Shown here: positions 1 through 64,000 of the stretch, in pieces
How the letters are laid out: every line of letters begins with the position of its first letter
Position numbering within the stretch: the first letter of the stretch is position 1
NCBI GenBank assembly: GCA_034430615.1
Contig: DAOUEJ010000102.1
Location: 3,570 to 67,569, forward strand
Direction of reading: 5' to 3'
DNA: 64,000 bases
Origin: Anaerolineales bacterium
GTDB lineage: Bacteria > Chloroflexota > Anaerolineae > Anaerolineales > E44-bin32
Translations under genes and position numbers: made by a program
Notes under the pieces: model-generated
The model's database searches: none
What the model was told of the DNA's origin: nothing
The model's input: only the letters and a program-made list of their open reading frames with translations

Positions 1-369
1 CACCGCCACGCTCAAATAACTAAATAGGACCACACCCAGGAAGGGAAGGATCTGGCTGAAGGGTGAGGGCAGGAAAGAGAGGGGAAAGGCAACCAGTGCT
101 GCCACGATTAAACCCACGATGAGACCGATCGCCCCGGCGATGATGCTGCGGGCCGATAGCTGGGCGATTTGTGATCGAATGGCCCGTGTGGGTCGGGTGG
201 TAATAAATGGTGTCACCACCAGCCCCATCAATGCACCGACCAGCCCAAATACGCTCGCCCAGAGGACCGGCTGCTCGCCAGCGGACTTCCCCAGCAAGGT
301 GCCAAGGTAGACACCTCCGACTGCAAATGCGACCATGCCGATCAGGCGGAATACAAAATCAATGCTCAT
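1..369 (-). CDS. PIN/TRAM-type (YacL-like) membrane protein, N-terminal part; 3' end outside window
   Basis: Minus-strand frame is open from ATG (complement of 367-369) to the window edge, so it is absent from the ORF track. My translation is MSIDFVFRLIGMVAFAVGGVYLGTLLGKSAGEQPVLWASVFGLVGALMGLVVTPFITTRP..., which gives several hydrophobic helices like the N-terminus of YacL-type proteins. Family call is from memory only. Confidence 0.45.
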   Translation of the reverse strand, partial: MSIDFVFRLIGMVAFAVGGVYLGTLLGKSAGEQPVLWASVFGLVGALMGLVVTPFITTRPTRAIRSQIAQLSARSIIAGAIGLIVGLIVAALVAFPLSFLPSPFSQILPFLGVVLFSYLSVAV

Positions 370-386
370 AGCCCTGCCTTTTAATA

Positions 387-421
387 ACACTGTGGACGCC
401 CGGTTTCGGCGTCCACAGTGT
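387..421. promoter_or_regulatory. 14-bp perfect inverted repeat (hairpin or operator candidate) in the divergent intergenic region
   Basis: ACACTGTGGACGCC-cggtttc-GGCGTCCACAGTGT. It lies about 20 nt upstream of the minus-strand ATG at 369. No U-tract on either strand, so it is not a canonical terminator. Confidence 0.35.
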
Positions 422-656
422 GGAAAACCCCCATCCCCTTGGTTCGTTGACCGATGGCCCTCAAATGCCGAACGATCGTCGTGTATCGGATATAGAAGCC
501 TGGTAAACGAATTGTGCGGATGATGCCGGGCGAAGAAGGCGCAAATAAAGGATAAACGAACCTTCTCGCAAGTTCATGATAACACGCCGCCCGAGGGCAT
601 GTCAACGCGTGAGGTACTTCGTGTGGTGTACAATCGCCCTTCTGCGGAGACTTGCT

Positions 657-1427
657 ATGCACATTCTTATCACGAACGACGACGGTGTCCAGGCCCCGGG
701 CTTACTAGCCCTGGCCCAGGCCTTTCAAGGTCTGGGCAGGGTGACGGTACTTGCGCCCGATCGAAATTGGTCCGCCTCTGGTCATGTGAAAACAATGCAT
801 CGGCCGCTCCGTGTTAGGGAGACACAACTCGCCGATGGCACTCCAGCGCTGGCCACTGATGGTTCGCCTTCCGACTGTGTCGCTCTCGCTGTCCTGGGGT
901 TGGTCAAAGAGCCGCTCGACTTCGTCGTCTCCGGGATCAATCCACGGGCGAATGTCGGGAATGATCTGACCTACAGCGGCACTGTCACGGCGGCGATGGA
1001 GGCGGGGATTTCCGGATTACCCGGTTTCGCTTGCTCGGTTGACCCTCAGGATGACCGCCGTGGCCCTATCGACTACCAACCCGCTGCCAACATCTTTCGA
1101 TCGATCATCACTCAGGCCATGGCTAAGCCACGGCCCGAGGCGCTCATCCTCAATATCAATGTCCCCCTTACCCCGGTCGAGCAAATTAAAGGAGTCGCCA
1201 TCACCCGGCAGGGAATCCGGGTGTATCGTGATGCGCTGGTGCAGAGAGACGATCCGCGGGGTGAGAAGTACTACTGGATAGGGGGTGAAACCCCGACTGG
1301 GTTTCCGGATTCCGGAACTGATTTCTGGGCACTGGCCAACGGGTATGTCTCCGTAACACCACTTTCACTCGACCTGACCGCCTCCCAGCTGCTGCCCACA
1401 CTTGAGGCCTGGGATCTGACCCTTTAA
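657..1427 (+). CDS. surE: 5'/3'-nucleotidase SurE
   Basis: ORF 576..1427. The conserved SurE N-terminus MHILITNDDGVQAPGL begins at ATG 657. GINPRANVGNDLTYSGTV motif is present. Confidence 0.9.
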   Translation: MHILITNDDGVQAPGLLALAQAFQGLGRVTVLAPDRNWSASGHVKTMHRPLRVRETQLADGTPALATDGSPSDCVALAVLGLVKEPLDFVVSGINPRANVGNDLTYSGTVTAAMEAGISGLPGFACSVDPQDDRRGPIDYQPAANIFRSIITQAMAKPRPEALILNINVPLTPVEQIKGVAITRQGIRVYRDALVQRDDPRGEKYYWIGGETPTGFPDSGTDFWALANGYVSVTPLSLDLTASQLLPTLEAWDLTL

Positions 1428-1428
1428 C

Positions 1429-1461
1429 CACACGAGGGAGGCTATCCGCCTCCCTCGTGTG
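1429..1461. terminator. Bidirectional hairpin between convergent surE and fdhA
   Basis: CACACGAGGGAGGC-tatcc-GCCTCCCTCGTGTG, a 14-bp perfect stem between two convergent stop codons. Confidence 0.65.
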
Positions 1462-1483
1462 AGAGCGATTTCATAGAACAAGC

Positions 1484-3559
1484 TCAGCCCTGGACTGCCT
1501 CCGGCAGTGGTTCAATCCGTACGGCAGAGACTTTGTACTCAGGGATCTTCGCCACCGGGTCGATATTCTTCGACGTCAGCAAGTTAGCGGCTGCCTCGGC
1601 GAAGTGGAAGGTCATGAACACCGTTCCCGGTGGTGAGCGGCGTGTGACGACCGCTTGTGCCTGGACAGCCCCACGGCGGGATTCGACCCTGACCATCCCA
1701 CCCGGTTCAATAGAATATTTCTCTGCATCATCGGGATGGATTTCCACTTCCGCTACTGGCGCCAGGCTGTCGAGTTCCGGTGACCGTCTCGACATTGTGC
1801 CCCCGTGCCAGTGGAAGAGCACTCGACCCGTGGAAAGGATCAGGGGGTACTCCGCGTCTGGTAATTCGGCGGCCTCCTTAAATTCGACCGCACTGAATAA
1901 ACCAAGGCCACGGGTGAACTTGCCAACATGCAGAATTGGGGTTCCCGGATGATCTGGGGTCGGACAAGGCCACTGCAAGCCTCCACCCTCCAGTCTTGCA
2001 TGCGAGATTCCGGCATACTGCGGGGTCAGAGCAGCCATTTCATCAAAGATCTGGGACGAATCTTCATACTCCCAACCTGTGCCCATCTCATTCGCCAGCC
2101 TGGTGAGAATCTCCCAGTCCGTGAGTGCGCTTCCCATGGGTTCGATCGCCTTTCGTACCAGGTGAACCCTGCGCTCTGTGTTGGTAAAGGTTCCTGTTTT
2201 TTCCGCAAAACTGACCGCTGGAAGCACTACATCAGCGAGCTGAGCTGTCTCGTTCAGGAAAATATCCTGCACGGCGAGGAACTCGACCGCACGCAGCGCT
2301 TCTTCGACATGTGACTGATCCGGATCGGAGAGGATCGGGTTCTCGCCCATGACATAGATCGCTTTAACCTCTCCTGCCAGGGCGGCATCCACGATCTCGG
2401 TCACGGTCAATCCGGGCGTCAGGCTCAGCATGTCCTCCCTGACTCCCCAACCGTCGGCGAATTTCGCCCGCATTCCTGGGTCTGCCACAGCCTGATACCC
2501 TGGGTAGACATTCACCAGGCCACCCATGTCGCATGCGCCCTGGACATTGTTCTGCCCACGGAGAGGGTTTAATCCCGTACCGGGCCGACCTACCTGCCCG
2601 CAAAGCAGGGCCAGGTTGGCCAGCGATTTCACGTTATCCGTTCCGGTCGTATGCTGGGTAATCCCCATTGCCCAGAAGATGGCCGAGGCCGACGAACCGG
2701 CGTAGAGCCTGGCGGCTTGGATGATGTCATCGGCAGGCACGCCAGTGATTCCAGCCGCGCGCTGCGGCGTCCAAGCCTTAACCGATTCGCGGTAGATCTC
2801 GAGGCCTTCCGTGCGTGCTGCAATAAAATCTCGATCGTGCAGATCCTCTTCGAGGATCACATGTCCGATGGCGTTTACCAGAGCGACGTCCGTTCCCGGG
2901 CGCTGACGCAAGTGCAGGTAGGCAAAATTGGCCAGTTCGATCCGGCGCGGGTCAACCAGGATCAAGCGTGCGCCATGTTCACGGACCGCTTTCTTCATCT
3001 GCAAACTGAGTACTGGGTGGGATTCGGTCGTGTTGCTGCCAATTACGAACAGCACTTGGGCGGCCGGGATATCGTCGATCGAGTTGGTCATTGCTCCTGA
3101 GCCGAGAGTTGTGGCCAGACCGGCCACGCTGCTCGAGTGTCAAAGACGAGCGCAGTGATCAATGTTATTCGTACCCACCACGGCGCGCGCCAGCTTCTGC
3201 ATCAGGTAATTTTCTTCGTTTGTGCACTTGGCAGATGTCAGGAAGGCGATGCTGTCTGGCCCGTACTTGGTGCGCAAGTCCATTAGACGACCTGCCACGA
3301 GTGTCAGCGCTGAGGCCCAGGATGCCTCAGCAAAAGAGGTGGAGCGGGCATCTCGCATCAGCGGCGTGGTCAGGCGGTCAGGAGCGTAGATAAAGTCATA
3401 GCCGAAGCGGCCTTTAACGCACAGGTTGCCGAAATTGACCCGATTATCGAAGCGACCCTCCACGCGGAAGATCTGGTCACCACTCAGATGCAGATCCATC
3501 TGGCAGCCAACGCCACAGTAGGGACAGGTTGTTGCAACAATTCGTTCGTCGCGCAGCAT
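1484..3559 (-). CDS. fdhA: Formate dehydrogenase catalytic molybdopterin subunit, selenocysteine-containing (UGA 3140-3142 decoded as Sec)
   Basis: ORFs 3140..3781 and 1484..3127 are in the same frame and separated by a single TGA. The read-through sequence is ...[30 protein letters not shown], matching the FdhF-type CARxUH active site. An N-terminal 4Fe-4S motif CPYCGVGC follows ATG 3557-3559. Confidence 0.88.
3111..3142 (-). other. UGA(Sec) codon plus bacterial SECIS stem-loop
   Basis: On the coding strand: UGA CACUCGAGCAGC GUGGCC-GGUCU-GGCCAC. The 6-bp stem starts 12 nt after the UGA. Its GGUCU apical loop is the same loop sequence and similar spacing as I recall for the E. coli fdhF SECIS. 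Confidence 0.7.
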
Positions 3560-3560
3560 T

Positions 3561-4289
3561 TTACGCTCCTCGATCGAGATGCGGCCCTTTGCGTGATTGC
3601 TTGCCTTTCCCGCGCAGGCGGGTTTCCTTGAAAATATCGTCGGGGGAGATGCCTTGCTCGAACAGGAATTCCCGCTTGCCCTTGAGCGCCCCGGTCGGGC
3701 ATACCCCAACACATTGACCACAGAAGACACAGGTCGTTTCGGGCATCGGTTTCTCAAAGAAGGTGCTGATCTGGGTTCCAAAACCCCGCCCGCTGAAATT
3801 TATCGCATAGGTGTACTGGGCGTCCTCGGCGCAGACCTGGACGCAGCGCCAGCAGAGGACACACTTTGCATAGTCCCGAATATAGGCTGGGTTGTCGTCG
3901 ATCAGTGCGGGTTGGCGTTTACGGGCACCGTTAAACCGTTCCGGCCGGGCCTGATACTCTTCCAGCATGTTGAGCACTTCCGGTGAATCGGAGAGATCGA
4001 CGCTGGCCGCCAGCATCTCAAGGATCGTGCGCCTGGCCCTCTCGACTTGTGCAGAGCGGGTGTGAACGACCGACTCCGGGCGAGCCTCGGTCACACAGGA
4101 GGCCTGCAAGCCACGAGTGCCCTCGACCTCCACGACACATAACCGGCAGAGACCGTTGGCCGTGGTATGCGCAAAATAGCACAGGACGGGGATATCGATG
4201 CCGGCTTGCTGCGCGGCCTCAAGGATCGTCTTTCCACGCTCAACCTCTACGGTTTGACCATCGATGGTGAGTTTGACTTTGTCAGTCAC
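3561..4289 (-). CDS. Formate dehydrogenase Fe-S subunit (2Fe-2S ferredoxin-like plus 4Fe-4S domains, NuoG N-terminal-like)
   Basis: 242 aa, GTG start with GGAGGG upstream. Cys clusters [26 protein letters not shown] and [12 protein letters not shown]. Stop TAA overlaps the SD/ATG of the catalytic subunit (GGAGCGTAAAATG). Confidence 0.8.
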
Positions 4290-4319
4290 GTTTTACACAC
4301 CCTCCTGAACAGATCCATT

Positions 4320-5153
4320 TCAGCCGAAAACGCTTGCCGAGAAATCCTCAACCCGCGTTTGGGATCCACTCTGCAACCTCTCCGGATGTGAGTAGACACG
4401 CATGCTCGCCCTGCGCACATAGCCAACCAGGGTGATGTTCAAATCCCGGGCCATCGCAACCGAGAGCGAAGTCGGTGAATTGCGCGAGGCGATGAGCGGG
4501 CAGCCCATGCGGGCGGCCTTCTTTAGCATCTCTGATGAAAGCCTTCCTGTAGTGAGAAGGATGCGTCCCCGGGTATCAATAGCCTGCATCAGGCAAAGGC
4601 CGAGAACCTTATCAATGGTATTATGCCGGCCAACATCCTCGGCCAGTGCAAGCAGTCTTTTCCCATCTGAAAGGCCCGCGCTGTGGACACCCCGGGAGCG
4701 GGCATACAGGCTGTCCGGGCTCTGCAGTAGTGAAAATTGTTCGACCAGCGTCTGTGGATCCAGGCTGAAGCCACCGGCCAGCATTTCTAGTCCCGATTGC
4801 GGATCATCGAAGGTAACCCCACCTCCACAGCCAGAGGTGATAATCCTGCGTTCGGGCATCGAAACGTGCTTGACCGTCCAGACATCAACGCAGCACGACT
4901 GTGCGCTCACATGGGTATGGTCTACATCCGCAAGACTGCCGATCAATCCTTCGGTAGCCATGAAACCCAGGGCCAGTGCTTCAAGCTGGTGCGGTGTGCC
5001 CATAATCGTAGCCAACTCGAGGCCATTGAGGTAGATCGTGATCAAGGCCTCCTCGATCAACTCACCGGAGACCTGGCGCGCCTCCACCCCCAGTTCCAAC
5101 CACTGAGCTTCAACTACGCCCGGATGTCCGCGAAACTCGTCTGAAGAGTCCAA
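4320..5153 (-). CDS. fdhD: Formate dehydrogenase accessory sulfurtransferase FdhD
   Basis: 277 aa with SGCGGGVTFDD and EDVGRHNTIDKVLG motifs typical of FdhD. TTG start lies 1 nt after the upstream stop. Confidence 0.85.
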   Translation of the reverse strand: MDSSDEFRGHPGVVEAQWLELGVEARQVSGELIEEALITIYLNGLELATIMGTPHQLEALALGFMATEGLIGSLADVDHTHVSAQSCCVDVWTVKHVSMPERRIITSGCGGGVTFDDPQSGLEMLAGGFSLDPQTLVEQFSLLQSPDSLYARSRGVHSAGLSDGKRLLALAEDVGRHNTIDKVLGLCLMQAIDTRGRILLTTGRLSSEMLKKAARMGCPLIASRNSPTSLSVAMARDLNITLVGYVRRASMRVYSHPERLQSGSQTRVEDFSASVFG

Positions 5154-5154
5154 A

Positions 5155-6921
5155 TCAAGCCCCCAGCTCAGGCCAGCGCTCGAGCGCAGAGAGGATCGCG
5201 GTGGCGGCGGTCATCCCCAACCCGCACAGGGAGGCGTTGGTCATCGCATGGCCGATGTCCTGCAGCGCTGCCAGGTCACCCTTATGCAGACCGCCGTTTG
5301 CAAGCCGGCCGATGATCTCCACCTGGCGCTGAGTCCCCAATTGACAGGGGAAGCACTTCCCACATGATTCGTGGGAAAAGAAATGTGCCAGGCTGAGCAG
5401 GAAGTGCTTCAGGTCCCTTTCCTTGTTGATGAGGGTGACAACACCCGATCCAAGCGGCAAGTTCGCCGCGCGCATATCCTCAAAACTCAGGCGCAGGTCG
5501 AGGTCATCTGGACCAGCAAATGCTCCTGCCGCACCTCCGAGCAGGATGGCCTGCAGTTCACCGACCTCCCCCCCTGCCATGCCGATCAAATCACCCAATC
5601 GCGTCCCGAAGGGCACTTCATAGACACCCGGTGTTCGGACATCCCCGGAAAGACAGAAGAGTTTCGATCCCGGAGAGCCCTCCGTTCCTATGCTGCGGTA
5701 GGCCGCGTGGCCATGATGAATGATCCAGGCAGCGGTACAGAGTGTCTCGACATTGTTGATCACGGTCGGTTGCCCGAAAAGCCCATGGGTCGTCGGAAAG
5801 GGTGGCTTAAGGCGTGGAAAGCCACGCTTGCCTTCGATCGACTCAAACAGCGCTGTCTCCTCACCACAAATGTACGCACCTGCACCACAACGCAGCACGA
5901 TGTCGAAGTCGAAACCTGAAGCAAGGATATTTTCACCCAGGAATCCAGCCTGGCACGCTGTATCGATTGCCTGCTGGAGAATGCGCTGCGCTCGCGGGTA
6001 TTCCCCGCGCACGTAGAGATAGCCGGTTTTCGCCCCGATGGCATAGGCTGCGATAGCCATGCCTTCCAGGATGGAAAATGGATCACCTTCCATCAGGACC
6101 CGGTCCTTGAAGGTTCCCGGTTCGGATTCGTCCGCATTGCACACCACGTAGCGCTCATCACCGGACGCGGCCGCCGTATACTCCCATTTCACACCGGTTG
6201 GGAAGGCTGCTCCCCCGCGCCCCACCAGCCCAGAAGCCTTGATCGTCTCGATCACGTCACCGGGCTCCAATTCCTTGAGCGCCTTCGTGAGCGCTTGGAA
6301 GCCCTCCATTGACTGGAATGCGTCGATGTCGGTGGGAGCGATCTGGCCGCAGCGGTCGGTCAGCCAGCGCGGTTCACCCGCGACCACACCCAGCCCGACC
6401 GCTTCCGGCGCGCTGGTCCACCCGCTAACATCTCCAGCTTTCACCGGCCCAACCGGTGTCTCCCCCACCAGCACGGCTGGCGCATGATCGCATAGGCCGA
6501 GGCACGGTACGGATTCAAGCATGACCTCCCCGTCGTCGCGAGTTTGCCCCGCTTCGATTCCCAGGTGGCTGGCAGCTGAATCAAGCACGGCCTCTCCACC
6601 CTTCATGGCGCACATTGGACTGGTGCAGACACGGATAATCTGCTTCCCGGTCGGTTGGGGATAAAACATGGTGTAAAACTCGATCACGCCGTAGATTTCT
6701 GCCAGTGGTATCCGCAGCGTCTTTCCGATGGCAGTGACAGCCTCTTCGGGAAGATACCCAAGTTGAGACTGGGTTTTCAAAAGCAGCGGCAGGAGTGCGG
6801 CACGACCCTGGCCAGCGTACTTTTCCAGGAGTGGTTCGAGCGAGGGTACATCATGAATTATGGTATCAGCTTCCATGGGTTCTCCTGGAATTACTTTAGC
6901 CTCGACCGGCATAGAGGACAA
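5155..6921 (-). CDS. NAD(H)-binding diaphorase subunit, NuoE-like plus NuoF-like fusion (FDH beta-type)
   Basis: 588 aa. N-terminal NuoE-type 2Fe-2S domain (CTSPMCAMKG...CLGLCDHAP). It is followed by NuoF motifs GRGGAAFPTG, CNADESEPGTFKDR, GAGAYICGEETAL and ESCGKCFPC. Confidence 0.88.
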   Translation of the reverse strand: MSSMPVEAKVIPGEPMEADTIIHDVPSLEPLLEKYAGQGRAALLPLLLKTQSQLGYLPEEAVTAIGKTLRIPLAEIYGVIEFYTMFYPQPTGKQIIRVCTSPMCAMKGGEAVLDSAASHLGIEAGQTRDDGEVMLESVPCLGLCDHAPAVLVGETPVGPVKAGDVSGWTSAPEAVGLGVVAGEPRWLTDRCGQIAPTDIDAFQSMEGFQALTKALKELEPGDVIETIKASGLVGRGGAAFPTGVKWEYTAAASGDERYVVCNADESEPGTFKDRVLMEGDPFSILEGMAIAAYAIGAKTGYLYVRGEYPRAQRILQQAIDTACQAGFLGENILASGFDFDIVLRCGAGAYICGEETALFESIEGKRGFPRLKPPFPTTHGLFGQPTVINNVETLCTAAWIIHHGHAAYRSIGTEGSPGSKLFCLSGDVRTPGVYEVPFGTRLGDLIGMAGGEVGELQAILLGGAAGAFAGPDDLDLRLSFEDMRAANLPLGSGVVTLINKERDLKHFLLSLAHFFSHESCGKCFPCQLGTQRQVEIIGRLANGGLHKGDLAALQDIGHAMTNASLCGLGMTAATAILSALERWPELGA

Positions 6922-7025
6922 GAGTCAATCGTCATCAGGCGTATACCCGACTCTCCCGGGCCTACCAGCTAAATTATAACCCTGAGCCAGTTGCTCACGC
7001 TTCTCGCCTCGAATACAATGCTGCT

Positions 7026-9059
7026 ATGGCCCTTCAAACAAACGATATACTTCGAGATCGCTATCGCATCGTGGGCCGCCTTGGCAAAGGCGGCATGGGT
7101 GCAGTCTACCTGGCCCAAGATATGACCCTCGATATCCAGGTGGCGGTCAAAGAGAATCTGAACACCAACCCCGAATCAGAGCGGCAGTTCAAGCGTGAGG
7201 CCAAGCTTCTAGCCGAAATGCGCCACCCGAATCTGCCGCGCGTGACGGATCACTGGATCCTCGATGAACGCCAGTACCTGGTGATGGATTACATAGCCGG
7301 TGTCGATCTTCACACCCGCGCCATCGAGCGCCCACCTAGCGTTGAAGAAGTCGTGTCATGGGGCATTGCAGCCTGCGATGCACTACACTACCTGCATAAC
7401 TTGGCTCTACCAATCATTCATCGTGATATCAAACCTGCCAACATTAAAGTCCAACCTGACGGGCGGATTGTTCTGGTCGATTTTGGCATTGCAAAGGTCT
7501 CCGATTCGGGTCAGACGACCACCGGTGCACGCGGCCTCACACCGGGCTTCTCACCCCCCGAACAGTATGGTGACCAGCGGACGGACACCCGCAGCGACCA
7601 GTATTCGCTGGCGGCGACACTCTACTCCCTCATCACGGGACAACGCCCGGCTGAAAGCATCCAGCGCATTTTCGGTAAGGAAGAACTGCTCCTGGCGAGT
7701 CAGCTTAATCCGGCAGTTCCAGAGTACCTGGATGCTGCGCTGGAACGGGCTCTCGCACTGGATAAGGACGCCCGCTTCGCTACCATAGCTGATTTCAAGC
7801 GCGCGCTTCAGGGCGAAGTAGCACCTCAGGGCGACCTGACACTACCTGGCAACCTGGCGGGGGAGACGATCCGTGTTCCACTCCCCGAGAGCCTGCCAAC
7901 GCCTCCCACCCGCAGCCGGCGAGGTTTATGGATCGGTGCCGGCGCGGTAGGCGTTCTCCTGGCAGCTACCGGCCTCACTTTCGGTCTCACGGGCGGGCTT
8001 CCATTAGGTCGTTCGACCCCGATCAGCCCTTCCCAGCCCACCGAGCCAATCGGCCTGGTCGCCCTCAACGAAACCCCATCAACTACAGCTATGCCGAGCC
8101 AGACGGAAACCAGCGCCCCGACTTTCACCGCCAGCCCCAGCAACACGCCAACCCCTACGCCAGTGCAAATGGGTGGCGGCGCGCGTATCGCGTTCGTCAG
8201 TGACCGCGATGACGGAATCACACTTCAGGTCTGGACGATAAACCCAGATGGTAGCGGCGCGCGCCAGGTAACCTTCGGCCCGGGAGATAAAGCGCAGCCG
8301 CGCTGGTCACCTGATGGGCAGCGACTGCTTTACGTCGCGCCGGGCGGCACCGACCTCTATGGCAATGACCTCGGCCGTGACATATACCTGATCAATCTGG
8401 ATGGATCGATCGACCCGGTTAATTTAACCCAGAGCCTTGGCGACGATACCGATCCAGCCTGGTCACCTGACGGCACACAGTTGGCGTTTACTGGAACGCG
8501 CGTCAACGGACAACGGCAGGTGTTCCTGATGGACCTGACCTGTGAACCTCTCCCGGCGGGATGCACTCCGGCGGGATCTGCCCACAATCTAACCGCCGGA
8601 TACGCGGTGGAATACTTCCCTGCGTGGGCACCGGACGGCCAGCGACTGGCGGTCGCAGCCTCGATCAACGGTGCCCCGGGACGGATCCTCCTGCACCCGG
8701 CTGACGGGGAAGCCCCAGTATATTTTGACGTCCAGGATCGCATCATTGGTGCGGAGCAAATTACCTGGTCATCGAACAGCGAATACCTCGCTTTCAGCTG
8801 GATCATAAAACGGGGAAAGCAGGAGATCTACATCGCTTCGCTTGCCAATCCGGGTCTGGATCCGATCTCGCTCACCAACAGCCTGGGTAATAAGGAACCC
8901 GACTTCTCGCCGGACTCCCAGTGGATCGTCTTCACTTCAACCCGGGACCAAAATCCAGAAATCTACGTCATGACAAATAACGGAAGCGGCCAGGCCAACA
9001 TCACCAACCATCCCGGCCGCGATTTTCAACCGGATTGGCAGCCGCTCCAGAGCCCCTGA
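7026..9059 (+). CDS. Ser/Thr protein kinase with TM segment and C-terminal TolB-like (PD40) beta-propeller
   Basis: GKGGMGAVY, VAVKE, HRDIKPANI and DFG kinase motifs. A Pro/Thr-rich linker follows. Repeated xxPxWSPDGxxLAF PD40-type repeats. Confidence 0.9.
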   Translation: MALQTNDILRDRYRIVGRLGKGGMGAVYLAQDMTLDIQVAVKENLNTNPESERQFKREAKLLAEMRHPNLPRVTDHWILDERQYLVMDYIAGVDLHTRAIERPPSVEEVVSWGIAACDALHYLHNLALPIIHRDIKPANIKVQPDGRIVLVDFGIAKVSDSGQTTTGARGLTPGFSPPEQYGDQRTDTRSDQYSLAATLYSLITGQRPAESIQRIFGKEELLLASQLNPAVPEYLDAALERALALDKDARFATIADFKRALQGEVAPQGDLTLPGNLAGETIRVPLPESLPTPPTRSRRGLWIGAGAVGVLLAATGLTFGLTGGLPLGRSTPISPSQPTEPIGLVALNETPSTTAMPSQTETSAPTFTASPSNTPTPTPVQMGGGARIAFVSDRDDGITLQVWTINPDGSGARQVTFGPGDKAQPRWSPDGQRLLYVAPGGTDLYGNDLGRDIYLINLDGSIDPVNLTQSLGDDTDPAWSPDGTQLAFTGTRVNGQRQVFLMDLTCEPLPAGCTPAGSAHNLTAGYAVEYFPAWAPDGQRLAVAASINGAPGRILLHPADGEAPVYFDVQDRIIGAEQITWSSNSEYLAFSWIIKRGKQEIYIASLANPGLDPISLTNSLGNKEPDFSPDSQWIVFTSTRDQNPEIYVMTNNGSGQANITNHPGRDFQPDWQPLQSP

Positions 9060-9302
9060 CCAGAAACTACTGGGACTCCTATCCAGGAACCCGGCGTAAA
9101 GGGCCATCAGGAGTGCGGCCCAAGCCTCCCCAGGTGAGGCCCACTCAGGTCTGTGATATCTGCTGAATATTCGCGTGCTGAGTGCTGTTGCTCCCCGGAT
9201 TTATGTTCATTGCAGGTGTCACAATTACGAGGGATACGGCGTTATAGGATTGACTTCAAAAGATAACTGGATTCACACAAATCATCATTGAGGAGATTAA
9301 CC

Positions 9303-10688
9303 ATGAAACTACAGCGTAAGGTTAGCCTGGTGCTTGGACTGCTTCTACTGTTTGGTGGTCTGACGGCATGCGGCACCAACCAGGTCGATATCGAAGTGGC
9401 CGTGGCGCAAACTCTGTCTGCCGCGTCAACCATCGATCAGGCTGTCCGGGAGGCGAGTGCCGCCACCTCCACCCCGGTGATCGAACCACCCGCAGCGACC
9501 GAGGCGCCGCCTACAGTTGAGGAGCCGACTGCGACATCAACGGTTGTGCACGTAACCATCCCCAGCAGCCCGGCGGGGGTCGCCAGCTTCATGACCGATC
9601 GCTCAACCGCGTTGCTGGCCTCCGAGCGCAGAGCCATTGGCGACAACTACGACATCAACCTGCTCGAGCGACCCTTCAGCCCGGAGGCGATGGACTACAA
9701 GGATTACCTTGACATCACCCGGGGGGAACTGAGCCTCAACCCGCCCTTTGTCTACATCACCATCCAGCTTGAGGGCGGAGCACCCGCTGATCAAGACGTA
9801 GCCTACGGTGTGGAGATTGACCTCGACCTGGATGGGCACGGTGAATGGTTGATCCTGGGTCAGGTCCCACCTGACAGCACCTGGACGACGAACGGCGTCC
9901 GCGCCTGCCGTGATTCCAATGGCGACGTCGGTGGCCCGACCGCGATGCGCGTCGACGCACCCAACTCGGCCCGCGATGGGTATGAGGACTGCGTCTTCGA
10001 GAGCGGATACGGGCTCAACCCGGACGCGGCCTGGATACGGCGCGATCCTTCTCACGCAAACTACATCCAGATCGCCTTCCTTTTCAGCCTGATCGGCTCA
10101 GACGGCGAGTTCCTGTGGGGAGCGTGGTCCGATGAAGGCTTGCAGGAACCAGCGTATTTCGATTACCACGATCACTTCACGATCACCGAAGCTGGCTCAC
10201 CAGCCTCCGAGAGCAGTTACTACCCACTGAAGGCAGTCGCGCTGCTCGATAACACCTGTCGCTGGGGATACGGCTTTGCCCCGACCGGTACCGAGCCGGG
10301 CACCTGCTACGTCCCACCTACGGCGACACCCGTTCCGGTTGGATCGATTTCCGGTTACGTCTATGAGGGATACGGAGGACCTGGACCTTCAAGCACGCGG
10401 ATCTCTGGCGTATCTGTCCGCCTCGGGCAGGGAGCATGCTCATCGAGCGGCTATCAATCGGCCAGTACGAATGGCGACGGCTACTACAGCTTCAATAGGC
10501 TGCCGCCGGGGACCTACTGTGTGACCGTGATTAGCAGCTCTCTTCCACCGGCTCAATACGGATGGTCCGTGATGTATCCAAGCGGCTTCGGCGGCACACC
10601 ACCTCCCAATCCCTATCGACAGGTTATTGTCGCCCCGGATGGAACCATCACAAATATCAATTTTGGGTACGCCCGCAACATCGGATAA
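9303..10688 (+). CDS. Secreted lipoprotein, unknown function, with C-terminal SdrD/Cna-B-like domain
   Basis: GAGGAG SD then ATG 9303. Lipobox LLFGGLTAC|G. C-terminal GYVYEG...SGVSVRL...TNGDGYYSFNRLPPGTYCV resembles the carboxypeptidase-regulatory/SdrD B fold. Confidence 0.6.
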   Translation: MKLQRKVSLVLGLLLLFGGLTACGTNQVDIEVAVAQTLSAASTIDQAVREASAATSTPVIEPPAATEAPPTVEEPTATSTVVHVTIPSSPAGVASFMTDRSTALLASERRAIGDNYDINLLERPFSPEAMDYKDYLDITRGELSLNPPFVYITIQLEGGAPADQDVAYGVEIDLDLDGHGEWLILGQVPPDSTWTTNGVRACRDSNGDVGGPTAMRVDAPNSARDGYEDCVFESGYGLNPDAAWIRRDPSHANYIQIAFLFSLIGSDGEFLWGAWSDEGLQEPAYFDYHDHFTITEAGSPASESSYYPLKAVALLDNTCRWGYGFAPTGTEPGTCYVPPTATPVPVGSISGYVYEGYGGPGPSSTRISGVSVRLGQGACSSSGYQSASTNGDGYYSFNRLPPGTYCVTVISSSLPPAQYGWSVMYPSGFGGTPPPNPYRQVIVAPDGTITNINFGYARNIG

Positions 10689-10701
10689 CCTTTAGGTACC
10701 A

Positions 10702-10738
10702 AAAAGGAGGGCACTTAGAATTCCGGTGCCCTCCTTTT
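10702..10738. terminator. Bidirectional rho-independent terminator
   Basis: AAAAGGAGGGCAC-ttagaattccg-GTGCCCTCCTTTT between convergent genes. A/T runs flank both sides. Confidence 0.75.
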
Positions 10739-10755
10739 GTTTAAATTACAACAAT

Positions 10756-13671
10756 TCAGGAGTCAGGTCTGGTGACTACAAACAAGATCGAGGGGCTTAT
10801 CGTTGCGTTACCGGCCAGATCGAACACCTCGGCGTAGAGCGTGTGCTCACCGCTCCTGGACAGGCGCCAGGTCGTCGAGAACGACTCGCCTGTCAACGTA
10901 GCCGCCACCTGTCCGTCGACGTAGAAAACGACCCGGGCAACCCCGTATTCGTCTGAAGCATCGACCTGTAACACGGTGCTTTCGGTTATATCACCCACGA
11001 TCAACTGGCCAGCTTCAGGCAGTGTGATCACCGCCGCCGGGGCGCTGTTATCGACGGTGACCTGGACGGCATCCGTACGCAGGCGGCCTGTACCATCCAC
11101 AACGACCAGTTGAATCGTATAAAGCCCGCTGAGAGCAGATGTGTCCCATGTCGCCAGCAGTCCGCCACGCACCGGGCGATTCTCATCCTGGCCGATCTGC
11201 ACCCAGCTGGTGGGATTCAAGCCACGACCGTATTGAACCCGGAAACGTTCCATCCCTTCGGGCTCGGCGTGGCCTGTTATACGCACGATCCCTCGTAGGA
11301 ATGTGAAGGACTCCGGGGCGCTGATATTAACCTGAGGATCTGGTTCCTCGGCCCGCAGCGTGTCGTACTCCTCCGGCGGCCGGGCGATGCCGGCCTCGTT
11401 TGCCCACTCCGCAGCCTCAGGAGGTACCACCATGAAGACCTGCTCTTCTACCAGATCAGGCGGCGTGTTGAGCGTGGCAAGCTTCCCCGTTTCACGGTTG
11501 ACCAGGAAGGGTTGAAACAGATTATCAAAGGTTGTTGGCTCGGTACCATTAAGAAAGACCTCCCGGACGACGTTTGGGCAGTAGAGTGTCGGCAGCAGTC
11601 CGGACGGGTCGCAAACCTCCAGGCTGCTGACGCCGGGCGGGATTCTCCAAGAGGCGGGTGGGTGGTCGCGGGTGGCGTACTGCAGGAGTGCATGCCACAC
11701 CGGGGCGGGACCGTTCATCGCCGTCAGCGTCTCCGCTGCTGCAGGACTCTGGGATTCGAACCAAACACCGATGACAACACCGGGGGTGAAACCCAGCGTC
11801 CAGGCTTGCCCAGTTTCGGGCGACATGGATGCTACCACCCCGGCTGGTCGGCCCACTTCGAGTGGGCTGCCTTTTCCGACACTCGGCCAACGGGCCGATT
11901 CATCGCTCAGGATATCCACCATCAGGTACGCGAGCTGGGCGCTGACCAGGGATTGCGAGCCTGGATCAGCCTGATATATCAAGCGTTGGTTCCCGTCCTC
12001 GATTTGCAGGATGACGACCGGCTCGAGCTGTCCATCTAGGCTTTCAATTCCCCCACGGGTGCCGTGCAGTTGCCCCTCACTTGCAAAAACACTATAGGCG
12101 TGCACAAGCTCCAGTAGGTTTGAATCTAAATCCAGACCGTCCTCGACCCCGGTCAAGCTCGGCTTCTGATTTTGAAAGCCAAAGGAAGCCACGGTCCGTC
12201 TGACACTCTCAAGTCCAACCTGGTCGATCAACCGGTCGAGTGCGGCTTGGTATTGATTGGCCAGGGCGATCCGCAACCGAACCGGCCCATGTTCACCGTA
12301 GCCAGGAAGTTGGCTAACGGGGTTACTGCCTTGCAGGGGAACATCGAGTAGCATGCTCGCTGGCGTATAACCTTGCGCGAAGGCTGTCAAAGCGGTGAAG
12401 GGTGCCTCAAGGCCGGTGGCCGGCTTCGGGGACGTTCCGGGCCCAATCAGGCTCAGCAATTCTCCGGTTTGGGGGTCAAGAATGACAACTGCACCGGATT
12501 GGATCGCGTGATCCACCCCGGCGTCCTTCGGCCGTATGGGTGTCAGCAATCCGACGGCCAGGCAGCCCGATCCGTCTGCCAGCGAAATGATGGCGCCCGG
12601 TTCGCCTCCATTGAGGCGGTTTACTTGAGATTCGAGGGTACAGAGAGCTTGTCGGTGAAGATCTAGATCGAGACTCGTCTGCACACGCAGCCCGCTGCGC
12701 CCGAGGAGTGAGCGGCCAAAGCTGCCTTCGATGTATTGTGTGATGTACGCCTCAAAGGAGTCCAGGCTCGTGACGGCAGCCTCCGCAGGGCTCGCGAACA
12801 CCAGCTGCGCCTCACTGGCCCGCCTGGCTTCTAAATGGCTGATCAGCCCGGCCGCGGCCATCGCTTCGAGGACGTCCGTCTGGATTTGAGTTGCAGCATC
12901 GGGTTGATCAACCGGATTGAGCTCGGGTGCAAGTGGGATTGAAGCGAGCATCGTACTCTCGGCCAATGTCAGATCGCTGGCATGCTTATCAAAATACACC
13001 AGTGCCGCAGCATCGATGCCATAGGCCTGGTTTCCGAAATCGGCACTGTTCAGGTACCACTCCAGGATTTGCTCGCGCGGGTAGCGCCGTGTTATCTCGG
13101 CTGCAAGGAGGACGGTTTGAACACGCGCCGCTCCAGGGTTTTCACCTCCGGAGTAGAGGGGAGCGAGCTGCGCCTGAGCCAACCGCTCTGTAATCGTCAT
13201 GTTAGCAGCATCGCCCTGAGAGCCGAAAAGGTAGTCTGTAATCGCAGCCAGGGCTTGAGCTGGCAGATAGCCCGGGTGGCTCCAGAAGCCTTGGTCCTGA
13301 GCGATGAGAATGGCCTGCAGCGAATAGGATGGCAGATCGATCGGACCTTCAGGATCGAGATAGATCCAGCGCCTTGAGCTGGCCGAGGGATGAAGCCATT
13401 CAAAAAGCAGCTGCCCCTGATCTCGGTCGTAGAAGCGGACCGGCCGAAACGCCTCCCGGCCCGAGGGACCAAAACTTCTCTCGAGATCATGGACGGGGGG
13501 CAAGGCCGCTGCCAAATTGGCGAAAGTCAGAGCCAACCCCAGAACAGCCAACCCGGCCAGAAAGCTGATGAGCAAAGCAGATCCATGTGCGAATTGCCGG
13601 AGCCGGCGTCCACCGACTCTACGCTTTGCTCGCTGATGTCTCGTTCGCAGGATCTGCAGCGTTCCAGGCAT
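10756..13671 (-). CDS. Class A penicillin-binding protein homolog (GT51 plus transpeptidase fold plus C-terminal Ig-like domains); catalytic motifs look degenerate
   Basis: 971 aa with N-terminal TM anchor. GT51-like QDQGFWSHPGY and RRYPREQILEWYLN. TPase-like region APFTALTAFAQGYTPASMLLDVP. C-terminal Ig-like repeats. See the finding on the missing catalytic residues. Confidence 0.8.
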   Translation of the reverse strand: MPGTLQILRTRHQRAKRRVGGRRLRQFAHGSALLISFLAGLAVLGLALTFANLAAALPPVHDLERSFGPSGREAFRPVRFYDRDQGQLLFEWLHPSASSRRWIYLDPEGPIDLPSYSLQAILIAQDQGFWSHPGYLPAQALAAITDYLFGSQGDAANMTITERLAQAQLAPLYSGGENPGAARVQTVLLAAEITRRYPREQILEWYLNSADFGNQAYGIDAAALVYFDKHASDLTLAESTMLASIPLAPELNPVDQPDAATQIQTDVLEAMAAAGLISHLEARRASEAQLVFASPAEAAVTSLDSFEAYITQYIEGSFGRSLLGRSGLRVQTSLDLDLHRQALCTLESQVNRLNGGEPGAIISLADGSGCLAVGLLTPIRPKDAGVDHAIQSGAVVILDPQTGELLSLIGPGTSPKPATGLEAPFTALTAFAQGYTPASMLLDVPLQGSNPVSQLPGYGEHGPVRLRIALANQYQAALDRLIDQVGLESVRRTVASFGFQNQKPSLTGVEDGLDLDSNLLELVHAYSVFASEGQLHGTRGGIESLDGQLEPVVILQIEDGNQRLIYQADPGSQSLVSAQLAYLMVDILSDESARWPSVGKGSPLEVGRPAGVVASMSPETGQAWTLGFTPGVVIGVWFESQSPAAAETLTAMNGPAPVWHALLQYATRDHPPASWRIPPGVSSLEVCDPSGLLPTLYCPNVVREVFLNGTEPTTFDNLFQPFLVNRETGKLATLNTPPDLVEEQVFMVVPPEAAEWANEAGIARPPEEYDTLRAEEPDPQVNISAPESFTFLRGIVRITGHAEPEGMERFRVQYGRGLNPTSWVQIGQDENRPVRGGLLATWDTSALSGLYTIQLVVVDGTGRLRTDAVQVTVDNSAPAAVITLPEAGQLIVGDITESTVLQVDASDEYGVARVVFYVDGQVAATLTGESFSTTWRLSRSGEHTLYAEVFDLAGNATISPSILFVVTRPDS

Positions 13672-13761
13672 GGGCTGATTCTAACTTATCCGGAGTACTA
13701 TAATCTTGCAAGAGCCGTGCCCCTCCCCATCCCAGAGGTATTGCCTGGAGGCTATGCGTTC

Positions 13762-14577
13762 GTGCTGCCGGATTATCATGTTCATTCGCTGTTCTCCTGT
13801 GATGCCCATGACAGCGTTGACGCGCTATGCCGCCGCGCTCTTGAGCTCGGAGTTCGGGAGATGGGCATCAGCGAGCATTGCGATTACCACCCACTGGACG
13901 AGTGCCGAGGGTATTTTCAACCGGAGCTCTGGTGGAAGGCGATCGAGGCATGCCGGCAGGAATACGGAACTGGTCTCGCCCTGCGAGCCGGCCTGGAGCT
14001 TGGCGAACCCCATCTCTTCCGGGCACAGATTGGCACGCTGCTTGAGGACTATCCCTGGGACTACATTCTCGGCTCCCTGCACTGGGTTAAAGAAAGGATA
14101 ATCTTCAACCCAGATTACTTTGAACAGCCAGCCAAACTTGCTTACCGAGACTATTTCATTGAGTTGCTGCAGATGGTGAAAAAAGGTGAGTTCGACATCC
14201 TCGCACATATGGACATTGTGAAACGTTATGGCTTCGATTGCTACGGCCCTTTCGACCCGCGTCGTTGGGAAGGGGAAATCCGGGCCGTTCTGAATGAACT
14301 CGCCCGATCGGAGCGTGCCCTGGAAGTCAACACCAGCACACTGCGCCGACCTGTGAGCGAAACCTCGCCCACCAGTACAATCCTACGCTGGTTCCGGGAG
14401 GAAGGCGGCCGGTTCGTGAGCTTTGGATCGGATGCGCACAAGGTCCAGGATCTGGCTTCAGGATGGCAGCAAGCGGCATCAGAGCTGCGAACTGCCGGGT
14501 TCAGCGAGTACGCCACCTACCACCTGCGCCAACCCGAGCTTCACCCGCTGCCTTCTACCGTGGTCACGCCTCCTTGA
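13762..14577 (+). CDS. PHP-family histidinol-phosphatase-like hydrolase (HisJ/HisK type)
   Basis: PDYHVHSLFSCDAH, ISEHCDY, GSLHW and FGSDAH metal-binding motifs. The long 5' extension of ORF 13390.. is antisense to the PBP gene. GTG 13762 has GGAGG 10 nt upstream; the start is uncertain (TTG 13741 is the alternative). Confidence 0.72.
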   Translation: MLPDYHVHSLFSCDAHDSVDALCRRALELGVREMGISEHCDYHPLDECRGYFQPELWWKAIEACRQEYGTGLALRAGLELGEPHLFRAQIGTLLEDYPWDYILGSLHWVKERIIFNPDYFEQPAKLAYRDYFIELLQMVKKGEFDILAHMDIVKRYGFDCYGPFDPRRWEGEIRAVLNELARSERALEVNTSTLRRPVSETSPTSTILRWFREEGGRFVSFGSDAHKVQDLASGWQQAASELRTAGFSEYATYHLRQPELHPLPSTVVTPP

Positions 14578-15335
14578 CTCACGATCCTTCCTGGCTGGAC
14601 GTCCTCTGGCTTGGGCTGACCGGCTTTGATAAAGCCCGCCAGCTCCAAGAAAGCCTGGCAGGCGAGATCCAGGCCCAGAAGCGGGCGCCAACGTTGCTGC
14701 TGCTGGAGCACCCCCATACCTACACCTTCGACCGTCGCGGCCAAGAGGCCAATCTGCTCTGGGATCGCGCGGAACTCAACCGGCGGGGGGTCGAGGTGCG
14801 CTGGACGGATCGCGGCGGGGATGTGACCTACCATGGACCCGGTCAACTCGTCGGCTACCCCTTGCTGCCTCTCGGCCCAGTCTCAAACCTCGGCCGCATG
14901 CCACAGGCTGATTATGTGGGCTTCATCCGGCGCCTGGAGGAGAGCCTTATCCGGGCTCTGGCGGCGATGGGTCTTGTATGTGGGCAAATCGAAGGGCTCA
15001 CCGGTGTTTGGGTACGGCCTGACGTCGCCTCTCGCTGCCGGCACTGTCCCCCGCAAGCCCGTTTGCAGCCTTCGAAAATCGCAGCGATCGGTATAAAGGT
15101 GGACGCACACGGGATCACCCGTCACGGCTTTGCCTTGAACGTAAAACCAGATATGGAGTACTGGGAGGGCATCATCGCGTGCGGCCTGGTTGATCATCCG
15201 GCAGTGTCGCTGGCTGACTTGCTGGAACCCACACCAGAAATGGATCAGGTTGTACGACATGTAGTCGAGGCCTTCTCCACAACATTTCACTTTTCGGAGA
15301 CGGTCTGGCACGATTCCCGCACCCTGGACGAATAA
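14574..15335 (+). CDS. lipB: Octanoyltransferase LipB
   Basis: RGGDVTYHGPGQLVGYP and KIAAIGIKV...HGFALNV motifs. Proposed TTG start overlaps the upstream TGA (TTGA). Start is uncertain. Confidence 0.82.
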   Translation: MTHDPSWLDVLWLGLTGFDKARQLQESLAGEIQAQKRAPTLLLLEHPHTYTFDRRGQEANLLWDRAELNRRGVEVRWTDRGGDVTYHGPGQLVGYPLLPLGPVSNLGRMPQADYVGFIRRLEESLIRALAAMGLVCGQIEGLTGVWVRPDVASRCRHCPPQARLQPSKIAAIGIKVDAHGITRHGFALNVKPDMEYWEGIIACGLVDHPAVSLADLLEPTPEMDQVVRHVVEAFSTTFHFSETVWHDSRTLDE

Positions 15336-15372
15336 CCCGAGTGATGACCTGCGCAGGAGGCAAGACCCATAG

Positions 15373-16359
15373 ATGAAGACGATCCTCTCGATCGACGGCG
15401 GAGGGATCCGCGGCATCATCCCGCTTGCCTGCCTCGTGCAGCTTGAGCGGCGTGAGGCGAAATCTGCCCCGGAACTCTTCCAGTTGGTGGCCGGCACCTC
15501 AACCGGATCCGTCATCGCTGCTGGGCTGGCCCTCGGGCTCACAGCACGCGGCCTGCTTGCGCTCTATAAGGATTTAGCGCGTCAAGCCTTCAAGAAACTG
15601 CCCTGGTGGCAGGTTCTTGCCAACCTCGGCAACCACCGCTACAGCAACGCCTTCATCGCTGCCACTCTGGACGCGATCGGGGCGGATGTGGCACTCAATG
15701 ACCTCCCGCTTCAGATCCTGATCACGGCCAAGAACACCCGCACCAGCCGTACGGACTTCTTCGTACGCGACGGGCCCGGCAACGCCTCGTTATGGGGGAC
15801 CATGCGCCTTAAAGATGCAGTCCTGGCGAGTATCGCCGCCCCGACCTACTTTCCTGCCCACCATGCCATAGTCCTTGACCAATCCCACTCATGGGTCGAT
15901 GGCGGGGTCGGTGTGGCCGGAAACCCCGCCTACCATGCTGCGGTCGAAGCGCTGCATTACACCGCCGGCGACTTCCAGCCGGGCGAGACCCGCATGCTCT
16001 CCTTCGGAACCGGACGACACCCACATCCGATCGATGCCGACAGAGCCAACCTGCTCCAATGGGCGCGTTGGAGCCTGGATGAGATCCTCGAGGATGCCGG
16101 CGATTGGCAAACATTCGTCACCCGCCGGGAGTACGACATCAGTGGTGAGATCGACTTCCGGCGCTACCAACTCGACCTCGCACAGGACGTCATGCAGCTG
16201 CTCGGAGTGGAGATCCCGGAAGGGGTGGATGTCAGCACGATCGGCCTGGATGATGTCTGGGCGGTTGACCTGCTCGAAGCGATCGGCCGTAGTTTTGCTG
16301 CCCGCATCGATTTCGATGATCCAGCCGGTTTGGAGCTTGAAACCAGCGGAGGGTGTTGA
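15373..16359 (+). CDS. Patatin-like phospholipase
   Basis: DGGGIRG oxyanion motif, GTSTGS nucleophile elbow and VDGGV catalytic Asp motif. Confidence 0.88.
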   Translation: MKTILSIDGGGIRGIIPLACLVQLERREAKSAPELFQLVAGTSTGSVIAAGLALGLTARGLLALYKDLARQAFKKLPWWQVLANLGNHRYSNAFIAATLDAIGADVALNDLPLQILITAKNTRTSRTDFFVRDGPGNASLWGTMRLKDAVLASIAAPTYFPAHHAIVLDQSHSWVDGGVGVAGNPAYHAAVEALHYTAGDFQPGETRMLSFGTGRHPHPIDADRANLLQWARWSLDEILEDAGDWQTFVTRREYDISGEIDFRRYQLDLAQDVMQLLGVEIPEGVDVSTIGLDDVWAVDLLEAIGRSFAARIDFDDPAGLELETSGGC

Positions 16360-16386
16360 GAGTCTACCCCCTGGTAAGAAATAACT

Positions 16387-16417
16387 GACCGGAGCTCAAT
16401 CAACCTGAGCTCCGGTC
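16387..16417. terminator. Hairpin terminator between convergent patatin and AKR genes
   Basis: GACCGGAGCTCA-atcaacc-TGAGCTCCGGTC followed by TCGTTTC. Confidence 0.65.
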
Positions 16418-16444
16418 TCGTTTCTAGCCAGAACATACACGGCG

Positions 16445-17410
16445 CTAGGATGGCTCAGGGATATCCTTGAGTACATCATCAATACGCGCCAACACCTGCG
16501 GCGAGAGCCGTGGTAGGACCTCAAGCGCACCCAGGTTATCTTTGAGATGCGCTGGCTGCGTCGCACCGGTTATCACGCTGCTGACCTGAGGCACACGCAG
16601 CAGCCATGCGATCGCCAGTTGGGCCATGGTGGCGTCAAGCTCAACTGCGATCGCCGTTAATCTGCGCACGGCTTCGACTCGATCCGGGCTGACTACTTTC
16701 TCGCCCCATTCTGGTTCACGTGTCAGACGTGTCTCTTCCGCGGGCATCCCCTGGTTATACTTGCCGCTCAGCAGTCCGTATTTCAAGGGGCTCCATGTCA
16801 CCATGCCGTAGCCCAATTCATCGGCGGCAGGCGCGAGTTCTTGCTCCAGCTTGCGACGGACGAACATGTTGTACTGTGGTTGTTCAACAGCGGGCGGGTA
16901 GCCCCGATTCGCCTCCGCAATCGAATAGGCAAGGCGAAGCTGTGACACACTCCACTCCGAAGTTCCCCAGTAAAGCACCTTTCCCTGATGGATGAGATCC
17001 TCCATGGCTCGGACGACCTCCTCCACGGGTGTGTCATCATCGTAACGGTGGCAAAAATAAAGGTCCAGGTACTCTATCCGCATCCGGCGCAGGCTGGCAT
17101 GGCATGACTCCATGATGTGCTTACGCGAGAGTCCCCGGCCATTCGGGCCCGGCATGGTCTGCCAGAAGACTTTGCTCGAGAGCACGAGTTCTTCGCGTGG
17201 GAGCTCCTGGACGATGGAACCCATCACCTGCTCCGCTTGCCCGTTGGCGTAGATATCTGCGTTATCAAAAAAATTGATCCCGGCTTCGTAGGCGGCGATC
17301 ATCAAAGTACGGGCGATGTCTTTGTCAATCTGGTCTCCGAATGTCACCCACGATCCAAAGGAGAGCGCGCTGAGCTTCAGTCCGGTCTGTCCCATCCGAC
17401 GGTATTCCAC
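16445..17410 (-). CDS. Aldo/keto reductase (Kv-beta-like subfamily)
   Basis: 321 aa. MEYRRMGQTGLKLSALSFGSW...FFDNADIYANGQAE and other typical AKR motifs. Confidence 0.88.
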   Translation of the reverse strand: MEYRRMGQTGLKLSALSFGSWVTFGDQIDKDIARTLMIAAYEAGINFFDNADIYANGQAEQVMGSIVQELPREELVLSSKVFWQTMPGPNGRGLSRKHIMESCHASLRRMRIEYLDLYFCHRYDDDTPVEEVVRAMEDLIHQGKVLYWGTSEWSVSQLRLAYSIAEANRGYPPAVEQPQYNMFVRRKLEQELAPAADELGYGMVTWSPLKYGLLSGKYNQGMPAEETRLTREPEWGEKVVSPDRVEAVRRLTAIAVELDATMAQLAIAWLLRVPQVSSVITGATQPAHLKDNLGALEVLPRLSPQVLARIDDVLKDIPEPS

Positions 17411-17532
17411 GTAAACCTCCCTGCTAGTACGAATGCGCTAGGCCCGGTTGATTATATCCTCGCCTAATCTGGGGGAGGCTGATCGTGCTATACTCCTAGC
17501 GGTCCGAACCTCTGCCGGAGGGAAATAGGTAC

Positions 17533-18573
17533 ATGGCGGATTTAATGAAAGCCGTGATCAAAGGCCACGCCGGGCCCGGTCTGGAGATGCGTGAAGTCCC
17601 CATCCCCACCATCCAACCCGATGAAGTGCTCGTAAAGGTCCGTGCCGCTTCGATTTGCGGTACGGATTTGCATATCTACAACTGGGATGCGTGGTCTGCC
17701 AGCCGGGTGCACCCCCCGGTCGTCGTCGGCCATGAAATCTGCGGGGACGTGGTCGGGCGCGGCGCTTTGGTCAAGACTCCCGAAGTTGGTGATTTCGTTT
17801 CGCTCGAATCGCATGTCATCTGCAACACCTGCGCTTTCTGCCGGACCGGCCTGGGGCATATCTGTAAAAATACACGCTTGATCGGTGTGGACCGTGACGG
17901 TGGGTTCGCCGAGTATATCGCCATCGACGCACAGAACGCCTGGCCCAATCCCCCTGATTTACCGGTTGAAATAGCCGTCCTGCAGGAGAATTTCGGTAAC
18001 GCGGTCCACACGGCTTTCGCGGCCGACCTGCGCGCAAAAAAAGTTCTCGTCACCGGCTGTGGTCCAGTTGGCCTGATGACAATCGCAGTTGCCCGGGCCA
18101 TCGGCGCGCGGGCAGTCTACGCCACCGATATCAGTCCTTATCGTGTGGATTTCGCCCGGCGCATGGGTGCCGATCTAGCGATGCATGCCATTGAAGATCC
18201 AGTGATCGAGCTCATCCGTGACGCGACCGACGGCGAGGGGGTGGATGTGCTGCTTGAGATGTCGGGCTCACCTTCGGCCATCGATCAAGGTTTTTCATTG
18301 CTCAAACCGGGTGGCGAGGCAGCCCTGTTGGGCGTTACGCCGGGCTCATTCGAATTCGATTGGAACCATCACATCGTCTTTAAAGCCGCCAAGGTGCTCG
18401 GTATCAGCGGACGGCGACTCTGGCAGACCTGGTACCAGTCACGTGGCCTGATCAGATCGGGAGCGGTGGATCTTTCCCCACTTGTAACACACCACTTCAC
18501 GATGGAAGAGTATGACAAGGCCTTTGAAACTATGTCATCTGGGACTTCGGGCAAAGTCATGCTCACTCCCTAA
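17533..18573 (+). CDS. tdh: L-threonine 3-dehydrogenase (zinc ADH family)
   Basis: ICGTDLHIYNWDAWS...GHEICG, a Tdh-type N-terminus. Rossmann motif GCGPVGL. Confidence 0.82.
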   Translation: MADLMKAVIKGHAGPGLEMREVPIPTIQPDEVLVKVRAASICGTDLHIYNWDAWSASRVHPPVVVGHEICGDVVGRGALVKTPEVGDFVSLESHVICNTCAFCRTGLGHICKNTRLIGVDRDGGFAEYIAIDAQNAWPNPPDLPVEIAVLQENFGNAVHTAFAADLRAKKVLVTGCGPVGLMTIAVARAIGARAVYATDISPYRVDFARRMGADLAMHAIEDPVIELIRDATDGEGVDVLLEMSGSPSAIDQGFSLLKPGGEAALLGVTPGSFEFDWNHHIVFKAAKVLGISGRRLWQTWYQSRGLIRSGAVDLSPLVTHHFTMEEYDKAFETMSSGTSGKVMLTP

Positions 18574-18582
18574 GGAGGAACC

Positions 18583-19521
18583 ATGGGCCCCCCAACCGAA
18601 AAACCGATGAGCCTGGAACGAATTCTGCTTATCGCCGTCAGCATCCTGCTCATTCTCGCTATCATCTTCATCGCCGTAAGCCAGCTGACCGGCCGGTCAT
18701 CCAGTGAAGCAGAAGAGCCCACCCCGGTTGAGATGGCAGTTTCTGAGGCTGCACCGACCAAACCACCGCCAGCACCGACCTTCCCGCCAGCCGACGCGAC
18801 TGTGGCAGAACCTTCCAGTGGTGAGCCGGAAGCCTCACCCACTTCGGGAGTCCAACGATTGGTGCTGGAGAACACACCGACTCCTTTTTCCGTCACCAGC
18901 GATGACCCGCGCATCATCCTCAACCTGGCCGATCCCAGCTATACCGATTTCTTCAACAATCCCAAGACCTGGTACACCTATGACGCGGATAAATCGAGCG
19001 GTAAGGCTGAGTACAAATTTGAAGATGGCAAGCTGATCGGAACGGATCTGGATGCGGAGGATACCGGGTTGTACTGGTCTTATACCTCTGCACAATCTGG
19101 CCGGGTATACGTCGAAATAAGTACCACCAACGGCGATTGCGCTGCACGCGATGCGGTAGGGCTTGTGATGCGTGTGCAGGCAGATGTAACACCCAGCGGT
19201 TATGCCATGGAAGTGTCCTGCGACGGCGCCTATCGTTTCATCCGCTTCCGCGAAGCCGGCCGTCCGACCGCGACTTTGATCGATTGGACCGCCTCCGAGG
19301 CTATCAACCAGGGGCTCGGCGCGACCAACCGGATCGGCATCTGGGGTTACGATGGCAAGTTCTACCTGTTCATCAACAATACCCTCATCGCTGACTTCTT
19401 TGACAACGGAATGCCCTATTCATACGGATACTTTGCGGCCTACGTGCGTGCTCAGATCTCCTATCCGCTGACGGCGAGTTTCGACGATTTCGCCTTCTGG
19501 CATATCCCGTTCATCCCATGA
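18583..19521 (+). CDS. Membrane-anchored protein with ConA/LamG-like (DUF1080-like) C-terminal domain, paralog 1
   Basis: Signal anchor, Pro-rich linker, then GDCAARDAVGLVMRV...YAMEVSCDGAYRF...FDDFAFWHIP. These blocks are shared with the next two ORFs. Confidence 0.6.
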   Translation: MGPPTEKPMSLERILLIAVSILLILAIIFIAVSQLTGRSSSEAEEPTPVEMAVSEAAPTKPPPAPTFPPADATVAEPSSGEPEASPTSGVQRLVLENTPTPFSVTSDDPRIILNLADPSYTDFFNNPKTWYTYDADKSSGKAEYKFEDGKLIGTDLDAEDTGLYWSYTSAQSGRVYVEISTTNGDCAARDAVGLVMRVQADVTPSGYAMEVSCDGAYRFIRFREAGRPTATLIDWTASEAINQGLGATNRIGIWGYDGKFYLFINNTLIADFFDNGMPYSYGYFAAYVRAQISYPLTASFDDFAFWHIPFIP

Positions 19522-20351
19522 AATACCTGCGCCTGGCCGGGTTGTTCTTGATCCTGAGCATGTCTTTTGGCTGCACTCGACAAGCTCCAGTGGCGGAGCC
19601 GCCCCCTGCAACCCAGGGGACGGCGCCCCCGCTGGTCATTCTCCCGAGCGCAACCCAACTTCCAAGCGCAACACCCATTATTACGCCCAGCCTGACACCA
19701 ACCCAGACCGACACACCCGGACCAACGATCGCGCCTCCACCGCCAGAACTGGATCCGGACGACCCGCGTTTTGGCTTGAATCTTGCTGCACCGAATTACT
19801 ACGACAATTTCAATTCAAACCTGACCTGGGTTGGCCCAAACTTTGAAGGCGCCTCCAATATCTGGGAAGATGAACACCTTAGAGCGACCGATTATCTGGC
19901 GGACACTTTTCTGTGGTGGAGTACCACCATCGCCGACATCGAAACCGGCAACCTCTACGTGGAGGTAACTAGCGAAATCGGGGACTGTTCTGGCAAGGAC
20001 GCCTACGGCATGGCAATCCGCGTCGAACCCAGCCAGCGCAGCGCAGGTTATATGCTCGAGTTTTCCTGCGACGGCGCCTTCCGGCTGCGGAAGCTGTTCG
20101 GCGGGGCATTAATCGCTCTGCAGGACTGGACGCCAGATGGATCGATCCGCTCCGGTTCTGGAGCCGTCAATGTAATGGGGCTGCTTGCAGAAGGAAACAT
20201 ACTGACTGCTTTCGCGAATGGCGATGAACTTGGCCAGGTCCAGGATACAAACTTCGTCAGCGGCAACTATGGTCTCTATGCAAACGCGTCCAATACACCC
20301 GGGCTATCGGTCACATTTGATGATTTTCGGCTCTGGTATGTAACCCGCTAG
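19518..20351 (+). CDS. Lipoprotein with ConA/LamG-like domain, paralog 2
   Basis: ATGA overlap with paralog 1. Lipobox LSMSFGC. GDCSGKDAYGMAIRV...YMLEFSCDGAFRL...FDDFRLWYV. Confidence 0.6.
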   Translation: MKYLRLAGLFLILSMSFGCTRQAPVAEPPPATQGTAPPLVILPSATQLPSATPIITPSLTPTQTDTPGPTIAPPPPELDPDDPRFGLNLAAPNYYDNFNSNLTWVGPNFEGASNIWEDEHLRATDYLADTFLWWSTTIADIETGNLYVEVTSEIGDCSGKDAYGMAIRVEPSQRSAGYMLEFSCDGAFRLRKLFGGALIALQDWTPDGSIRSGSGAVNVMGLLAEGNILTAFANGDELGQVQDTNFVSGNYGLYANASNTPGLSVTFDDFRLWYVTR

Positions 20352-20392
20352 GCAACGTATTTTCCACGGGCATACCCTTCAATTGCACTTTG

Positions 20393-21280
20393 ATGTATCC
20401 TCAGCGCATGCTGCCAGCCCGCGCATTTTCCGATCCAGTTGGATCTCACACTCCCGAAGAGCGTTATCGGCGGGCAAGTCATCCAAGCCCAACCAGGCCT
20501 GCAGGCTATTTCCTTCTCGGGTTCGCGCTATTGCTCAGTGGTTGTGTCAGCCTCTCCTCCCAGCCCATCCCCACGACCAGTCCCTTTCCGGCAACCTCCA
20601 CCCCGACTTTTCTTTTCCCAACGCTAATACCAACCGCCACGTTAACGCCTGCGCCGTCACCATCCGCCGCTTCTGATCCACTCACCAGCCTGGGGGAGGT
20701 GATTTTCGAGGATGAATTTGATCTCGATCGTGGCTGGCAAATCCAGATTTTTGGTTCGGGCGGCGCCGGTCTGCTTGACGGAGCCTATAGTCTCTCTGCA
20801 CGCCAGCCCTTCACACGTGTCGTTGGTTACAGCCCGGCTGGAATGAGTGCAAATGGCTACCTGGAAGTTACCGCACTGCCAATCCTTTGTTCATCCGATG
20901 ACGAGTATGGCCTCGTCTTCCGCACGAACCCCCGGGGGGAATACTACCGCTATACGTTGAACTGCATAGGTGAAGCTCGCCTTTCGCGCATATCGACCGA
21001 GGGGGAGTTTGTCATCTTATCGGATATCCGGCCTGATTCAGTTTTCCCAGGTCTGCTCATCGGCAATCGGCTCGCCGTCCGGATGGAGGGTGAAGACTTT
21101 AAGCTCTTTGTCAATGGGAGCGAGATCGCTCACGCCCGCGATGCCGTGCTCGGCAGCGGTGGTTTCGGCGTCTTCATCCGGACCAGGCAGGGTGGCCAGA
21201 CAACAGTGCAGTTTGACGAGTTCATCCTGTGGAGCCTGCGCTCATCTTCGACCGTCCTTGGCACAAGTACGCCGGAGTGA
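20393..21280 (+). CDS. Lipoprotein with ConA/LamG-like domain, paralog 3 (more divergent)
   Basis: Lipobox LLLSGC. CSSDDEYGLVFRT...YRYTLNCIGEARL...FDEFILWSL. Start is uncertain (ATG 20393 or 20408). Confidence 0.55.
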   Translation: MYPQRMLPARAFSDPVGSHTPEERYRRASHPSPTRPAGYFLLGFALLLSGCVSLSSQPIPTTSPFPATSTPTFLFPTLIPTATLTPAPSPSAASDPLTSLGEVIFEDEFDLDRGWQIQIFGSGGAGLLDGAYSLSARQPFTRVVGYSPAGMSANGYLEVTALPILCSSDDEYGLVFRTNPRGEYYRYTLNCIGEARLSRISTEGEFVILSDIRPDSVFPGLLIGNRLAVRMEGEDFKLFVNGSEIAHARDAVLGSGGFGVFIRTRQGGQTTVQFDEFILWSLRSSSTVLGTSTPE

Positions 21281-21291
21281 TCGGATCTGGT

Positions 21292-22122
21292 ATGGCAAGA
21301 AAAAAAGGAACCTTCCGCAATCGTCTTAACGATCTTGCTCCTAAGGAGTGGCTCAAGTTTCAAAAGTCGTGGTTCATGCACAACCCGCCCCCGCGTCGCA
21401 AAGATGTCCTCCGCCATCCGGCAAAATTCCCCGAGACGATGGCCCAATCCTTCATCGAATTCTTCACCAAACGTGGGGGGACGGTGCTTGATCCAATGGT
21501 TGGGACCGGGTCAACCCTTCTCGCCTGCCTGCGTTCGGGCCGGAACGGCATTGGGGTTGAGCTCAACTCGGAATATGCCTCGATTGCAACACAAATCTTG
21601 CAGGAGGAGCGAGGATTAATCGGGCCACTCAGTGCCGATCTCCGGCTGGAGGTCATCCAGGCTGACGCCGCGTCGATCGCCGGAATGGACCTGCCTCCAA
21701 TCGATTATGTTCTAACGTCACCCCCGTACTGGGATATGCTTCACGCCCGGGGCGCAGAAACTCAACGCCGTCGGCGTGCTGTCTCCGAGCTCGATGTCAC
21801 CTACTCTGAACACCCGGATGACCTGGGGAACATTCATGACTATGACCGCTTTGTTACCGCACTGGTGGAAATCTATCGTGGCCTGCGCAACCATCTAAAA
21901 CCACGTGCGTATCTGACAATTATCGTTAAAAATGTTAAAAAGGGCGGCCGCATTTACCCGCTCGCCTGGGACTTAGCACGCCGGCTCGGCGACTGCTATA
22001 GTCTCAAGGACGAACGCATCTGGGTCCAGGACAATATTCCCCTCGCCCCTTACGGCATGGGTAACGCCTGGGTCAGCAACATCCATCATCACTACTGCTT
22101 ACAGTTCAGACACGAGCCCTAG
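21292..22122 (+). CDS. SAM-dependent methyltransferase, N6-adenine/N4-cytosine DNA MTase-like (SPPY motif), no adjacent restriction enzyme
   Basis: HPAKFPETMAQSFIEFFTKRGGTVLDPMVGTGSTLLAC (motif X plus I) followed about 65 aa later by LTSPPYWD (motif IV). ATG 21292 lies just after the upstream stop. Confidence 0.65.
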   Translation: MARKKGTFRNRLNDLAPKEWLKFQKSWFMHNPPPRRKDVLRHPAKFPETMAQSFIEFFTKRGGTVLDPMVGTGSTLLACLRSGRNGIGVELNSEYASIATQILQEERGLIGPLSADLRLEVIQADAASIAGMDLPPIDYVLTSPPYWDMLHARGAETQRRRRAVSELDVTYSEHPDDLGNIHDYDRFVTALVEIYRGLRNHLKPRAYLTIIVKNVKKGGRIYPLAWDLARRLGDCYSLKDERIWVQDNIPLAPYGMGNAWVSNIHHHYCLQFRHEP

Positions 22123-22279
22123 TGTAGGATTTCATAGTTATTGAGACTGGGTTTACAGAATTAGGCAGCATTCCATTCAGCCTCAATCCATAGGCAAAGA
22201 TGATCACTATACTATTGGCAATTATCATGCCTTGGGACAGGGAATCTTGCATTGGATAATGGTCGGGATGGATGACGTT

Positions 22280-23902
22280 ATGAAATTCTTTAGGCAGCTT
22301 TTTCCGGATAGGCACCCACCGAACGTTGGGAAATTTACACCCATCTTCTCCGCTATATTTCTCTTGTTGTTTTTTTCTCTGACCTCCGTGTTGTTGTTTG
22401 GCAGAGCGATGAACCAACCTTTCAGCCATGATGAGCACCAATTCGTGGCGAGCGCCAAGCTTTTTACCGATTTTAGATATTTGCCTTACCGGGATTTTCC
22501 TTACCACCATATGCCTTATCAAATATTTATTTACGGGCTGCTTTTCAAATTCACCCGATTTAATTTACTAGCGGCAAGAGCGTTTTCAGTCCTATGTGCC
22601 GTCCTCAGTACCGGCATTCTTTTCTTCGTCTCTTCTCGTGAATTTCAACATAGATCCCGAATGATCCGGTATCTTTTTGGAGTGCTGTTTGTAGTGCTCC
22701 TCATAACGAGCCCGCTTTATTCCCTTACCAGCGGCAAAGCCTGGAACCATGATTTGCCAACATTGTTGATCCTCATCGTGTTTCTCTTAATCCGTCAGGG
22801 ATTTCGAAATGAGAGACCGAAGTGGCTATTTATAACGAGTGGGCTCCTCCTGGGAGTTGCCATCGGAACACGTTTGACGTATGTGTTCTCCCTAGTCCCA
22901 TTTCTGGGGATGATCTATCTATCTCCGTATAGCAAATCAGGCCCTTCCCGATATGCATCCATCATGTTCTTCAGCATAGGGGTTGGGATAGCAATGCTTC
23001 CGGCTTTCATTCTTTTCCTGCTTTCCCCTGAAGGTTTTATCTTCGGGAACTACGTTTACCCCAGGCTTCATACCGTTTATCAAACTTTACAAAATGTGAA
23101 TGTAGGGATAACAATTGGAGGAAAAATCGCTCATTTTACATCCATTGTCTTCACGATGCCGCTCAATCTCCTGCTATATGCAGGTTATATACTGCTTCTG
23201 GTAGGTGTGGGGCGTTATAAAGGGTTTGATAAACCAACCAAAATTCGATTTGGATCCGTGGGGGCGTTAATTGCCTTTTTGTTGATAGGCGCGTTTATAC
23301 CTACACCATCTCTGGAGCATTATTTTTATGCGCCAATCCCATTTCTTGTGTTGGGGATCCTGCTGAGTGTGGCAAAAATCGACAATTTAGGAAGAGATAC
23401 CTTGAGGCCGATGCTGCTGGTCGTGCTTTTTGCCGTGAGTTGGCATGGTTTCACGACAGGTGAATTCGAGGCAATAAAAAAATATATTACGCCAGGAACC
23501 TGGGTCCCAGTGATCGCGCACGAGCTTGGAAGGGAGGTAAGCGCGCGGGTTGATGGAAAATTGGTCCTTACTCTCGCGCCGCTCATTCCTCTTGAGGGCG
23601 AGGCAGAAATTTACAAACAATTTGTAACCGGTCCATTCACCTGGCGGGTCGCCTCACTCTTATCGAATGATCGACAACAGCGGTATCAAGTAATCTCTGA
23701 AGAAGGCTTGGCGGACCTGTTAGCGGAAACCCCTCCAGAGGGGATCTTGGTTGGTTTCGAGGCTGGGAACGAGGGTTTTAACGCTGGAGATCCGGGTGGG
23801 TTGGAGAAGCCATTGGTGGAATACGCCAGCGAGCATGGATACGTGCCGCACATCCTTCCGACCGAACTGATGTTAAATGAAATAACCCTGTGGGTGCGCT
23901 AG
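22280..23902 (+). CDS. GT-C fold membrane glycosyltransferase (ArnT/PMT, GT39/GT83-like)
   Basis: About 12 predicted TM helices, SHDEHQF in the first loop, and a C-terminal soluble domain. Markedly AT-richer than its surroundings. The start could be 22232. Confidence 0.6.
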   Translation: MKFFRQLFPDRHPPNVGKFTPIFSAIFLLLFFSLTSVLLFGRAMNQPFSHDEHQFVASAKLFTDFRYLPYRDFPYHHMPYQIFIYGLLFKFTRFNLLAARAFSVLCAVLSTGILFFVSSREFQHRSRMIRYLFGVLFVVLLITSPLYSLTSGKAWNHDLPTLLILIVFLLIRQGFRNERPKWLFITSGLLLGVAIGTRLTYVFSLVPFLGMIYLSPYSKSGPSRYASIMFFSIGVGIAMLPAFILFLLSPEGFIFGNYVYPRLHTVYQTLQNVNVGITIGGKIAHFTSIVFTMPLNLLLYAGYILLLVGVGRYKGFDKPTKIRFGSVGALIAFLLIGAFIPTPSLEHYFYAPIPFLVLGILLSVAKIDNLGRDTLRPMLLVVLFAVSWHGFTTGEFEAIKKYITPGTWVPVIAHELGREVSARVDGKLVLTLAPLIPLEGEAEIYKQFVTGPFTWRVASLLSNDRQQRYQVISEEGLADLLAETPPEGILVGFEAGNEGFNAGDPGGLEKPLVEYASEHGYVPHILPTELMLNEITLWVR

Positions 23903-24326
23903 AATACCGGGATCCCTGAGAATAGCCTCCAGATCCTCATAAATCTGAAAGAATGAATCTACGAACATTAATATCATGCTGAGTCTAGGAATAGATGATT
24001 ATGAAATTCACTAAAAAACCTGTGGGCAAACAAGTGAAGAACTCCGAAACCGTGGATTGGAGATTGATTCAATCTGGAAATACTCGAGTTTCAGTGATGT
24101 GGGAGAGTCTCAATATCTTTGACCTGAAGGTTGGGAAATCTCACTTTCTTCGAATCCCGGTCTCACTAACTACGCGAATAAGTGCGATTCTTGACTTGCT
24201 CCCTCTCAATAACTATGAAATCCTACACCTAGACGGCTGGCCAACCAGATCGTTTGCGCAAGTCGTGCCGGAAATGTATCCTTGCTCATCAAGTCCGCAC
24301 ACCCTACACCGCGGCAGGAACCTGGT

Positions 24327-24968
24327 ATGTATCTCGCAATCGAAGGCGTGATCGGCGTCGGTAAAACCTCCCTTGCAAAACTGCTCGCTCCTGAGTTTGA
24401 TGCTCAACTCGTGCTCGAGATCTTTGAAGAGAATCCCTTCTTAAGTAATTTCTACGGGGATCGTGAACGCTACGCATTCCAGACCCAGGTCTTTTTCTTG
24501 CTCAGCCGTTACCACCAGCAGTGTAAATCCATCCCCAGTGCCCTCGAAGCCGGAAGTCTGATCACGGACTACACCTTTGAAAAAGATGCTTTGTTCGCCC
24601 ACCTTAACCTGCGCGGCGACGAACTGGATACCTACAACCAGGTACACGAAGCTCTGGCCGAGCGCCTGCACCAGCCGGACTTGGTCATCTACCTGCGCGT
24701 CGAAACCGACGTCGCCATGCGGCGCATCGCAACCCGCGACCGTGCTTATGAACGCGACATGGACCGCGGATATATCGAAGCCTTGAACCAGGCCTATCAA
24801 GCTTTCTTTGGAGAGCGGGATGACGATTCCGTGCTGTCGATTGACAGCACCAGCCTGGACTTTGTCGCCCGCCAAGATGATCTCGAAACCATCATCCAAC
24901 GTGTACGCGCCCGGCTTGCTATCCCGCCTTACCAACCTACCCTTCCCCTGCATGAAGAGTCCCGGTAG
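24327..24968 (+). CDS. Deoxynucleoside kinase (dNK family)
   Basis: MYLAIEGVIGVGKTSLAKLLA P-loop. FEENPFLSNFY, DYTFEKDALFA and RIATRDRAYE (LID) motifs. Confidence 0.85.
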   Translation: MYLAIEGVIGVGKTSLAKLLAPEFDAQLVLEIFEENPFLSNFYGDRERYAFQTQVFFLLSRYHQQCKSIPSALEAGSLITDYTFEKDALFAHLNLRGDELDTYNQVHEALAERLHQPDLVIYLRVETDVAMRRIATRDRAYERDMDRGYIEALNQAYQAFFGERDDDSVLSIDSTSLDFVARQDDLETIIQRVRARLAIPPYQPTLPLHEESR

Positions 24969-25960
24969 TGAAGATCAAGCGCCAACTCCTCGTTGAACTT
25001 GCCCAGCGCGAAGCTGAGCGGCGAGGCAAGGAGTCGGATGTCATTTCTGGATACCTTATCGGTTCGGTAACAAAGGGGGACCCCCAGCTTGGGGGAAGCG
25101 CAGATATCGATCTCGTTCTAATCCACGATCAACCACCCGAAATGGGGAGGGAAGTCGTCCGCCTCTCTCACCAGGTTCATCTGGATATTGCCCACCATTC
25201 ACGCGAGCGCTACGGTAAACCCAGTGAACTCAGGGTCCATCCCTGGTTGGGTCCGGCGCTTTGTGAACCAGTCTTCCTCTATGATCCGGATCACTTCTTC
25301 GAATGGGCCCAGGCAGGAGCACGCGGCCAGTACTACCGCCCTGACCATATGCTTGTGCGCTCGCTTGCGTTCCAACGCAAGGCACAGCAGGCCGCATCAC
25401 TCCTGCCGCTCACCGGTCGCTGGATACGCGTTTATCTAAAGTCAGCCATGAATTCTGCCAACGCCGTCGCCTCACTAACTGGCTTTCCCGTCGCCGGCCG
25501 CAGAGTCGGCCTTGAACTTGCCGCCGCCGCCCAGGCGCTCGATTATCCGGATTTGTGGGGGCACTTCCTGAGCCTGCTCGGCGCAGACCGGCTGCAATCC
25601 TGGTCGATGCCAGAGCTTCTCGCCTCCTGGGCCAAGACCTTTGATTCTGGCACCCGCTCCACCACGAATGCGATGTTGAGCGCTCCAAGACGGGATTACT
25701 ACCTGAACGCTTTTCAACAGTTAACGGAACAAGATCAGAGCAAGACCCTGGTTTGGCCACTCCTGCAGACCTGGGAATCGGCGAATCACGCACTGGACGG
25801 AGGCGAAGCAGACGAGGCACATACGCATACTTGGAATGCCCTGCTTGAGACTCTGCATCTTTCACCGGAATGGCATGCACGCCGGGGTAAAGAGTTGACG
25901 GCGTTCCTGGCCACGAATCAATCCTGGATCGATAATTGGGGAGAGAGGCATGGGGCATGA
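24968..25960 (+). CDS. Hypothetical protein with Pol-beta-type nucleotidyltransferase-like N-terminus
   Basis: GTG start overlaps the upstream TAG by 1 nt. GSVTKGDPQLGGSADIDLVLI resembles the GS...D.D minimal NTase motif. The rest is helical and unassigned. Confidence 0.45.
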   Translation: MKIKRQLLVELAQREAERRGKESDVISGYLIGSVTKGDPQLGGSADIDLVLIHDQPPEMGREVVRLSHQVHLDIAHHSRERYGKPSELRVHPWLGPALCEPVFLYDPDHFFEWAQAGARGQYYRPDHMLVRSLAFQRKAQQAASLLPLTGRWIRVYLKSAMNSANAVASLTGFPVAGRRVGLELAAAAQALDYPDLWGHFLSLLGADRLQSWSMPELLASWAKTFDSGTRSTTNAMLSAPRRDYYLNAFQQLTEQDQSKTLVWPLLQTWESANHALDGGEADEAHTHTWNALLETLHLSPEWHARRGKELTAFLATNQSWIDNWGERHGA

Positions 25961-26658
25961 GCGAAGCAGTGCCTGGTGATGCGCCGAAGCGTTTTGTTGC
26001 CGTCGCTGGCAATATCGGCGTCGGTAAATCTACCCTGGTGGACATGCTCGCCAACCGCTTGGGATGGTCGCCTTTCTACGAGCCGGTGGGTGAGAACCCT
26101 TACCTGGCCGATTTTTATGCCGATATGCCAGCCTGGTCTTTTCACTCACAGATTTTCTTCCTTACCAGGCGTCTGCTGGCCCACCGTCAGTTGTTGGATC
26201 ACGCTACATCTGCCATCCAGGACCGCAGCGTCTATGAGGACGCCGAGATATTTGCCTACAACCTGCATCTCCAGGGCCACATGGAAGAACGGGATTACCA
26301 AACATACAGAGAGCTCTACCTGGTTCTGACCCAGTTTCTCCCTCCGCCCGATCTTGTGGTCTACTTGCGAGCATCGGTTGAAACGCTTCAGGAGCGCATC
26401 GCCCATCGCGGTCGTGCGTACGAACGCCAAATCCAACCCGAGTACCTGCGGCGTTTAAACGATCTTTACAATACCTGGATCGAGAGCTTCACGTTATGCC
26501 CGATCCTGACCGTGCCCGCTGACAATCTGGATTATGTTGCTCACGACAGCCACCTGGACCTGATCGTATCCAAGATCCGCGAGAAGCTAGCTGGAAAGGA
26601 AGAAGTTGTCTTCGGTGCGGAAGAAGTAGCCCGCGCGAATGGTCACCCCGACAACTAA
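25957..26658 (+). CDS. Deoxynucleoside kinase (dNK family), second copy
   Basis: ATGA overlap with the upstream ORF. GNIGVGKSTLV P-loop, YEPVGENPYLADFY, QDRSVYEDAEIFA and RIAHRGRAYE motifs. Confidence 0.85.
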   Translation: MSEAVPGDAPKRFVAVAGNIGVGKSTLVDMLANRLGWSPFYEPVGENPYLADFYADMPAWSFHSQIFFLTRRLLAHRQLLDHATSAIQDRSVYEDAEIFAYNLHLQGHMEERDYQTYRELYLVLTQFLPPPDLVVYLRASVETLQERIAHRGRAYERQIQPEYLRRLNDLYNTWIESFTLCPILTVPADNLDYVAHDSHLDLIVSKIREKLAGKEEVVFGAEEVARANGHPDN

Positions 26659-26728
26659 CTCAAGCTGGCCCGGGGAACATCCACAAAGGGGGAAGTCTGA
26701 AGTTGAACGATCCGATGGAAATATAAGC

Positions 26729-26755
26729 GATGAGCCCGCGCAATGCGGGCTCATC
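26729..26755. terminator. Hairpin between convergent genes
   Basis: GATGAGCCCGC-gcaat-GCGGGCTCATC. Confidence 0.6.
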
Positions 26756-26772
26756 ATATGTTCGGGGATTCC

Positions 26773-27093
26773 CTACACCCAGCCTTGTTTCTTCATGAAG
26801 TCCGTCAGTACTGGCAGTACGGTGAAACGGCCCTGGTATGAATCATAAGCCGGCCACAATGTCACCAGCCATAGCGCCGGCGCACAAAGCGAGCCGACAA
26901 CCGTGATAATTAAGATTATGCCTATCACCCAAATCGCTACGTTTAGCATCAACGACTGCACTGCATGGTAGCGTAGGAAGGGGACGTCCTTCTTCTCTTC
27001 CATCAGTAGTACGATTAGAGCAATTACCGGGATAGGGTACCCAAGCGCAGCCCACAACTTATCGTTACTACTAATTTGCGGTTGTTCTTCCAT
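26773..27093 (-). CDS. Small membrane protein (DUF4870-like)
   Basis: 106 aa. KLWAALGYPIPVIALIVLLMEEKKDVPFLRYHAVQSL pattern and 3 TM segments. Confidence 0.55.
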   Translation of the reverse strand: MEEQPQISSNDKLWAALGYPIPVIALIVLLMEEKKDVPFLRYHAVQSLMLNVAIWVIGIILIITVVGSLCAPALWLVTLWPAYDSYQGRFTVLPVLTDFMKKQGWV

Positions 27094-27244
27094 CGAGAAT
27101 CCTCCTGGAGCATTCTGCTCTCACGGGTGTGAACTGTTGGCTTTGTAGACTTTCGCTCGTCTGGCCAGCCAACGCCTGTCTAGTTTACTCCTACTTACAT
27201 TTATGTATAACACCAGAACTCCTATTTAGATGTGTCTGGAGAAT

Positions 27245-27273
27245 TTGCCTGGGATATGCCCATCTTGTACAAT
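27245..27273 (+). promoter_or_regulatory. Candidate sigma-70 promoter for spoVS
   Basis: TTGCCT-17 nt-TACAAT, about 60 nt upstream of ATG 27335. Confidence 0.4.
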
Positions 27274-27334
27274 TTCTGTCGTTCGACCACGAATGTTGGT
27301 GCCCGACATTCGAACCGCCATTGGAGTGAGCCGG

Positions 27335-27595
27335 ATGAATATCATCAAGGTCTCTTCCGAGTCACGCACCTCGGCTGTGGCGGGTGCGATCGCAGGTGTT
27401 GTCCGGGAACACGGACGCGCGGAGGTTCAGGCCATTGGCGCCGGAGCAGTCAACCAGGCCGTTAAAGCAGTTGCCATTGCGCGCGGCTACCTGCAGGAAG
27501 ATGGCATCGAGGTGGTTTGCTTGCCTGAATTTACGTCGGTGGATATCAGCGGGAAGGAACGGACCGCAATTCGACTGGTTGTCGAACCCCGTTAG
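27335..27595 (+). CDS. spoVS: Stage V sporulation protein S family protein
   Basis: MNIIKVSSESRTSAVAGAIAGVVREHGRAEVQAIGAGAVNQAVKAVAIARGYL..., near-canonical SpoVS. GGAG SD lies upstream of ATG 27335. Confidence 0.9.
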   Translation: MNIIKVSSESRTSAVAGAIAGVVREHGRAEVQAIGAGAVNQAVKAVAIARGYLQEDGIEVVCLPEFTSVDISGKERTAIRLVVEPR

Positions 27596-27679
27596 GAATA
27601 TTCCGCCTCAGACCGAGTGACAGCCACGAGCCCTTGAAGCAAACGTGATTCCGACTCACGCGAGTTCCACTTCATTGGA

Positions 27680-28702
27680 CTACCCGCGCGGCAAATCGAG
27701 AAACCAGGTTTCCAGCGCTAATCTCACGTTTGCATTTTGCAGGATGGCGGCACGCACACTCTCAGCCTCGCTTAAAACACGACCAATCGTTCCGACGTCG
27801 ATCCGCCTGACGATGTCCTCGAGATCCTGCTCTCGGTCGATATTCCGAGGCAGAACCCCCTCGGCTTGGTAACTTTTCAACATCGCATCGCGCCATAAGC
27901 TCGCCCATTGTTCGAGCGCATCGAGTGCTAGTACGCGCTGTGTTTCCGTGTCTTTCCCCTCCAGCATCGAATCCAGGTAAGCAAAGCGTGCTGCGAGCGA
28001 TCCAGGGATGAGCTCAACCATATCATCCAGCCACTGAGCCCTGCGGGATAATTGCTCCACGTCCGATCCTGCACCGATCGCCCACCCGGGTCGACCATCG
28101 GCCAGGCGGGTGATCAGGTTCGCGTCTTCATTCGGTAGGCCGCGCGCAAGTAGGGCCTGGCTGATCAACTCGTCGGAGACCTGGCGGAGAGGCAGCACCT
28201 CGCAGCGTGAAACGATCGTGGGCAACAAGGCTTCACCCGAGCGGGCGGTGAGTATGAGCACGACGCGGGATGCCGGTTCTTCGAGTGTTTTTAATAGAGC
28301 GTTCGCCGCATTGTCATTGGCCTCATGGAACCGCAAGCACAAGGCAACCCGCCATTCGCTTTCAAAAGGCATGAGCGCCAGCTGGCCCTGCAGCTCACGG
28401 ATCTGCTCGACTTTGATCATCGCTCCGGGCGCTTCCGATTCGATCAAATGTAAATCAGGAAAATCGCCTGCTTCGGTCAGTCGGCATGCGCGGCACTCAC
28501 CACAAAATTCCCCGGATTCGGTTGCTTTTGTGCAGAAGAGCGCCTGTGCAAATCGGATCCCAAGGGTGCGCTTGCCCAGTCCGTCCGCACCGGTGATCAG
28601 GTAGGCGTGTCTAACTTTCTGCCGGCTGATATGTCCCCGGAGCATGTTAACCGCCCATTGATGTCCGATCATCCGCCAATTCATCGGCATCATTGTACTC
28701 AC
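27680..28702 (-). CDS. holB: DNA polymerase III delta-prime subunit
   Basis: GHQWAVNMLRGHI...HAYLITGADGLGKRTL, CGECRACR zinc module, and Walker B-like VVLILT. Confidence 0.82.
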   Translation of the reverse strand: MSTMMPMNWRMIGHQWAVNMLRGHISRQKVRHAYLITGADGLGKRTLGIRFAQALFCTKATESGEFCGECRACRLTEAGDFPDLHLIESEAPGAMIKVEQIRELQGQLALMPFESEWRVALCLRFHEANDNAANALLKTLEEPASRVVLILTARSGEALLPTIVSRCEVLPLRQVSDELISQALLARGLPNEDANLITRLADGRPGWAIGAGSDVEQLSRRAQWLDDMVELIPGSLAARFAYLDSMLEGKDTETQRVLALDALEQWASLWRDAMLKSYQAEGVLPRNIDREQDLEDIVRRIDVGTIGRVLSEAESVRAAILQNANVRLALETWFLDLPRG

Positions 28703-28778
28703 TTGTCGGCAGCCTCAACAACCTGCCGGTGATATGCAAGCTTGACCCCGCTCTGGCATCTCCGGTATAACTTCAGCG

Positions 28779-29861
28779 ATGTCTAACGCGATGCCCACAT
28801 TTTCGATTGGCCCCATACCTGTCTACGGCGATTTAATCCTCGCACCGATGGACGGATATTCCGAACTCCCCTTCCGCTCGCTCTGCCGTGAGTACGGCTC
28901 GTCCGTGAGCTATACGGCATTTGTCAATGCCATCGACATCCTACAGGGGTCCGACTCCGCCTGGCGCTCGCTCCGCTACCTGGAAAATGAACGCCCAGTG
29001 ATCTTTCAGATTTATGACAGCGATGAGGACCGGCTCATACAGGCCGCGCTTGTGATCCGATCCCTTGAACCGGATGCGATCGATATCAACATGGGCTGCT
29101 CGGTTCGCAGCGTTTCGGGGCGCGGCGCTGGCGCCGGCTGGCTGCGGGAGCCTGATAAGATCGAACGCCTGCTGAGCAGGCTGGTGCGCGAGCTCGACCT
29201 GCCCGTCACCGCCAAGATCCGGCTCGGATGGGATGATGTGAATCGCAACTACCTAGAGGTCGCCCGGGCGATCGAGCATTCCGGCGCCTCACTCATTGCT
29301 GTACACGGAAGGACCCGTCAGCAGGGTTTCAGGGGCGAAGCCGACTGGGATGCAATCTCCGAAATCAAGGCAGCGATCAGGTTGCCTGTCATCGCCAATG
29401 GTGATGTACGTATAGTTGAGGATATCGAGCGCATCAAAGCACACACCTCCTGCGACGGGGTCATGCTCGGCCGGGCAGCCATGGGAAACCCATGGATCTT
29501 CAGCCGCCAGGCTCGTGCTGATGTATCCAGGTCGGACCTCACGGCGGCCATCCAACACCATCTGTCCCGAATGATCGAATTTCATGGACAGGTGGATGGA
29601 CTGCTCCGTTTCCGGAAACATCTCAAACGCTATCTCTTGCCCCAGAAGCTCTCTGTGCACGATCTCACCGCGATCCTGCGCAGCGAGAGCCTGCCGGTGC
29701 TTCTCCAGCAGCTTGAACAAGTTGGGCTTTGCCTGGATCTACACGCCCCCGATGCGTCCTTGATGGTAAACGGAGTCCCCTACTCTACCTACCCCCGCGT
29801 AGAGCAGCTCACAACTGCACTGACAACGAAGGCTGGGTATAATCGCGGCCGTAGAGAATGA
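28779..29861 (+). CDS. tRNA-dihydrouridine synthase
   Basis: LAPMDGYSELPFR, DINMGCS, AKIRLGWD, HGRTRQQ and ANGD Dus motifs. Confidence 0.88.
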   Translation: MSNAMPTFSIGPIPVYGDLILAPMDGYSELPFRSLCREYGSSVSYTAFVNAIDILQGSDSAWRSLRYLENERPVIFQIYDSDEDRLIQAALVIRSLEPDAIDINMGCSVRSVSGRGAGAGWLREPDKIERLLSRLVRELDLPVTAKIRLGWDDVNRNYLEVARAIEHSGASLIAVHGRTRQQGFRGEADWDAISEIKAAIRLPVIANGDVRIVEDIERIKAHTSCDGVMLGRAAMGNPWIFSRQARADVSRSDLTAAIQHHLSRMIEFHGQVDGLLRFRKHLKRYLLPQKLSVHDLTAILRSESLPVLLQQLEQVGLCLDLHAPDASLMVNGVPYSTYPRVEQLTTALTTKAGYNRGRRE

Positions 29862-30388
29862 GGAGAAACATCTTGGTACAGTCATTTCTTGAACGCTATC
29901 CGATCTCCAGTATCCGCCGTAATCATGGGCTCGAACATGCCACGATCCATCTCTTGAGCCAGCGCTTCCCAGATCGGACTTTTATCGGACGTTCGGACAT
30001 CGATGGTTTCACACTCTACGGCACCATCGAAACCGATCAATTGGCGGAATTTACTGACAAGGCTCTTGAACGCCTTCGTGGAGGGGAGCGCGCGCTAGCG
30101 ATCCATCCGAATTGTGGCACTAACCTCGTCACATCTGCACTGCTGGCCAGCAGCGCCACGCTGCTGGCATTTGTGGGGAGCGAAGGTGGCGGGTGGCGGC
30201 GCCGGCTGGAACGATTCCCACTAGCTGTGGCAAGTTCGATCCTGGCCTTACTCCTTGCCCAGCCACTAGGCAGGATAGCCCAAGAGAAACTCACTACGGA
30301 CGGAGATCCAGCTAACCTGCGCATTGTCTCAGTCAAACGGATTGAGAGGAAAGGGATGATTCTGCACCGAGTGAGAACCCGGTCCTGA
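29858..30388 (+). CDS. Hypothetical membrane protein
   Basis: 176 aa with ATGA overlap with dus. RRNHGLEHATIHLL and HPNCGTN motifs plus hydrophobic segments. No family is confidently recognised. Confidence 0.5.
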   Translation: MRRNILVQSFLERYPISSIRRNHGLEHATIHLLSQRFPDRTFIGRSDIDGFTLYGTIETDQLAEFTDKALERLRGGERALAIHPNCGTNLVTSALLASSATLLAFVGSEGGGWRRRLERFPLAVASSILALLLAQPLGRIAQEKLTTDGDPANLRIVSVKRIERKGMILHRVRTRS

Positions 30389-30389
30389 T

Positions 30390-31379
30390 ATGGTCGACAC
30401 TCCTCCTTCGCTCTACCTTTTGTATGGCGACGACTCATTTGCCATGGAAGCATTTATCGCCTCACTGAGCGAGAAGCTCGGTGATGCGTCGACGATTGCC
30501 ATGAATCGTCAGCGCTTCGATGGTGGCAGCTTAGATCTCCAAGAATTGCGTGGGGTCTGTTCTCAGATGCCCTTCCTGGCCGAACGCCGGTTGGTGATCG
30601 TTGATAATGCTCAAAACTTACCTAAGCAAAGCGAGTTTATGGAGGGAATGGAAGCGGTGCTTTCCTCGCTCCCGGCAAGCACCGCACTGCTCTGCATCGA
30701 GCAACTTTCACCTCCCCGCCGGGTACGTGATACCTGGCGTCGGACATGGTTGCGTGGCTGGGCAGAGGAGCATGAGACAACTAGTTATATCCGTTTCATG
30801 GGCAGTCCACGCGGCCCGGAGTTTGTTCAGTGGATCCTGAACCGCACGAGTGAACTCGAGGGTGAAATTGATAGGGATGCAGCGCAGTTGCTGGCAGACT
30901 GGGTTTCAGATGATCCCTACCTTGCAGACCACGAAATCCACAAGTTGCTGGATTATGTTGATCTGAAGCGTGAGATCCGTGTTGAGGACGTTGAACTCCT
31001 GACACCCTTTCGAGGACAGGGTGATATCTTTGAGTTCGTTGATGCGCTGGGCCAACGACAGCCGCGCCAAGCTCAGCTACAGCTTGCGCGCCTGCTGAAT
31101 GATTCGGATCCGCGCTATGTGTTCGCGATGATCATTCGCCAATTTCGGCTGATCATCCTGGCGCGGGAAGCCCTTGATCATGGGTCGGATCCCGGACAGG
31201 TTATCTCGCTGCCAGCGTTCCTTGTGAAGCGGCTTGCGGCACAAGCCAGGACATTTTCATCTTCTGATCTGGACCTTATCTACCACGATTTGCTACAGAC
31301 CGATCTCGGGGTGAAGACCAGCCAGATCGATCTCAACACTGCATTGGACCGTTTGGTGGGAGCCCTCGCAGCCGCCTGA
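30390..31379 (+). CDS. holA: DNA polymerase III delta subunit
   Basis: LYLLYGDDSFAMEAFI N-terminus, size and helical C-terminal domain typical of HolA. Confidence 0.8.
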   Translation: MVDTPPSLYLLYGDDSFAMEAFIASLSEKLGDASTIAMNRQRFDGGSLDLQELRGVCSQMPFLAERRLVIVDNAQNLPKQSEFMEGMEAVLSSLPASTALLCIEQLSPPRRVRDTWRRTWLRGWAEEHETTSYIRFMGSPRGPEFVQWILNRTSELEGEIDRDAAQLLADWVSDDPYLADHEIHKLLDYVDLKREIRVEDVELLTPFRGQGDIFEFVDALGQRQPRQAQLQLARLLNDSDPRYVFAMIIRQFRLIILAREALDHGSDPGQVISLPAFLVKRLAAQARTFSSSDLDLIYHDLLQTDLGVKTSQIDLNTALDRLVGALAAA

Positions 31380-31520
31380 AACCACTTGCTACCCAGCTTA
31401 TTATCCCGCGTTTAGAATCACCCAGGCTTGCCTCCCCTCAACCAGAAATTCCTGGCGCGGAACGGCCTGGGCCAACGCACTTTGCTATTGATCGGGCTGC
31501 TTCCTGCCCGTCTAGGCCGA

Positions 31521-31757
31521 TTACGTCTTTCCCTCATCCACACCAAGCCAGAAGTGTCCTGGAAGAACGGTGGGGCTCGAACTCAACTTCATCCCCTCTG
31601 GTTCAATGACCTCGTCACCGGTGAGTGTCTTGGGATGAACCACGCATACGTTTGGACGTGTGCCATATTTCCGGCTGTAGTATTCAGCCGCCTGCCCGAC
31701 CCGGGTTGACAGCGTACTGCCCCGATCATCGTCCAGCCACAACATGCCAACATTCAT
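31521..31757 (-). CDS. Hypothetical 78-aa protein, third gene of the SOS-box operon
   Basis: ATG overlaps the upstream stop (ATGA). MNVGMLWLDDDRGSTLSTRVGQAAEYYSRKYGTRPNVCVVHP... No family recognised. Confidence 0.5.
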   Translation of the reverse strand: MNVGMLWLDDDRGSTLSTRVGQAAEYYSRKYGTRPNVCVVHPKTLTGDEVIEPEGMKLSSSPTVLPGHFWLGVDEGKT

Positions 31758-32014
31758 CGCCTGCCTCCTGCCTGGCCCAAGATATGCTCGACGCGCCAGA
31801 TATCACCCCGCTCATCATGCGAAATCCGGCACTTAAGTCCCTGCACCGTCTGCAATTGATAGGTCTTTCCCTCGCTTACCCTCACACCAGTACCCCGCAT
31901 CCATTCAATCCGCCTCACCGCATATCTGCGGCCACGCCAGCTGAATTCAAGCGGGATGGCGTCCAACCCTTTACGGTGCACGCGAATTCGCTCACTTGTC
32001 TTGATCGTCCTCAT
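31754..32014 (-). CDS. Hypothetical 86-aa protein, second gene of the SOS-box operon
   Basis: GAGGTGA SD lies 7 nt before ATG 32014. MRTIKTSERIRVHRKGLDAIPLEFSWRGRRYAVRRIEWMR...DIWRVEHIL. No family confidently recognised. Confidence 0.5.
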   Translation of the reverse strand: MRTIKTSERIRVHRKGLDAIPLEFSWRGRRYAVRRIEWMRGTGVRVSEGKTYQLQTVQGLKCRISHDERGDIWRVEHILGQAGGRR

Positions 32015-32072
32015 TTCACACTCACCTCTTTCCAACCCTTCCCCACCGTCTACGAACCATAATTGACGCTAT

Positions 32073-33047
32073 CTACCGCTCACCGCGCCAGCCAGATTGC
32101 ACCATCCGAACAGCGGTATCCAGCTCGCGCAAACCCATCCAGGCCACATCCGCCAGAACAGTCTCCGGGCCTGACCGAAAACGAAATCTGCCCGTGCGTC
32201 CTTCCTGGCCTTCGCTCCAACCCACCCGCATCACGCCTCGCTCATCACCCGGATCCAGCGCATAGCGGCGTGCGCTGGCGATGAGGTGGACGCCCGCTTC
32301 CCGCCCGCGGACCAGGATCGGCGACAGCATCTCTTCCAGGGCCGAGCCGAATATCGCGTGCAACTCATCCAGCCCGTCGATGAAAAGCACCACATGGGGG
32401 CTTCGAATGCCGGTCAGCAAGCGCCGTTCAATCTCTTCCATCAGCCAGAGTATTAGATCCTCCGCAAAACCGGCCTCACTGGCGAGATCCGTCAGCGCAT
32501 GTGGAAGCGCCTCAAGCGGCGCCAGCTCTCGCCCACCCGGATCGATCCCCAGGAAGCTGACCTGCGCCGGACGGCTGGACAAACCGAGCGAGACAAGCAG
32601 CGTGCGCAAGAGTTCCGATTTTCCGCTACCCGCCGGAGCCTGGATCAGCACATGCCAGGTAGACTCGCGCGCAAGATCGAGCACCAACGGTTTACCATCG
32701 AGGCTCATGCCGACCAGGGCTGACAGCGACTGCAAGCGCGGCAAGGCCCGGATCAGCGGCAGCAAGCGCAAATCCGACGCGTGCTTGAGCGGCACCTCGA
32801 TCGCCAGCTCGCCGGCTTCGCGCACGACCCGCAGTTCCTCCACGCCGATCGCATGGGCGACGTCTTCCGCGAACTGGATGAATTCCAGCGGCTGCGCGCC
32901 GACCGCCGGGGTCAGGTAGTAGCGCACACGATCCTCGCGGATCACACCGCCAGCGACCCGCGCTGGCCGGGAAAGATGGGTCAACGCTGATTCGATCTGG
33001 TTTGCCTGGCGATTAAACGCGGCCTCTTGATAGAACGCCCTTTCCAT
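32073..33047 (-). CDS. Soluble FtsK/SpoIIIE-like P-loop ATPase (no TM region, no gamma domain)
   Basis: GGAGG lies 6 nt before ATG 33047. The N-terminal segment resembles the FtsK alpha domain (RVAGGVIREDRVRYYLTPAVGAQP...LAIEVPLK). Walker A is QAPAGSGKSELL. Also FLGIDPGGRELAPLEALPH, Walker B HVVLFIDGLDEL and GVHLIASARR. Confidence 0.7.
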   Translation of the reverse strand: MERAFYQEAAFNRQANQIESALTHLSRPARVAGGVIREDRVRYYLTPAVGAQPLEFIQFAEDVAHAIGVEELRVVREAGELAIEVPLKHASDLRLLPLIRALPRLQSLSALVGMSLDGKPLVLDLARESTWHVLIQAPAGSGKSELLRTLLVSLGLSSRPAQVSFLGIDPGGRELAPLEALPHALTDLASEAGFAEDLILWLMEEIERRLLTGIRSPHVVLFIDGLDELHAIFGSALEEMLSPILVRGREAGVHLIASARRYALDPGDERGVMRVGWSEGQEGRTGRFRFRSGPETVLADVAWMGLRELDTAVRMVQSGWRGER

Positions 33048-33072
33048 CAAACACCTCCATACCCGAGCCTAA

Positions 33073-33088
33073 TAGAACGGGTGTTCTA
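33073..33088. promoter_or_regulatory. LexA (Cheo/DinR-type) box 1, TAGAAC-N4-GTTCTA
   Basis: Perfect palindrome TAGAACGGGTGTTCTA immediately downstream of the -10 element of the minus-strand promoter. Confidence 0.62.
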
Positions 33089-33118
33089 ATATTACCCGAA
33101 CAATTGTTCGTATGTCAA
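33089..33118 (-). promoter_or_regulatory. Near-consensus sigma-70 promoter TTGACA-18 nt-TAATAT driving the FtsK-like operon
   Basis: The minus strand reads TCTTGACATACGAACAATTGTTCGGGTAATATTAGAAC. The -35 is at 33113-33118 and the -10 at 33089-33094 (complement). Confidence 0.6.
33097..33110. promoter_or_regulatory. LexA (Cheo/DinR-type) box 2, CGAAC-N4-GTTCG
   Basis: Perfect palindrome CGAACAATTGTTCG located inside the -35/-10 spacer. Confidence 0.65.
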
Positions 33119-33188
33119 GAGGTGATCCGGGTTTACATCAGACAGATTTGAGCAACCAGACAGCGCTTTATGCTACAATGCCGATGCT

Positions 33189-34070
33189 GTGTCAGAAATG
33201 CCCGAGCCTACGGATATCCGCCCCTCCCCCATTGCCGGAACCTGGTACCCCGGTGATCGAAAAATCCTCGCCGATTCGATCGATCGTTACCTCGAGAACG
33301 CCAGCGTAAGCGCACCGATCGAAGGCCAGATTATGGGCCTGATCGTGCCGCATGCCGGTCACCGGTATTCGGGAGCGGTGGCTGCACATGCATTCAAGCT
33401 CATCCGGGGCATGCAGCCAGAAACAGTTGTTATCCTCTCCCCGCTGCATGCGCTGTCACCAGGCAAGATCTTGACCAGCGGGCATGACGCCTTCGCCACC
33501 CCGCTCGGGGTGATCCCCATCAACCGCGCACTGCAGACCCGTTTTGAGGAGAACTTGGGGCGGGATTTCCAGATCAAAGTCGAGCAGGTCCGGCTGGACC
33601 AGGAACACGCTCTGGAGATCGAGCTGCCCTTCCTGCAGCGAGTGCTCCAGGGGCCGTTCCAACTGTTGGCTGTCATGCTGCGTGAACAGAGCGAGCGGAC
33701 CGCACGTGCGATCAGTGAGGTCCTGGCGCAGTTGCTAGAACCGGCGACCTCACTGATCATTGGTAGCTCGGATCTCTCCCACTTTTACCCCGAGCGGCAT
33801 GCGCTGGAGCTGGATCGCGAAATGATCCGCCGTATCGAGAGCTTCCAACCAGCCGAGGTAATAAGGGCGGAAGCAGAAGGGGTTGGATACGCCTGTGGTC
33901 ACGGCGCAATTGCGGCGGCAATGTGGACCGCCCGCGCGCTGGGAGCGGATCGGATCAAGGTCCTCGAGCATGCCACTTCGGCCAATGTCACCGGTGACAG
34001 CAGCTCCGTGGTCGGCTACGCCTCGGCCGCGATCTATCGTTCGGAGGAAGCGAGACAGATTGACGAGTAA
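33189..34070 (+). CDS. AmmeMemoRadiSam system protein B (MEMO1 family)
   Basis: RPSPIAGTWYPGD and LIVPHAGHRYSG motifs. GTG 33189 or ATG 33198 start. Confidence 0.82.
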   Translation: MSEMPEPTDIRPSPIAGTWYPGDRKILADSIDRYLENASVSAPIEGQIMGLIVPHAGHRYSGAVAAHAFKLIRGMQPETVVILSPLHALSPGKILTSGHDAFATPLGVIPINRALQTRFEENLGRDFQIKVEQVRLDQEHALEIELPFLQRVLQGPFQLLAVMLREQSERTARAISEVLAQLLEPATSLIIGSSDLSHFYPERHALELDREMIRRIESFQPAEVIRAEAEGVGYACGHGAIAAAMWTARALGADRIKVLEHATSANVTGDSSSVVGYASAAIYRSEEARQIDE

Positions 34071-34103
34071 GGGTTCGAACAACGCCAGGAACGGATCCGC
34101 TTG

Positions 34104-35453
34104 ATGGAAGCCAGCCTGACCGACAACCTGCTCCGGCTCTTGCTGGTCGTCATCCTTGTATTGGCCAACGGCTTCTTTGTGGCAGCCGAGTTTGCGCTCG
34201 TCAGCGTTCGCCGCACACGCGTCGCCGAACTTGAGGCCCAGGGAAATCCGCGCGCACGCTGGGTGTCGATTGCCATCCACAACCCAGATCGATTCATCGC
34301 CGCTACACAGCTCGGCATCACGCTGGCGAGTCTAGGGTTGGGATGGATCGGCGAACCCGCCCTGAGTAACTTGATCCAGCCCCTGGTCGATCTCTTCCCG
34401 GCATCCATCGAGACACAGCTTTCACACAGCATCTCGGCCGGTTTATCCTTTGCCATCATCACTTTCCTGCACGTAGTCGTAGGTGAATTGGCGCCAAAAT
34501 CCATTGCCCTTCAGAGCCCCGAACGCACCGCACTTGTCGTCGCCCAACCTACCGTCTGGACAGAATGGATTTTCAAACCCGCCATCTGGGTCCTGAACGG
34601 CGCGGGCAACGCGCTTCTCCGCCTGGCGGGTGTCGAGCCGGCCTCCGGCCACGAACTCGTGCACTCGGTCGAAGAACTCAAGATGCTCGTTCGCGCCAGC
34701 GCTGCGGGCGGTTTGGTTGAGGATGATGCCCGGGAGATGGTCACGGCTATCTTCGATTTTGGCGAGCTGCTGGTGCGCCAGGTGATGGTGCCGCGCACGG
34801 AGATGATCGCCGTGCGCGAGGACACCAGCATTGAGGAGATGCTCGAGCTGGCGGTCGATAACCCGTTTAGCAAGTTCCCGGTCTACGCCGAGAGCCAGGA
34901 TCAGATCTTGGGCGTTGTCCACCTGAAAGATGTGCTGCTCAGGATGGGCGGTGACCATCAGTCCCTTCACGCGAGCGACCTGATGCGCGAAGCGATCTTT
35001 ATTCCCGAAACTGCACATGTCAACACATTGCTCAGGCTCTTCCGAGCCAGCAGGCGGCATATCGCCATCGTGGTGGATGAATATGGAGGGACCGCGGGCA
35101 TCGTCACCCTCGACGATCTGCTGGAGGAGATCGTTGGCGAGGTCAGCGACCCATTTGATGGCGAACCCGATATCCAATCGCTCCCAGATGGGAGTATGCT
35201 GGTCGATGGGTTGACCCTGATCGAAGAGGTCAACGATCACTTCAACCTGAACCTGGTTGATCCGAACTACGATACGATCGCCGGGTATGTGCTCGGGCGA
35301 TTGGAGAGGTTAGCCCGGATTGGGGATGTGATCCTGGTCGAGGGCGCGCGCATTCAAGTTGAGGCCATGGACGGTTTCCGAGTAGCACGCGTATCGATCC
35401 ACCCACTACCCAAGCGCGGCACATCAAAGCCGGCCTCTTATACACCCGAGTAA
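34104..35453 (+). CDS. CNNM/CorC-type hemolysin-family protein (DUF21 plus CBS pair plus CorC_HlyC)
   Basis: N-terminal 4 TM with FFVAAEFALVSVRR. VMVPRTEM and GIVTLDDLLEEIVGE CBS/CorC motifs. Confidence 0.85.
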   Translation: MEASLTDNLLRLLLVVILVLANGFFVAAEFALVSVRRTRVAELEAQGNPRARWVSIAIHNPDRFIAATQLGITLASLGLGWIGEPALSNLIQPLVDLFPASIETQLSHSISAGLSFAIITFLHVVVGELAPKSIALQSPERTALVVAQPTVWTEWIFKPAIWVLNGAGNALLRLAGVEPASGHELVHSVEELKMLVRASAAGGLVEDDAREMVTAIFDFGELLVRQVMVPRTEMIAVREDTSIEEMLELAVDNPFSKFPVYAESQDQILGVVHLKDVLLRMGGDHQSLHASDLMREAIFIPETAHVNTLLRLFRASRRHIAIVVDEYGGTAGIVTLDDLLEEIVGEVSDPFDGEPDIQSLPDGSMLVDGLTLIEEVNDHFNLNLVDPNYDTIAGYVLGRLERLARIGDVILVEGARIQVEAMDGFRVARVSIHPLPKRGTSKPASYTPE

Positions 35454-35457
35454 AGCC

Positions 35458-37956
35458 TTGCATAGGTTTGCTGAGGTTGCGATCAACCTCCCGCAGGTGC
35501 GCGGCACCTTCGACTATCACCTGCCTCCGCATTTGCGCGAGCGAATTGCCCTCGGTCATCTCGTGACCGTCCCCTTCGGCTCACAGCGCACCCAGGGCGT
35601 TGTCGTCCAGCTTCCCGATTCACCGGCAGTCTCCGAGACCAAGGCCATCGAAGCGCTCGTTGACCCCATTCCTGTCCTGACACGCACGCAGATCGAACTC
35701 GCCAGTTGGATCGCAGACACCTACCATGCCGGATTGATCGATGCGCTCACCCTGATGCTTCCCCCGGGGCTCAGCCAGCAGGCCGATTCGGTCATTCGCC
35801 TGGTCGATCCCCAAGGTCACCTTGAAAATGAACTGCAGCAGAAAATCGTCCGCCTGTTGGATAAACGCGGCGATCTGCGCTCCCGCCAGCTCGCCCGGGC
35901 CTTCCCCCGTCAACCATGGAAATCAGCCGTTCAGTCACTGATCAGGGATGGCATTCTCGAGCGTGAATCCGTGCTCGATCCGCCTCAAGTCCGTCCTAAA
36001 AATGTGCGTAACGCCCGCCTGCTTACTACTCCTGCGCAGGCGCGCGAGCGCGTCGCGTCTATTGGCAACCAGGGAAGCCAGGCGGATGTCCGGCGTCGGG
36101 CGATCATCGAAACCCTGATCGAGGAGGGCGAGGCGCTCGAGGTGTCCTGGCTCTATGCAGAACACGGCGGCTCGCTGGCCGATTTGAGGAAATTGGAGGC
36201 AGAGGAGCTGATCGCGTTGAGCGAATCGGAGGTCTGGCGCGACCCGCTCGAGGAACTTGAGTTTGTCCCTGTGCAACCACCCGTGCTGACTGCCGATCAG
36301 CAGGCTGTCTGGGATCCATTATGCAAAGCAGTGCAGGCAGGGTCACACAGTGCTTTTCTGCTCCACGGCATCACCGGTTCAGGGAAGACCGAGCTCTACT
36401 TGCGAGCCGTTGCCGAGACCCTCGCCACCGGACGAACGGCAATCGTGCTGGTACCCGAGATCGCCCTCACCCCGCAGACTGTGCGCAGGTTCCTGGCGCG
36501 CTTCCCCGGACAGGTTGGTTTGATTCATTCCGAACTCTCAGCCGGTGAGCGCTTCGACACCTGGCGCCGCTGCCGATCCGGCGATCTTCAGCTCGTCGTG
36601 GGCCCACGCAGTGCGCTCTTCACACCCTTGCCCGACCTCGGCTTGATCGTACTCGATGAGTCGCACGATGAATCGTACAAGGAACAGGAACGATCGCCGC
36701 GCTACCATGCCCGTGACACTGCCCAGGCCTATGCCCGCATGCTCGGTGCGACACTGATCCTGGGCAGTGCGACACCCGACGTCACCACCACCTTCCGCGC
36801 CGAGCACGACCAACTAGTGAGGCTGGAGCTACCCCGGCGCATCCTTGGGCATAGATCCCGGCTGGAGGGACAAGCCGCACGGCTCGGGGTCACCGATCGC
36901 TACGAAGAAGCCGGTGGCGAGGCACGCTCGATCTCCCTCCCACCGGTACGGATCGTCGACATGCGCCTCGAACTCAAAGCCGGGAACCGCTCTATCTTCA
37001 GCCGCCCGTTAACCCACGCGCTGGGTGAGGTGCTCGAGGCTAACGAGCAGGCAATCCTCTTTCTGAACCGCCGCGGGGCTGAGACCTACATCTTCTGTCG
37101 CGACTGCGGCTGGGTTGCCACTTGTCCGCGCTGCGACCGCAGCCTGACAATGCATCACAACCCCGTGCGGCTGGTGTGTCACCAATGCGGGTACAGTAGC
37201 CCTTCGCCTTCGGCGTGCCCCGAGTGCGGGGGCGAACGTGTGCGTCATTTCGGCGCGGGCACACAACGCATCCAGGCTGAGATCGAACGCCAGTTCCCCG
37301 CTGCCCGCACGCTGCGCTGGGATCACGATGCGACGCGCGCCAAAGGCTCGCACGATGTCATCCTGGCCCACTTCGCCGCGCACCGCGCCGACATCCTGAT
37401 CGGCACGCAGATGCTGGCCAAGGGCCTCGATATCCCGCTCGTCACGCTGGTGGGCGTGGTCTCAGCCGATGTCGGCCTTAACCTGCCCGATTACCGGGCG
37501 GGTGAGAGAACCTTCCAGCTGTTGACCCAGGTCGCCGGACGGGCCGGGCGCGGTCTGCTCGGCGGGCGGGTGATCCTGCAGACCTACCAGCCGGATCACT
37601 ACGCAGTACAGGCTGCATCCAGGCACGATTACCGGGAGTTCTACGAACGAGAACTGGAGTTCCGCAGACAGCTCTCCTATCCCCCTTTCAAGCGCCTGGT
37701 TCGCTTCCTTTACCGGGCGACATCGTCTGCGAGAGCCGAACGCGCAGCTGGTCGCCTGGTGCAAACTTTGAGAGCGAAGGCGACCGAGTCTGGCGAGAAG
37801 CTGGACCTGATCGGGCCGGCGCCGTGTTACTTTGAGCGAGTACGCGGTCGCTACCGCTGGCATGTGATCCTGCGCGCCTCCGATCCTGCGCGTTGGATCC
37901 CGGATCCGCTGCCCGAGGGCTGGGCTGTGGATATCGACCCGGTAAGCTTGCTCTAA
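35458..37956 (+). CDS. priA: Primosomal protein N' (replication restart helicase PriA)
   Basis: GITGSGKTE Walker A, DESHD (DExH), Cys4 zinc motifs CRDCGWVATCPRCD...CHQCGY...CPECGG, and GTQMLAKGLD. Confidence 0.9.
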   Translation: MHRFAEVAINLPQVRGTFDYHLPPHLRERIALGHLVTVPFGSQRTQGVVVQLPDSPAVSETKAIEALVDPIPVLTRTQIELASWIADTYHAGLIDALTLMLPPGLSQQADSVIRLVDPQGHLENELQQKIVRLLDKRGDLRSRQLARAFPRQPWKSAVQSLIRDGILERESVLDPPQVRPKNVRNARLLTTPAQARERVASIGNQGSQADVRRRAIIETLIEEGEALEVSWLYAEHGGSLADLRKLEAEELIALSESEVWRDPLEELEFVPVQPPVLTADQQAVWDPLCKAVQAGSHSAFLLHGITGSGKTELYLRAVAETLATGRTAIVLVPEIALTPQTVRRFLARFPGQVGLIHSELSAGERFDTWRRCRSGDLQLVVGPRSALFTPLPDLGLIVLDESHDESYKEQERSPRYHARDTAQAYARMLGATLILGSATPDVTTTFRAEHDQLVRLELPRRILGHRSRLEGQAARLGVTDRYEEAGGEARSISLPPVRIVDMRLELKAGNRSIFSRPLTHALGEVLEANEQAILFLNRRGAETYIFCRDCGWVATCPRCDRSLTMHHNPVRLVCHQCGYSSPSPSACPECGGERVRHFGAGTQRIQAEIERQFPAARTLRWDHDATRAKGSHDVILAHFAAHRADILIGTQMLAKGLDIPLVTLVGVVSADVGLNLPDYRAGERTFQLLTQVAGRAGRGLLGGRVILQTYQPDHYAVQAASRHDYREFYERELEFRRQLSYPPFKRLVRFLYRATSSARAERAAGRLVQTLRAKATESGEKLDLIGPAPCYFERVRGRYRWHVILRASDPARWIPDPLPEGWAVDIDPVSLL

Positions 37957-37975
37957 CCCCGACAAGAAGAGTGAA

Positions 37976-38401
37976 GTGAATAGGACCATGCAATCGGTTC
38001 GCGAATTTCTCGAACAGCATCTCCAGGGGATCTTCGAGAACGACGTTGCCGCATACCGTGTCAGTACAGTTCCCGATCTGACGCTCTATGAATGGTATGT
38101 CACACCGCAGCGCATTGAAGGTCTTCCATTCCATGAATTCATGCTCGAGGAGACCGGCCGCGAGGATAGCCCCGGCATAGCGCTTGATCCGCAGGGCGAG
38201 GCTGGCCAGGCAGGGAGCTATTCGCGCCAGAGGTTTGATCTGGCAAATTATCGCGAACAGCGCTATGGCGACACTGCGATCTGCACCTAAACCCTGCTCA
38301 TTTCCCGAAGTTCATACACGGGCGTGAACGTCGTCAGCGCTAATGAGACACGCATCCTGGTCGCAATCGCTGGTGAATGGCGCGTGGTACATGTCCATTA
38401 A
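37976..38401 (+). pseudogene. NTF2-like (SnoaL/DUF4440-type) gene interrupted by an in-frame TAA at 38288-38290
   Basis: The 104-aa ORF ends ...YGDTAICT*. The same frame continues TLLISRSSYTGVNVVSANETRILVAIAGEWRVVHVH* (stop 38399-38401). Combined length is about 141 aa. The C-terminal GxWxVVHxH is typical of the family. Confidence 0.55.
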
Positions 38402-38593
38402 TCCCCCAGCTGGAAGGCACCCTTCCAAGCCCCCGCCTGATCTGCGATTCGCCGGGGCTGGATGCGCTTGTTCTTTAGGACAACCCTGATCTAAAATGGC
38501 ATCACTCACGCCGGCCGAAAAAGGGTGCAATCTCCTCCCGCTGCGTTCATCCACCCTGTGGTTGTACTGGCGTCAAACGGGAAAGGATTGGCA

Positions 38594-39433
38594 ATGATAA
38601 AGATCATTACAGACAGCACCAACAATCTATCCGACGAGCTCATTCGCAAACACGATGTGCGTATCGCCCCGATCGCGATTCAATTCAAGGAAGAGACCTA
38701 CGAGGAAGGGATCAATATCGATCGCGCTCTCTTCTACGCGAAGATCGAAGACATGGGCATCATCCCCACATCGTCTCAACCCCCGCCAGCGACCTTTGCC
38801 CACTACTACCAGGACCTGCGCGAGCAGGGCAATTCCGGCCTGGTGGTCACCGTTACTGGGAAATTAAGCGGTACCTACGATTCAGCGCTGATGGCGAAGG
38901 AGATGGTTCCCGAAGCCGATGTAACCGTCTTCGACTCGGCCAGCATCTCGCTCGGTACTGGCTGGATGGTGCTTGAGGCGGCGCGTGCGGCGGAAGCTGG
39001 CCAGCCGCTGGAATCAATATTGCGCCGACTCGAGCATATCCGCTCTACCAGCAAGCTTTTCCTCACGCCGGCAACGCTCAAGTACCTGCAGATGAGTGGG
39101 CGTGTTGGTCGCTTGCAGGGTGCCATGGCTTCGCTATTGAACGTAAAGCCAATCATATACCTCGAAAACGGCGTGCTTGAAGCTGGAGAAAACGTCCGCA
39201 CCCGGTCGAAGGCGCTGGAGCGCCTAATTCAGCTGCTGGCCGAAACATTCGCCCCAGACCTTCCCCTACGGGCAGCCGTGATCCACGCTCGCGCGGCTGA
39301 CGAGGCAGAGACCGTAAAGCGAGAGCTCGAAACCCGCTTTACCCTCGACGAATTGCTGATGGAGGACCTGGTCGCTTCTCTGGCCGTGCATGGTGGACCG
39401 GGGATCATGGGTGTCTTCGCCTACCCGGCCTGA
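38594..39433 (+). CDS. DegV family fatty-acid-binding protein
   Basis: MIKIITDSTNNLSDE..., TSQPPPATF, SGTYDSA, and the C-terminal AVHGGPG pattern. Confidence 0.85.
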   Translation: MIKIITDSTNNLSDELIRKHDVRIAPIAIQFKEETYEEGINIDRALFYAKIEDMGIIPTSSQPPPATFAHYYQDLREQGNSGLVVTVTGKLSGTYDSALMAKEMVPEADVTVFDSASISLGTGWMVLEAARAAEAGQPLESILRRLEHIRSTSKLFLTPATLKYLQMSGRVGRLQGAMASLLNVKPIIYLENGVLEAGENVRTRSKALERLIQLLAETFAPDLPLRAAVIHARAADEAETVKRELETRFTLDELLMEDLVASLAVHGGPGIMGVFAYPA

Positions 39434-39460
39434 TTACCCCTCTTCGTAACTTATAAACAT

Positions 39461-39488
39461 GTAGGAGCACGATCTATTGTGCCCCTAC
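39461..39488. repeat. REP-like 28-nt palindromic element with GTAG head
   Basis: GTAGGAGCAC-gatctatt-GTGCCCCTAC (one mismatch in the stem) between convergent degV and dnaA. Confidence 0.55.
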
Positions 39489-39516
39489 TGCGCGAATCAA
39501 GGTTGTATATTGAACC

Positions 39517-39544
39517 GTAGGGGCGCACCGCGGTGCGCCCCTAC
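39517..39544. repeat. REP-like 28-nt perfect palindrome with GTAG head
   Basis: GTAGGGGCGCACCG|CGGTGCGCCCCTAC. Same length and same GTAGGxGC...GCxCCTAC ends as the element 28 nt upstream. Confidence 0.6.
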
Positions 39545-39630
39545 ATGATGAAGTGCATTGTAGCTTGAACAGCAAGCTCTTTGGACTCCCGAGTAGAGCC
39601 GATTATTTTAATTACAGACATGGTTGAAAC

Positions 39631-40974
39631 TCAGACCGTAGCGCCGACCGTCCGGTACAGTTGTTCGCGGATGGACATCACCTCTCGCCGCAGCGAGTCG
39701 TCGGTTTCGATAAGCTCGGAGATTTTCTCCGATCCATAGAGCACGGTGGTGTGATCGCGCCCACCCAGCATATCCCCGATCTTGGGCAACGAGGTGTCTG
39801 TTTCCTGTCGCATCAGGTACATCACGATCTGGCGCGGCAAGGCAACCTCGCGCGTGCGCTCGCGACTGAGCAGCCGCTCAGTCTCAAGCCCATAACGGTG
39901 GGCGACGGCCTCGATGATCTGATCACCGTTCAGCCGACCCGTCTGGACCAGCATATCCGCCAGCGCGATCTCGACCAGCTCCGGGTTGAGTGTTTCACCA
40001 CGCAGCTCGGCATAGGCAAGCACGCGCGTCAACGCACCTTCCAGCTCTCTAATGTTGCTTTGCACGCGGCGTGCAACTTCCTCCAGGATCGAAGGTGGCA
40101 CCTGGCGACCCTGGCGTTCGGCCTTTGACCGCAGGATGGCCAGGCGGGTCTCATAATCGGCGGCCTGGATATCGGCCGTCAAGCCCCATTCAAATCGCGA
40201 GCGTAAGCGCTCTTCGAGAGTGACGAGCGCGCGCGGCGGCCGGTCCGAGGTAAGCACGATCTGCCTATCGCCACCGTGCAGGGTGTTGAAGGTGTGGAAG
40301 AATTCTTCCTGGGTGGATTCCTTACCGGCGATGAACTGGATGTCGTCGATCAGCAGGACGTCAATCTGCCGGTAGCGCTCACGGAACACAGCCGTGGTAT
40401 GGCTGAGGATGGCGTTCACGAGATCATTAGTGAACTCCTCCGAGGAGACATAGCGAACCTGCAGCCCAGTCGCCAGGCAGACGTGACCAACTGCGTGAAG
40501 CAGGTGAGTCTTCCCCAGACCCACACCGCCGTAGAGGAAGAGCGGATTGTAGGCTTTAGCCGGGCTCTCGGCGACGGCTTGCGCGGCGGCGTGAGCCAGA
40601 CGGTTGCTGGTTCCTACCACGAAGGTGTCGAAAGTATAGCGTCGGTTTAGCTGTGCCTGATGGCCGTTCGCTGCGGGTGGGTCATGTCGCATGCTGGGTC
40701 CCGCATCAGGAACTTGTTCGGCCACTGGACCGGTCCAGACTACAAAGCGGACATCAACCGTTCGCCCAACGATTCCGGTCAATATGCGCTTGACGGTCGC
40801 CAGGAGCCGGTCTTGCAACCAATCGCGGGCATATGCGTTTTTAACACCAATAACGAAAGTACCATCTTCGTAGGTAAGGTATTCTGCATCGCGGACCCAG
40901 GTGTCATAGGCTGCACGCGGCATTTCCATCTGAAGTTGTCCGAGCGCTGCCTGCCAGTTCCGCTCTGCACTCAT
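39631..40974 (-). CDS. dnaA: Chromosomal replication initiator protein DnaA
   Basis: GGAGG SD before ATG 40974. NPLFLYGGVGLGKTHLLHA, LLIDDIQF, TSDRPP, and the C-terminal DNA-binding domain GGRDHTTVLY. Confidence 0.92.
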   Translation of the reverse strand: MSAERNWQAALGQLQMEMPRAAYDTWVRDAEYLTYEDGTFVIGVKNAYARDWLQDRLLATVKRILTGIVGRTVDVRFVVWTGPVAEQVPDAGPSMRHDPPAANGHQAQLNRRYTFDTFVVGTSNRLAHAAAQAVAESPAKAYNPLFLYGGVGLGKTHLLHAVGHVCLATGLQVRYVSSEEFTNDLVNAILSHTTAVFRERYRQIDVLLIDDIQFIAGKESTQEEFFHTFNTLHGGDRQIVLTSDRPPRALVTLEERLRSRFEWGLTADIQAADYETRLAILRSKAERQGRQVPPSILEEVARRVQSNIRELEGALTRVLAYAELRGETLNPELVEIALADMLVQTGRLNGDQIIEAVAHRYGLETERLLSRERTREVALPRQIVMYLMRQETDTSLPKIGDMLGGRDHTTVLYGSEKISELIETDDSLRREVMSIREQLYRTVGATV

Positions 40975-41565
40975 ACAGTCCTCCGTACTGTTCAAGCCGC
41001 AGTCATGATCACGACTCAACCTGGAGTTTCATTTTTATTAAGCGAAGACCCGAAGGTACCTCTGTGATGAAATTTCTGTCGTCGAGGAGACGACTTTCCC
41101 AGCCACAGCGACTTTGGGGCGTGTGGGCGCTCCTCCTCGTGCATGGTGCCGCCTTCACCCATAGTGGCTGGATTGTAGCAAAACCGCCCCAAGCCTTCAA
41201 TACGATTAGCCGCCGAGTACCCTAAAACTTGGAAACTTTTAAGATAGCTAAATGTTAAAGGATGCCCAAGCCTCAATCACTTCTCGTCCGGAATGTGCGC
41301 TTCCTCACCAACCCAATCGACCGAATATGCCGTGAGGTTGCTTTACCCATACCCCATATCTTGTGGTACGGAACCCGTTATTATCTACCCACCCGCGTTA
41401 AACCTTAAAACTTAAAAAGGGAACTGGACGTCGAACAGATCGGCGACTCAGGCGCAAGCCCGATTCTGGAGGCTTCGCAAGCCCTGATTCTCGCAAAACG
41501 AGGTAAAACCATGCGTGTGCGCGTCACGCGTTGTACGCACCTGGACAAAGCACCTATCGATTAGG

Positions 41566-42945
41566 TCAGGATTTGCTGAACAACGCGTGCTGGGCTTCAC
41601 CGATCGAACGGACCTGCTCGAGTTGGATCCCGGAAACTTTTCCTGGAATACCGCGCAGGCTCCTGGGGATAAAGGCGCGCTTGAACCCGAGTTTGGCCGC
41701 TTCCATGAGGCGCGGCTCGATCTGCGGCACTGCCCTGATTTCGCCTGATAGACCAATCTCACCGATCATGACCGCTTCGGCTGGGAGAGGTTGGTCCAGC
41801 ATGGATGACACGATCGCCATCGCCATCGCAAGATCCGCAGCCGGCTCCCCGACTCGCAATCCACCGACGATGTTGATGAAGATGTCCTGGTCATCCAACC
41901 TGAGGCCAGCCCGGCGGGTGAGCACGGCTACGGTCAGCAGCAAACGATTGAAGTCGACGCCGTTCGCCGTCCGGCGCGGGTTGCCGAACCCACTACGGCT
42001 GGTCAACCCCTGCACCTCCACCAGTAACGGCCGGGTGCCTTCCATGGTCACCGCTACCGCAGAGCCAGGCGCGTTTACGACCCGCTCGGCCAGGAAAGCT
42101 TCGGAGGGATTAAGGACCTCGATCATCCCTTCCGAGCCCATCTCGAATACACCCACTTCCGTCGTTGCCCCAAACCGGTTTTTAACCGACCGAAGCAGTC
42201 GGTAGACATGATAAGGATCACCCTCCAGATAGAGCACCGTGTCAACGATATGCTCCATCACACGCGGACCCGCAATAGCGCCTTCCTTGGTGACATGTCC
42301 CACGAGGAAGACCGCAGTTCCAGTGCTCTTGGCCAGCGTCTGCAGGCGCGCCGTGCATTCACGCACCTGCGTGATCGAACCAGCACTCGAATCGAAGCTG
42401 GAGAGCTGCAGAGTCTGGATCGAATCGGCGATCACCACACCCGGCTCTACGGCTTCGATTTGCGCCAGGATGAGGTCCAGGTCAGTCTCAGCCAAGACGT
42501 AGAGGGCCTCAGGTAATTCCTGCTCCGGTTGCAGGCGCTGTGCACGCGCCTTGATTTGCGGTTCGGATTCTTCCCCCGAGACGTACAGCACCCGTACACT
42601 TGACGCCATCTGGGTCGCCATCTGTAACAGGAGCGTCGATTTGCCTATCCCGGGATCACCTCCGATCAGTATCACAGATCCTGGCGTGATGCCCCCTCCC
42701 AGCACCCGAGCAAACTCGGCGATCGGCAGGTGCAGGCGATCGGCAGCATCTCCCTGCACCAGAGATAGGGGAATAGCCCGCGCTGTCCCAGACAGACCTA
42801 CCTTTCGGGCGGCCCGGGTTGGGGGGGAGACGACTTCCTGGACCATACTGCTCCAGGCGCCGCACTGGGGGCAACGCCCGAGTGCTTTTGGAGCCGTCCT
42901 TCCACACTGTTGGCAAACGTATTGGGTTTGGACTTTAGCCACCAT
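41566..42945 (-). CDS. radA: DNA repair protein RadA/Sms
   Basis: N-terminal zinc ribbon CQQCG...CPQCGAW, GDPGIGKSTLLLQ Walker A, KNRFG motif, and a Lon-like C-terminal domain. Confidence 0.92.
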   Translation of the reverse strand: MVAKVQTQYVCQQCGRTAPKALGRCPQCGAWSSMVQEVVSPPTRAARKVGLSGTARAIPLSLVQGDAADRLHLPIAEFARVLGGGITPGSVILIGGDPGIGKSTLLLQMATQMASSVRVLYVSGEESEPQIKARAQRLQPEQELPEALYVLAETDLDLILAQIEAVEPGVVIADSIQTLQLSSFDSSAGSITQVRECTARLQTLAKSTGTAVFLVGHVTKEGAIAGPRVMEHIVDTVLYLEGDPYHVYRLLRSVKNRFGATTEVGVFEMGSEGMIEVLNPSEAFLAERVVNAPGSAVAVTMEGTRPLLVEVQGLTSRSGFGNPRRTANGVDFNRLLLTVAVLTRRAGLRLDDQDIFINIVGGLRVGEPAADLAMAMAIVSSMLDQPLPAEAVMIGEIGLSGEIRAVPQIEPRLMEAAKLGFKRAFIPRSLRGIPGKVSGIQLEQVRSIGEAQHALFSKS

Positions 42946-42983
42946 GCCTCCGGGGAGGATTATACAGCGCCAGCCGGTGAGTC

Positions 42984-43019
42984 AAAACAAAAACCCGACA
43001 CCGGCTGCGGTGTCGGGTT
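42984..43019 (-). terminator. Rho-independent terminator after clpC
   Basis: The minus strand reads AACCCGACACC-gcagcc-GGTGTCGGGTT followed by TTTGTTTTGA. Confidence 0.8.
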
Positions 43020-43039
43020 CTGCTTTGCGCTGATATAGA

Positions 43040-45532
43040 TCAGGAGGCAGGTACCGCTTCGTGCGTCTCGTCCTCGGGCTCCTGCTCGCTTAGAACCAGG
43101 GTGATCTCATCATCCACCAGATCGACCTGGACATGATCGCCAGCTTTGAATTTACCTGAGAGCAGATCGTCGGAGAGTTGATCCTCGACCTGGCTTTGGA
43201 TCACCCGGCGCAGCGGTCGTGCGCCCATATCCGGGTCATATCCGAGATCGGCCAACTTGAGTCGAGCCGCTTCGCTCGCCGTGAGGATGATCTCGTGGTC
43301 GCTGAGCCTATCAGAAACCTTGCCCAACTCCAGATCCACGATCCGGGTGATCTGTTCCTTTGTCAGCGCGTGGAAGACCATGATTGAATCGACCCTATTC
43401 AGGAACTCAGGACGGAACACCTTTTTCAGCGCCTCCGTGAGCTTCTTGTGCATTTCATCGTAGACCAGGCGCTCTTCCAGTACATCGTCTGCTGGCAGGT
43501 CAAATCCAAGCTGGGTCTGGCGCTTGATTAGATCCGCGCCCACATTGGAGGTCATTACGATGATGGCGTTCCGGAAATCAACTTTCCTGCCGCGCGCATC
43601 CGAGAGTTGGCCTTCCTCCATGATCTGAAGCAGCATATTATGCGCTTCAGGATGGGCTTTCTCGACCTCGTCGAACACAACGATCGAGTAAGGCCGGCGG
43701 CGGATGGCCTCCGTCAACTGCCCAGCATCCTCGTAGCCGACATAGCCAGGAGGGGCTCCTACCAGCCGGCTCACCGAATGGCGCTCCATCAACTCCGACA
43801 TGTCGATCTGGATCAAGGCATCCTCTGACCCGAACATGAACTCAGCCAGTGCCTTGGTGAGCTCGGTTTTTCCAACGCCGGTCGGCCCCAGAAATATAAA
43901 TGAACCAATCGGGCGCTTTGGATCCTTCAGCCCTGCCCGCGACCTGCGCACAGCCTTGGAGATGGCATTGATCGCTTCATCCTGTCCGATGATATGTTCG
44001 TGCAGCGCCTCTTCCATCTGCAGCAAACGCGTGGATTCGGCTTCGGCAATCTGCATCACCGGTACCCCGGTCCACATCGAGACTACCTCGGCGATATCGT
44101 GCTCGGTTACGCGGGGACTGCTCTCGCTTCGATCCCACGCCCCGCGCAGGAGTTCGAGTTGCTCTTCCAATTGCGCTTCATGCTGAACAAGCTCCTGGGC
44201 ATCATCGTAACGCGACTCGTCCAGGGCAAGAGCATGTGCTTCGCGGGTCTTACGCAGCTGGCCGATAATTTCACGTAATGAAACGGCTTCCGGACTCTTA
44301 TACATCCGGACCCGCGAAGCTGATTCATCGATGAGATCGATCGCCTTGTCAGGCAGGAATCGATCGGTGACATAACGAGCAGAGAGGTAGGCAGCCGACT
44401 CGAGAGCTTCATCCGTGATGTGCAGCTTGTGGTGCTCTTCGTACGGGCGGCGCACCCCGCGCAGGATATCGATCGTCTCTTCGATCGAAGGTTCTTCAAC
44501 CATCACCGGTTGGAAGCGCCGCTCGAGGGCAGCATCATTTTCAATATGTTTGCGGTACTCATCCAGGGTTGTAGCGCCGATCACCTGCAGTTCACCCCTG
44601 GAGAGGGCAGGCTTGAGGATGTTGGCGGCGTCGACCGAAGATCCAGCCGAGCCAGCTCCAACGAGCATGTGAACTTCGTCGATGAAAAGAATTGCCTCCG
44701 ACGACTTGAGCTCGTCAATGACCCGCTTCAAGCGCTCTTCGAACTGGCCACGATACATCGTTCCGGCGACCAGTGAGCCGACATCAAGCTGCAGGACCCG
44801 TTTACCGATCAACGGACCTGGTGTTTCCCCGGCGATAATCCGCTGTGCGAGGCCCTCGACGATAGCTGTCTTGCCAACGCCTGGCTCCCCGATCAGTGCC
44901 GGGTTGTTTTTTGTTCGCCGGGCGAGGATCTGGATCACGCGCTCGATTTCCATCTCACGCCCGATCACTGGATCTAATTTGTTTTCTTCAGCCAATGCCG
45001 TCAAATCGGTCGCCAGCTGGTCAACCAGTGGTGTTTTGGGCTGGTCTTTCCGCTGGCTTGTGCTGGATTTCTGAGCCATCCGCCGCGTGGGGCTCTCTTG
45101 CAAAACCCGGCGGGTCTGACGGCGGACTTGTTCGGGTGTGATCCCGAGGCGGCGCAGAACATCAACGCCGACCCCTTCGTTCTGTCGAACGAGCCCCAAC
45201 AACAGGTGCTCGGTGCCTATGTAGTGATTCCCCAACTGGCGCGCTTCTTCGATCGCCAACTGGAGCACCTGCTCAGTGGCCGGGGCAAGTTCAATGCGCC
45301 CCCCGGTGTGCCTCCCGACCCCCGTTAGGCGCTCAACCATCTCTTTCACCCGGGCTGGATCGAGGGCGAGCTCGCGCAGGACACGCCCGGCGACACCCGC
45401 CTCTTCACGAACTAACCCAAGCAGGAGGTGTTCTGTACCAATGTAATTGTGATGCAACCGCTCCGCCTCTTCGTGTGCAAGACTTAGCACACGGCGAGCA
45501 CGCTGCGTAAAGCGTTCCATCTTATCGGCCAC
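43040..45532 (-). CDS. clpC: ATP-dependent Clp protease ATP-binding subunit ClpC
   Basis: Double Clp_N repeats ([10 protein letters not shown] twice), two AAA+ modules (GEPGVGKTA and GPTGVGKTE), and a short UVR-like middle region. GTG start with GGAGG SD. Confidence 0.9.
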
Positions 45533-45635
45533 CGCTGATCCTCCACACCATTTCGCCTAAATCCTCCTGATTGAATCCTATTCTACCAAATAAACTTCAA
45601 CCACCTCGGAAAGTAGGATTTAATTCCCCCGTTGG

Positions 45636-45673
45636 CAAAATCAAAATCCGGGCGCACACTGGGTACGCCCGGA
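45636..45673 (-). terminator. Rho-independent terminator after rpsA
   Basis: The minus strand reads TCCGGGCG-tacccagtgtg-CGCCCGGA followed by TTTTGATTTTG. Confidence 0.75.
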
Positions 45674-45726
45674 TGATTTCTCTCACGCTGACCTGCGGTG
45701 ATCCCCCAGGTTAGTTGCGAGGCATT

Positions 45727-47265
45727 CTACTCCTCGTCCGCATTAACCTCTTCGATCATTTCTTCGGGCTCGGAGTCGACCTCGATTTCCAGCTCCGCTT
45801 CGGCCTCTGGAAGCTCTGCGTCCTGGGTATCATCGACGGCCATTTCGACCTCGATCTCTTCCTCTTCCAGGTCTGGCGCGACCGCTTCGTCGGTTGATTC
45901 CAGTTCAGCTTCAACCTGTGCCGATGCCTCTTCTGACTCAGCAACATCCTCGGCCTCAGCTACCGGCGGCAGATCCGGGATATCGCCTTCCAGATCGGCA
46001 TCGAAATCCTCGACCGGGACCGGTGGCTCGGGCTGGCTCTCTTGCTCCGCGCCGGCTTCCATGCCCTGCATGGCTGTCTGCCAATCAACATCGGTAAACT
46101 CGGCCGAATCGACCTGTTTCAGGCTCAACCCGAGCCGGCGGCGTTCGCGATCGATCTTGATCAAGCGCAAGGTGAGCGTTTGATCCTCGCTGACGACCTC
46201 ACGCGGATGCTCGATCCGTTGATCGGAAAGCTCGGAAATATGGATCAGGCCTTCGATCTCGTAGTCTTCGATATCCTTGATCGTGGCGAAGGCACCGAAC
46301 TTTGTAAGTTTGGTAATCGTGCCTTCAATTAATTGCCCTTCCTGGAAGGAATCCAGTATCTCATCCCAGGGGTTCGACTCGAGCTCGCGCAGGGAAAGGC
46401 TGATGCGCTTCTGTTCTGGATCCACGCTGAGCACTTTCACATCGATCTCCTGACCCACTTTGAGGACATCCTTCGGGTGGGCGACCCGCTTCCAGGAGAG
46501 TTCAGAAATGTGTACCAGGCCGTCGGCGCCGCCGATGTCGACGAAAGCACCGAAATCGGCCAGGCTGATCACCGTGCCTGTCCGTGTTTCACCGGGTTTG
46601 AGCTCCGAAATTAGACGTTCCTTCAGCGCGTCACGCGATTCGCGCGCGGCAGCCCGTTCGGAAAGGATCAAACGGTTGCGCCGCCGGTCGACTTCGATCA
46701 CCTTGGCGATGATTGGCTCACCGGCCATCTTGCCCCAACGCTGGTCCGGGGTTTCGCCTTCCGCCCTTCGGCGGCGGGCGAGGCTGACCTGTGAGGCGGG
46801 GATAAACCCGCGCAAATGACCAAACTTGACGATCAAGCCGCCCTTGTTATAGCCCGAGATAAGGCCTTCGTAGGGCTCGCTCGATTCGAGCAGTTCTTCG
46901 GCTTCCTGCCATTCGTTCTCTTCTTCTGCGCGCGAAATGGAGAGCAGGAGCGTGCCATCACGGTCGGCCGAGCGAATAACATAGACGTTAATCTCGGAGC
47001 CCACCACGAGTTCTGCTTTCTGCTCATCGGTGAGTTGCTCGAGTTCGCGGCTGGAAATCAGCCCTTCTGATTTGGCGCCGATATCTACCAGCACGTCACT
47101 CTCTGTCACGCGTGCGATGGTGCCGGTGCGAATTTCTCCCCGGCGTGGTGTTTCTAAATCGTAGGCCTCTGCTTCAAGCAGGGCGTCCATCGGGTGTTCT
47201 TCAGGCTCGACGTTTCCTACGCCATGCATGATTTCTTCCCCGATGAGCTCGTCGTTTCGGTCCAT
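45727..47265 (-). CDS. rpsA: 30S ribosomal protein S1 with long acidic C-terminal tail
   Basis: Repeated S1 domains (GxxxxGxVxxxxxxGxFVDIG patterns). The last roughly 110 aa are extremely Glu/Asp-rich. Confidence 0.88.
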   Translation of the reverse strand: MDRNDELIGEEIMHGVGNVEPEEHPMDALLEAEAYDLETPRRGEIRTGTIARVTESDVLVDIGAKSEGLISSRELEQLTDEQKAELVVGSEINVYVIRSADRDGTLLLSISRAEEENEWQEAEELLESSEPYEGLISGYNKGGLIVKFGHLRGFIPASQVSLARRRRAEGETPDQRWGKMAGEPIIAKVIEVDRRRNRLILSERAAARESRDALKERLISELKPGETRTGTVISLADFGAFVDIGGADGLVHISELSWKRVAHPKDVLKVGQEIDVKVLSVDPEQKRISLSLRELESNPWDEILDSFQEGQLIEGTITKLTKFGAFATIKDIEDYEIEGLIHISELSDQRIEHPREVVSEDQTLTLRLIKIDRERRRLGLSLKQVDSAEFTDVDWQTAMQGMEAGAEQESQPEPPVPVEDFDADLEGDIPDLPPVAEAEDVAESEEASAQVEAELESTDEAVAPDLEEEEIEVEMAVDDTQDAELPEAEAELEIEVDSEPEEMIEEVNADEE

Positions 47266-47388
47266 AAATAATCTGCTCTCCGTCCTTAAGATTGAAGGGC
47301 ATTATAAGAGCCTTTGCCGGGGTTGTAAACCTCTGAGCTGGGATGGCATGGTGGATGGGGGTATAATCCCGCCCGATAGGAGATACCT

Positions 47389-48501
47389 TTGGCCACTGTT
47401 TACCCCTTCAGTGCTATCGTTGGCCAGGACCGGATGCGGCGTGCGTTGATACTGAACGCCGTCAACCCGCGCATCGGCGGGGTCCTCATTCGCGGCGAAC
47501 GCGGAACCGCCAAATCGACCGCCGCGCGCGGCCTGGCCGCCTTGCTTCCGGAAGTCGAGGTCGTAGCCGACTGCCGTTTCGGGTGCGACCCAGCGAAGCC
47601 CACCCAATACTGCACCGAATGCAAGGAGCGCATCGAGCGGGGTGAAACCCTTCCGGTGGAAATCCGCACAACTTCATTTGTGGACCTACCGGTATCGGCC
47701 ACTGAAGATCGCGTCGTCGGTACGCTGGATATCGAACGCGCCATCAAAGAAGGCGAGCGTCATTTCGAGCCCGGCGTTCTCGCTGCAGCGAACCGCGGTT
47801 TGTTATACATCGACGAAGTCAATCTGTTAGATGACCACGTCGTTGACCTACTCCTCGATTCGGCTGCGCTTGGAATGAACATCGTTGAACGGGAAGGGAT
47901 TTCCTTCAGCCATCCTTCTCGCTACATCCTTGTGGGCACAATGAACCCCGAGGAAGGCGATTTGCGCCCACAGCTCCTGGATCGTTTTGCGCTTTCGGTC
48001 GAGATCCACGGCCTGCATCAGGCGCAGGACCGGGTCGCTATTATGGAGCGCAACCTGGCCTTCGAAGCGGATCCTGTTGCCTTCCGAGAACAATGGCTCG
48101 AGCACGAACTTTCGCTTTCGAATGAAATCGAAGCTGCCCGGGAGATACTCGGGGGTGTCCGCTACAGCAAGCAGGATCTCCTCTCCATTGCTGCACTGAC
48201 CTCCTCTATGCACGTGGACGGCCACCGGGCGGACCTGGTGATCCTCAAAGCTGCCCGAGCGCACGCTGCCTTTGAAGGGCGGGACAGTATCAGCCAGCGT
48301 GATATCGCTCTCGCCGCAGAGCTGGCACTCCCGCATCGCATCCGGCGTGGCCCATTCCAGCAGGTCGAGGTGCATATCGATGACCTGCAGTCCCGCATCG
48401 AACAATTCCAATCCGACTTCGAAGGGGGCGAGCAGCTAAGCGAACCCGACTCCGGCGAAGAGGATCCCCAGGCTAAAAAAAAAGGCCCCAAACCCGCCTA
48501 G
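47389..48501 (+). CDS. ChlI/BchI-like AAA+ chelatase ATPase subunit
   Basis: YPFSAIVGQDRMRRALILNAVNPRIGGVLIRGERGTAKST, LLYIDEVNLL and GTMNPEEGDLRPQLLDRF motifs. TTG start with GGAG SD. Confidence 0.85.
   Translation: MATVYPFSAIVGQDRMRRALILNAVNPRIGGVLIRGERGTAKSTAARGLAALLPEVEVVADCRFGCDPAKPTQYCTECKERIERGETLPVEIRTTSFVDLPVSATEDRVVGTLDIERAIKEGERHFEPGVLAAANRGLLYIDEVNLLDDHVVDLLLDSAALGMNIVEREGISFSHPSRYILVGTMNPEEGDLRPQLLDRFALSVEIHGLHQAQDRVAIMERNLAFEADPVAFREQWLEHELSLSNEIEAAREILGGVRYSKQDLLSIAALTSSMHVDGHRADLVILKAARAHAAFEGRDSISQRDIALAAELALPHRIRRGPFQQVEVHIDDLQSRIEQFQSDFEGGEQLSEPDSGEEDPQAKKKGPKPA
48475..48483 (+). other. A9 homopolymer at the 3' end of the ChlI-like ORF; candidate -1 frameshift or transcriptional slippage site
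   Basis: GCT AAA AAA AAA GGC. It is the longest homopolymer I noticed in this high-GC window. The -1 frame opens exactly here (its last stop TAA is 48474-48476) and runs into the VWA ORF. Confidence 0.35.
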
Positions 48502-48572
48502 CGCAGGATGAAAGCGAAGAAGGCGAAGAACGCGGCATTGTCGAGCCGACCCGGCAGGCCGTCAACGAATCC

Positions 48573-49466
48573 TTGAACGCCCGTTGGTGGGAGGGCGGAG
48601 ACAAGGTCCGGGTCGGGAAATCCTTTGTCCCCAGGCGCATCGAAGGCCAGATCGATCGCCTCACCCGGCGCCAGTCCGGCCGGCGCACCCGCACCCGCTC
48701 AGACCAGAAGCGTGGCCGTTACATCCAGGCCCGGCCTGCCTACGAACGAACGAGTGATATCGCCTTCGATGCAACCATCCGCGCTGCTGCCCCGCACCAG
48801 CGCGAGCGCGAGGAGCAGCGCAAGCGGGTTTCGTTTGCCATTTTACCAACCGACCTGCAGCGCAAGGTCCGGGTTCGCAAGGCAGCCAACCTGGTGCTGT
48901 TTGTCGTCGACGCCTCCTGGTCCATGGCTGTCGCTGAACGCATGTCGGCGACCAAAGGCGCGATTCTCTCCTTGCTCACCGATGCCTACCAGCGCCGAGA
49001 TCGGGTGGGTTTAATCGTATTCCAGAAAGATCGTGCTATTACGATCCTGCCTCCGACGAACTCAGTTCAACTTGCTCAACGCGCTCTTGTGGACATCCCG
49101 GTAGGCGGGAAGACCCCGCTTTCGGCTGGGTTGAGCCTGGCCTATGAAATCTTCCGTAAGGAACGGTTGATCCATCCCGACGTCCTGCCGCTGATGATCC
49201 TTCTCACCGATGGCGCCGGGAATGTTGCCATGGGAGCCCAACCCCCACAGGAAGAAGCTCATCGCATCGCCGACCAGATCCGCGAGGCGAAGATCCGCGC
49301 GGTCGTGATCAACATGGAGCACGCCGCCTTCGATCAGGGCCTGGCGCAGAATCTGGCTGACCGCCTGGGTGGGGCCTGCTATACCCTGCAAGAACTGCGT
49401 GCCGAACATCTCTATCAGGCCGTTCGGCAGGAACTCGATGAGGGTCTGGCAAACACTTCGTCGTGA
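48573..49466 (+). CDS. VWA-domain protein equivalent to the C-terminal half of ChlD/BchD
   Basis: GRRTRTRSDQKRGRYIQARP followed by the MIDAS-type VFVVDASWSMA...GGKTPL...LLTDGAGN. The only in-frame start is TTG 48573, which has no SD. The frame is open upstream to 48477. Confidence 0.78.
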   Translation: MNARWWEGGDKVRVGKSFVPRRIEGQIDRLTRRQSGRRTRTRSDQKRGRYIQARPAYERTSDIAFDATIRAAAPHQREREEQRKRVSFAILPTDLQRKVRVRKAANLVLFVVDASWSMAVAERMSATKGAILSLLTDAYQRRDRVGLIVFQKDRAITILPPTNSVQLAQRALVDIPVGGKTPLSAGLSLAYEIFRKERLIHPDVLPLMILLTDGAGNVAMGAQPPQEEAHRIADQIREAKIRAVVINMEHAAFDQGLAQNLADRLGGACYTLQELRAEHLYQAVRQELDEGLANTSS

Positions 49467-49739
49467 CCTCTTGCTCTCTACTTGCCTCTTGCCAAACCCA
49501 TGCGCCAAGTTGCAACCCTGCAATCACAGCCAGTTGTGAAGGGATCTGGAGTGCCGTGAATTTGCCGCCCGTAAGCAGCTTCGCGGCTTGATGCTCTTCA
49601 CCAGTTGGACCTCAATAAATTCAGGTAGCACAATCAGCAGGGACCTGCAAAATCATTCGAGCATGACCTCGTGGGGAGTGTTGATGAGGTGGCTAGGGTG
49701 ATTGTGGAATTGAAAGCAGTAAGAACGTTTCGTCCTTGC

Positions 49740-50993
49740 TCATTCCGCGTCGAGCTTACGGTTGAGACGCCGTAGTCTATGCTCGATCGCCTCCCACATT
49801 TGGTCCCGCCGCCAGGTTGCAGGCCAGTGGCTCAGGCACAGCAGTGCGCTGTCCGCCCACTCGCGCGCCCGGCCCAGATCCGTGTTGTGCCACTCAAAAT
49901 ACTTGGCAAGCTCGATGCATGGTGAAGGATCATCCGGCGCCAGCTCATTCCATAGCATCCAATGAGTAACGGCTTCCTCGCGCCGGTCCTTGCGTTTGAG
50001 GTATGCGCTGAAATGTCGCAGGGCATCGATCCGGAATTCTGTTTTTTTCGCCCCCAAGGCCGCCCGGAATGCCGCTTCCGCAGAGTTCGACCGACCACGT
50101 TCCTGCTGCCAGCGTGCAACCCCAAGCGCCTCCGAGCCGGATAAATCCGAGATTCCGTCCGGCCGATGACGCTTCAGGATTTCTCCCGTTAGTGAGACCA
50201 GGCTGAGGATGTCCAACGCGTTGTGGTAGACCACGCGCTGCATCTCAGCCGCATCCCCCGTCCGCAGGTAATCAACATACATCCCGGGGATCAGTGCTCC
50301 AGGCACATCCTGCTCGGAGCGTTGGACGCCGAGCACTTCTCTCTCGAGCGTACCTAAGCGACAATCGCTGAGTGCGCTGCGCCACAGGCGGCGAGCCGGG
50401 TAGAGCAGGTCGAGATGAGGCCAGGAATTCAAACCGGAAGAAGCGCGCATGCCCAACTGGAAGCGCATATCGAGCAGCGGGATATCAAAGTTGCGCCCAT
50501 TAAAAGTGACAAAGGCCCGGCCCTCGTCCAGTTTTGCCTGGAGGGCTTCGAGCATCGCTTGTTCCTGTGCGGGATCACGCAGGAAGAACTGATGTAGCAG
50601 GAATCCGTCCTGCTTGAATTGCCCGATCCCAACCAGGAACACAACCGTACCAGCCCCACCAGCCAGCCCGGTGGTTTCTGTATCTACAAACAGGAGTTCG
50701 CTGCGATCGACAGTATTGAGCGAGGCGTCACGGGCGACATCTGCCGCGAGCTCAGCCTCGAATTCGAAAGTATCAACGAGGGAGACTTTCCCATGTTTGT
50801 GATTGGCGGTGTAGATCTCTTCAATCAAGTATGCCGGACCGGATGATGTTTGGACTGGTTTACCCAACTGGCGGCCTTCACTGGAAATGGGAAGCAGGGG
50901 AGCTTCGTTAGGCGCAGCTTGCCTTCTACCTCCCAGCCGGCGCAAGCGTTGGTGCAGACGCTTGGTTCTATCCTGGTCGCCAGTCTCGGACAT
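49740..50993 (-). CDS. RNase H-fold (YprB/DnaQ-like) exonuclease domain protein with TPR-like C-terminus
   Basis: LLFVDTETTGLAGGAGTVVFLVGIG and FVTFNGRNFDIPLL exonuclease motifs. Helical-repeat C-terminus. Confidence 0.7.
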   Translation of the reverse strand: MSETGDQDRTKRLHQRLRRLGGRRQAAPNEAPLLPISSEGRQLGKPVQTSSGPAYLIEEIYTANHKHGKVSLVDTFEFEAELAADVARDASLNTVDRSELLFVDTETTGLAGGAGTVVFLVGIGQFKQDGFLLHQFFLRDPAQEQAMLEALQAKLDEGRAFVTFNGRNFDIPLLDMRFQLGMRASSGLNSWPHLDLLYPARRLWRSALSDCRLGTLEREVLGVQRSEQDVPGALIPGMYVDYLRTGDAAEMQRVVYHNALDILSLVSLTGEILKRHRPDGISDLSGSEALGVARWQQERGRSNSAEAAFRAALGAKKTEFRIDALRHFSAYLKRKDRREEAVTHWMLWNELAPDDPSPCIELAKYFEWHNTDLGRAREWADSALLCLSHWPATWRRDQMWEAIEHRLRRLNRKLDAE

Positions 50994-51299
50994 GCCTGGT
51001 TCGCCCTACTCTTCCATCCAATTGATCTGGACAAATGTGTGGAATATCGGCCGATAACTTTGCTTATGAAGAAAGTCACGCGCCCCCAATGACCTTCAAC
51101 ATTACCCGGGTTTCGCGCCTGCAAGTATTATAACGCTCGGAGACGAGAGACGGGGCACCCCTACGCTCATCGCTGTCTCCTCCTTTGGCGAAGGCCTCCG
51201 CCGGGTTACCCCCCCTCACCGCCCCGGCGGAGGCGCCTTTTAACCCAGAGCGCGCAGTCCGATTGGAATGCGCGTTTTGCTTTTAATGCAAGCTTGCGA

Positions 51300-53255
51300 T
51301 CAGTTGGTGAGTGCGGGGAGCACCAGGGTGAAGGTTGCCCCCTGGCCGATTTTCGACTCGACCCAGATCCGGCCCTGGTGCTGTTCAACGATCGACTTGA
51401 CGATGGATAACCCCAGCCCTGTGCCCGAGATGTCACGCGGCACATTGCTCGCCCGGTAGAACTTATCAAAGAGGTAGGGTTGATCCCCGGCAGGGATGCC
51501 AACCCCGCTGTCAGTGATGCGCAGGATGAGCTGGTCGTCCTCGACCGAGGCTTCAAGACGGACGGTGCCACCGGCCGGTGTGTACTTGATGGCATTCTCG
51601 AGCAAATTCCCGATCATCTGGCGTAAGCGAATCGGATCGCCGTGCACCATTGGGAGATCCTCGGCGATCTGGATTCCGAGCTCAACTTCCTTCGAGCTCG
51701 CCAGAGCCGCCAGACCCTGGACGGCGTATTGGGCGAGGACCGCCAGGGGTGTGTCTTCCATGGCTGTGTCCAGACCGGCCTCGATACGCCCGAGATCAAG
51801 CAAATCCGTCACCAGTTCCGCAATTTGCTCCACGCTGAGGCGAACCCGGCGCAAGAAATCCTGCTGCTCACCAGTGAGCTCACCTGCTCGATCAATAAGC
51901 TCGACGTAGCCCAGGATAGCAGTCAATGGTGAACGAAGGTCATGCGAAACTGTGGTAACAAACTCGGATTTAATCCGGTCAAGTTCTTTCAGGTGTGTGA
52001 TGTCATGCAATACGACGGTTTGACCAATACCCCGGATGGGCGTCCGGGTGGCGTGAAAGATACGACCATTCTGAAGCGCGATCTCATCATCACGGTAACC
52101 ACCGTCAACCTCGCGTAAGAGTTCCAACAGACGAGGTTCATCGAAGGCTTCGGCCGCGGACAGCCCCGTGCAGTCATTGTCAATGTTGAAAAGAGCTTGT
52201 GCGGTGGGGCTGATCAGCAAGATCCGGTTTTCTGTATCAACCACAATAACCCCGATTTCCGATTGATTCAGGATCGTCTCCAACTCACGATGGTGTCCAT
52301 CCAGCCTGCCGTATAGCTGCGCATTCTCAATCGCGATCGCGGCAAAATCCGCCATCGATGTCAGCAAGCGTACATCCTGCTCACCCAACGGCCGGTCCGC
52401 TTTGCGGTTATCCACGCCGAGCACGCCAATGATCCTGCCATGTACACGCAGTGGGACATAAATCAGGGTATGTACGAGGTATGCGGTCTTGATCTTCTGC
52501 GGAGAACTCTGATCCAACAGGATCGGCTCGCCGCTCTCAAGCACGGTACCAGCAAGCGAATCGCGCACCTGCAGGCGGAAGGTGCGCGCAAAATCGTCAT
52601 CGAAATTCTTCGAGGCGCGCATGGCAAGCTCGCCACTATCCGGATCGAGCAGGAGCAGGCTGCCTTCCTCTGCCCCGGTCAGTCGTACCGATTCCTCAAC
52701 CACGATTGTCAGCACATGGTCGAGATCGAGCTCGGAGGTTACTGCCCGGGCACTGCGGGCCAGGGCTTCTAGTTCGTTGACCCGCTTCTCCAGCCGCCCA
52801 TTCCCCCGGACCGGGTTAATTTCCGCTCCGGCAGACAGTTCAGAGCGAGCGCTGCGTGCTAAACCTCGTTCAATCGCGGACAGCATCTGTTCTGGCTCGA
52901 ATGGCTTGGTGAGGAAATCTACTACCCCTGCCCGGAGCGCTTCCAACAACAGGCCCTTGGTCGATTCGCTCGACATCATGATCACCGGGATTTGGGGCAG
53001 ATCACGCCCAAGCCTCTGCGTCAGCTCAAGACCCGTGAGGTTGGGCATTTGATGATCGGTGATGACCAGCCGCGGCAGCAGTTCATGGGCCAGCGCCAGC
53101 GCCGACATCCCATCCCCGACTGAATGGACCCGGTATCCAGCAGGTACGAGAATGTCTTCTTCCAGGAAGCGCCGGACTTCTGCATTATCTTCCGCGACAA
53201 GGATCAGGTCACCACGCGTGGCAACCCCGGATAGCTCGGGTAAAGTTTTACTCAT
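51300..53255 (-). CDS. Hybrid sensor histidine kinase (REC-GAF-PAS-HisKA-HATPase)
   Basis: N-terminal receiver domain (LVAEDN...ITDHQMP). H-box VSHDLRSPLT. N, G1 and G2 boxes (NLLENAIKYTP, DSGVGI, GTGLGLSI). Confidence 0.88.
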   Translation of the reverse strand: MSKTLPELSGVATRGDLILVAEDNAEVRRFLEEDILVPAGYRVHSVGDGMSALALAHELLPRLVITDHQMPNLTGLELTQRLGRDLPQIPVIMMSSESTKGLLLEALRAGVVDFLTKPFEPEQMLSAIERGLARSARSELSAGAEINPVRGNGRLEKRVNELEALARSARAVTSELDLDHVLTIVVEESVRLTGAEEGSLLLLDPDSGELAMRASKNFDDDFARTFRLQVRDSLAGTVLESGEPILLDQSSPQKIKTAYLVHTLIYVPLRVHGRIIGVLGVDNRKADRPLGEQDVRLLTSMADFAAIAIENAQLYGRLDGHHRELETILNQSEIGVIVVDTENRILLISPTAQALFNIDNDCTGLSAAEAFDEPRLLELLREVDGGYRDDEIALQNGRIFHATRTPIRGIGQTVVLHDITHLKELDRIKSEFVTTVSHDLRSPLTAILGYVELIDRAGELTGEQQDFLRRVRLSVEQIAELVTDLLDLGRIEAGLDTAMEDTPLAVLAQYAVQGLAALASSKEVELGIQIAEDLPMVHGDPIRLRQMIGNLLENAIKYTPAGGTVRLEASVEDDQLILRITDSGVGIPAGDQPYLFDKFYRASNVPRDISGTGLGLSIVKSIVEQHQGRIWVESKIGQGATFTLVLPALTN

Positions 53256-53301
53256 AGGGTTCTTCGGAAAACCGATAGCCGCCGTGGTTGGAGGAACATG
53301 G

Positions 53302-54468
53302 TCATGCTTGCGAATCCTTCGGAGAATTAGCCTTAGAGAGCTTCTCCAGGATCGCGTCCAGATCCTCCTGGATAGTTGTAAGACGGCCTTTCTCCGGCAT
53401 CTCCTTGTTTTCGTTCATCATCGTCGCCAGTTCAGCCTGTGCTGCGCGAACGCTGCGGTGCACATCGCTGAGCAAGCGAGGATCCGCTTCGCCCTCGATA
53501 TCTCCCTGGATTTGCTGCTCAAGGCGCTGAGCGCGTGCTTCCAATGCCTGGAACAACCGGGCGTTTACTAACGAGATGGAAGCGTAATCGGCGACTGCCT
53601 CCAGCATCGCAAGCTGTCGTTCCGTAAATGGCCGCGCAGCAGTCCTGGCGACCGCGATCACACCGATCGGGCGATCCTTGACTTTGATCGGGGCGATCAA
53701 TGCCGCCGCAGCGAAGTGCGAAAGCTTGAATTTGCTCAAGCCCTCACCGTGAATCGCCAGCGCCTCGCCTGAAAGCATGACCAGTGAGCTCACCCCGTCA
53801 TCCCAGGGTTGATGGACCTTCGCCGATACGCCAGCTGGTAAACCATGCTCTGCCCGCAGGTAGAGCGCATCGGACTCTTCCGAACGCAGCAGGACCCAGC
53901 CCATGTCGGCTTCGGCGACGTACAGGCTGCCCTCCATGAGTTTGTTGAAGAGCTGTCCTTGATGCGTGGTGGAGGTGACCGTTTTGCCCAGACCGAAGAG
54001 TGTCGTCAGTTCGCGCACACGTCTCTCGAGCTGGCGGTTGCTTTCAGCCAGTTGTTCCGCCAGCTGCCGGTGCTCACGCCGTAAGCGTATCTCCATAATC
54101 ACGCGTTCAAGCGCCGCGATCACCTCCGCTTCACGCAGAGGTTTGACTAGGTAATCATGGGCACCTAAACGAAAGGCCTGGATCGCATCAGCTTCCATGC
54201 CCTTTTTAGTGGTGACGATCATAGGAACATCCGTGCCTTGTGAACGGAGCGCAACCAGCAGGTCCTTGCCGCTCAAACCGGGCAAGGTAAGGCTGGCAAT
54301 GATCAGATCGGGGCCAAACTGGAGAGCTTTCTGAATCGCCGCACCCGCTTCGCTGGCCGTCACGACTTGATACCCCTGGGGTGTCAGGACCTGACGCGAA
54401 AGCAAATCCAACGTATCGGGATCTTCATCCACTACGAGGATCCGTTCTAGGCGGATAATGTCCATCAT
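53302..54468 (-). CDS. Response-regulator receiver plus GAF domain protein with coiled-coil tail
   Basis: ILVVDEDPD...IIASLTLPGLSG...YLVKP receiver motifs. A GAF-like middle region follows. Confidence 0.8.
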   Translation of the reverse strand: MMDIIRLERILVVDEDPDTLDLLSRQVLTPQGYQVVTASEAGAAIQKALQFGPDLIIASLTLPGLSGKDLLVALRSQGTDVPMIVTTKKGMEADAIQAFRLGAHDYLVKPLREAEVIAALERVIMEIRLRREHRQLAEQLAESNRQLERRVRELTTLFGLGKTVTSTTHQGQLFNKLMEGSLYVAEADMGWVLLRSEESDALYLRAEHGLPAGVSAKVHQPWDDGVSSLVMLSGEALAIHGEGLSKFKLSHFAAAALIAPIKVKDRPIGVIAVARTAARPFTERQLAMLEAVADYASISLVNARLFQALEARAQRLEQQIQGDIEGEADPRLLSDVHRSVRAAQAELATMMNENKEMPEKGRLTTIQEDLDAILEKLSKANSPKDSQA

Positions 54469-54617
54469 ATGGCTATGATAGCACGGATTGAGATGGCCCC
54501 TCCCTCCTACGCTAGTCCCCCGACTCGAGGTCAGGGCGTGTTAGAATCTGACCAGATCACGCCTGTCAGAGATCCGCTCTGCCAAAACTAGGCCCCGCGT
54601 GAGGGAACCGAAGGTCA

Positions 54618-55535
54618 ATGGAATATAAGGATTATTACAAGATCCTGGGAGTCGAGCGGGGTGCCAAGGCCGATGAGATCAAACGCCAATACCGCAAACT
54701 GGCCTTGAAATACCACCCCGATAAGAACCCGGACGACCCGAAGTCAGAGAGCAAGTTCAAGGAGATAAACGAAGCCTATGAAGTCCTAGGGAATGCGGAA
54801 AAACGCGCCCGGTATGACCAATTGGGCACATCTTACCACGACTGGGAGCGCACTGGCGGACGTCCTGGTAATTTTGATTGGTCACAGTGGGCCGGTGGAT
54901 CTCCAGGGGGTGTACGGGTCGAGATGGGCGATCTGGGGGAAATGTTTGGAGGAGGGTTTTCCGACTTCTTCAACGCCATCTTCGGCGGGCTTGGATCTCA
55001 GCCCCAGTCCGCAGGCGGGACACGCGGCGGGCGTGGCCGTGATATCCAGCAGACAATCCAGATTTCGCTTGTGGAAGCATACCAGGGGACGACACGCTCC
55101 TTTCGCCTCGATGGGAAAACCATCGAAGTTAAGATCCCGCCCGGAGCGAAGACCGGGACCAAAGTTCGTGTTAGCGGCAAGGGTGAAAGCGGGCAGCGCA
55201 ATCGAGGCGACCTCTTCCTGGCCATCCGGGTCGAGGATGATCCCCGTTATGAACGCCGCGGAGACGATCTCCACACAAACGTTGAAGTCGACCTGTACAC
55301 GGCGGTGTTGGGCGGTGAAGTAAGCGTTTTGACCCCGGGCGGGGATGTTGTTCTCACCATCCCACCCGGGAGCCAGCCCGGACAGAGCTTCCGCCTAGCC
55401 AAACGCGGCATGCCTGCCTTGAAATCGAAAGGCCAGGGCGACCTGTTTGTACACATTGAGGTGAAACTGCCGGCGAAGTTGACCAATCGTGAACGTGAAC
55501 TCTTTGAGACGCTGGCCGGGGAAAAGAAATCCTGA
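54618..55535 (+). CDS. cbpA: DnaJ-class co-chaperone lacking the zinc finger (CbpA-like)
   Basis: J domain DYYKILGV...KYHPDKN, Gly-rich linker and DnaJ C-terminal domains. No CxxCxGxG repeats. Confidence 0.8.
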
Positions 55536-55577
55536 GCAGGAACCGCTGCTCAATTCTTAATCAGAGGATAGGTAGTG

Positions 55578-56786
55578 ATGACCAAGAGAATATTTGGGTT
55601 GGTAAGCATCTCTCTCATGGCGGCAATCATTGCCTGCGGGTTCCAGTCCACACCCTCCACAGAACCCACATTGACCAGCAGCCCTACCCAACCGTCATCA
55701 TCTAATGAGGTGGAGACACCCACGGTTCTGACCCCAGGTATTAGCCAACCCTTCCTTGATGCATCGTATGATTTCTCAGCACTCTACGATATGACCAATC
55801 CCGGGGTTGTAACCATCTGGTCGTTCGAAGATCTTGGTGATGTCCACAGCGGATCGATCCCCACCGGACAGGGGTCAGGGTTCGTGATCGATCAAGAAGG
55901 CTACATCGTCACCAACCAGCACGTCGTGGATGGCGCCGATGAAATTGAGATCGATTTTGTATCAGGGGTAAAGGCATGGGCAGAATTGATCGGTACCGAC
56001 CCGGATTCGGATTTGGCTGTCCTCAAGGTATCCCTCCTTCCCGAGCAGCTCTTCCCATTGTCTCTAGGTGACTCAGACCAGGTGCGGGTCGGGAATGTGG
56101 TCGTCGCCATCGGCAACCCCTTTGGCCTATCAGGCACGATGACGGTCGGGATCGTCTCCGCCATCGGGCGTTCGCTTTCATCAGAGCGTGCCGCGCCGGG
56201 GATAAACCGGGTCTTCTCCGCCGGCGATCTGATCCAGACCGATGCCGCCATCAACCCCGGCAACTCCGGCGGACCCCTCCTGAACATCGCCGGTCAGGTG
56301 ATCGGTATCAACCGCGCCATCCAGACCGAATCCTTTACCGTGGACGGGAGTGCGGCCAATTCAGGCGTTGGGTTCGCCGTACCCGTGAACCTGCTCCGCC
56401 GGGTTGTTCCTGCCATCATCAACAATGGCAACACCAACTATCCATACCTTGGCGTAAGCAGTTTGAACGATGAGCTCTGGAACCTGAAGACGATTGAGGC
56501 GCTTGGTTTCACCAACATTACCTATGGAGCCTACATCACGGAAATTGTCCCGGGTGGGCCAGCAGATAAAGCAGGATTACGCGCTGGGACACGGGAAACT
56601 GCCATCCCTGGTCTGCTGGGCGGGGGTGACTTGATTATTGCCATCGATGGGCTTCCGGTCCGCCAATTTGATGATCTGCTCTCTTACTTGTTCAAGTCAA
56701 CCGAGGTAGGTCAAGATGTTTACCTGACCGTCGTTCGCGGCGTGGAGGAGGTGGAACTGACATTGACGATCGGTCCACGCCCTTGA
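55578..56786 (+). CDS. HtrA/DegP-family serine protease with PDZ domain (lipoprotein signal)
   Basis: Lipobox AAIIACG. Catalytic motifs TNQHVV, DLAVLK and GNSGGPLLN. C-terminal PDZ domain. Confidence 0.88.
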   Translation: MTKRIFGLVSISLMAAIIACGFQSTPSTEPTLTSSPTQPSSSNEVETPTVLTPGISQPFLDASYDFSALYDMTNPGVVTIWSFEDLGDVHSGSIPTGQGSGFVIDQEGYIVTNQHVVDGADEIEIDFVSGVKAWAELIGTDPDSDLAVLKVSLLPEQLFPLSLGDSDQVRVGNVVVAIGNPFGLSGTMTVGIVSAIGRSLSSERAAPGINRVFSAGDLIQTDAAINPGNSGGPLLNIAGQVIGINRAIQTESFTVDGSAANSGVGFAVPVNLLRRVVPAIINNGNTNYPYLGVSSLNDELWNLKTIEALGFTNITYGAYITEIVPGGPADKAGLRAGTRETAIPGLLGGGDLIIAIDGLPVRQFDDLLSYLFKSTEVGQDVYLTVVRGVEEVELTLTIGPRP

Positions 56787-56834
56787 ACCTGCCGTCCGCG
56801 CGAGGTGGAATTCTGGACCTACAGGAGGCTCGCC

Positions 56835-57941
56835 ATGCTTAGCGAACAAATTCTGCATGAGTTGATCGCCTTACGATCTTCAACGCCTGTGCTCAGCGTC
56901 TACCTGGACGTGAGTCCACAAACGGGCGCGGCCGAGACAGCCAGACTCCGTCTGCGCCAGATGGTCAAGGACTATGTGGCACGCGCCCCAGCCGAAGTCG
57001 AGCAAGTGCTGCACTACCTGGATCACGAGTATGATGGATCGGGTCGAAGCCTGGCTATCTTTTCGTGCATGTCGGCCAAGCTCTTTAGAACCTTCACATT
57101 TGCCGTACCCATCCGCAGCCGGGCCCGCTTGCTTGACGTCCCCTACGTAAAACCGCTCGCAAATCTGCTTGAGAGCTTCGGCCATATCGGCGTTGTGCTT
57201 GTTGACCAGCAAGGGGCGCGCCTCTTCCACTTTCACCTTGGCGAACTTGTGGAACAGGAAGGCATCGTTGGGGAAGAAGTCCGGCAGAGCAAACACGGCA
57301 GTGGGTCGAGTTCACCCGGCCGGCGGAGCAGCGCTGGCGACCAGGCGCGCGCGGCCGACGAGCTGATCGACCGCAACTTGCGCCAAGCCGCGTCCTTCGC
57401 CGCCCAATTCTTCGCCCAGCACGAGGTGCGCCGGGTCCTGGTCGGGGCCAGCGAACCAGTCGCACATCCTTTCATCGAGCGCCTTCCTAAACGCTGGCAA
57501 TCTATTCTCATGGGAACATTCCCGATCGAAATGACTGCCCCGCATGCTCTGGTCTTCGAGCGAGCCCTGGCCATCTTACAAGCTGCCGAACAGGCTCGTG
57601 ACGAGCGGCTTCTGATGGAGGTAATCGATGCCTCCGCCAAGGGTGGGGAGGGTGTGATCGGACTTGAAGCCACCCTAGCAGATGTCCATGCTGGTAAGGT
57701 CCAGACTCTCTTTATACGTGATGGATACCGTGCTCCTGGGCATCGCTGTCAGAACTGCGGCTACCTGTCGCTGCGCGCGCAGGCCAACTGCCCGTTCTGC
57801 GGAGGCGAGATTGAATACATTGAGGATGCGGTCGAATTCGCAGTCCAGAGCGTAATCTCGAATGGCGGTGAGGTCGAGGTCGTCTCAGCCAATCCGCTTA
57901 CGGAGCAGATGGGAAACGTCGGAGCCCTACTGCGTTACTGA
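56835..57941 (+). CDS. eRF1/Pelota-fold (Vms1/ANKZF1-type, bacterial aeRF1-like) protein with C-terminal zinc ribbon
   Basis: AGGAGG SD lies 6 nt before ATG 56835. The three-domain layout ends in CQNCGY...CPFCGG followed by EDAVEFAVQSVISNGGEVEVV, as I recall for bacterial eRF1-like families. No GGQ motif was seen. Confidence 0.5.
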   Translation: MLSEQILHELIALRSSTPVLSVYLDVSPQTGAAETARLRLRQMVKDYVARAPAEVEQVLHYLDHEYDGSGRSLAIFSCMSAKLFRTFTFAVPIRSRARLLDVPYVKPLANLLESFGHIGVVLVDQQGARLFHFHLGELVEQEGIVGEEVRQSKHGSGSSSPGRRSSAGDQARAADELIDRNLRQAASFAAQFFAQHEVRRVLVGASEPVAHPFIERLPKRWQSILMGTFPIEMTAPHALVFERALAILQAAEQARDERLLMEVIDASAKGGEGVIGLEATLADVHAGKVQTLFIRDGYRAPGHRCQNCGYLSLRAQANCPFCGGEIEYIEDAVEFAVQSVISNGGEVEVVSANPLTEQMGNVGALLRY

Positions 57942-57972
57942 GACCTACATTCTGCATACTAGCCAGAACACA

Positions 57973-57996
57973 AAAGCCCCCTTATCCGGGGGCTTT
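57973..57996. terminator. Hairpin between convergent genes
   Basis: AAAGCCCCC-ttatcc-GGGGGCTTT. Confidence 0.7.
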
Positions 57997-58017
57997 GCTC
58001 ATCAAGCCAGATCAATA

Positions 58018-58665
58018 TTAAAGGCCAAACAAAAGGCGCTCGAGGGACAGCAAGTTGTTGGCCAGGATCTCCAGATCCCGGCGGGCGGCAAACGCATCCG
58101 AATCGGCCTCCTCGATGACCAGTGCCACGCGGTCCCGCAGGCTCGCCACGGTCTGGGCGTCATTTACATCGAGCTGCTTTTCCAGGCTCGCCAACCGGGC
58201 GTCAGTGCCGCTCAAAGCCGCCTTGGCGGCCAGGACATCTTCCTGCAGCATACCAAGTTGTGCTGTGTTCACATCGACGAGCACAAATAACAGATCGAGG
58301 TGCTGCTCACTGGATTGAAGCGCGGCCTTCAGCCCCGTATTCTCTTCCTCCACCGGACGCAATCTTTCGAGTTCAGACTGAGCTGAAGCAAGTTCTGACT
58401 CTGCTGAATCAAGCCCCGTTTGAAGGGCAGCGATCTGTTCTGTTTGCGGCTTGACCTGGAGCGCCCAGGATGCCCCCACCCCAAGCCCGAAGATCAAGAG
58501 CACAATCACCGTCCAGATCAGGATGCGCCTCATACGCCTTGAAGGAGGCGCCGGTTCCATTACTTCCTCATGGGCCTCAGCGACAACATCCTGTACCTCA
58601 CTCATCGTTTCCTGGTTCACCGGTTCCTGGGGTTCAAGCTCCGCGTTCGTCTCTTGTTCCTGCAT
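58018..58665 (-). CDS. Membrane-anchored coiled-coil protein (3 of 3)
   Basis: Acidic N-terminal tail, single TM (ILIWTVIVLLIFGLGVGASWAL), then heptad-rich Leu/Gln/Ala/Glu sequence. AGGAGAGGA SD. Confidence 0.6.
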   Translation of the reverse strand: MQEQETNAELEPQEPVNQETMSEVQDVVAEAHEEVMEPAPPSRRMRRILIWTVIVLLIFGLGVGASWALQVKPQTEQIAALQTGLDSAESELASAQSELERLRPVEEENTGLKAALQSSEQHLDLLFVLVDVNTAQLGMLQEDVLAAKAALSGTDARLASLEKQLDVNDAQTVASLRDRVALVIEEADSDAFAARRDLEILANNLLSLERLLFGL

Positions 58666-58683
58666 CGACGTTCCTCTCCTATG

Positions 58684-59547
58684 TTATTCCGCCGCCCCAT
58701 CCACGGGAAGCTCGGATGGAGGTGCTGTGATTGTTATCAAATATTGCCAGCAAATTTCGAGCTCTTCCCCAGCGAGGGCCTGGTTGGTGAGCACGCTCAC
58801 CAAGGCCGAATCAAGTCGCTCGAGGGCTGCCCGCAGTGAGGGCGCGTCCGCCGGTATGGGCGTCTCATCTGTCCCCGGTTGGACCGCGACAAGAATGTCC
58901 CGAGCAGCCAGCATATCAACTTGCGCCAGGCCAAGGTTAACCTGGTTGAGTGATACACGCGCCCGGGTGAGAAGCGTCATCGCCCGCAGGAGTTGGAGAT
59001 CTCGAAGGATGCGTTGGGTAGGAAGATCCGCACTTGCGAGCACACCCTCTATACCATTAACCCGTTCCGATAACGCGGATAGGTCCTGCGTCAGGCTAGC
59101 CAGCCGGTCGGTGATCACCTTGAAAGCCGTGATCTGATCGTTCTGTTGCTCAAGCTCCAATTGGAGAGTGCCAATCTGTGCCTCCATCTCAGAGATCGTT
59201 TCACCGGAGGCTGTAGCGCTCCCCTCCAACTCGGCCGCCCGGTCCTGGAGCGCGCCTACCTGGGCCTGGGTGCTCTCGTTCTGAAGCTCAAGCTTTGCTT
59301 CCAGCTCGGACAGCCGGCTGTCCACGGTGCGCAGCGGTTCAATGGTGTTGCGATAAAGATCGATCGTGCCATAGAACAAACCGGCTCCGAGGACAATGCC
59401 CAGGACAACGACCACCAGCATTCGCAGCAGGAAGCGAGCAATCCGTCCTGCGATCCCAGGTTTCTTTGCCGGTTCGGTGATGGGCGGGGCAACGGTCTTT
59501 TGGGGCTGCTCCACTTTAGGGGACTCGGATGATGTGATATCGGTCAC
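58684..59547 (-). CDS. Membrane-anchored coiled-coil protein (2 of 3)
   Basis: N-terminal tail, single TM (LLRMLVVVVLGIVLGAGLFYG), and a long coiled coil. 4-nt overlap with the upstream gene. Confidence 0.6.
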   Translation of the reverse strand: MTDITSSESPKVEQPQKTVAPPITEPAKKPGIAGRIARFLLRMLVVVVLGIVLGAGLFYGTIDLYRNTIEPLRTVDSRLSELEAKLELQNESTQAQVGALQDRAAELEGSATASGETISEMEAQIGTLQLELEQQNDQITAFKVITDRLASLTQDLSALSERVNGIEGVLASADLPTQRILRDLQLLRAMTLLTRARVSLNQVNLGLAQVDMLAARDILVAVQPGTDETPIPADAPSLRAALERLDSALVSVLTNQALAGEELEICWQYLITITAPPSELPVDGAAE

Positions 59548-60308
59548 TGGGTCACCTCCGGGGCGGGCGCAGGAAAGATCTGCCCTAGCAAGGTTCTAAT
59601 CCCCTGCAGGAATTGATCAAATGTGTTCACGCTTTCCTTGATTGCGCCAACTTGATCTGAAAGCGCGGAGACGGTTGCCTCCACCCTTCCCAGTTCGGAG
59701 ATCGCCGAATCCATCTCATCCCGCAGCGCCTGCGATTCGTCCTCGAGTAAACTCATGCGACCACTCAGCCCTTCGACGGCCCGCAAACGGCTGCGCAGTG
59801 AATCGAGATCGGCGCTTACCGCATCCAGCCGCGTGGTCATCACCTCCGCCTGGATCCGAAGTTGGCGGATCGAGGCCTGGCGCTCCACGCTCAGGGTCCC
59901 GTTGATGCCGGCCAGGATCGCCAGGCTCAGGATCACCGCCACCACCGCGCTCAGTACACCACCTCCGAGGACAAGCCAAAGAGCTCGCTCACGAGTGATG
60001 AATTCGGCCTGGCCCGTGTTAGCCGCTGGTACTTGTGCGGAGGGATCAGGGCGCTTCGCTCCCTCCTTCACCACCGCTTGGGCCGGATCGGTCCCGGATG
60101 GCGGCGAATCACCATGTTCGAAAACCAGGCCTTGCTTGATGCGGATCAGTGATCGTGGCCCGATCCCCGGGACACGCAGCAGATCATCCGCATCTGCGTA
60201 TGGACGGCCGATGATGATTCTTTCGGCGACGGCTTCGCCAACCCCGGGCAGTGTTATCAACGCCCCACGGTCTGCGAGGTTGGGATTTATCTTTTGATTA
60301 TTCTCCAT
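59544..60308 (-). CDS. ComEA-like helix-hairpin-helix domain plus TM plus coiled-coil protein (1 of 3)
   Basis: INPNLADRGALITLPGVGEAVAERIIIGRPYADADDLLRVPGIGPRSL is a tandem HhH as in the ComEA C-terminal domain. A TM segment and a coiled coil follow. Confidence 0.62.
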   Translation of the reverse strand: MENNQKINPNLADRGALITLPGVGEAVAERIIIGRPYADADDLLRVPGIGPRSLIRIKQGLVFEHGDSPPSGTDPAQAVVKEGAKRPDPSAQVPAANTGQAEFITRERALWLVLGGGVLSAVVAVILSLAILAGINGTLSVERQASIRQLRIQAEVMTTRLDAVSADLDSLRSRLRAVEGLSGRMSLLEDESQALRDEMDSAISELGRVEATVSALSDQVGAIKESVNTFDQFLQGIRTLLGQIFPAPAPEVTQ

Positions 60309-60400
60309 CTACGTGCTCTCTTTCTTGGACACACTTTCATCCCGATATTTATCTATGAATGTATCCTATCATGGTGTGCACGATCCGGGCCGAAAAACAA

Positions 60401-61090
60401 TCAGCGGTAGGTCCATGGATCTTGCGGCATAAGGGTTGGCGCTCTGCGTTTGGAGATGAACAGCCTGGCCGTTACAAACCCGAAAAGGAAGCCGCCAATG
60501 TGCGCCCACCAAGCGATCCCCTCCATGGCCACTCCCCCGAACATCAGGCCGTTGAAAAGCTGCAAGAGGAACCACACCCCAAGGAAGATCAAGGCCGGGA
60601 CCTCAATAAACCATGGGAAAATAAACAATGGCACGAAGGTCATCACTCGTGCATGCGGGAAAAGCAAGAAATAGGCTCCCAGCACTCCCGCCACAGCCCC
60701 ACTCGCACCGACGGTCGGGACGGAGAGCAGTGGGTCGAAGTACACGTGGGCCAAGGCTGCAAACACACCCGAAAGCAGATAGAAGCTCAGGAAACGCAGT
60801 GAGCCCATCCGATCTTCGACGTTGTCCCCAAAGATGAAGAGGATCCACATATTGCTGATGACATGGAACCAACTTCCGTGCATAAACATCGAACTAAAAA
60901 CGGTGAGCAGGCTGAATGGATTTTGCAGTGAAAACTGAGCCGAAATGAGGCCGAAGTTCTGGATCAAAAGCACGAATGATGGGTCCGTTAATGAAGCCTG
61001 GAACAGGTAGACGAGCAGGTTAAGGCCAATCAGGGCATAGGTTACGATCGGAGTCGATCGGCTGCGGATCGTATCTCTGATGGGGAACAT
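60401..61090 (-). CDS. Rhomboid-family intramembrane serine protease
   Basis: 6 TM. HGSWFHVISNM and GASGAVAGVLGAY catalytic Ser motif. AHIGG catalytic His. Confidence 0.88.
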   Translation of the reverse strand: MFPIRDTIRSRSTPIVTYALIGLNLLVYLFQASLTDPSFVLLIQNFGLISAQFSLQNPFSLLTVFSSMFMHGSWFHVISNMWILFIFGDNVEDRMGSLRFLSFYLLSGVFAALAHVYFDPLLSVPTVGASGAVAGVLGAYFLLFPHARVMTFVPLFIFPWFIEVPALIFLGVWFLLQLFNGLMFGGVAMEGIAWWAHIGGFLFGFVTARLFISKRRAPTLMPQDPWTYR

Positions 61091-61100
61091 ACCGGCTCCG

Positions 61101-61131
61101 GAAAAGAAAATGGGCGGCAGCTGCCGCCCAT
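61101..61131 (-). terminator. Rho-independent terminator after hsp20
   Basis: The minus strand reads ATGGGCGGCAG|CTGCCGCCCAT followed by TTTTCTTTTCC. Confidence 0.78.
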
Positions 61132-61157
61132 TGTACCTCAGAAGAAGCTCACGCCCC

Positions 61158-61553
61158 TCAGGAGGCCTTCACCTCGATCTTCTTCGGGCGTGCATCTTCT
61201 GATTTAGGGAGATGCAGCGTCAGCAACCCGTTTTCGACTATTGCTTCGGCGTGCTCAGCGTCAACCGGATCGGGCAGTCGCAGTTTGCGCTCGAATGATC
61301 CCTGCGGGATCTCGCTCATTAGCGTCGTTTCGTGGCCATTCTCGTGGTCAGGAGTCTCGGCTCGCAGGGTGAGAATATCCTCCAGAATTTCGATCTGGAG
61401 ATCTTCAGCCTTCAATCCGGGAACCTCAGCTGTGATCACGAATTCATCGCTGTTGGCATGCACATCCAGCGGCATGCGGCGGCCGCCATTAAAACCTACC
61501 GGGCGATAACCGCTCCAATCAGTACGTTTACGGGGAACAAGATAGTACGTCAT
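61158..61553 (-). CDS. Hsp20/alpha-crystallin small heat-shock protein
   Basis: AAGGAG SD before ATG 61553. Alpha-crystallin domain DVHANSDEFVITAEVPGLKAEDLQIEI...ENGLLTLHLPK. Confidence 0.88.
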   Translation of the reverse strand: MTYYLVPRKRTDWSGYRPVGFNGGRRMPLDVHANSDEFVITAEVPGLKAEDLQIEILEDILTLRAETPDHENGHETTLMSEIPQGSFERKLRLPDPVDAEHAEAIVENGLLTLHLPKSEDARPKKIEVKAS

Positions 61554-61797
61554 CGATCCACACTCCTTGAAATGGGCTTGTACTTCACTCATGCTCAGAA
61601 TCCTACCCGGGGAGCATAAGAGCCGTGCATATAGAACATAGGAACTCTGTTAACGGCCAGCCAGACATTCTGTTAATACGACGCCAATCATCGTCATACC
61701 CCCTACTCATACAATATACTGAGTACGGCCGAGTTCTAGCTTACGTCCATCGTGCTCGTTCGAGCTGCAGAATAAATTCTTATCGGAGGTAGGTGAC

Positions 61798-64000
<2,203 letters not shown>

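Follow-up and report, generated by a model that had tools for sequence, protein, structure and literature searches.

A three-gene operon of an Anaerolineales bacterium is preceded by a near-consensus promoter that carries two GAAC-N4-GTTC palindromes, and orthologous promoters of other Anaerolineae keep this arrangement. We consider it probable on balance that this is an SOS operon, repressed by LexA, conserved across the class Anaerolineae, with products that work at damaged DNA or at stalled forks. The two halves of this reading do not carry the same weight. It is very probable that the operon is LexA-repressed and damage-induced, the motif of the cognate Anaerolineae LexA being assumed, and we propose only tentatively that its products serve in damage tolerance or in fork or chromosome processing. 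The operon lies on the minus strand at positions 31,521-33,118 of the window, that is, of the whole stretch of 64,000 nt that was analysed (Anaerolineales bacterium, GCA_034430615.1 DAOUEJ010000102.1:3570-67569).

Promoter and operators

An earlier note on this DNA had described a promoter with two boxes, a GGAGG and an ATG start, followed by three open reading frames. All these elements are in place on the minus strand (Table 1), as are the frames for proteins of 324, 86 and 78 aa (P1, P2 and P3), of which P2 and P3 overlap at ATGA. In a promoter scan, TTGACA-18-TAATAT (33118-33089, 10 of 12 matches) was the sole strong sigma-70-type site of the minus strand. The window contains the motif GAAC-N4-GTTC four times, where 0.94 occurrences are expected. 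Scored with a weight matrix made from other loci only, operator 2 reached 22.0 bits and operator 1 17.1 bits, both above the maxima of shuffled sequences, which average 12.1 bits. The two sites inside priA scored about 7 bits each and, since this is under the shuffle noise, they are chance matches, as the earlier note had thought. The same matrix revealed no further SOS promoter above noise in the window. The centres of the two operators are 23 bp apart in the window and 21-30 bp apart across loci, most often 22. No intrinsic terminator was found 3' of P3, there are no Rfam families or tRNAs in the window, and neither the window nor any of the loci gathered contains recA or lexA.

Table 1. Positions of the promoter elements and genes of the operon in the window
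Feature	Position	Strand	Description
-35 hexamer TTGACA	33113-33118	-	Read directly and by promoter scan
LexA-type operator 1, CGAACAATTGTTCG	33097-33110		Within the 18-nt -35/-10 spacer; perfect GAAC-N4-GTTC palindrome
-10 hexamer TAATAT	33089-33094	-	Read directly and by promoter scan
LexA-type operator 2, TAGAACACCCGTTCTA	33073-33088		Directly beside the -10 and over the predicted transcription start; perfect GAAC-N4-GTTC
Shine-Dalgarno GGAGG	33054-33058	-	6 nt before the P1 ATG at 33047
P1	32073-33047	-	324 aa; soluble FtsK/EccC-family P-loop NTPase with alpha-like N-terminus and degenerate beta/RecA-like domain
P2	31754-32014	-	86-aa basic all-beta protein of the DUF6504 family
P3	31521-31757	-	78 aa; alpha/beta protein whose large family is unnamed; ATGA shared between its start and the P2 stop

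Orthologous promoters were taken from Anaerolineae genomes and metagenomes, down to P1 identities of about 37% or to relatives detectable by profile only. A genome scan with the P1 alignment returned mostly generic actinobacterial FtsK/EccC genes, the only orthologues being L001 and L002, and its loci L003-L080 were left out of the analysis with the exception of L018. All 27 distinct orthologous promoters read TTGAC(A/G), 3 nt, box 1, 3 nt, -10 and then box 2, so that the position of operator 1 is fixed with respect to both hexamers, and two further promoters read by eye (L101 and L131) also have both boxes in register. The -35 is TTGACA in 23 of the 27 and TTGACG in the other 4, a TAnnAT-type -10 hexamer stands at the matching position, and GGAGG or GGAGGT precedes the P1 start. 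The core of operator 1 is perfect in 22 promoters and that of operator 2 in 20, with one mismatch in the remainder. All of these mismatches are single changes, of GAAC to GCAC or of GTTC to GTGC, and the TA...TA flanks of operator 2 are kept in about 24-27 of the 27; the surrounding intergenic DNA diverges. Because the design persists in so many promoters while the flanks diverge, it cannot be put down to chance. Perfect GAAC-N4-GTTC sites number 59 in the 416 kb of gathered loci, and 54 of them lie within these promoters. A canonical FtsK-like outgroup that is not syntenic (L087) has no such boxes. In Brevefilum fermentans the design is kept although the genomic neighbourhood is another one, upstream of highly divergent P1 and P3. 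The fixed positions of the boxes among the orthologues, and their absence from the outgroup, speak for the LexA-box-controlled, SOS-type operon that the earlier note had proposed.

In Bacillus and Mycobacterium the LexA site is known to be GAAC-N4-GTTC (PMC3323433), and from this identity of motif we infer that LexA would bind the boxes. It is very improbable that they serve instead a dedicated repressor other than LexA, which would recognise the GAAC/GTTC inverted repeat and answer a signal other than DNA damage. The Bacillus LexA consensus is usually quoted with C...G flanks, from which the conserved TA...TA flanks of box 2 differ slightly; on the other hand, the LexA of Dehalococcoides, a member of the Chloroflexi, reportedly uses the Gram-positive-type motif. 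No regulator gene was found in the operon or conserved beside it. In Actinomycetota, whose LexA site is GAAC-N4-GTTC, this motif also stands before DUF6504 and a DnaE2-like polymerase, and the core of the boxes is exactly the Gram-positive LexA motif (PMC3323433). We found no paper on LexA in Anaerolineae.

With LexA as the repressor, two dimers would sit on the two operators, one in the spacer and the other against the -10 and over the transcription start, and would occlude RNA polymerase, giving tight repression. DNA damage would bring about RecA-stimulated self-cleavage of LexA and free the near-consensus promoter, and P1, P2 and P3, which are translationally coupled, would then be made together. 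Gram-positive SOS genes with multiple LexA (DinR/Cheo) boxes are similar in their GAAC-N4-GTTC core, in the overlap of boxes and core promoter that permits occlusion, and in the presence of several operators per promoter, which implies tight repression. Dual or multiple LexA boxes also occur at E. coli lexA, recN and the colicin genes and in the B. subtilis lexA/yneA region. The operon differs from known SOS promoters in that its geometry, with one box filling the 18-nt spacer and one abutting the -10, is kept as a block class-wide, and from known SOS genes in that its own genes belong to no described SOS function.

Products of the operon

P1 matches PF01580 (FtsK_SpoIIIE) at 8.7e-20 (71.5 bits, cutoff 24), the match being partial (profile positions 18-120 of 221). 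Its best match in the PDB, obtained with the family profile, is EccC (4nh0, 2e-48), the same profile also matching FtsK (2ius, 2e-35), and its best match in NCBIfam is T7SS_EccC_b at 1e-16. Some 70 homologues were found over the full length, which is near 330 aa. P1 has no TM segment (no 19-residue hydropathy window exceeds 1.39) and no match to FtsK_gamma, and it ends about 50 residues past the beta domain. The earlier note's description of a soluble FtsK-like P-loop protein holds. On the structures of P. aeruginosa and E. coli FtsK, P1 aligns to alpha and the first two thirds of beta; some clades of the P1 family lack the alpha-like N-terminus. Unlike FtsK/SpoIIIE proteins, which exceed 750 aa, P1 has no N-terminal membrane domain, linker or gamma (KOPS-reading) domain.

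The nucleotide-binding motifs of P1 in the window are APAGSGKS (Walker A) and LFIDGLDE (Walker B). Among 68 family members, the Walker A lysine is kept in 66 and the Walker B aspartate in 65, and the residue after this aspartate is Asp in 43, Gly in 12 and Glu in 8. The earlier note had singled out the glycine at this place; it is indeed present in the window, but the position is degenerate in general and glycine is one of its states. Variable residues stand in place of the FtsK motif TQRP, and the segment after it is shortened with respect to a canonical outgroup protein (P0069). In two members of the family the Walker A lysine is gone and the operon is nevertheless kept, so nucleotide binding by P1 may not be essential. 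Judged by these motifs, P1, which has lost the catalytic glutamate and the TQRP sensor region, is predicted to keep nucleotide binding, and it is probably an NTP-dependent switch or scaffold on DNA and not a processive pump.

The resemblance to EccC/EssC, with their degenerate D2/D3 domains, extends to the surroundings of the P-loop, GSGKSELLRT..LAL, which are nearly identical in an Anaerolineae EccC-like protein. Degenerate EccC ATPase domains bind small partner proteins. In contrast to EccC/EssC, whose two or three FtsK-like ATPase domains follow one another behind TM segments, P1 is a single ATPase domain with no TM segment, whereas the EccC-like gene of an Anaerolineae MAG encodes 1,373 aa, and no WXG100 or other T7SS genes are near the operon, whose neighbours are Memo, CNNM, priA, holA, DUF6391 and Dus. 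P2 and P3 are modelled as beta and alpha/beta proteins and not as helical hairpins.

The P2 of the window scores 22.6 bits against PF20114 (DUF6504), just below the cutoff of 24.2. As all 8 P2 orthologues examined match this profile at E<=0.01 (best 2.5e-8), with precomputed matches for L083 and L084, the orthologous group as a whole was accepted as part of DUF6504. The earlier note had not recognised P2, whose family is identifiable through the orthologues. P2 has an invariant motif, P-x-E-F-x-W-R-G-R-R, a net charge of +11 and an AF2 model of six strands (pLDDT 80.5), and is a probable nucleic-acid binder. It has no TM-grade hydrophobic segment and no match in the PDB by sequence, in NCBIfam, PADLOC or PHROGs, or by Foldseek of the model at E<=0.001. 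A plasmid tblastn with the P2 of the window gave noise only, and we found no paper on DUF6504.

P3 was present at every locus whose contig reaches that far and is the universal partner of P1. Its family comprises 2,467 clusters (50% identity) at E<=1e-3, and almost all of the 150 clusters listed have 74-100 aa. The family has no Pfam model, and its long members carry no fused Pfam domains. The AF2 model of P3 (pLDDT 88.8) returned nothing from the PDB and BFVD with Foldseek at E<=0.001, and by sequence there was no match in the PDB, NCBIfam, PADLOC or PHROGs. The earlier note had failed to recognise P3 as well, in agreement with these searches. P3 has no TM-grade hydrophobic segment. Partial matches of the P2 and P3 models to the HK97-capsid and YojF folds were not meaningful, nothing being found at E<=0.001. 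The beta-alpha-beta start of P3 and the SOS context recall DinI, a likeness supported by neither Pfam nor Foldseek. P2 and P3 are thus both without structural relatives that could anchor a mechanism.

Composition and site of the locus

The conserved unit consists of the promoter, P1 and P3. P2 is present at most loci and dispensable in some lineages (L001, L002, L085 and L131), and every strong DUF6504 match of the metagenome scan sits between P1 and P3. Directly after P1, 13-15 of the 39 loci have a further gene, X, for a protein of 105-145 aa with 1-2 TM helices, which is absent from the window and from most loci. The co-occurrence of the trio and the boxes that the earlier note had proposed to check holds for the promoter, P1 and P3; P2 is not in all loci and about a third of them add gene X.

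Over P1 identities of 37-86%, the operon occupies one syntenic place in the core genome, flanked by Memo/CNNM/priA on one side and holA/DUF6391/Dus/holB on the other, and no integrase, relaxase, repeat or tRNA was found near it. These observations bear on another suggestion of the earlier note, that the operon is what is left of a mobile element or defence system, domesticated and now under LexA, for which the candidates would be an FtsK-like coupling protein of conjugation, an ATPase of phage packaging and an SOS-triggered abortive or toxin module. We consider such an origin extremely improbable. Conjugative elements and phages often carry FtsK-like ATPases, P1 gave weak PADLOC matches (mad8, 1.5e-10; SspH, 3.8e-10) and matches to PHROG 'FtsK/SpoIIIE-like' families, and the other neighbourhood of the Brevefilum module indicates that it can move. 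However, the PADLOC and PHROG matches cover the generic FtsK ATPase domain only, and the partner genes that make up the PADLOC defence systems are absent nearby. P2 and P3 have no significant viral relatives in fold or sequence, and the P3 family, large and made of uniformly small proteins, looks vertically inherited in a diverse class. The evidence does not support an origin of this kind.

The likeness of P1 to FtsK could also be read in terms of cell division. The operon would then be an SOS checkpoint of division or segregation, in which the catalytically degenerate, TM-less P1 would decoy or inhibit the genuine FtsK or the divisome and, with gene X in some lineages, delay septum closure over damaged, unsegregated chromosomes. 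We think this unlikely, since X is missing from the window and most loci, P1, P2 and P3 are all soluble, the P-loop region of P1 is equally close to EccC-type ATPase domains and to FtsK, and the link of DUF6504 to a DnaE2-like polymerase (see below) would be left unexplained. The case for a checkpoint is that P1 is homologous to the alpha and beta motor domains of FtsK and lacks the catalytic Glu, TQRP, TM anchor and gamma domain, which is a dominant-negative profile, and that the dual operators suggest a product harmful when it leaks. Where X follows P1, it is similar in size, TM helices and LexA-type promoter to the small membrane division inhibitors YneA, SosA, SidA/DidA and ChiZ, which are LexA-controlled. 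By inspection only, X has no detectable sequence relation to these inhibitors, and the trio of the window also differs from them in having no TM segment, P1 and P3 being cytoplasmic. Lastly, the canonical ftsK of E. coli is SOS-inducible through its dinH promoter, a further likeness to the operon that counts for a checkpoint (PMC4080785).

DUF6504 in Actinomycetota and the possible role of the operon

Outside the Anaerolineae, a DUF6504 gene stands behind a canonical LexA box and directly upstream of a DnaE2-like polymerase at three loci, two on high-GC contigs (L125 and L127) and one in Nonomuraea (L132). In four further loci (L117, L119, L122 and L128) and on a Thermaerobacter plasmid, DUF6504 occurs in unrelated contexts and with no LexA box. 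An association of DUF6504 with ImuB, as its C-terminal domain, or with ImuA'/ImuB was considered and not borne out, as no ImuB or ImuA lies beside any DUF6504 gene examined, the Nonomuraea locus included, and a DnaE2-like polymerase is adjacent instead.

Two observations led us to infer a role at damaged DNA or forks, namely that DUF6504 is LexA-boxed and apparently co-transcribed with a DnaE2-like polymerase in Actinomycetota and that the neighbours of the operon are replication-restart and clamp-loader genes (priA, holA and holB). On the favoured reading of an SOS operon, P1, P2 and P3 would form a complex that may act on damaged chromosomes or stalled replication forks. Functional reasoning of this kind is guilt by association, and the DUF6504-polymerase loci are only three and belong to another phylum.

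The ImuA-ImuB-DnaE2 cassette is LexA-controlled and combines a RecA-fold ATPase-like protein of doubtful catalysis with small or inactive accessories (bioRxiv 10.1101/2020.12.14.422803). The operon is similar in its LexA-type multi-gene layout and in joining an ATPase-like protein of doubtful catalysis to small accessories, and its DUF6504 recurs, LexA-boxed, immediately upstream of the polymerase in Actinomycetota. This is an analogy with one shared domain family and not membership, because no ImuB (Y-family) or DnaE2 gene is present at any Anaerolineae locus (neither imuB nor dnaE2 was found near the operon) and P1 is of the FtsK/EccC type, not of the RecA/ImuA type. It is distinctly unlikely that the likeness goes further, to a cross-phylum SOS system of damage tolerance built on DUF6504 and its partners. 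In Actinomycetota DUF6504 would be accessory to the LexA-controlled DnaE2-like polymerase, and in Anaerolineae it would join P3 and the degenerate FtsK/EccC-type ATPase, the latter in an ImuA-like role, in a mutasome-like or fork-associated complex whose genes neighbour priA, holA and holB.

The carriers of the operon are filamentous bacteria, and the Anaerolineae are among the most abundant bacteria of sediments and anaerobic digesters, and to our knowledge the SOS regulon of the Chloroflexota is essentially uncharted. The operator architecture described here is kept more strictly than the sequences of the proteins under its control, and the operon is apparently class-wide. It encodes three protein families that have no assigned function, that of P3 alone with about 2,500 clusters. 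If the regulation is confirmed, the operon would be a new effector module for the SOS response, and P1 a case from nature of an FtsK/EccC ATPase domain that has probably become a switch and is no longer a motor. It would also give DUF6504 its first functional context, as a family that is LexA-boxed in two phyla and that in one of them, the Actinomycetota, lies directly upstream of an error-prone-type polymerase.

Promoter and paired operators of P1

The promoter with two GAAC-N4-GTTC palindromes that the earlier note described upstream of P1, the 324-aa FtsK/EccC-family P-loop protein, was found exactly where it had been placed, and the three ORFs, their ATGA overlap and the Walker motifs also match its description. 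Since box 2 begins directly after the -10, it spans the expected transcription start. In a consensus scan this promoter was the sole strong sigma-70-type site on that strand of the region, with 10 of 12 matches. The GAAC-N4-GTTC pattern was observed four times in the 64 kb against 0.94 expected. With an operator weight matrix built from operators of other loci only, the two promoter boxes scored 22.0 and 17.1 bits and all remaining window sites 11.8 bits or less, shuffled sequence averaging 12.1 bits. The two matches within priA, already guessed to be chance, reached about 7 bits and are indeed chance occurrences.

Features of the window and of related loci
Feature	Source	Position	Strand	Remark
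-35	window	33118-33113	minus	TTGACA
Spacer	window	between -35 and -10	minus	18 nt
Box 1	window	33097-33110		CGAACAATTGTTCG, within spacer
-10	window	33094-33089	minus	TAATAT
Box 2	window	33073-33088		TAGAACACCCGTTCTA
GGAGG	window	33058-33054	minus
P1 start	window	33047	minus	ATG
ATTGTAGCA(T/C)A motif	window	about 33168-33178	minus	ATTGTAGCATA
Memo-like gene start	window	33189 or 33198
Conserved gene order	window	27680-38000		also L082-L086
X gene	L082	5989-6312		X examples among others
X gene	L083	5981-6424
X gene	L091	5558-6001
X gene	L111	5624-6001
Short P1	L131, Brevefilum fermentans	5151-5984
EccC/EssC-like protein	L018, Anaerolineae MAG	4651-8772		1,373 aa
DUF6504 locus	L125	800-1562		site TCGAACATATGTTCGA directly after TTGACA-17-TACAGT promoter
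DUF6504 locus	L127	4234-6057		site TCGAACAGATGTTCGA ~100 nt upstream
DUF6504 gene and polymerase	L132, Nonomuraea gerenzanensis NZ_LT559118	6937-10935
CinA-DUF6504-like fusion	L130	37-606
DUF6504 gene and P-loop NTPase gene	L133, Thermaerobacter sp. FW80 plasmid	6950-11124

About 70 full-length P1 homologues of roughly 330 aa were found, mostly in Anaerolineales and Anaerolineae bins. The compared loci came from species-representative genomes (L001, L002), contigs encoding diverse P1-family members (L081-L087) and a metagenome scan that started from the DUF6504 motif (L088-L130). The same promoter block is present wherever the contig extends to the P1 start, in the order TTGAC(A/G), 3 nt, box 1, 3 nt, a TAnnAT-type -10, 0-9 nt and box 2; the intergenic sequence around it shows no conservation. 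Automated extraction gave 27 distinct orthologous promoters, of which 22 have a perfect box 1 and 20 a perfect box 2; each imperfect box is a single base off, with GAAC changed to GCAC or GTTC to GTGC. Box 2 has almost invariant TA...TA flanks, and the boxes lie 21-30 bp apart centre to centre, with a mode of 22, or about two helical turns. The 416 kb of compared loci contain 59 perfect GAAC-N4-GTTC sites, and P1 promoter boxes account for 54 of them.

The boxes are absent from L087, the locus of P0069, the non-syntenic, motif-canonical FtsK-like outgroup. In Brevefilum fermentans, where P1 is recognisable by profile comparison only (hhalign 96.5%), the module stands in a wholly different neighbourhood and keeps its promoter, TTGACA-tc-GAACAAAAGTTC-tg-TATAAT-TAGAACAAACGTTC, which drives the divergent P1 and then P3, the 78-aa protein. 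Because the outgroup is without boxes and B. fermentans retains promoter and P1-P3 in new surroundings, promoter and genes are inherited, and occasionally moved, as one unit. The boxes might instead be operators of a repressor other than LexA, a less likely reading; in Bacillus and Mycobacterium, LexA recognises GAAC-N4-GTTC (PMC3323433).

In the window the ATTGTAGCA(T/C)A motif precedes the P1 -35 by ~50-60 nt; it recurs in most related loci, where the gap ranges from ~25 nt to much more than 100 nt. Read in reverse complement, as T(A/G)TGCTACAAT, it resembles an extended -10 that the divergent Memo-like gene would use. Since this putative -10 is only ~10-20 nt before the start codon, it suggests that the Memo-CNNM-priA transcript is leaderless or near-leaderless.

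Motifs and affinities of P1

P1 matches the Pfam family FtsK_SpoIIIE (8.7e-20) and, weakly and at its N-terminus, FtsK_alpha. Compared with structures, the family profile matched EccC (4nh0, 2e-48) and the FtsK motors 2ius and 2iuu (about 1e-35), the alignment covering the alpha domain and the beta domain to just beyond the TQRP position. Among 68 P1 members the Walker A Lys is kept in 66, its Ser/Thr in all and the Walker B Asp in 65; the following residue, the catalytic Glu in FtsK, is Asp in 43, Gly in 12 (window included), Glu in 8 and another residue in 5. Variable residues take the place of TQRP, and the downstream segment is shortened relative to the canonical outgroup. Neither a TM segment (by hydropathy) nor a gamma domain (by Pfam) was found in P1, and the alpha-like N-terminus is missing in some clades. 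These motif states and missing parts indicate that selection has preserved nucleotide binding but not what a processive hexameric pump needs for hydrolysis, and we infer that P1 may serve as a switch or scaffold that depends on NTP.

Around its P-loop, P1 resembles EccC-type domains no less than it does chromosomal FtsK. A genuine EccC/EssC-like triple-ATPase with N-terminal TM segments (L018) has an almost identical P-loop context, which hints that P1 arose within the EccC branch of FtsK-family proteins. P1 thus departs from FtsK/SpoIIIE translocases in catalytic residues and domains, and from the T7SS EccC in being single-domain, with no secretion genes nearby.

A shorter P1 without the alpha-like domain occurs in one clade (L096, L099, L101, L102, L103, L113, L120, L121) and in B. 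fermentans; in this clade box 1 is slightly degenerate (GCAC...GTTC).

Composition and neighbourhood of the operon

HMM searches of six-frame translations with ORF extraction gave 39 loci with both P1 and P3, some of them duplicate contigs. The architecture was P1-P2-P3 in 23, P1-X-P2-P3 in 13, P1-X-P3 in two (the 'X' of L002 being a doubtful 56-aa ORF) and P1-gap-P3 in one; B. fermentans likewise has P1-P3. P1 and P3 thus form the invariant core, so the three-gene unit of the earlier note stands for these two, and not for P2, which is found in most loci, not all. X, not present in the window, lies between P1 and P2 in about a third of loci and encodes a protein of 105-145 aa that has one or two TM helices, the last followed by a conserved TR(I/N)E, and is a candidate for a membrane protein induced in the SOS response.

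The main alternative to a role in damage tolerance or fork processing is a division or segregation checkpoint, in which P1, as a motor-dead, anchor-less FtsK paralogue, would disturb FtsK or the divisome, helped by X in some lineages. The SOS-inducible ftsK of E. coli offers a precedent for a tie between FtsK and SOS (PMC4080785). The encoded module does not fit the class of small membrane division inhibitors.

The operon has, in most loci, Memo/CNNM-CBS/priA as its divergent and holA/DUF6391/Dus/holB as its convergent neighbours, and the order holB, Dus, DUF6391, holA, SOS operon, Memo, CNNM/CBS-CorC, priA is kept across divergent Anaerolineae. Three replication genes (holB, holA, priA) flank it, and its place among replication-restart and clamp-loader genes is a stable one in the core genome. 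This stability, with no integrase, relaxase, tRNA or Rfam element near the operon, speaks against the mobile-element or defence remnant proposed earlier, a less likely reading; the module also fits no PADLOC defence system.

In the closest relative (L081, ENA ERZ25039603 contig_14870, 867 kb) frameshifts interrupt many genes (P1, P3, priA, CNNM, holA) and look like indel errors of long-read assembly rather than pseudogenes.

P2, P3 and the proposed role

The 86-aa P2 of the window scored 22.6 bits against the DUF6504 model (PF20114; cutoff 24.2), and all eight orthologues tested match it (best 2.5e-8). P2 is very basic (net charge +11) with an invariant P-x-E-F-(S/T)-W-R-G-R-R motif, and its six-stranded all-beta model (pLDDT 80.5) has no significant relative in a fold search of the PDB.

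Five perfect GAAC-N4-GTTC sites fall elsewhere than in P1 promoters, and two of these directly precede distant bona fide DUF6504 genes (E about 1e-13) on high-GC contigs (L125, L127). On both contigs a gene for a Pol III alpha-family polymerase, present as its N-terminus, follows, in L127 after a SAV_6107-type HEPN gene. In Nonomuraea gerenzanensis (L132), where 14 kb contain a single such site, the site precedes a DUF6504 gene (6e-17) by ~60 nt, and this gene overlaps the beginning of one for a 1,220-aa polymerase. The polymerase scores best with the 'error-prone DNA polymerase' (DnaE2) model, at 634 bits (DnaE1: 602), and passes the superfamily cutoff alone; the neighbours are unrelated. The canonical LexA boxes before these three genes read TCGAAC-N4-GTTCGA or AGAAC-N4-GTTCG, the polymerases are divergent DnaE2-like paralogues of Pol III alpha, and no ImuA or ImuB was found near any of them. 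Other DUF6504 genes are without box, in unrelated contexts. The link of DUF6504 to a LexA box and a DnaE2-like polymerase is thus real but not universal, being based on three loci, and in Actinomycetota DUF6504 may represent an SOS polymerase accessory gene not yet described.

One DUF6504-like C-terminus (L130) is fused to a CinA C-terminal 'competence/damage-inducible' domain (PF02464, 7e-31). On the Thermaerobacter plasmid (L133) an annotated 'DUF6504 family protein' gene without LexA box is convergent to that of a 1,119-aa 'P-loop NTPase fold protein', a pairing in a mobile context of toxin-antitoxin and transposase genes.

An exhaustive profile search for the P3 family recovered 2,467 clusters of 50% identity at E<=1e-3 (1,142 at E<=1e-10); of the 150 listed, almost all are 74-100 aa long. 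Where these have a source name, as in B. fermentans, it is 'hypothetical protein'; the family has no Pfam model, and its longer members no Pfam domains. G4, W7 and C38 are invariant and an H-F-W-x-G motif nearly so. The model (pLDDT 88.8, pTM 0.79; beta-alpha-beta-beta-beta) has no significant match in PDB or viral structures, and the family is a candidate for a new family definition.

The operon combines translationally coupled genes and a near-consensus promoter with two operators at occluding positions, strictly co-conserved with P1 and P3. GAAC-N4-GTTC is reportedly also the LexA site in Dehalococcoides, a member of the Chloroflexi, and dual operators are typical of SOS genes that are harmful when leaky. 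The SOS-type operon with an uncharacterised FtsK-like ATPase proposed by the earlier note is supported by the conservation of its box design in 27 promoters. Unlike the ImuA-ImuB-DnaE2 cassette, the Anaerolineae operon has no ImuB or DnaE2. Because the regulation is classical SOS and the module fits none of the known systems compared, we rate it as an SOS operon with novel, uncharacterised effectors.

With two operators about two helical turns apart, LexA would repress the operon tightly until damage lifts repression. Once made, the products would come together at damaged DNA or stalled forks, with P1 as a nucleotide-dependent scaffold, the basic P2 as a nucleic-acid-binding adaptor and P3 as an obligatory partner. 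From this genomic context, namely the link of DUF6504 to a DnaE2-like gene and the priA/holA/holB neighbourhood, we infer the function of the products and favour a role of the operon in damage tolerance or fork processing.

Follow-up and report, generated by a model that had tools for sequence, protein, structure and literature searches.

The ChlI-like open reading frame and the VWA-domain frame that follows it in the window (the whole 64-kb stretch of DNA analysed) are best explained as a single gene, a frameshifted chlD ('fs-chlD'), decoded in two ways at a run of nine adenines (A9). The probability assigned to this reading, which amounts to programmed decoding of two products at the run irrespective of whether polymerase or ribosome slips, is about 0.85. 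Standard decoding would yield a 370-aa ChlI-like AAA+ ATPase, terminated five codons past the three lysine codons (KKK) of the run. In a fraction of events, decoding would slip into the -1 frame on reaching the run and give a 692-aa ChlD-like protein, in which the same AAA+ module would be followed by an acidic linker and then by a VWA/MIDAS domain. A -1 ribosomal shift and one extra A in the mRNA would lead to an identical fusion protein, and both may contribute.

Two products arising through a -1 slip or an extra A had already been proposed in a preliminary description of this DNA. The proposal is now supported by direct observations: the layout of the locus, the fit of the fusion to its protein family, a run that is both conserved and constrained at the nucleotide level, and a VWA half that lacks a start of its own. 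That the shift takes place in vivo is suggested by this comparative evidence and by reporter assays published for homologous cassettes. In annotation, the locus should appear as one recoded gene that yields two products; neither a pseudogene label nor a pair of entries, 'ChlI' and 'VWA-domain protein', is appropriate.

Anatomy of the locus and family match of the fusion

Table 1. Features of the fs-chlD locus, in window coordinates
Feature	Position	Strand	Remarks
Zero-frame ORF, ChlI-like AAA+ ATPase (short product)	47389..48501	+	370 aa, end ...DPQAKKKGPKPA*
Walker A / P-loop GERGTAKST	47494..47520	+	Columns invariant in alignment A1
Walker B LLYIDEV	Residues 138-144 of ChlI-like ORF	+	Invariant columns in alignment A1
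A9 slippery run	48475..48483	+	Zero frame AAA AAA AAA (KKK)
A_AAA_AAA heptamer in correct phase, followed by G	48477-48483	+	Inside the A9 run
TAA, final -1-frame stop	48474..48476	+	Overlaps the first two A's of A9
TAG, zero-frame stop	48499..48501	+	15 nt past A9; tail of 5 codons
TGA, first +1-frame stop	48509..48511	+	25 nt past A9
-1-frame ORF, 329 codons	48477..49466	+	Acidic linker, EPxxQ, WWEGG, AAPxQ, VWA/integrin-I
TTG, mechanical ORF start of the VWA half	48573..48575	+	297-aa ORF, SD absent
MIDAS motif DxSxS (DASWS), VWA domain	48909..48923	+	Intact, invariant
Predicted fusion junction			...DPQAKKK-RPQTRLAQ...; junction sequence DPQAKKKRPQTRLAQ

The ChlI-like frame opens at a TTG codon with an upstream SD sequence, AGGAG, and its end reads ...CAG GCT AAA AAA AAA GGC CCC AAA CCC GCC TAG (Table 1). 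After the run, the -1 frame reads KKRPQTRLAQDESEEGEERGIVEPTRQAVNES-L(TTG 48573)-NARWWEGG and remains open until the TGA at 49464-49466; access to it is provided only by a shift at the A9 run. The TAG at 48499 and the TGA at 48509 close both of the frames that do not enter the VWA domain. The run is the sole homopolymer of at least 8 bases in the window (57.7% GC), in which about 0.04 A-runs of at least 9 would be expected by chance against the one seen. Either a -1 shift or the addition of one A is predicted to join 365 residues to 327 and to produce a fusion of 692 aa.

Re-reading places the run, the zero-frame TAG and the last -1-frame TAA exactly where the preliminary description had put them. 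Its other statements on the anatomy were borne out as well, namely that the run is the longest homopolymer noticed, that no stop interrupts the -1 frame between the run and the VWA domain (the frame extends to 49466), that TTG 48573 is the only in-frame ATG, GTG or TTG and lacks an SD, and that the fusion, estimated at about 365 plus 327 residues or some 690 aa, would be ChlD-sized.

The fusion matches the NCBIfam model TIGR02442 ('putative cobaltochelatase') from end to end, over residues 5-667 of the protein and positions 1-640 of the 641 of the model, with a score of 779.8 bits against a cut-off of 779.45, a margin of just 0.35 bits. Pfam places AAA_lid_2 and Mg_chelatase in its N-terminal part and VWA domains in its C-terminal part. 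Among known structures, residues 3-328 match ChlI (8osf, 6l8d) and BchI (1g8p) with E values of 1e-93 to 1e-100, and the C-terminal half matches the integrin-I domain of BchD (2x31_A, E 1.4e-19). The fusion scores 441.8 bits with the BchD-ChlD equivalog TIGR02031, under its cut-off of 499.55; membership of this equivalog is not supported, although the architecture is shared. The BchI-ChlI equivalog gives 413.6 bits, again under the cut-off (466.95). The best 120 database relatives of the fusion are single ORFs, mostly of 665-700 aa, with 62-78% identity. Uninterrupted orthologues of 680-692 aa share 63-78% identity with it, and the fused chlD-like relatives that the preliminary description had suggested looking for do exist.

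Conservation of the run and of the frame arrangement

An A7-A10 run is present at the linker position in 47 Anaerolineae-type loci, which are split with a -1 arrangement in 31/47 cases, uninterrupted in 16/47 and split with a +1 arrangement in 0/47. In the set made up of GTDB genome loci and the window, the 31 -1 loci carry A9 (15 loci), A10 (12) or A7 (4); of the in-frame loci in the same set, 13 have an A7-A10 run and the 34 others, all distant, have none. In the -1 loci the zero-frame stop comes 1-15 nt past the run; the open stretch of the -1 frame measures 940-998 nt. The two closest relatives, L017 and L019, come from independent assemblies and have A9, the phase and the five-codon tail as in the window; L025 agrees in run and phase, and its tail has four codons. 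The loci share a syntenic arrangement of ClpC, S1, chlD and an RNase H-like gene, which identifies them as orthologues. The run and the open -1 frame, whose conservation in orthologous loci had been put forward as a check, are thus found in independent assemblies.

The run is made of pure A in 47/47 loci, and lysine codons elsewhere in these genes are divided almost evenly between AAA and AAG (557:535, 51% AAA). The run is thus under nucleotide-level, synonymous-site constraint. KKK is, moreover, kept within an otherwise variable linker. The two frames that do not enter the VWA domain are both closed within a median of 22 nt in the 47 loci, against 130 nt under the null, and this dual closure reaches p<=0.05 in 30/47 loci. 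The VWA half is conserved at 66-83%, compared with 72-82% for the AAA+ half. As a whole, the comparative data demonstrate selection and not error or decay.

The locus could also be read as two ordinary adjacent genes, the second being initiated at TTG 48573 by reinitiation or translational coupling, with the A-run merely encoding lysine. Mechanical ORF calling does return a 297-aa frame from this codon, and such loci are usually annotated as two genes in public databases. However, the TTG is the only ATG, GTG or TTG in the -1 frame ahead of WWEGG, it lacks an SD, and relatives do not share it: L017, the closest of them, matches the window at SLNARWWEGGD but offers no start codon there, and in 18/27 informative -1 loci the stretch from the last -1-frame stop to WWEGG contains no start codon of any kind. 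The -1 frame encodes conserved residues (EPxxQ) before it reaches the TTG, P387 and Q390 of the fusion being nearly invariant, and both the synonymous-site constraint on the run and the existence of uninterrupted orthologues tell against separate genes. Separate initiation of the VWA half was rejected on the missing SD, the poor conservation of start codons and the conserved residues upstream. Two independent genes make the least probable of the explanations considered, and TTG 48573 is probably merely Leu396 of the fusion.

Homopolymers are prone to both error and mutation, and with uninterrupted orthologues known at 76-78% identity, the split could be ascribed to a sequencing or assembly error in the run, or to a recent inactivating frameshift, the true or ancestral gene being an uninterrupted chlD. 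The agreement between the window and L017, L019 and L025 is difficult to reconcile with such accidents, as is the ratio of 31 loci with a -1 split to none with a +1 split; the AAA+ and VWA halves are equally well conserved, and the MIDAS of the latter is intact. A9 is, moreover, also carried by uninterrupted relatives, so that split and in-frame genes can have the same run; the frame difference therefore sits outside it and is not a miscall of run length. An error or a pseudogene was rejected on these comparative grounds and is very improbable. An equally slight chance is given to phase variation at the DNA level, in which slipped-strand mispairing during replication would toggle the length of the run within the population, with cells switching from a fused gene to a split one and back. 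The tree of close relatives does show split and uninterrupted configurations intermingled, and the run varies between A9 and A10. Against such switching, long runs are confined to 9-10 nt, the +1 configuration is absent, and, with both kinds of relatives able to carry A9, the frame difference is located elsewhere than in the run. The in-frame orthologue P0004 occurs on five contigs, and its junction is identical in the three, from separate samples, for which the DNA was compared.

Transcriptional or ribosomal slippage as possible mechanisms

For the recoding itself, slippage of RNA polymerase, adding an A to the mRNA, appears slightly favoured over tandem -1 slippage of the ribosome at A9/A10 sites (roughly 55:45 for the A9 of the window). 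A purely ribosomal mechanism is a sub-variant of the two-product reading, and its share of the probability is counted within that given to programmed decoding as a whole. The tRNA-Lys pairs would then slip in tandem on A_AAA_AAA_G (48477-48484) along a homogeneous A9 mRNA. In its favour, the heptamer is in the correct phase, the literature treats the site of this family as an A_AAA_AAR ribosomal shift site used in programmed ribosomal frameshifting (PRF), and an SD-like GAGGA lies at 48460-48464, 12 nt upstream of the heptamer. Relatives with A7 also resemble classical PRF sites: they have a stem-loop (z -3.2 and -3.6), a fixed phase of the heptamer and no dual-frame closure.

The A9 and A10 loci differ in several of these respects. 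No downstream stimulatory structure was detected in the window (z +0.43 for 62 nt and -0.52 for 117 nt), and z is near 0 in the A9/A10 relatives. Motifs like GAGGA are often absent from relatives, and GAGGA was for this reason rejected as a conserved upstream stimulator. A9 contains a correctly phased A_AAA_AAA in any register, and phase can therefore not discriminate between the mechanisms. Selection keeps the run at 9-10 nt and not at 7, and purely ribosomal -1 slippage has no need of an early closure of the +1 frame. This pattern corresponds to the design of dnaX in Thermus thermophilus, where transcriptional slippage takes place on a 9-nt A/T run with stops near in both non-zero frames and without a stimulator (PMC5009743); in the window, the two non-productive frames close 15 nt and 25 nt past a run of the same length. 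Ribosomal slippage alone is on balance the less probable mechanism, though still a considerable possibility.

In a separate search, Rfam returned only a sub-threshold chance match for this locus (ctRNA_p42d, 18.8 bits against 50). The composition of the acidic linker could add to the nearby alternative-frame stops.

Genomic context and relation to known systems

Neither cobN nor chlH was found in the 64-kb window, which contains no ORF of at least 1000 aa and, among the neighbours of the locus, no CobN-Mg_chel domain; cobN is likewise missing from the flanks of the loci of the A-run clade. The window has no second copy of chlI. In distant relatives without the run, cobN adjoins the gene. A role as a cobaltochelatase, considered from the context, is not supported at this locus because no cobN lies nearby in the window. 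The same has been said of Anaerolineae by Kuznetsov et al., cobN not being near (PMC9227772).

It is tentatively proposed, although this is rather unlikely to hold in full, that the A9/A10 run of Anaerolineae may be a configuration-agnostic module for transcriptional slippage, providing approximately balanced amounts of I-like and D-like subunits, and that a sister lineage may have exchanged it for A7 with a stem-loop, that is, for ribosomal PRF. The AAA+/VWA complex, encoded in a conserved clpC-rpsA neighbourhood, would work without a CobN or ChlH partner, in which case its function would not be the insertion of metal into tetrapyrroles. Such a module would account for the interleaving of split and uninterrupted orthologues, both of which retain the run together with stops in the two remaining frames, and, if real, would explain the repeated evolutionary flips in which product is the zero-frame one.

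The locus shares with ChlI/ChlD (BchI/BchD) and with CobN-ChlI-ChlD systems an AAA+ module containing AAA_lid_2, then an acidic linker, then a VWA domain bearing the MIDAS DxSxS. In contrast to the canonical ChlI/ChlD pair, which is encoded by two genes, the window has one, and the equivalog cut-offs are not reached.

The dnaX-like logic invoked in the preliminary description is supported, and the A9/A10 chlD loci match the Thermus design. As with dnaX tau/gamma, two products of one gene would share an N-terminal AAA+ module and slippage would occur at lysine codons in an A-run. The gene and the complex are, however, unrelated, and the zero frame gives the long product in E. coli and Thermus dnaX but the short one in the window. 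Moreover, E. coli dnaX, with -1 PRF on A_AAA_AAG, has SD-like and stem-loop stimulators, whereas the window has no such conserved or structural elements. 'Reversed' configurations of dnaX, where the long product depends on the shift, are also known (PMC5009743).

The closest known system is the fs-chlD family. Antonov reportedly dealt in 2020 (MBE, doi 10.1093/molbev/msaa081) with fs-chlD, or magnesium-chelatase, genes that undergo programmed -1 frameshifting. The conserved A_AAA_AAR shift site of the family has been reviewed (Atkins et al. 2016, PMC5009743). In E. coli, Mg-chelatase fs-genes gave 63%, 40% and 10% of shifted product with A11, A9 and A7, respectively (Antonov et al. 2013, NAR, PMC3711429); the reporter cassettes came from other genera, and slippage of RNA polymerase and of the ribosome were not separated in these assays. 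Genes of the fs-chlD type are on record for Chloroflexi, among them the Anaerolineae genera Anaerolinea, Levilinea, Longilinea and Ornatilinea (Kuznetsov et al. 2022, PMC9227772).

Recoding at the chlD A-run is already published, Anaerolineae included. The finding in the window is real but not new, and current understanding is unchanged because the phenomenon has been described before. The locus is a well-supported additional example among the few conserved chromosomal recoding sites of bacteria. It has what defines the family: a ChlI-like ORF and an overlapping -1-frame VWA ORF, joined at a conserved A-rich site (poly-A or A_AAA_AAR) so that one gene encodes both subunits, the fusion being a full-length ChlD-like medium subunit. 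The window differs in having no downstream structure, which is 'usually' present according to the published descriptions but not obligatory; in nothing essential does its locus depart from the fs-chlD genes already known.

Junction anatomy and the predicted shifted product

On re-reading, the sequence agreed exactly with the preliminary description of the junction (A9, end of the ChlI-like ORF, stops, open -1 frame). The run, described as the longest homopolymer noticed, is indeed the only one of at least 8 bases in the window (57.7% GC), where ~0.04 A-runs of 9 or more are expected by chance, and the uniqueness of TTG 48573 as an in-frame start also held for the stretch before WWEGG. On the minus strand, 48472-48499 shows a weak Rfam match to ctRNA_p42d that overlaps the T-run of that strand; with 18.8 bits (E 0.27), where the gathering threshold is 50, it is considered a chance match.

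Re-reading of A48483, or the addition of one A, gives a protein of 692 aa (365 aa from the zero, ChlI-like AAA+ frame and 327 aa from the -1, VWA frame) joined at ...DPQAKKK/RPQTR..., in agreement with the ChlD-sized fusion of about 690 aa proposed earlier. It matches the NCBIfam model TIGR02442, 'putative cobaltochelatase', from end to end (779.8 bits, cut-off 779.45; residues 5-667, model positions 1-640 of 641) and lies under the equivalog cut-offs of BchD-ChlD (441.8 against 499.55) and BchI-ChlI (413.6 against 466.95). Pfam recognises AAA_lid_2, Mg_chelatase and AAA_5 in its N-terminal half and VWA and VWA_2 in its C-terminal half. Among solved structures, residues 3-328 match ChlI (8osf, 6l8d) and BchI (1g8p), while residues 501-642 match the integrin-I domain of BchD (2x31_A). 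The Walker B motif, LLYIDEV, is present and invariant among relatives. The Walker A motif carries Ala in place of the Gly of the BchI P-loop, GDRGTGKST. The cysteine insert may form a small metal-binding knuckle.

Features of the junction, the two half-genes and the upstream gene row
Feature	Position	Strand	Remarks
dnaA	39631-41019	-	
radA	41566-42945	-	
clpC	43040-45532	-	
rpsA	45727-47265	-	
ChlI-like ORF	47389-48501	+	370 aa, TTG start, AGGAG upstream
Walker A GERGTAKST	47494-47520	+	(almost) invariant in the aligned clade members
Cysteines C62, C66, C75, C78 (CRFGCDPAKPTQYCTEC)	47572-47622		four, nearly invariant; CxxxC...CxxC inserted in AAA+ module
SD-like GAGGA	48460-48464	+	upstream of run
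Last -1-frame stop, TAA	48474-48476	+	overlaps first two A's of run
A9 run	48475-48483	+	in the context CAG GCT AAA AAA AAA GGC CCC AAA CCC GCC TAG
TGA closing +1 frame	48509-48511	+	
TTG	48573	+	sole potential start in -1 frame ahead of conserved WWEGG; no SD
MIDAS DxSxS (DASWS)	48909-48923	+	present, invariant among relatives
TGA ending -1 (VWA) frame	49464-49466	+	frame open from run to here

Housekeeping genes surround the locus (DnaA, RadA, ClpC, ribosomal protein S1, RNase H-like, hybrid histidine kinase, response regulator and DnaJ-like proteins), and their order is kept in close relatives. The dnaA, radA, clpC and rpsA genes stand in a row directly upstream of the chlD-like gene, and a chromosomal origin may lie close by. 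The window contains neither a CobN/ChlH-sized ORF nor a second chlI. In distant run-less relatives cobN is immediately adjacent; a CobN-Mg_chel gene of ~1270-1300 aa adjoins L029, L032, L060, L016, L070 and other distant in-frame loci. These belong to Dehalococcoidia, a Methanoregulaceae archaeon and Desulfotalea, and have no junction run, the A7 in L060 being unrelated. Such a neighbour is absent from all A-run-clade loci. At this locus 'cobaltochelatase' is therefore best read as the name of a family, and no such function is demonstrated by it.

Conservation of the run and its frames

A genome scan yielded 80 loci, 77 of which were classified, together with the window, by the AAA+ frame relative to the VWA frame. 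The VWA frame lies at -1 in 31 loci, the window included (A9 in 15, A10 in 12, A7 in 4), and at +1 in none. Thirteen loci are uninterrupted with a run (A9 in 10, A10 in 1, A7 in 2), and 34, distant (Dehalococcoidia, Dormibacteria, archaea; 43-57% identity), are uninterrupted without one. The A-run and the frame arrangement are conserved in independent assemblies; comparison of orthologous loci was a check proposed with the original reading. Where the VWA frame is at -1, the zero frame ends 1-15 nt past the run, and the -1 frame continues for 940-998 nt. In uninterrupted run-bearing loci it is the zero frame that continues, for 920-980 nt in most of them; when the run is A9/A10, nearly all have both other frames closed within ~50 nt. 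Synteny with the window (ClpC, S1, chlD, RNase H-like) is found in three uninterrupted orthologues of 76-77% identity. Each has its A9 in phase 0, and stops close the -1 frame after 8-20 nt and the +1 frame after 13-16 nt. For one of them, encoded on five contigs, the junction is identical on the three contigs that were retrieved. Uninterrupted orthologues (L081, L083-L086, L001-L011) keep A9 and nearby stops in both other frames.

The run is constrained at the level of its nucleotides. The run is uninterrupted A in 47/47 run-bearing loci, although only 51% of lysine codons elsewhere in these genes are AAA (557, against 535 AAG). Closure of both non-VWA frames takes a median of 22 nt, where the within-gene null has a median of 130 nt (p<=0.05 in 30/47 loci).

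Among proteins, the 120 top-scoring database matches, ordered by full-length score, are all single and uninterrupted, mostly of 665-700 aa (range 591-736), with 62-78% identity; relatives with a fused chlD-like gene, sought by the preliminary description, exist. Split genes are invisible in this list because of its ranking. Those named are Anaerolineales, Anaerolineae or Chloroflexota. In the alignment the linker is highly variable, yet nearly every sequence has KKK at the junction position. Two residues encoded after the run but ahead of TTG 48573, P387 and Q390, hardly vary, which shows that the -1 frame is already coding before this TTG. On a rough neighbour-joining tree, split and uninterrupted configurations are interleaved, with a basal uninterrupted A9 clade followed by a mostly -1 clade with four nested uninterrupted members. 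Such interleaving implies that the product encoded by the zero frame has switched repeatedly.

Alternatives to recoding

An independent VWA gene is rejected. Among the 27 informative -1 loci, 18 have no ATG/GTG/TTG from the last -1-frame stop to WWEGG. L017, the closest relative, shares SLNARWWEGGD with the window but offers no start codon there, and an SD-like motif, which would have spoken for a separate gene, occurs in one locus only. Assembly error or a pseudogene is rejected on comparative grounds: the independent assemblies L017 and L019 have the window's A9, phase and 5-codon tail, L025 agrees in run and phase but has a tail of 4 codons, 31 loci lie at -1 against 0 at +1, and conservation is as high in the VWA half as in the AAA+ half. 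A miscalled run length does not account for the frame difference, since A9 also occurs in uninterrupted relatives. DNA-level phase variation of the run is not favoured, since long runs are restricted to 9-10 nt, the +1 configuration is absent and the junction is identical on retrieved contigs from separate samples. Conservation of run and frames, together with the full-length match of the fusion, instead supports the reading first proposed, a -1 slip or one-A insertion.

Probable route of slippage and known systems

The literature on frameshifted chlD genes also cites a 2020 paper by Antonov. Mg-chelatase genes carrying a -1 frameshift were identified as a cluster in Pseudomonas, Burkholderia, Delftia, Herpetosiphon (Chloroflexi), Methanocaldococcus and Methanococcus, with fused homologues noted in other species; A11, A9 and A7 cassettes gave 63%, 40% and 10% shifted product in E. 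coli (Antonov et al. 2013, PMC3711429). The shift site is a conserved A_AAA_AAR (Atkins et al. 2016, PMC5009743). The 'fs-chlD' genes, which produce both small and medium subunits, were named in the Anaerolineae genera Anaerolinea, Ornatilinea, Longilinea and Levilinea, plus Brevefilum, in organisms without the large subunit and pathways, where their function is unknown (Kuznetsov et al. 2022, PMC9227772). The window's relatives in our scan include Longilinea, Levilinea and Anaerolinea MAGs. Recoding at the chlD run is thus known for this gene family and bacterial class; what keeps the locus of interest is the level at which slippage would occur, the interleaving of the two configurations and its orphan function.

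Slippage of RNA polymerase or of the ribosome at A9 would give the same fused protein. If the shifted fraction were near one half, split and uninterrupted configurations would yield similar subunit ratios, which could explain the repeated flips.

In A7 relatives (L042, L063, L069, L030) the run is always in phase 2, forming an exact A_AAA_AAA_G heptamer, and a strong stem-loop follows 1-7 nt past it (z -3.56 in L042, -3.18 in L063); closure of both alternative frames is not seen, the +1 frame staying open. These resemble classical sites of programmed ribosomal -1 frameshifting, and the sub-lineage looks like a switch to that route inside the same gene family. Downstream structure is not significant in the window (z +0.43 over 62 nt, -0.52 over 117 nt) and z is near 0 in A9/A10 relatives, where the upstream SD-like GAGGA is not conserved. 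The A9/A10 sites combine a run of RNA-polymerase-hybrid length with stops in both non-productive frames and no stimulator. This is the design of Thermus thermophilus dnaX, in which transcriptional slippage gives products at ~1:1 (PMC5009743). The likeness to dnaX, and the difference from the A7 sites, suggest that transcriptional slippage is the likelier route in the window, by about 55:45; ribosomal slippage may contribute as well, since A_AAA_AAA_G is in the correct phase.
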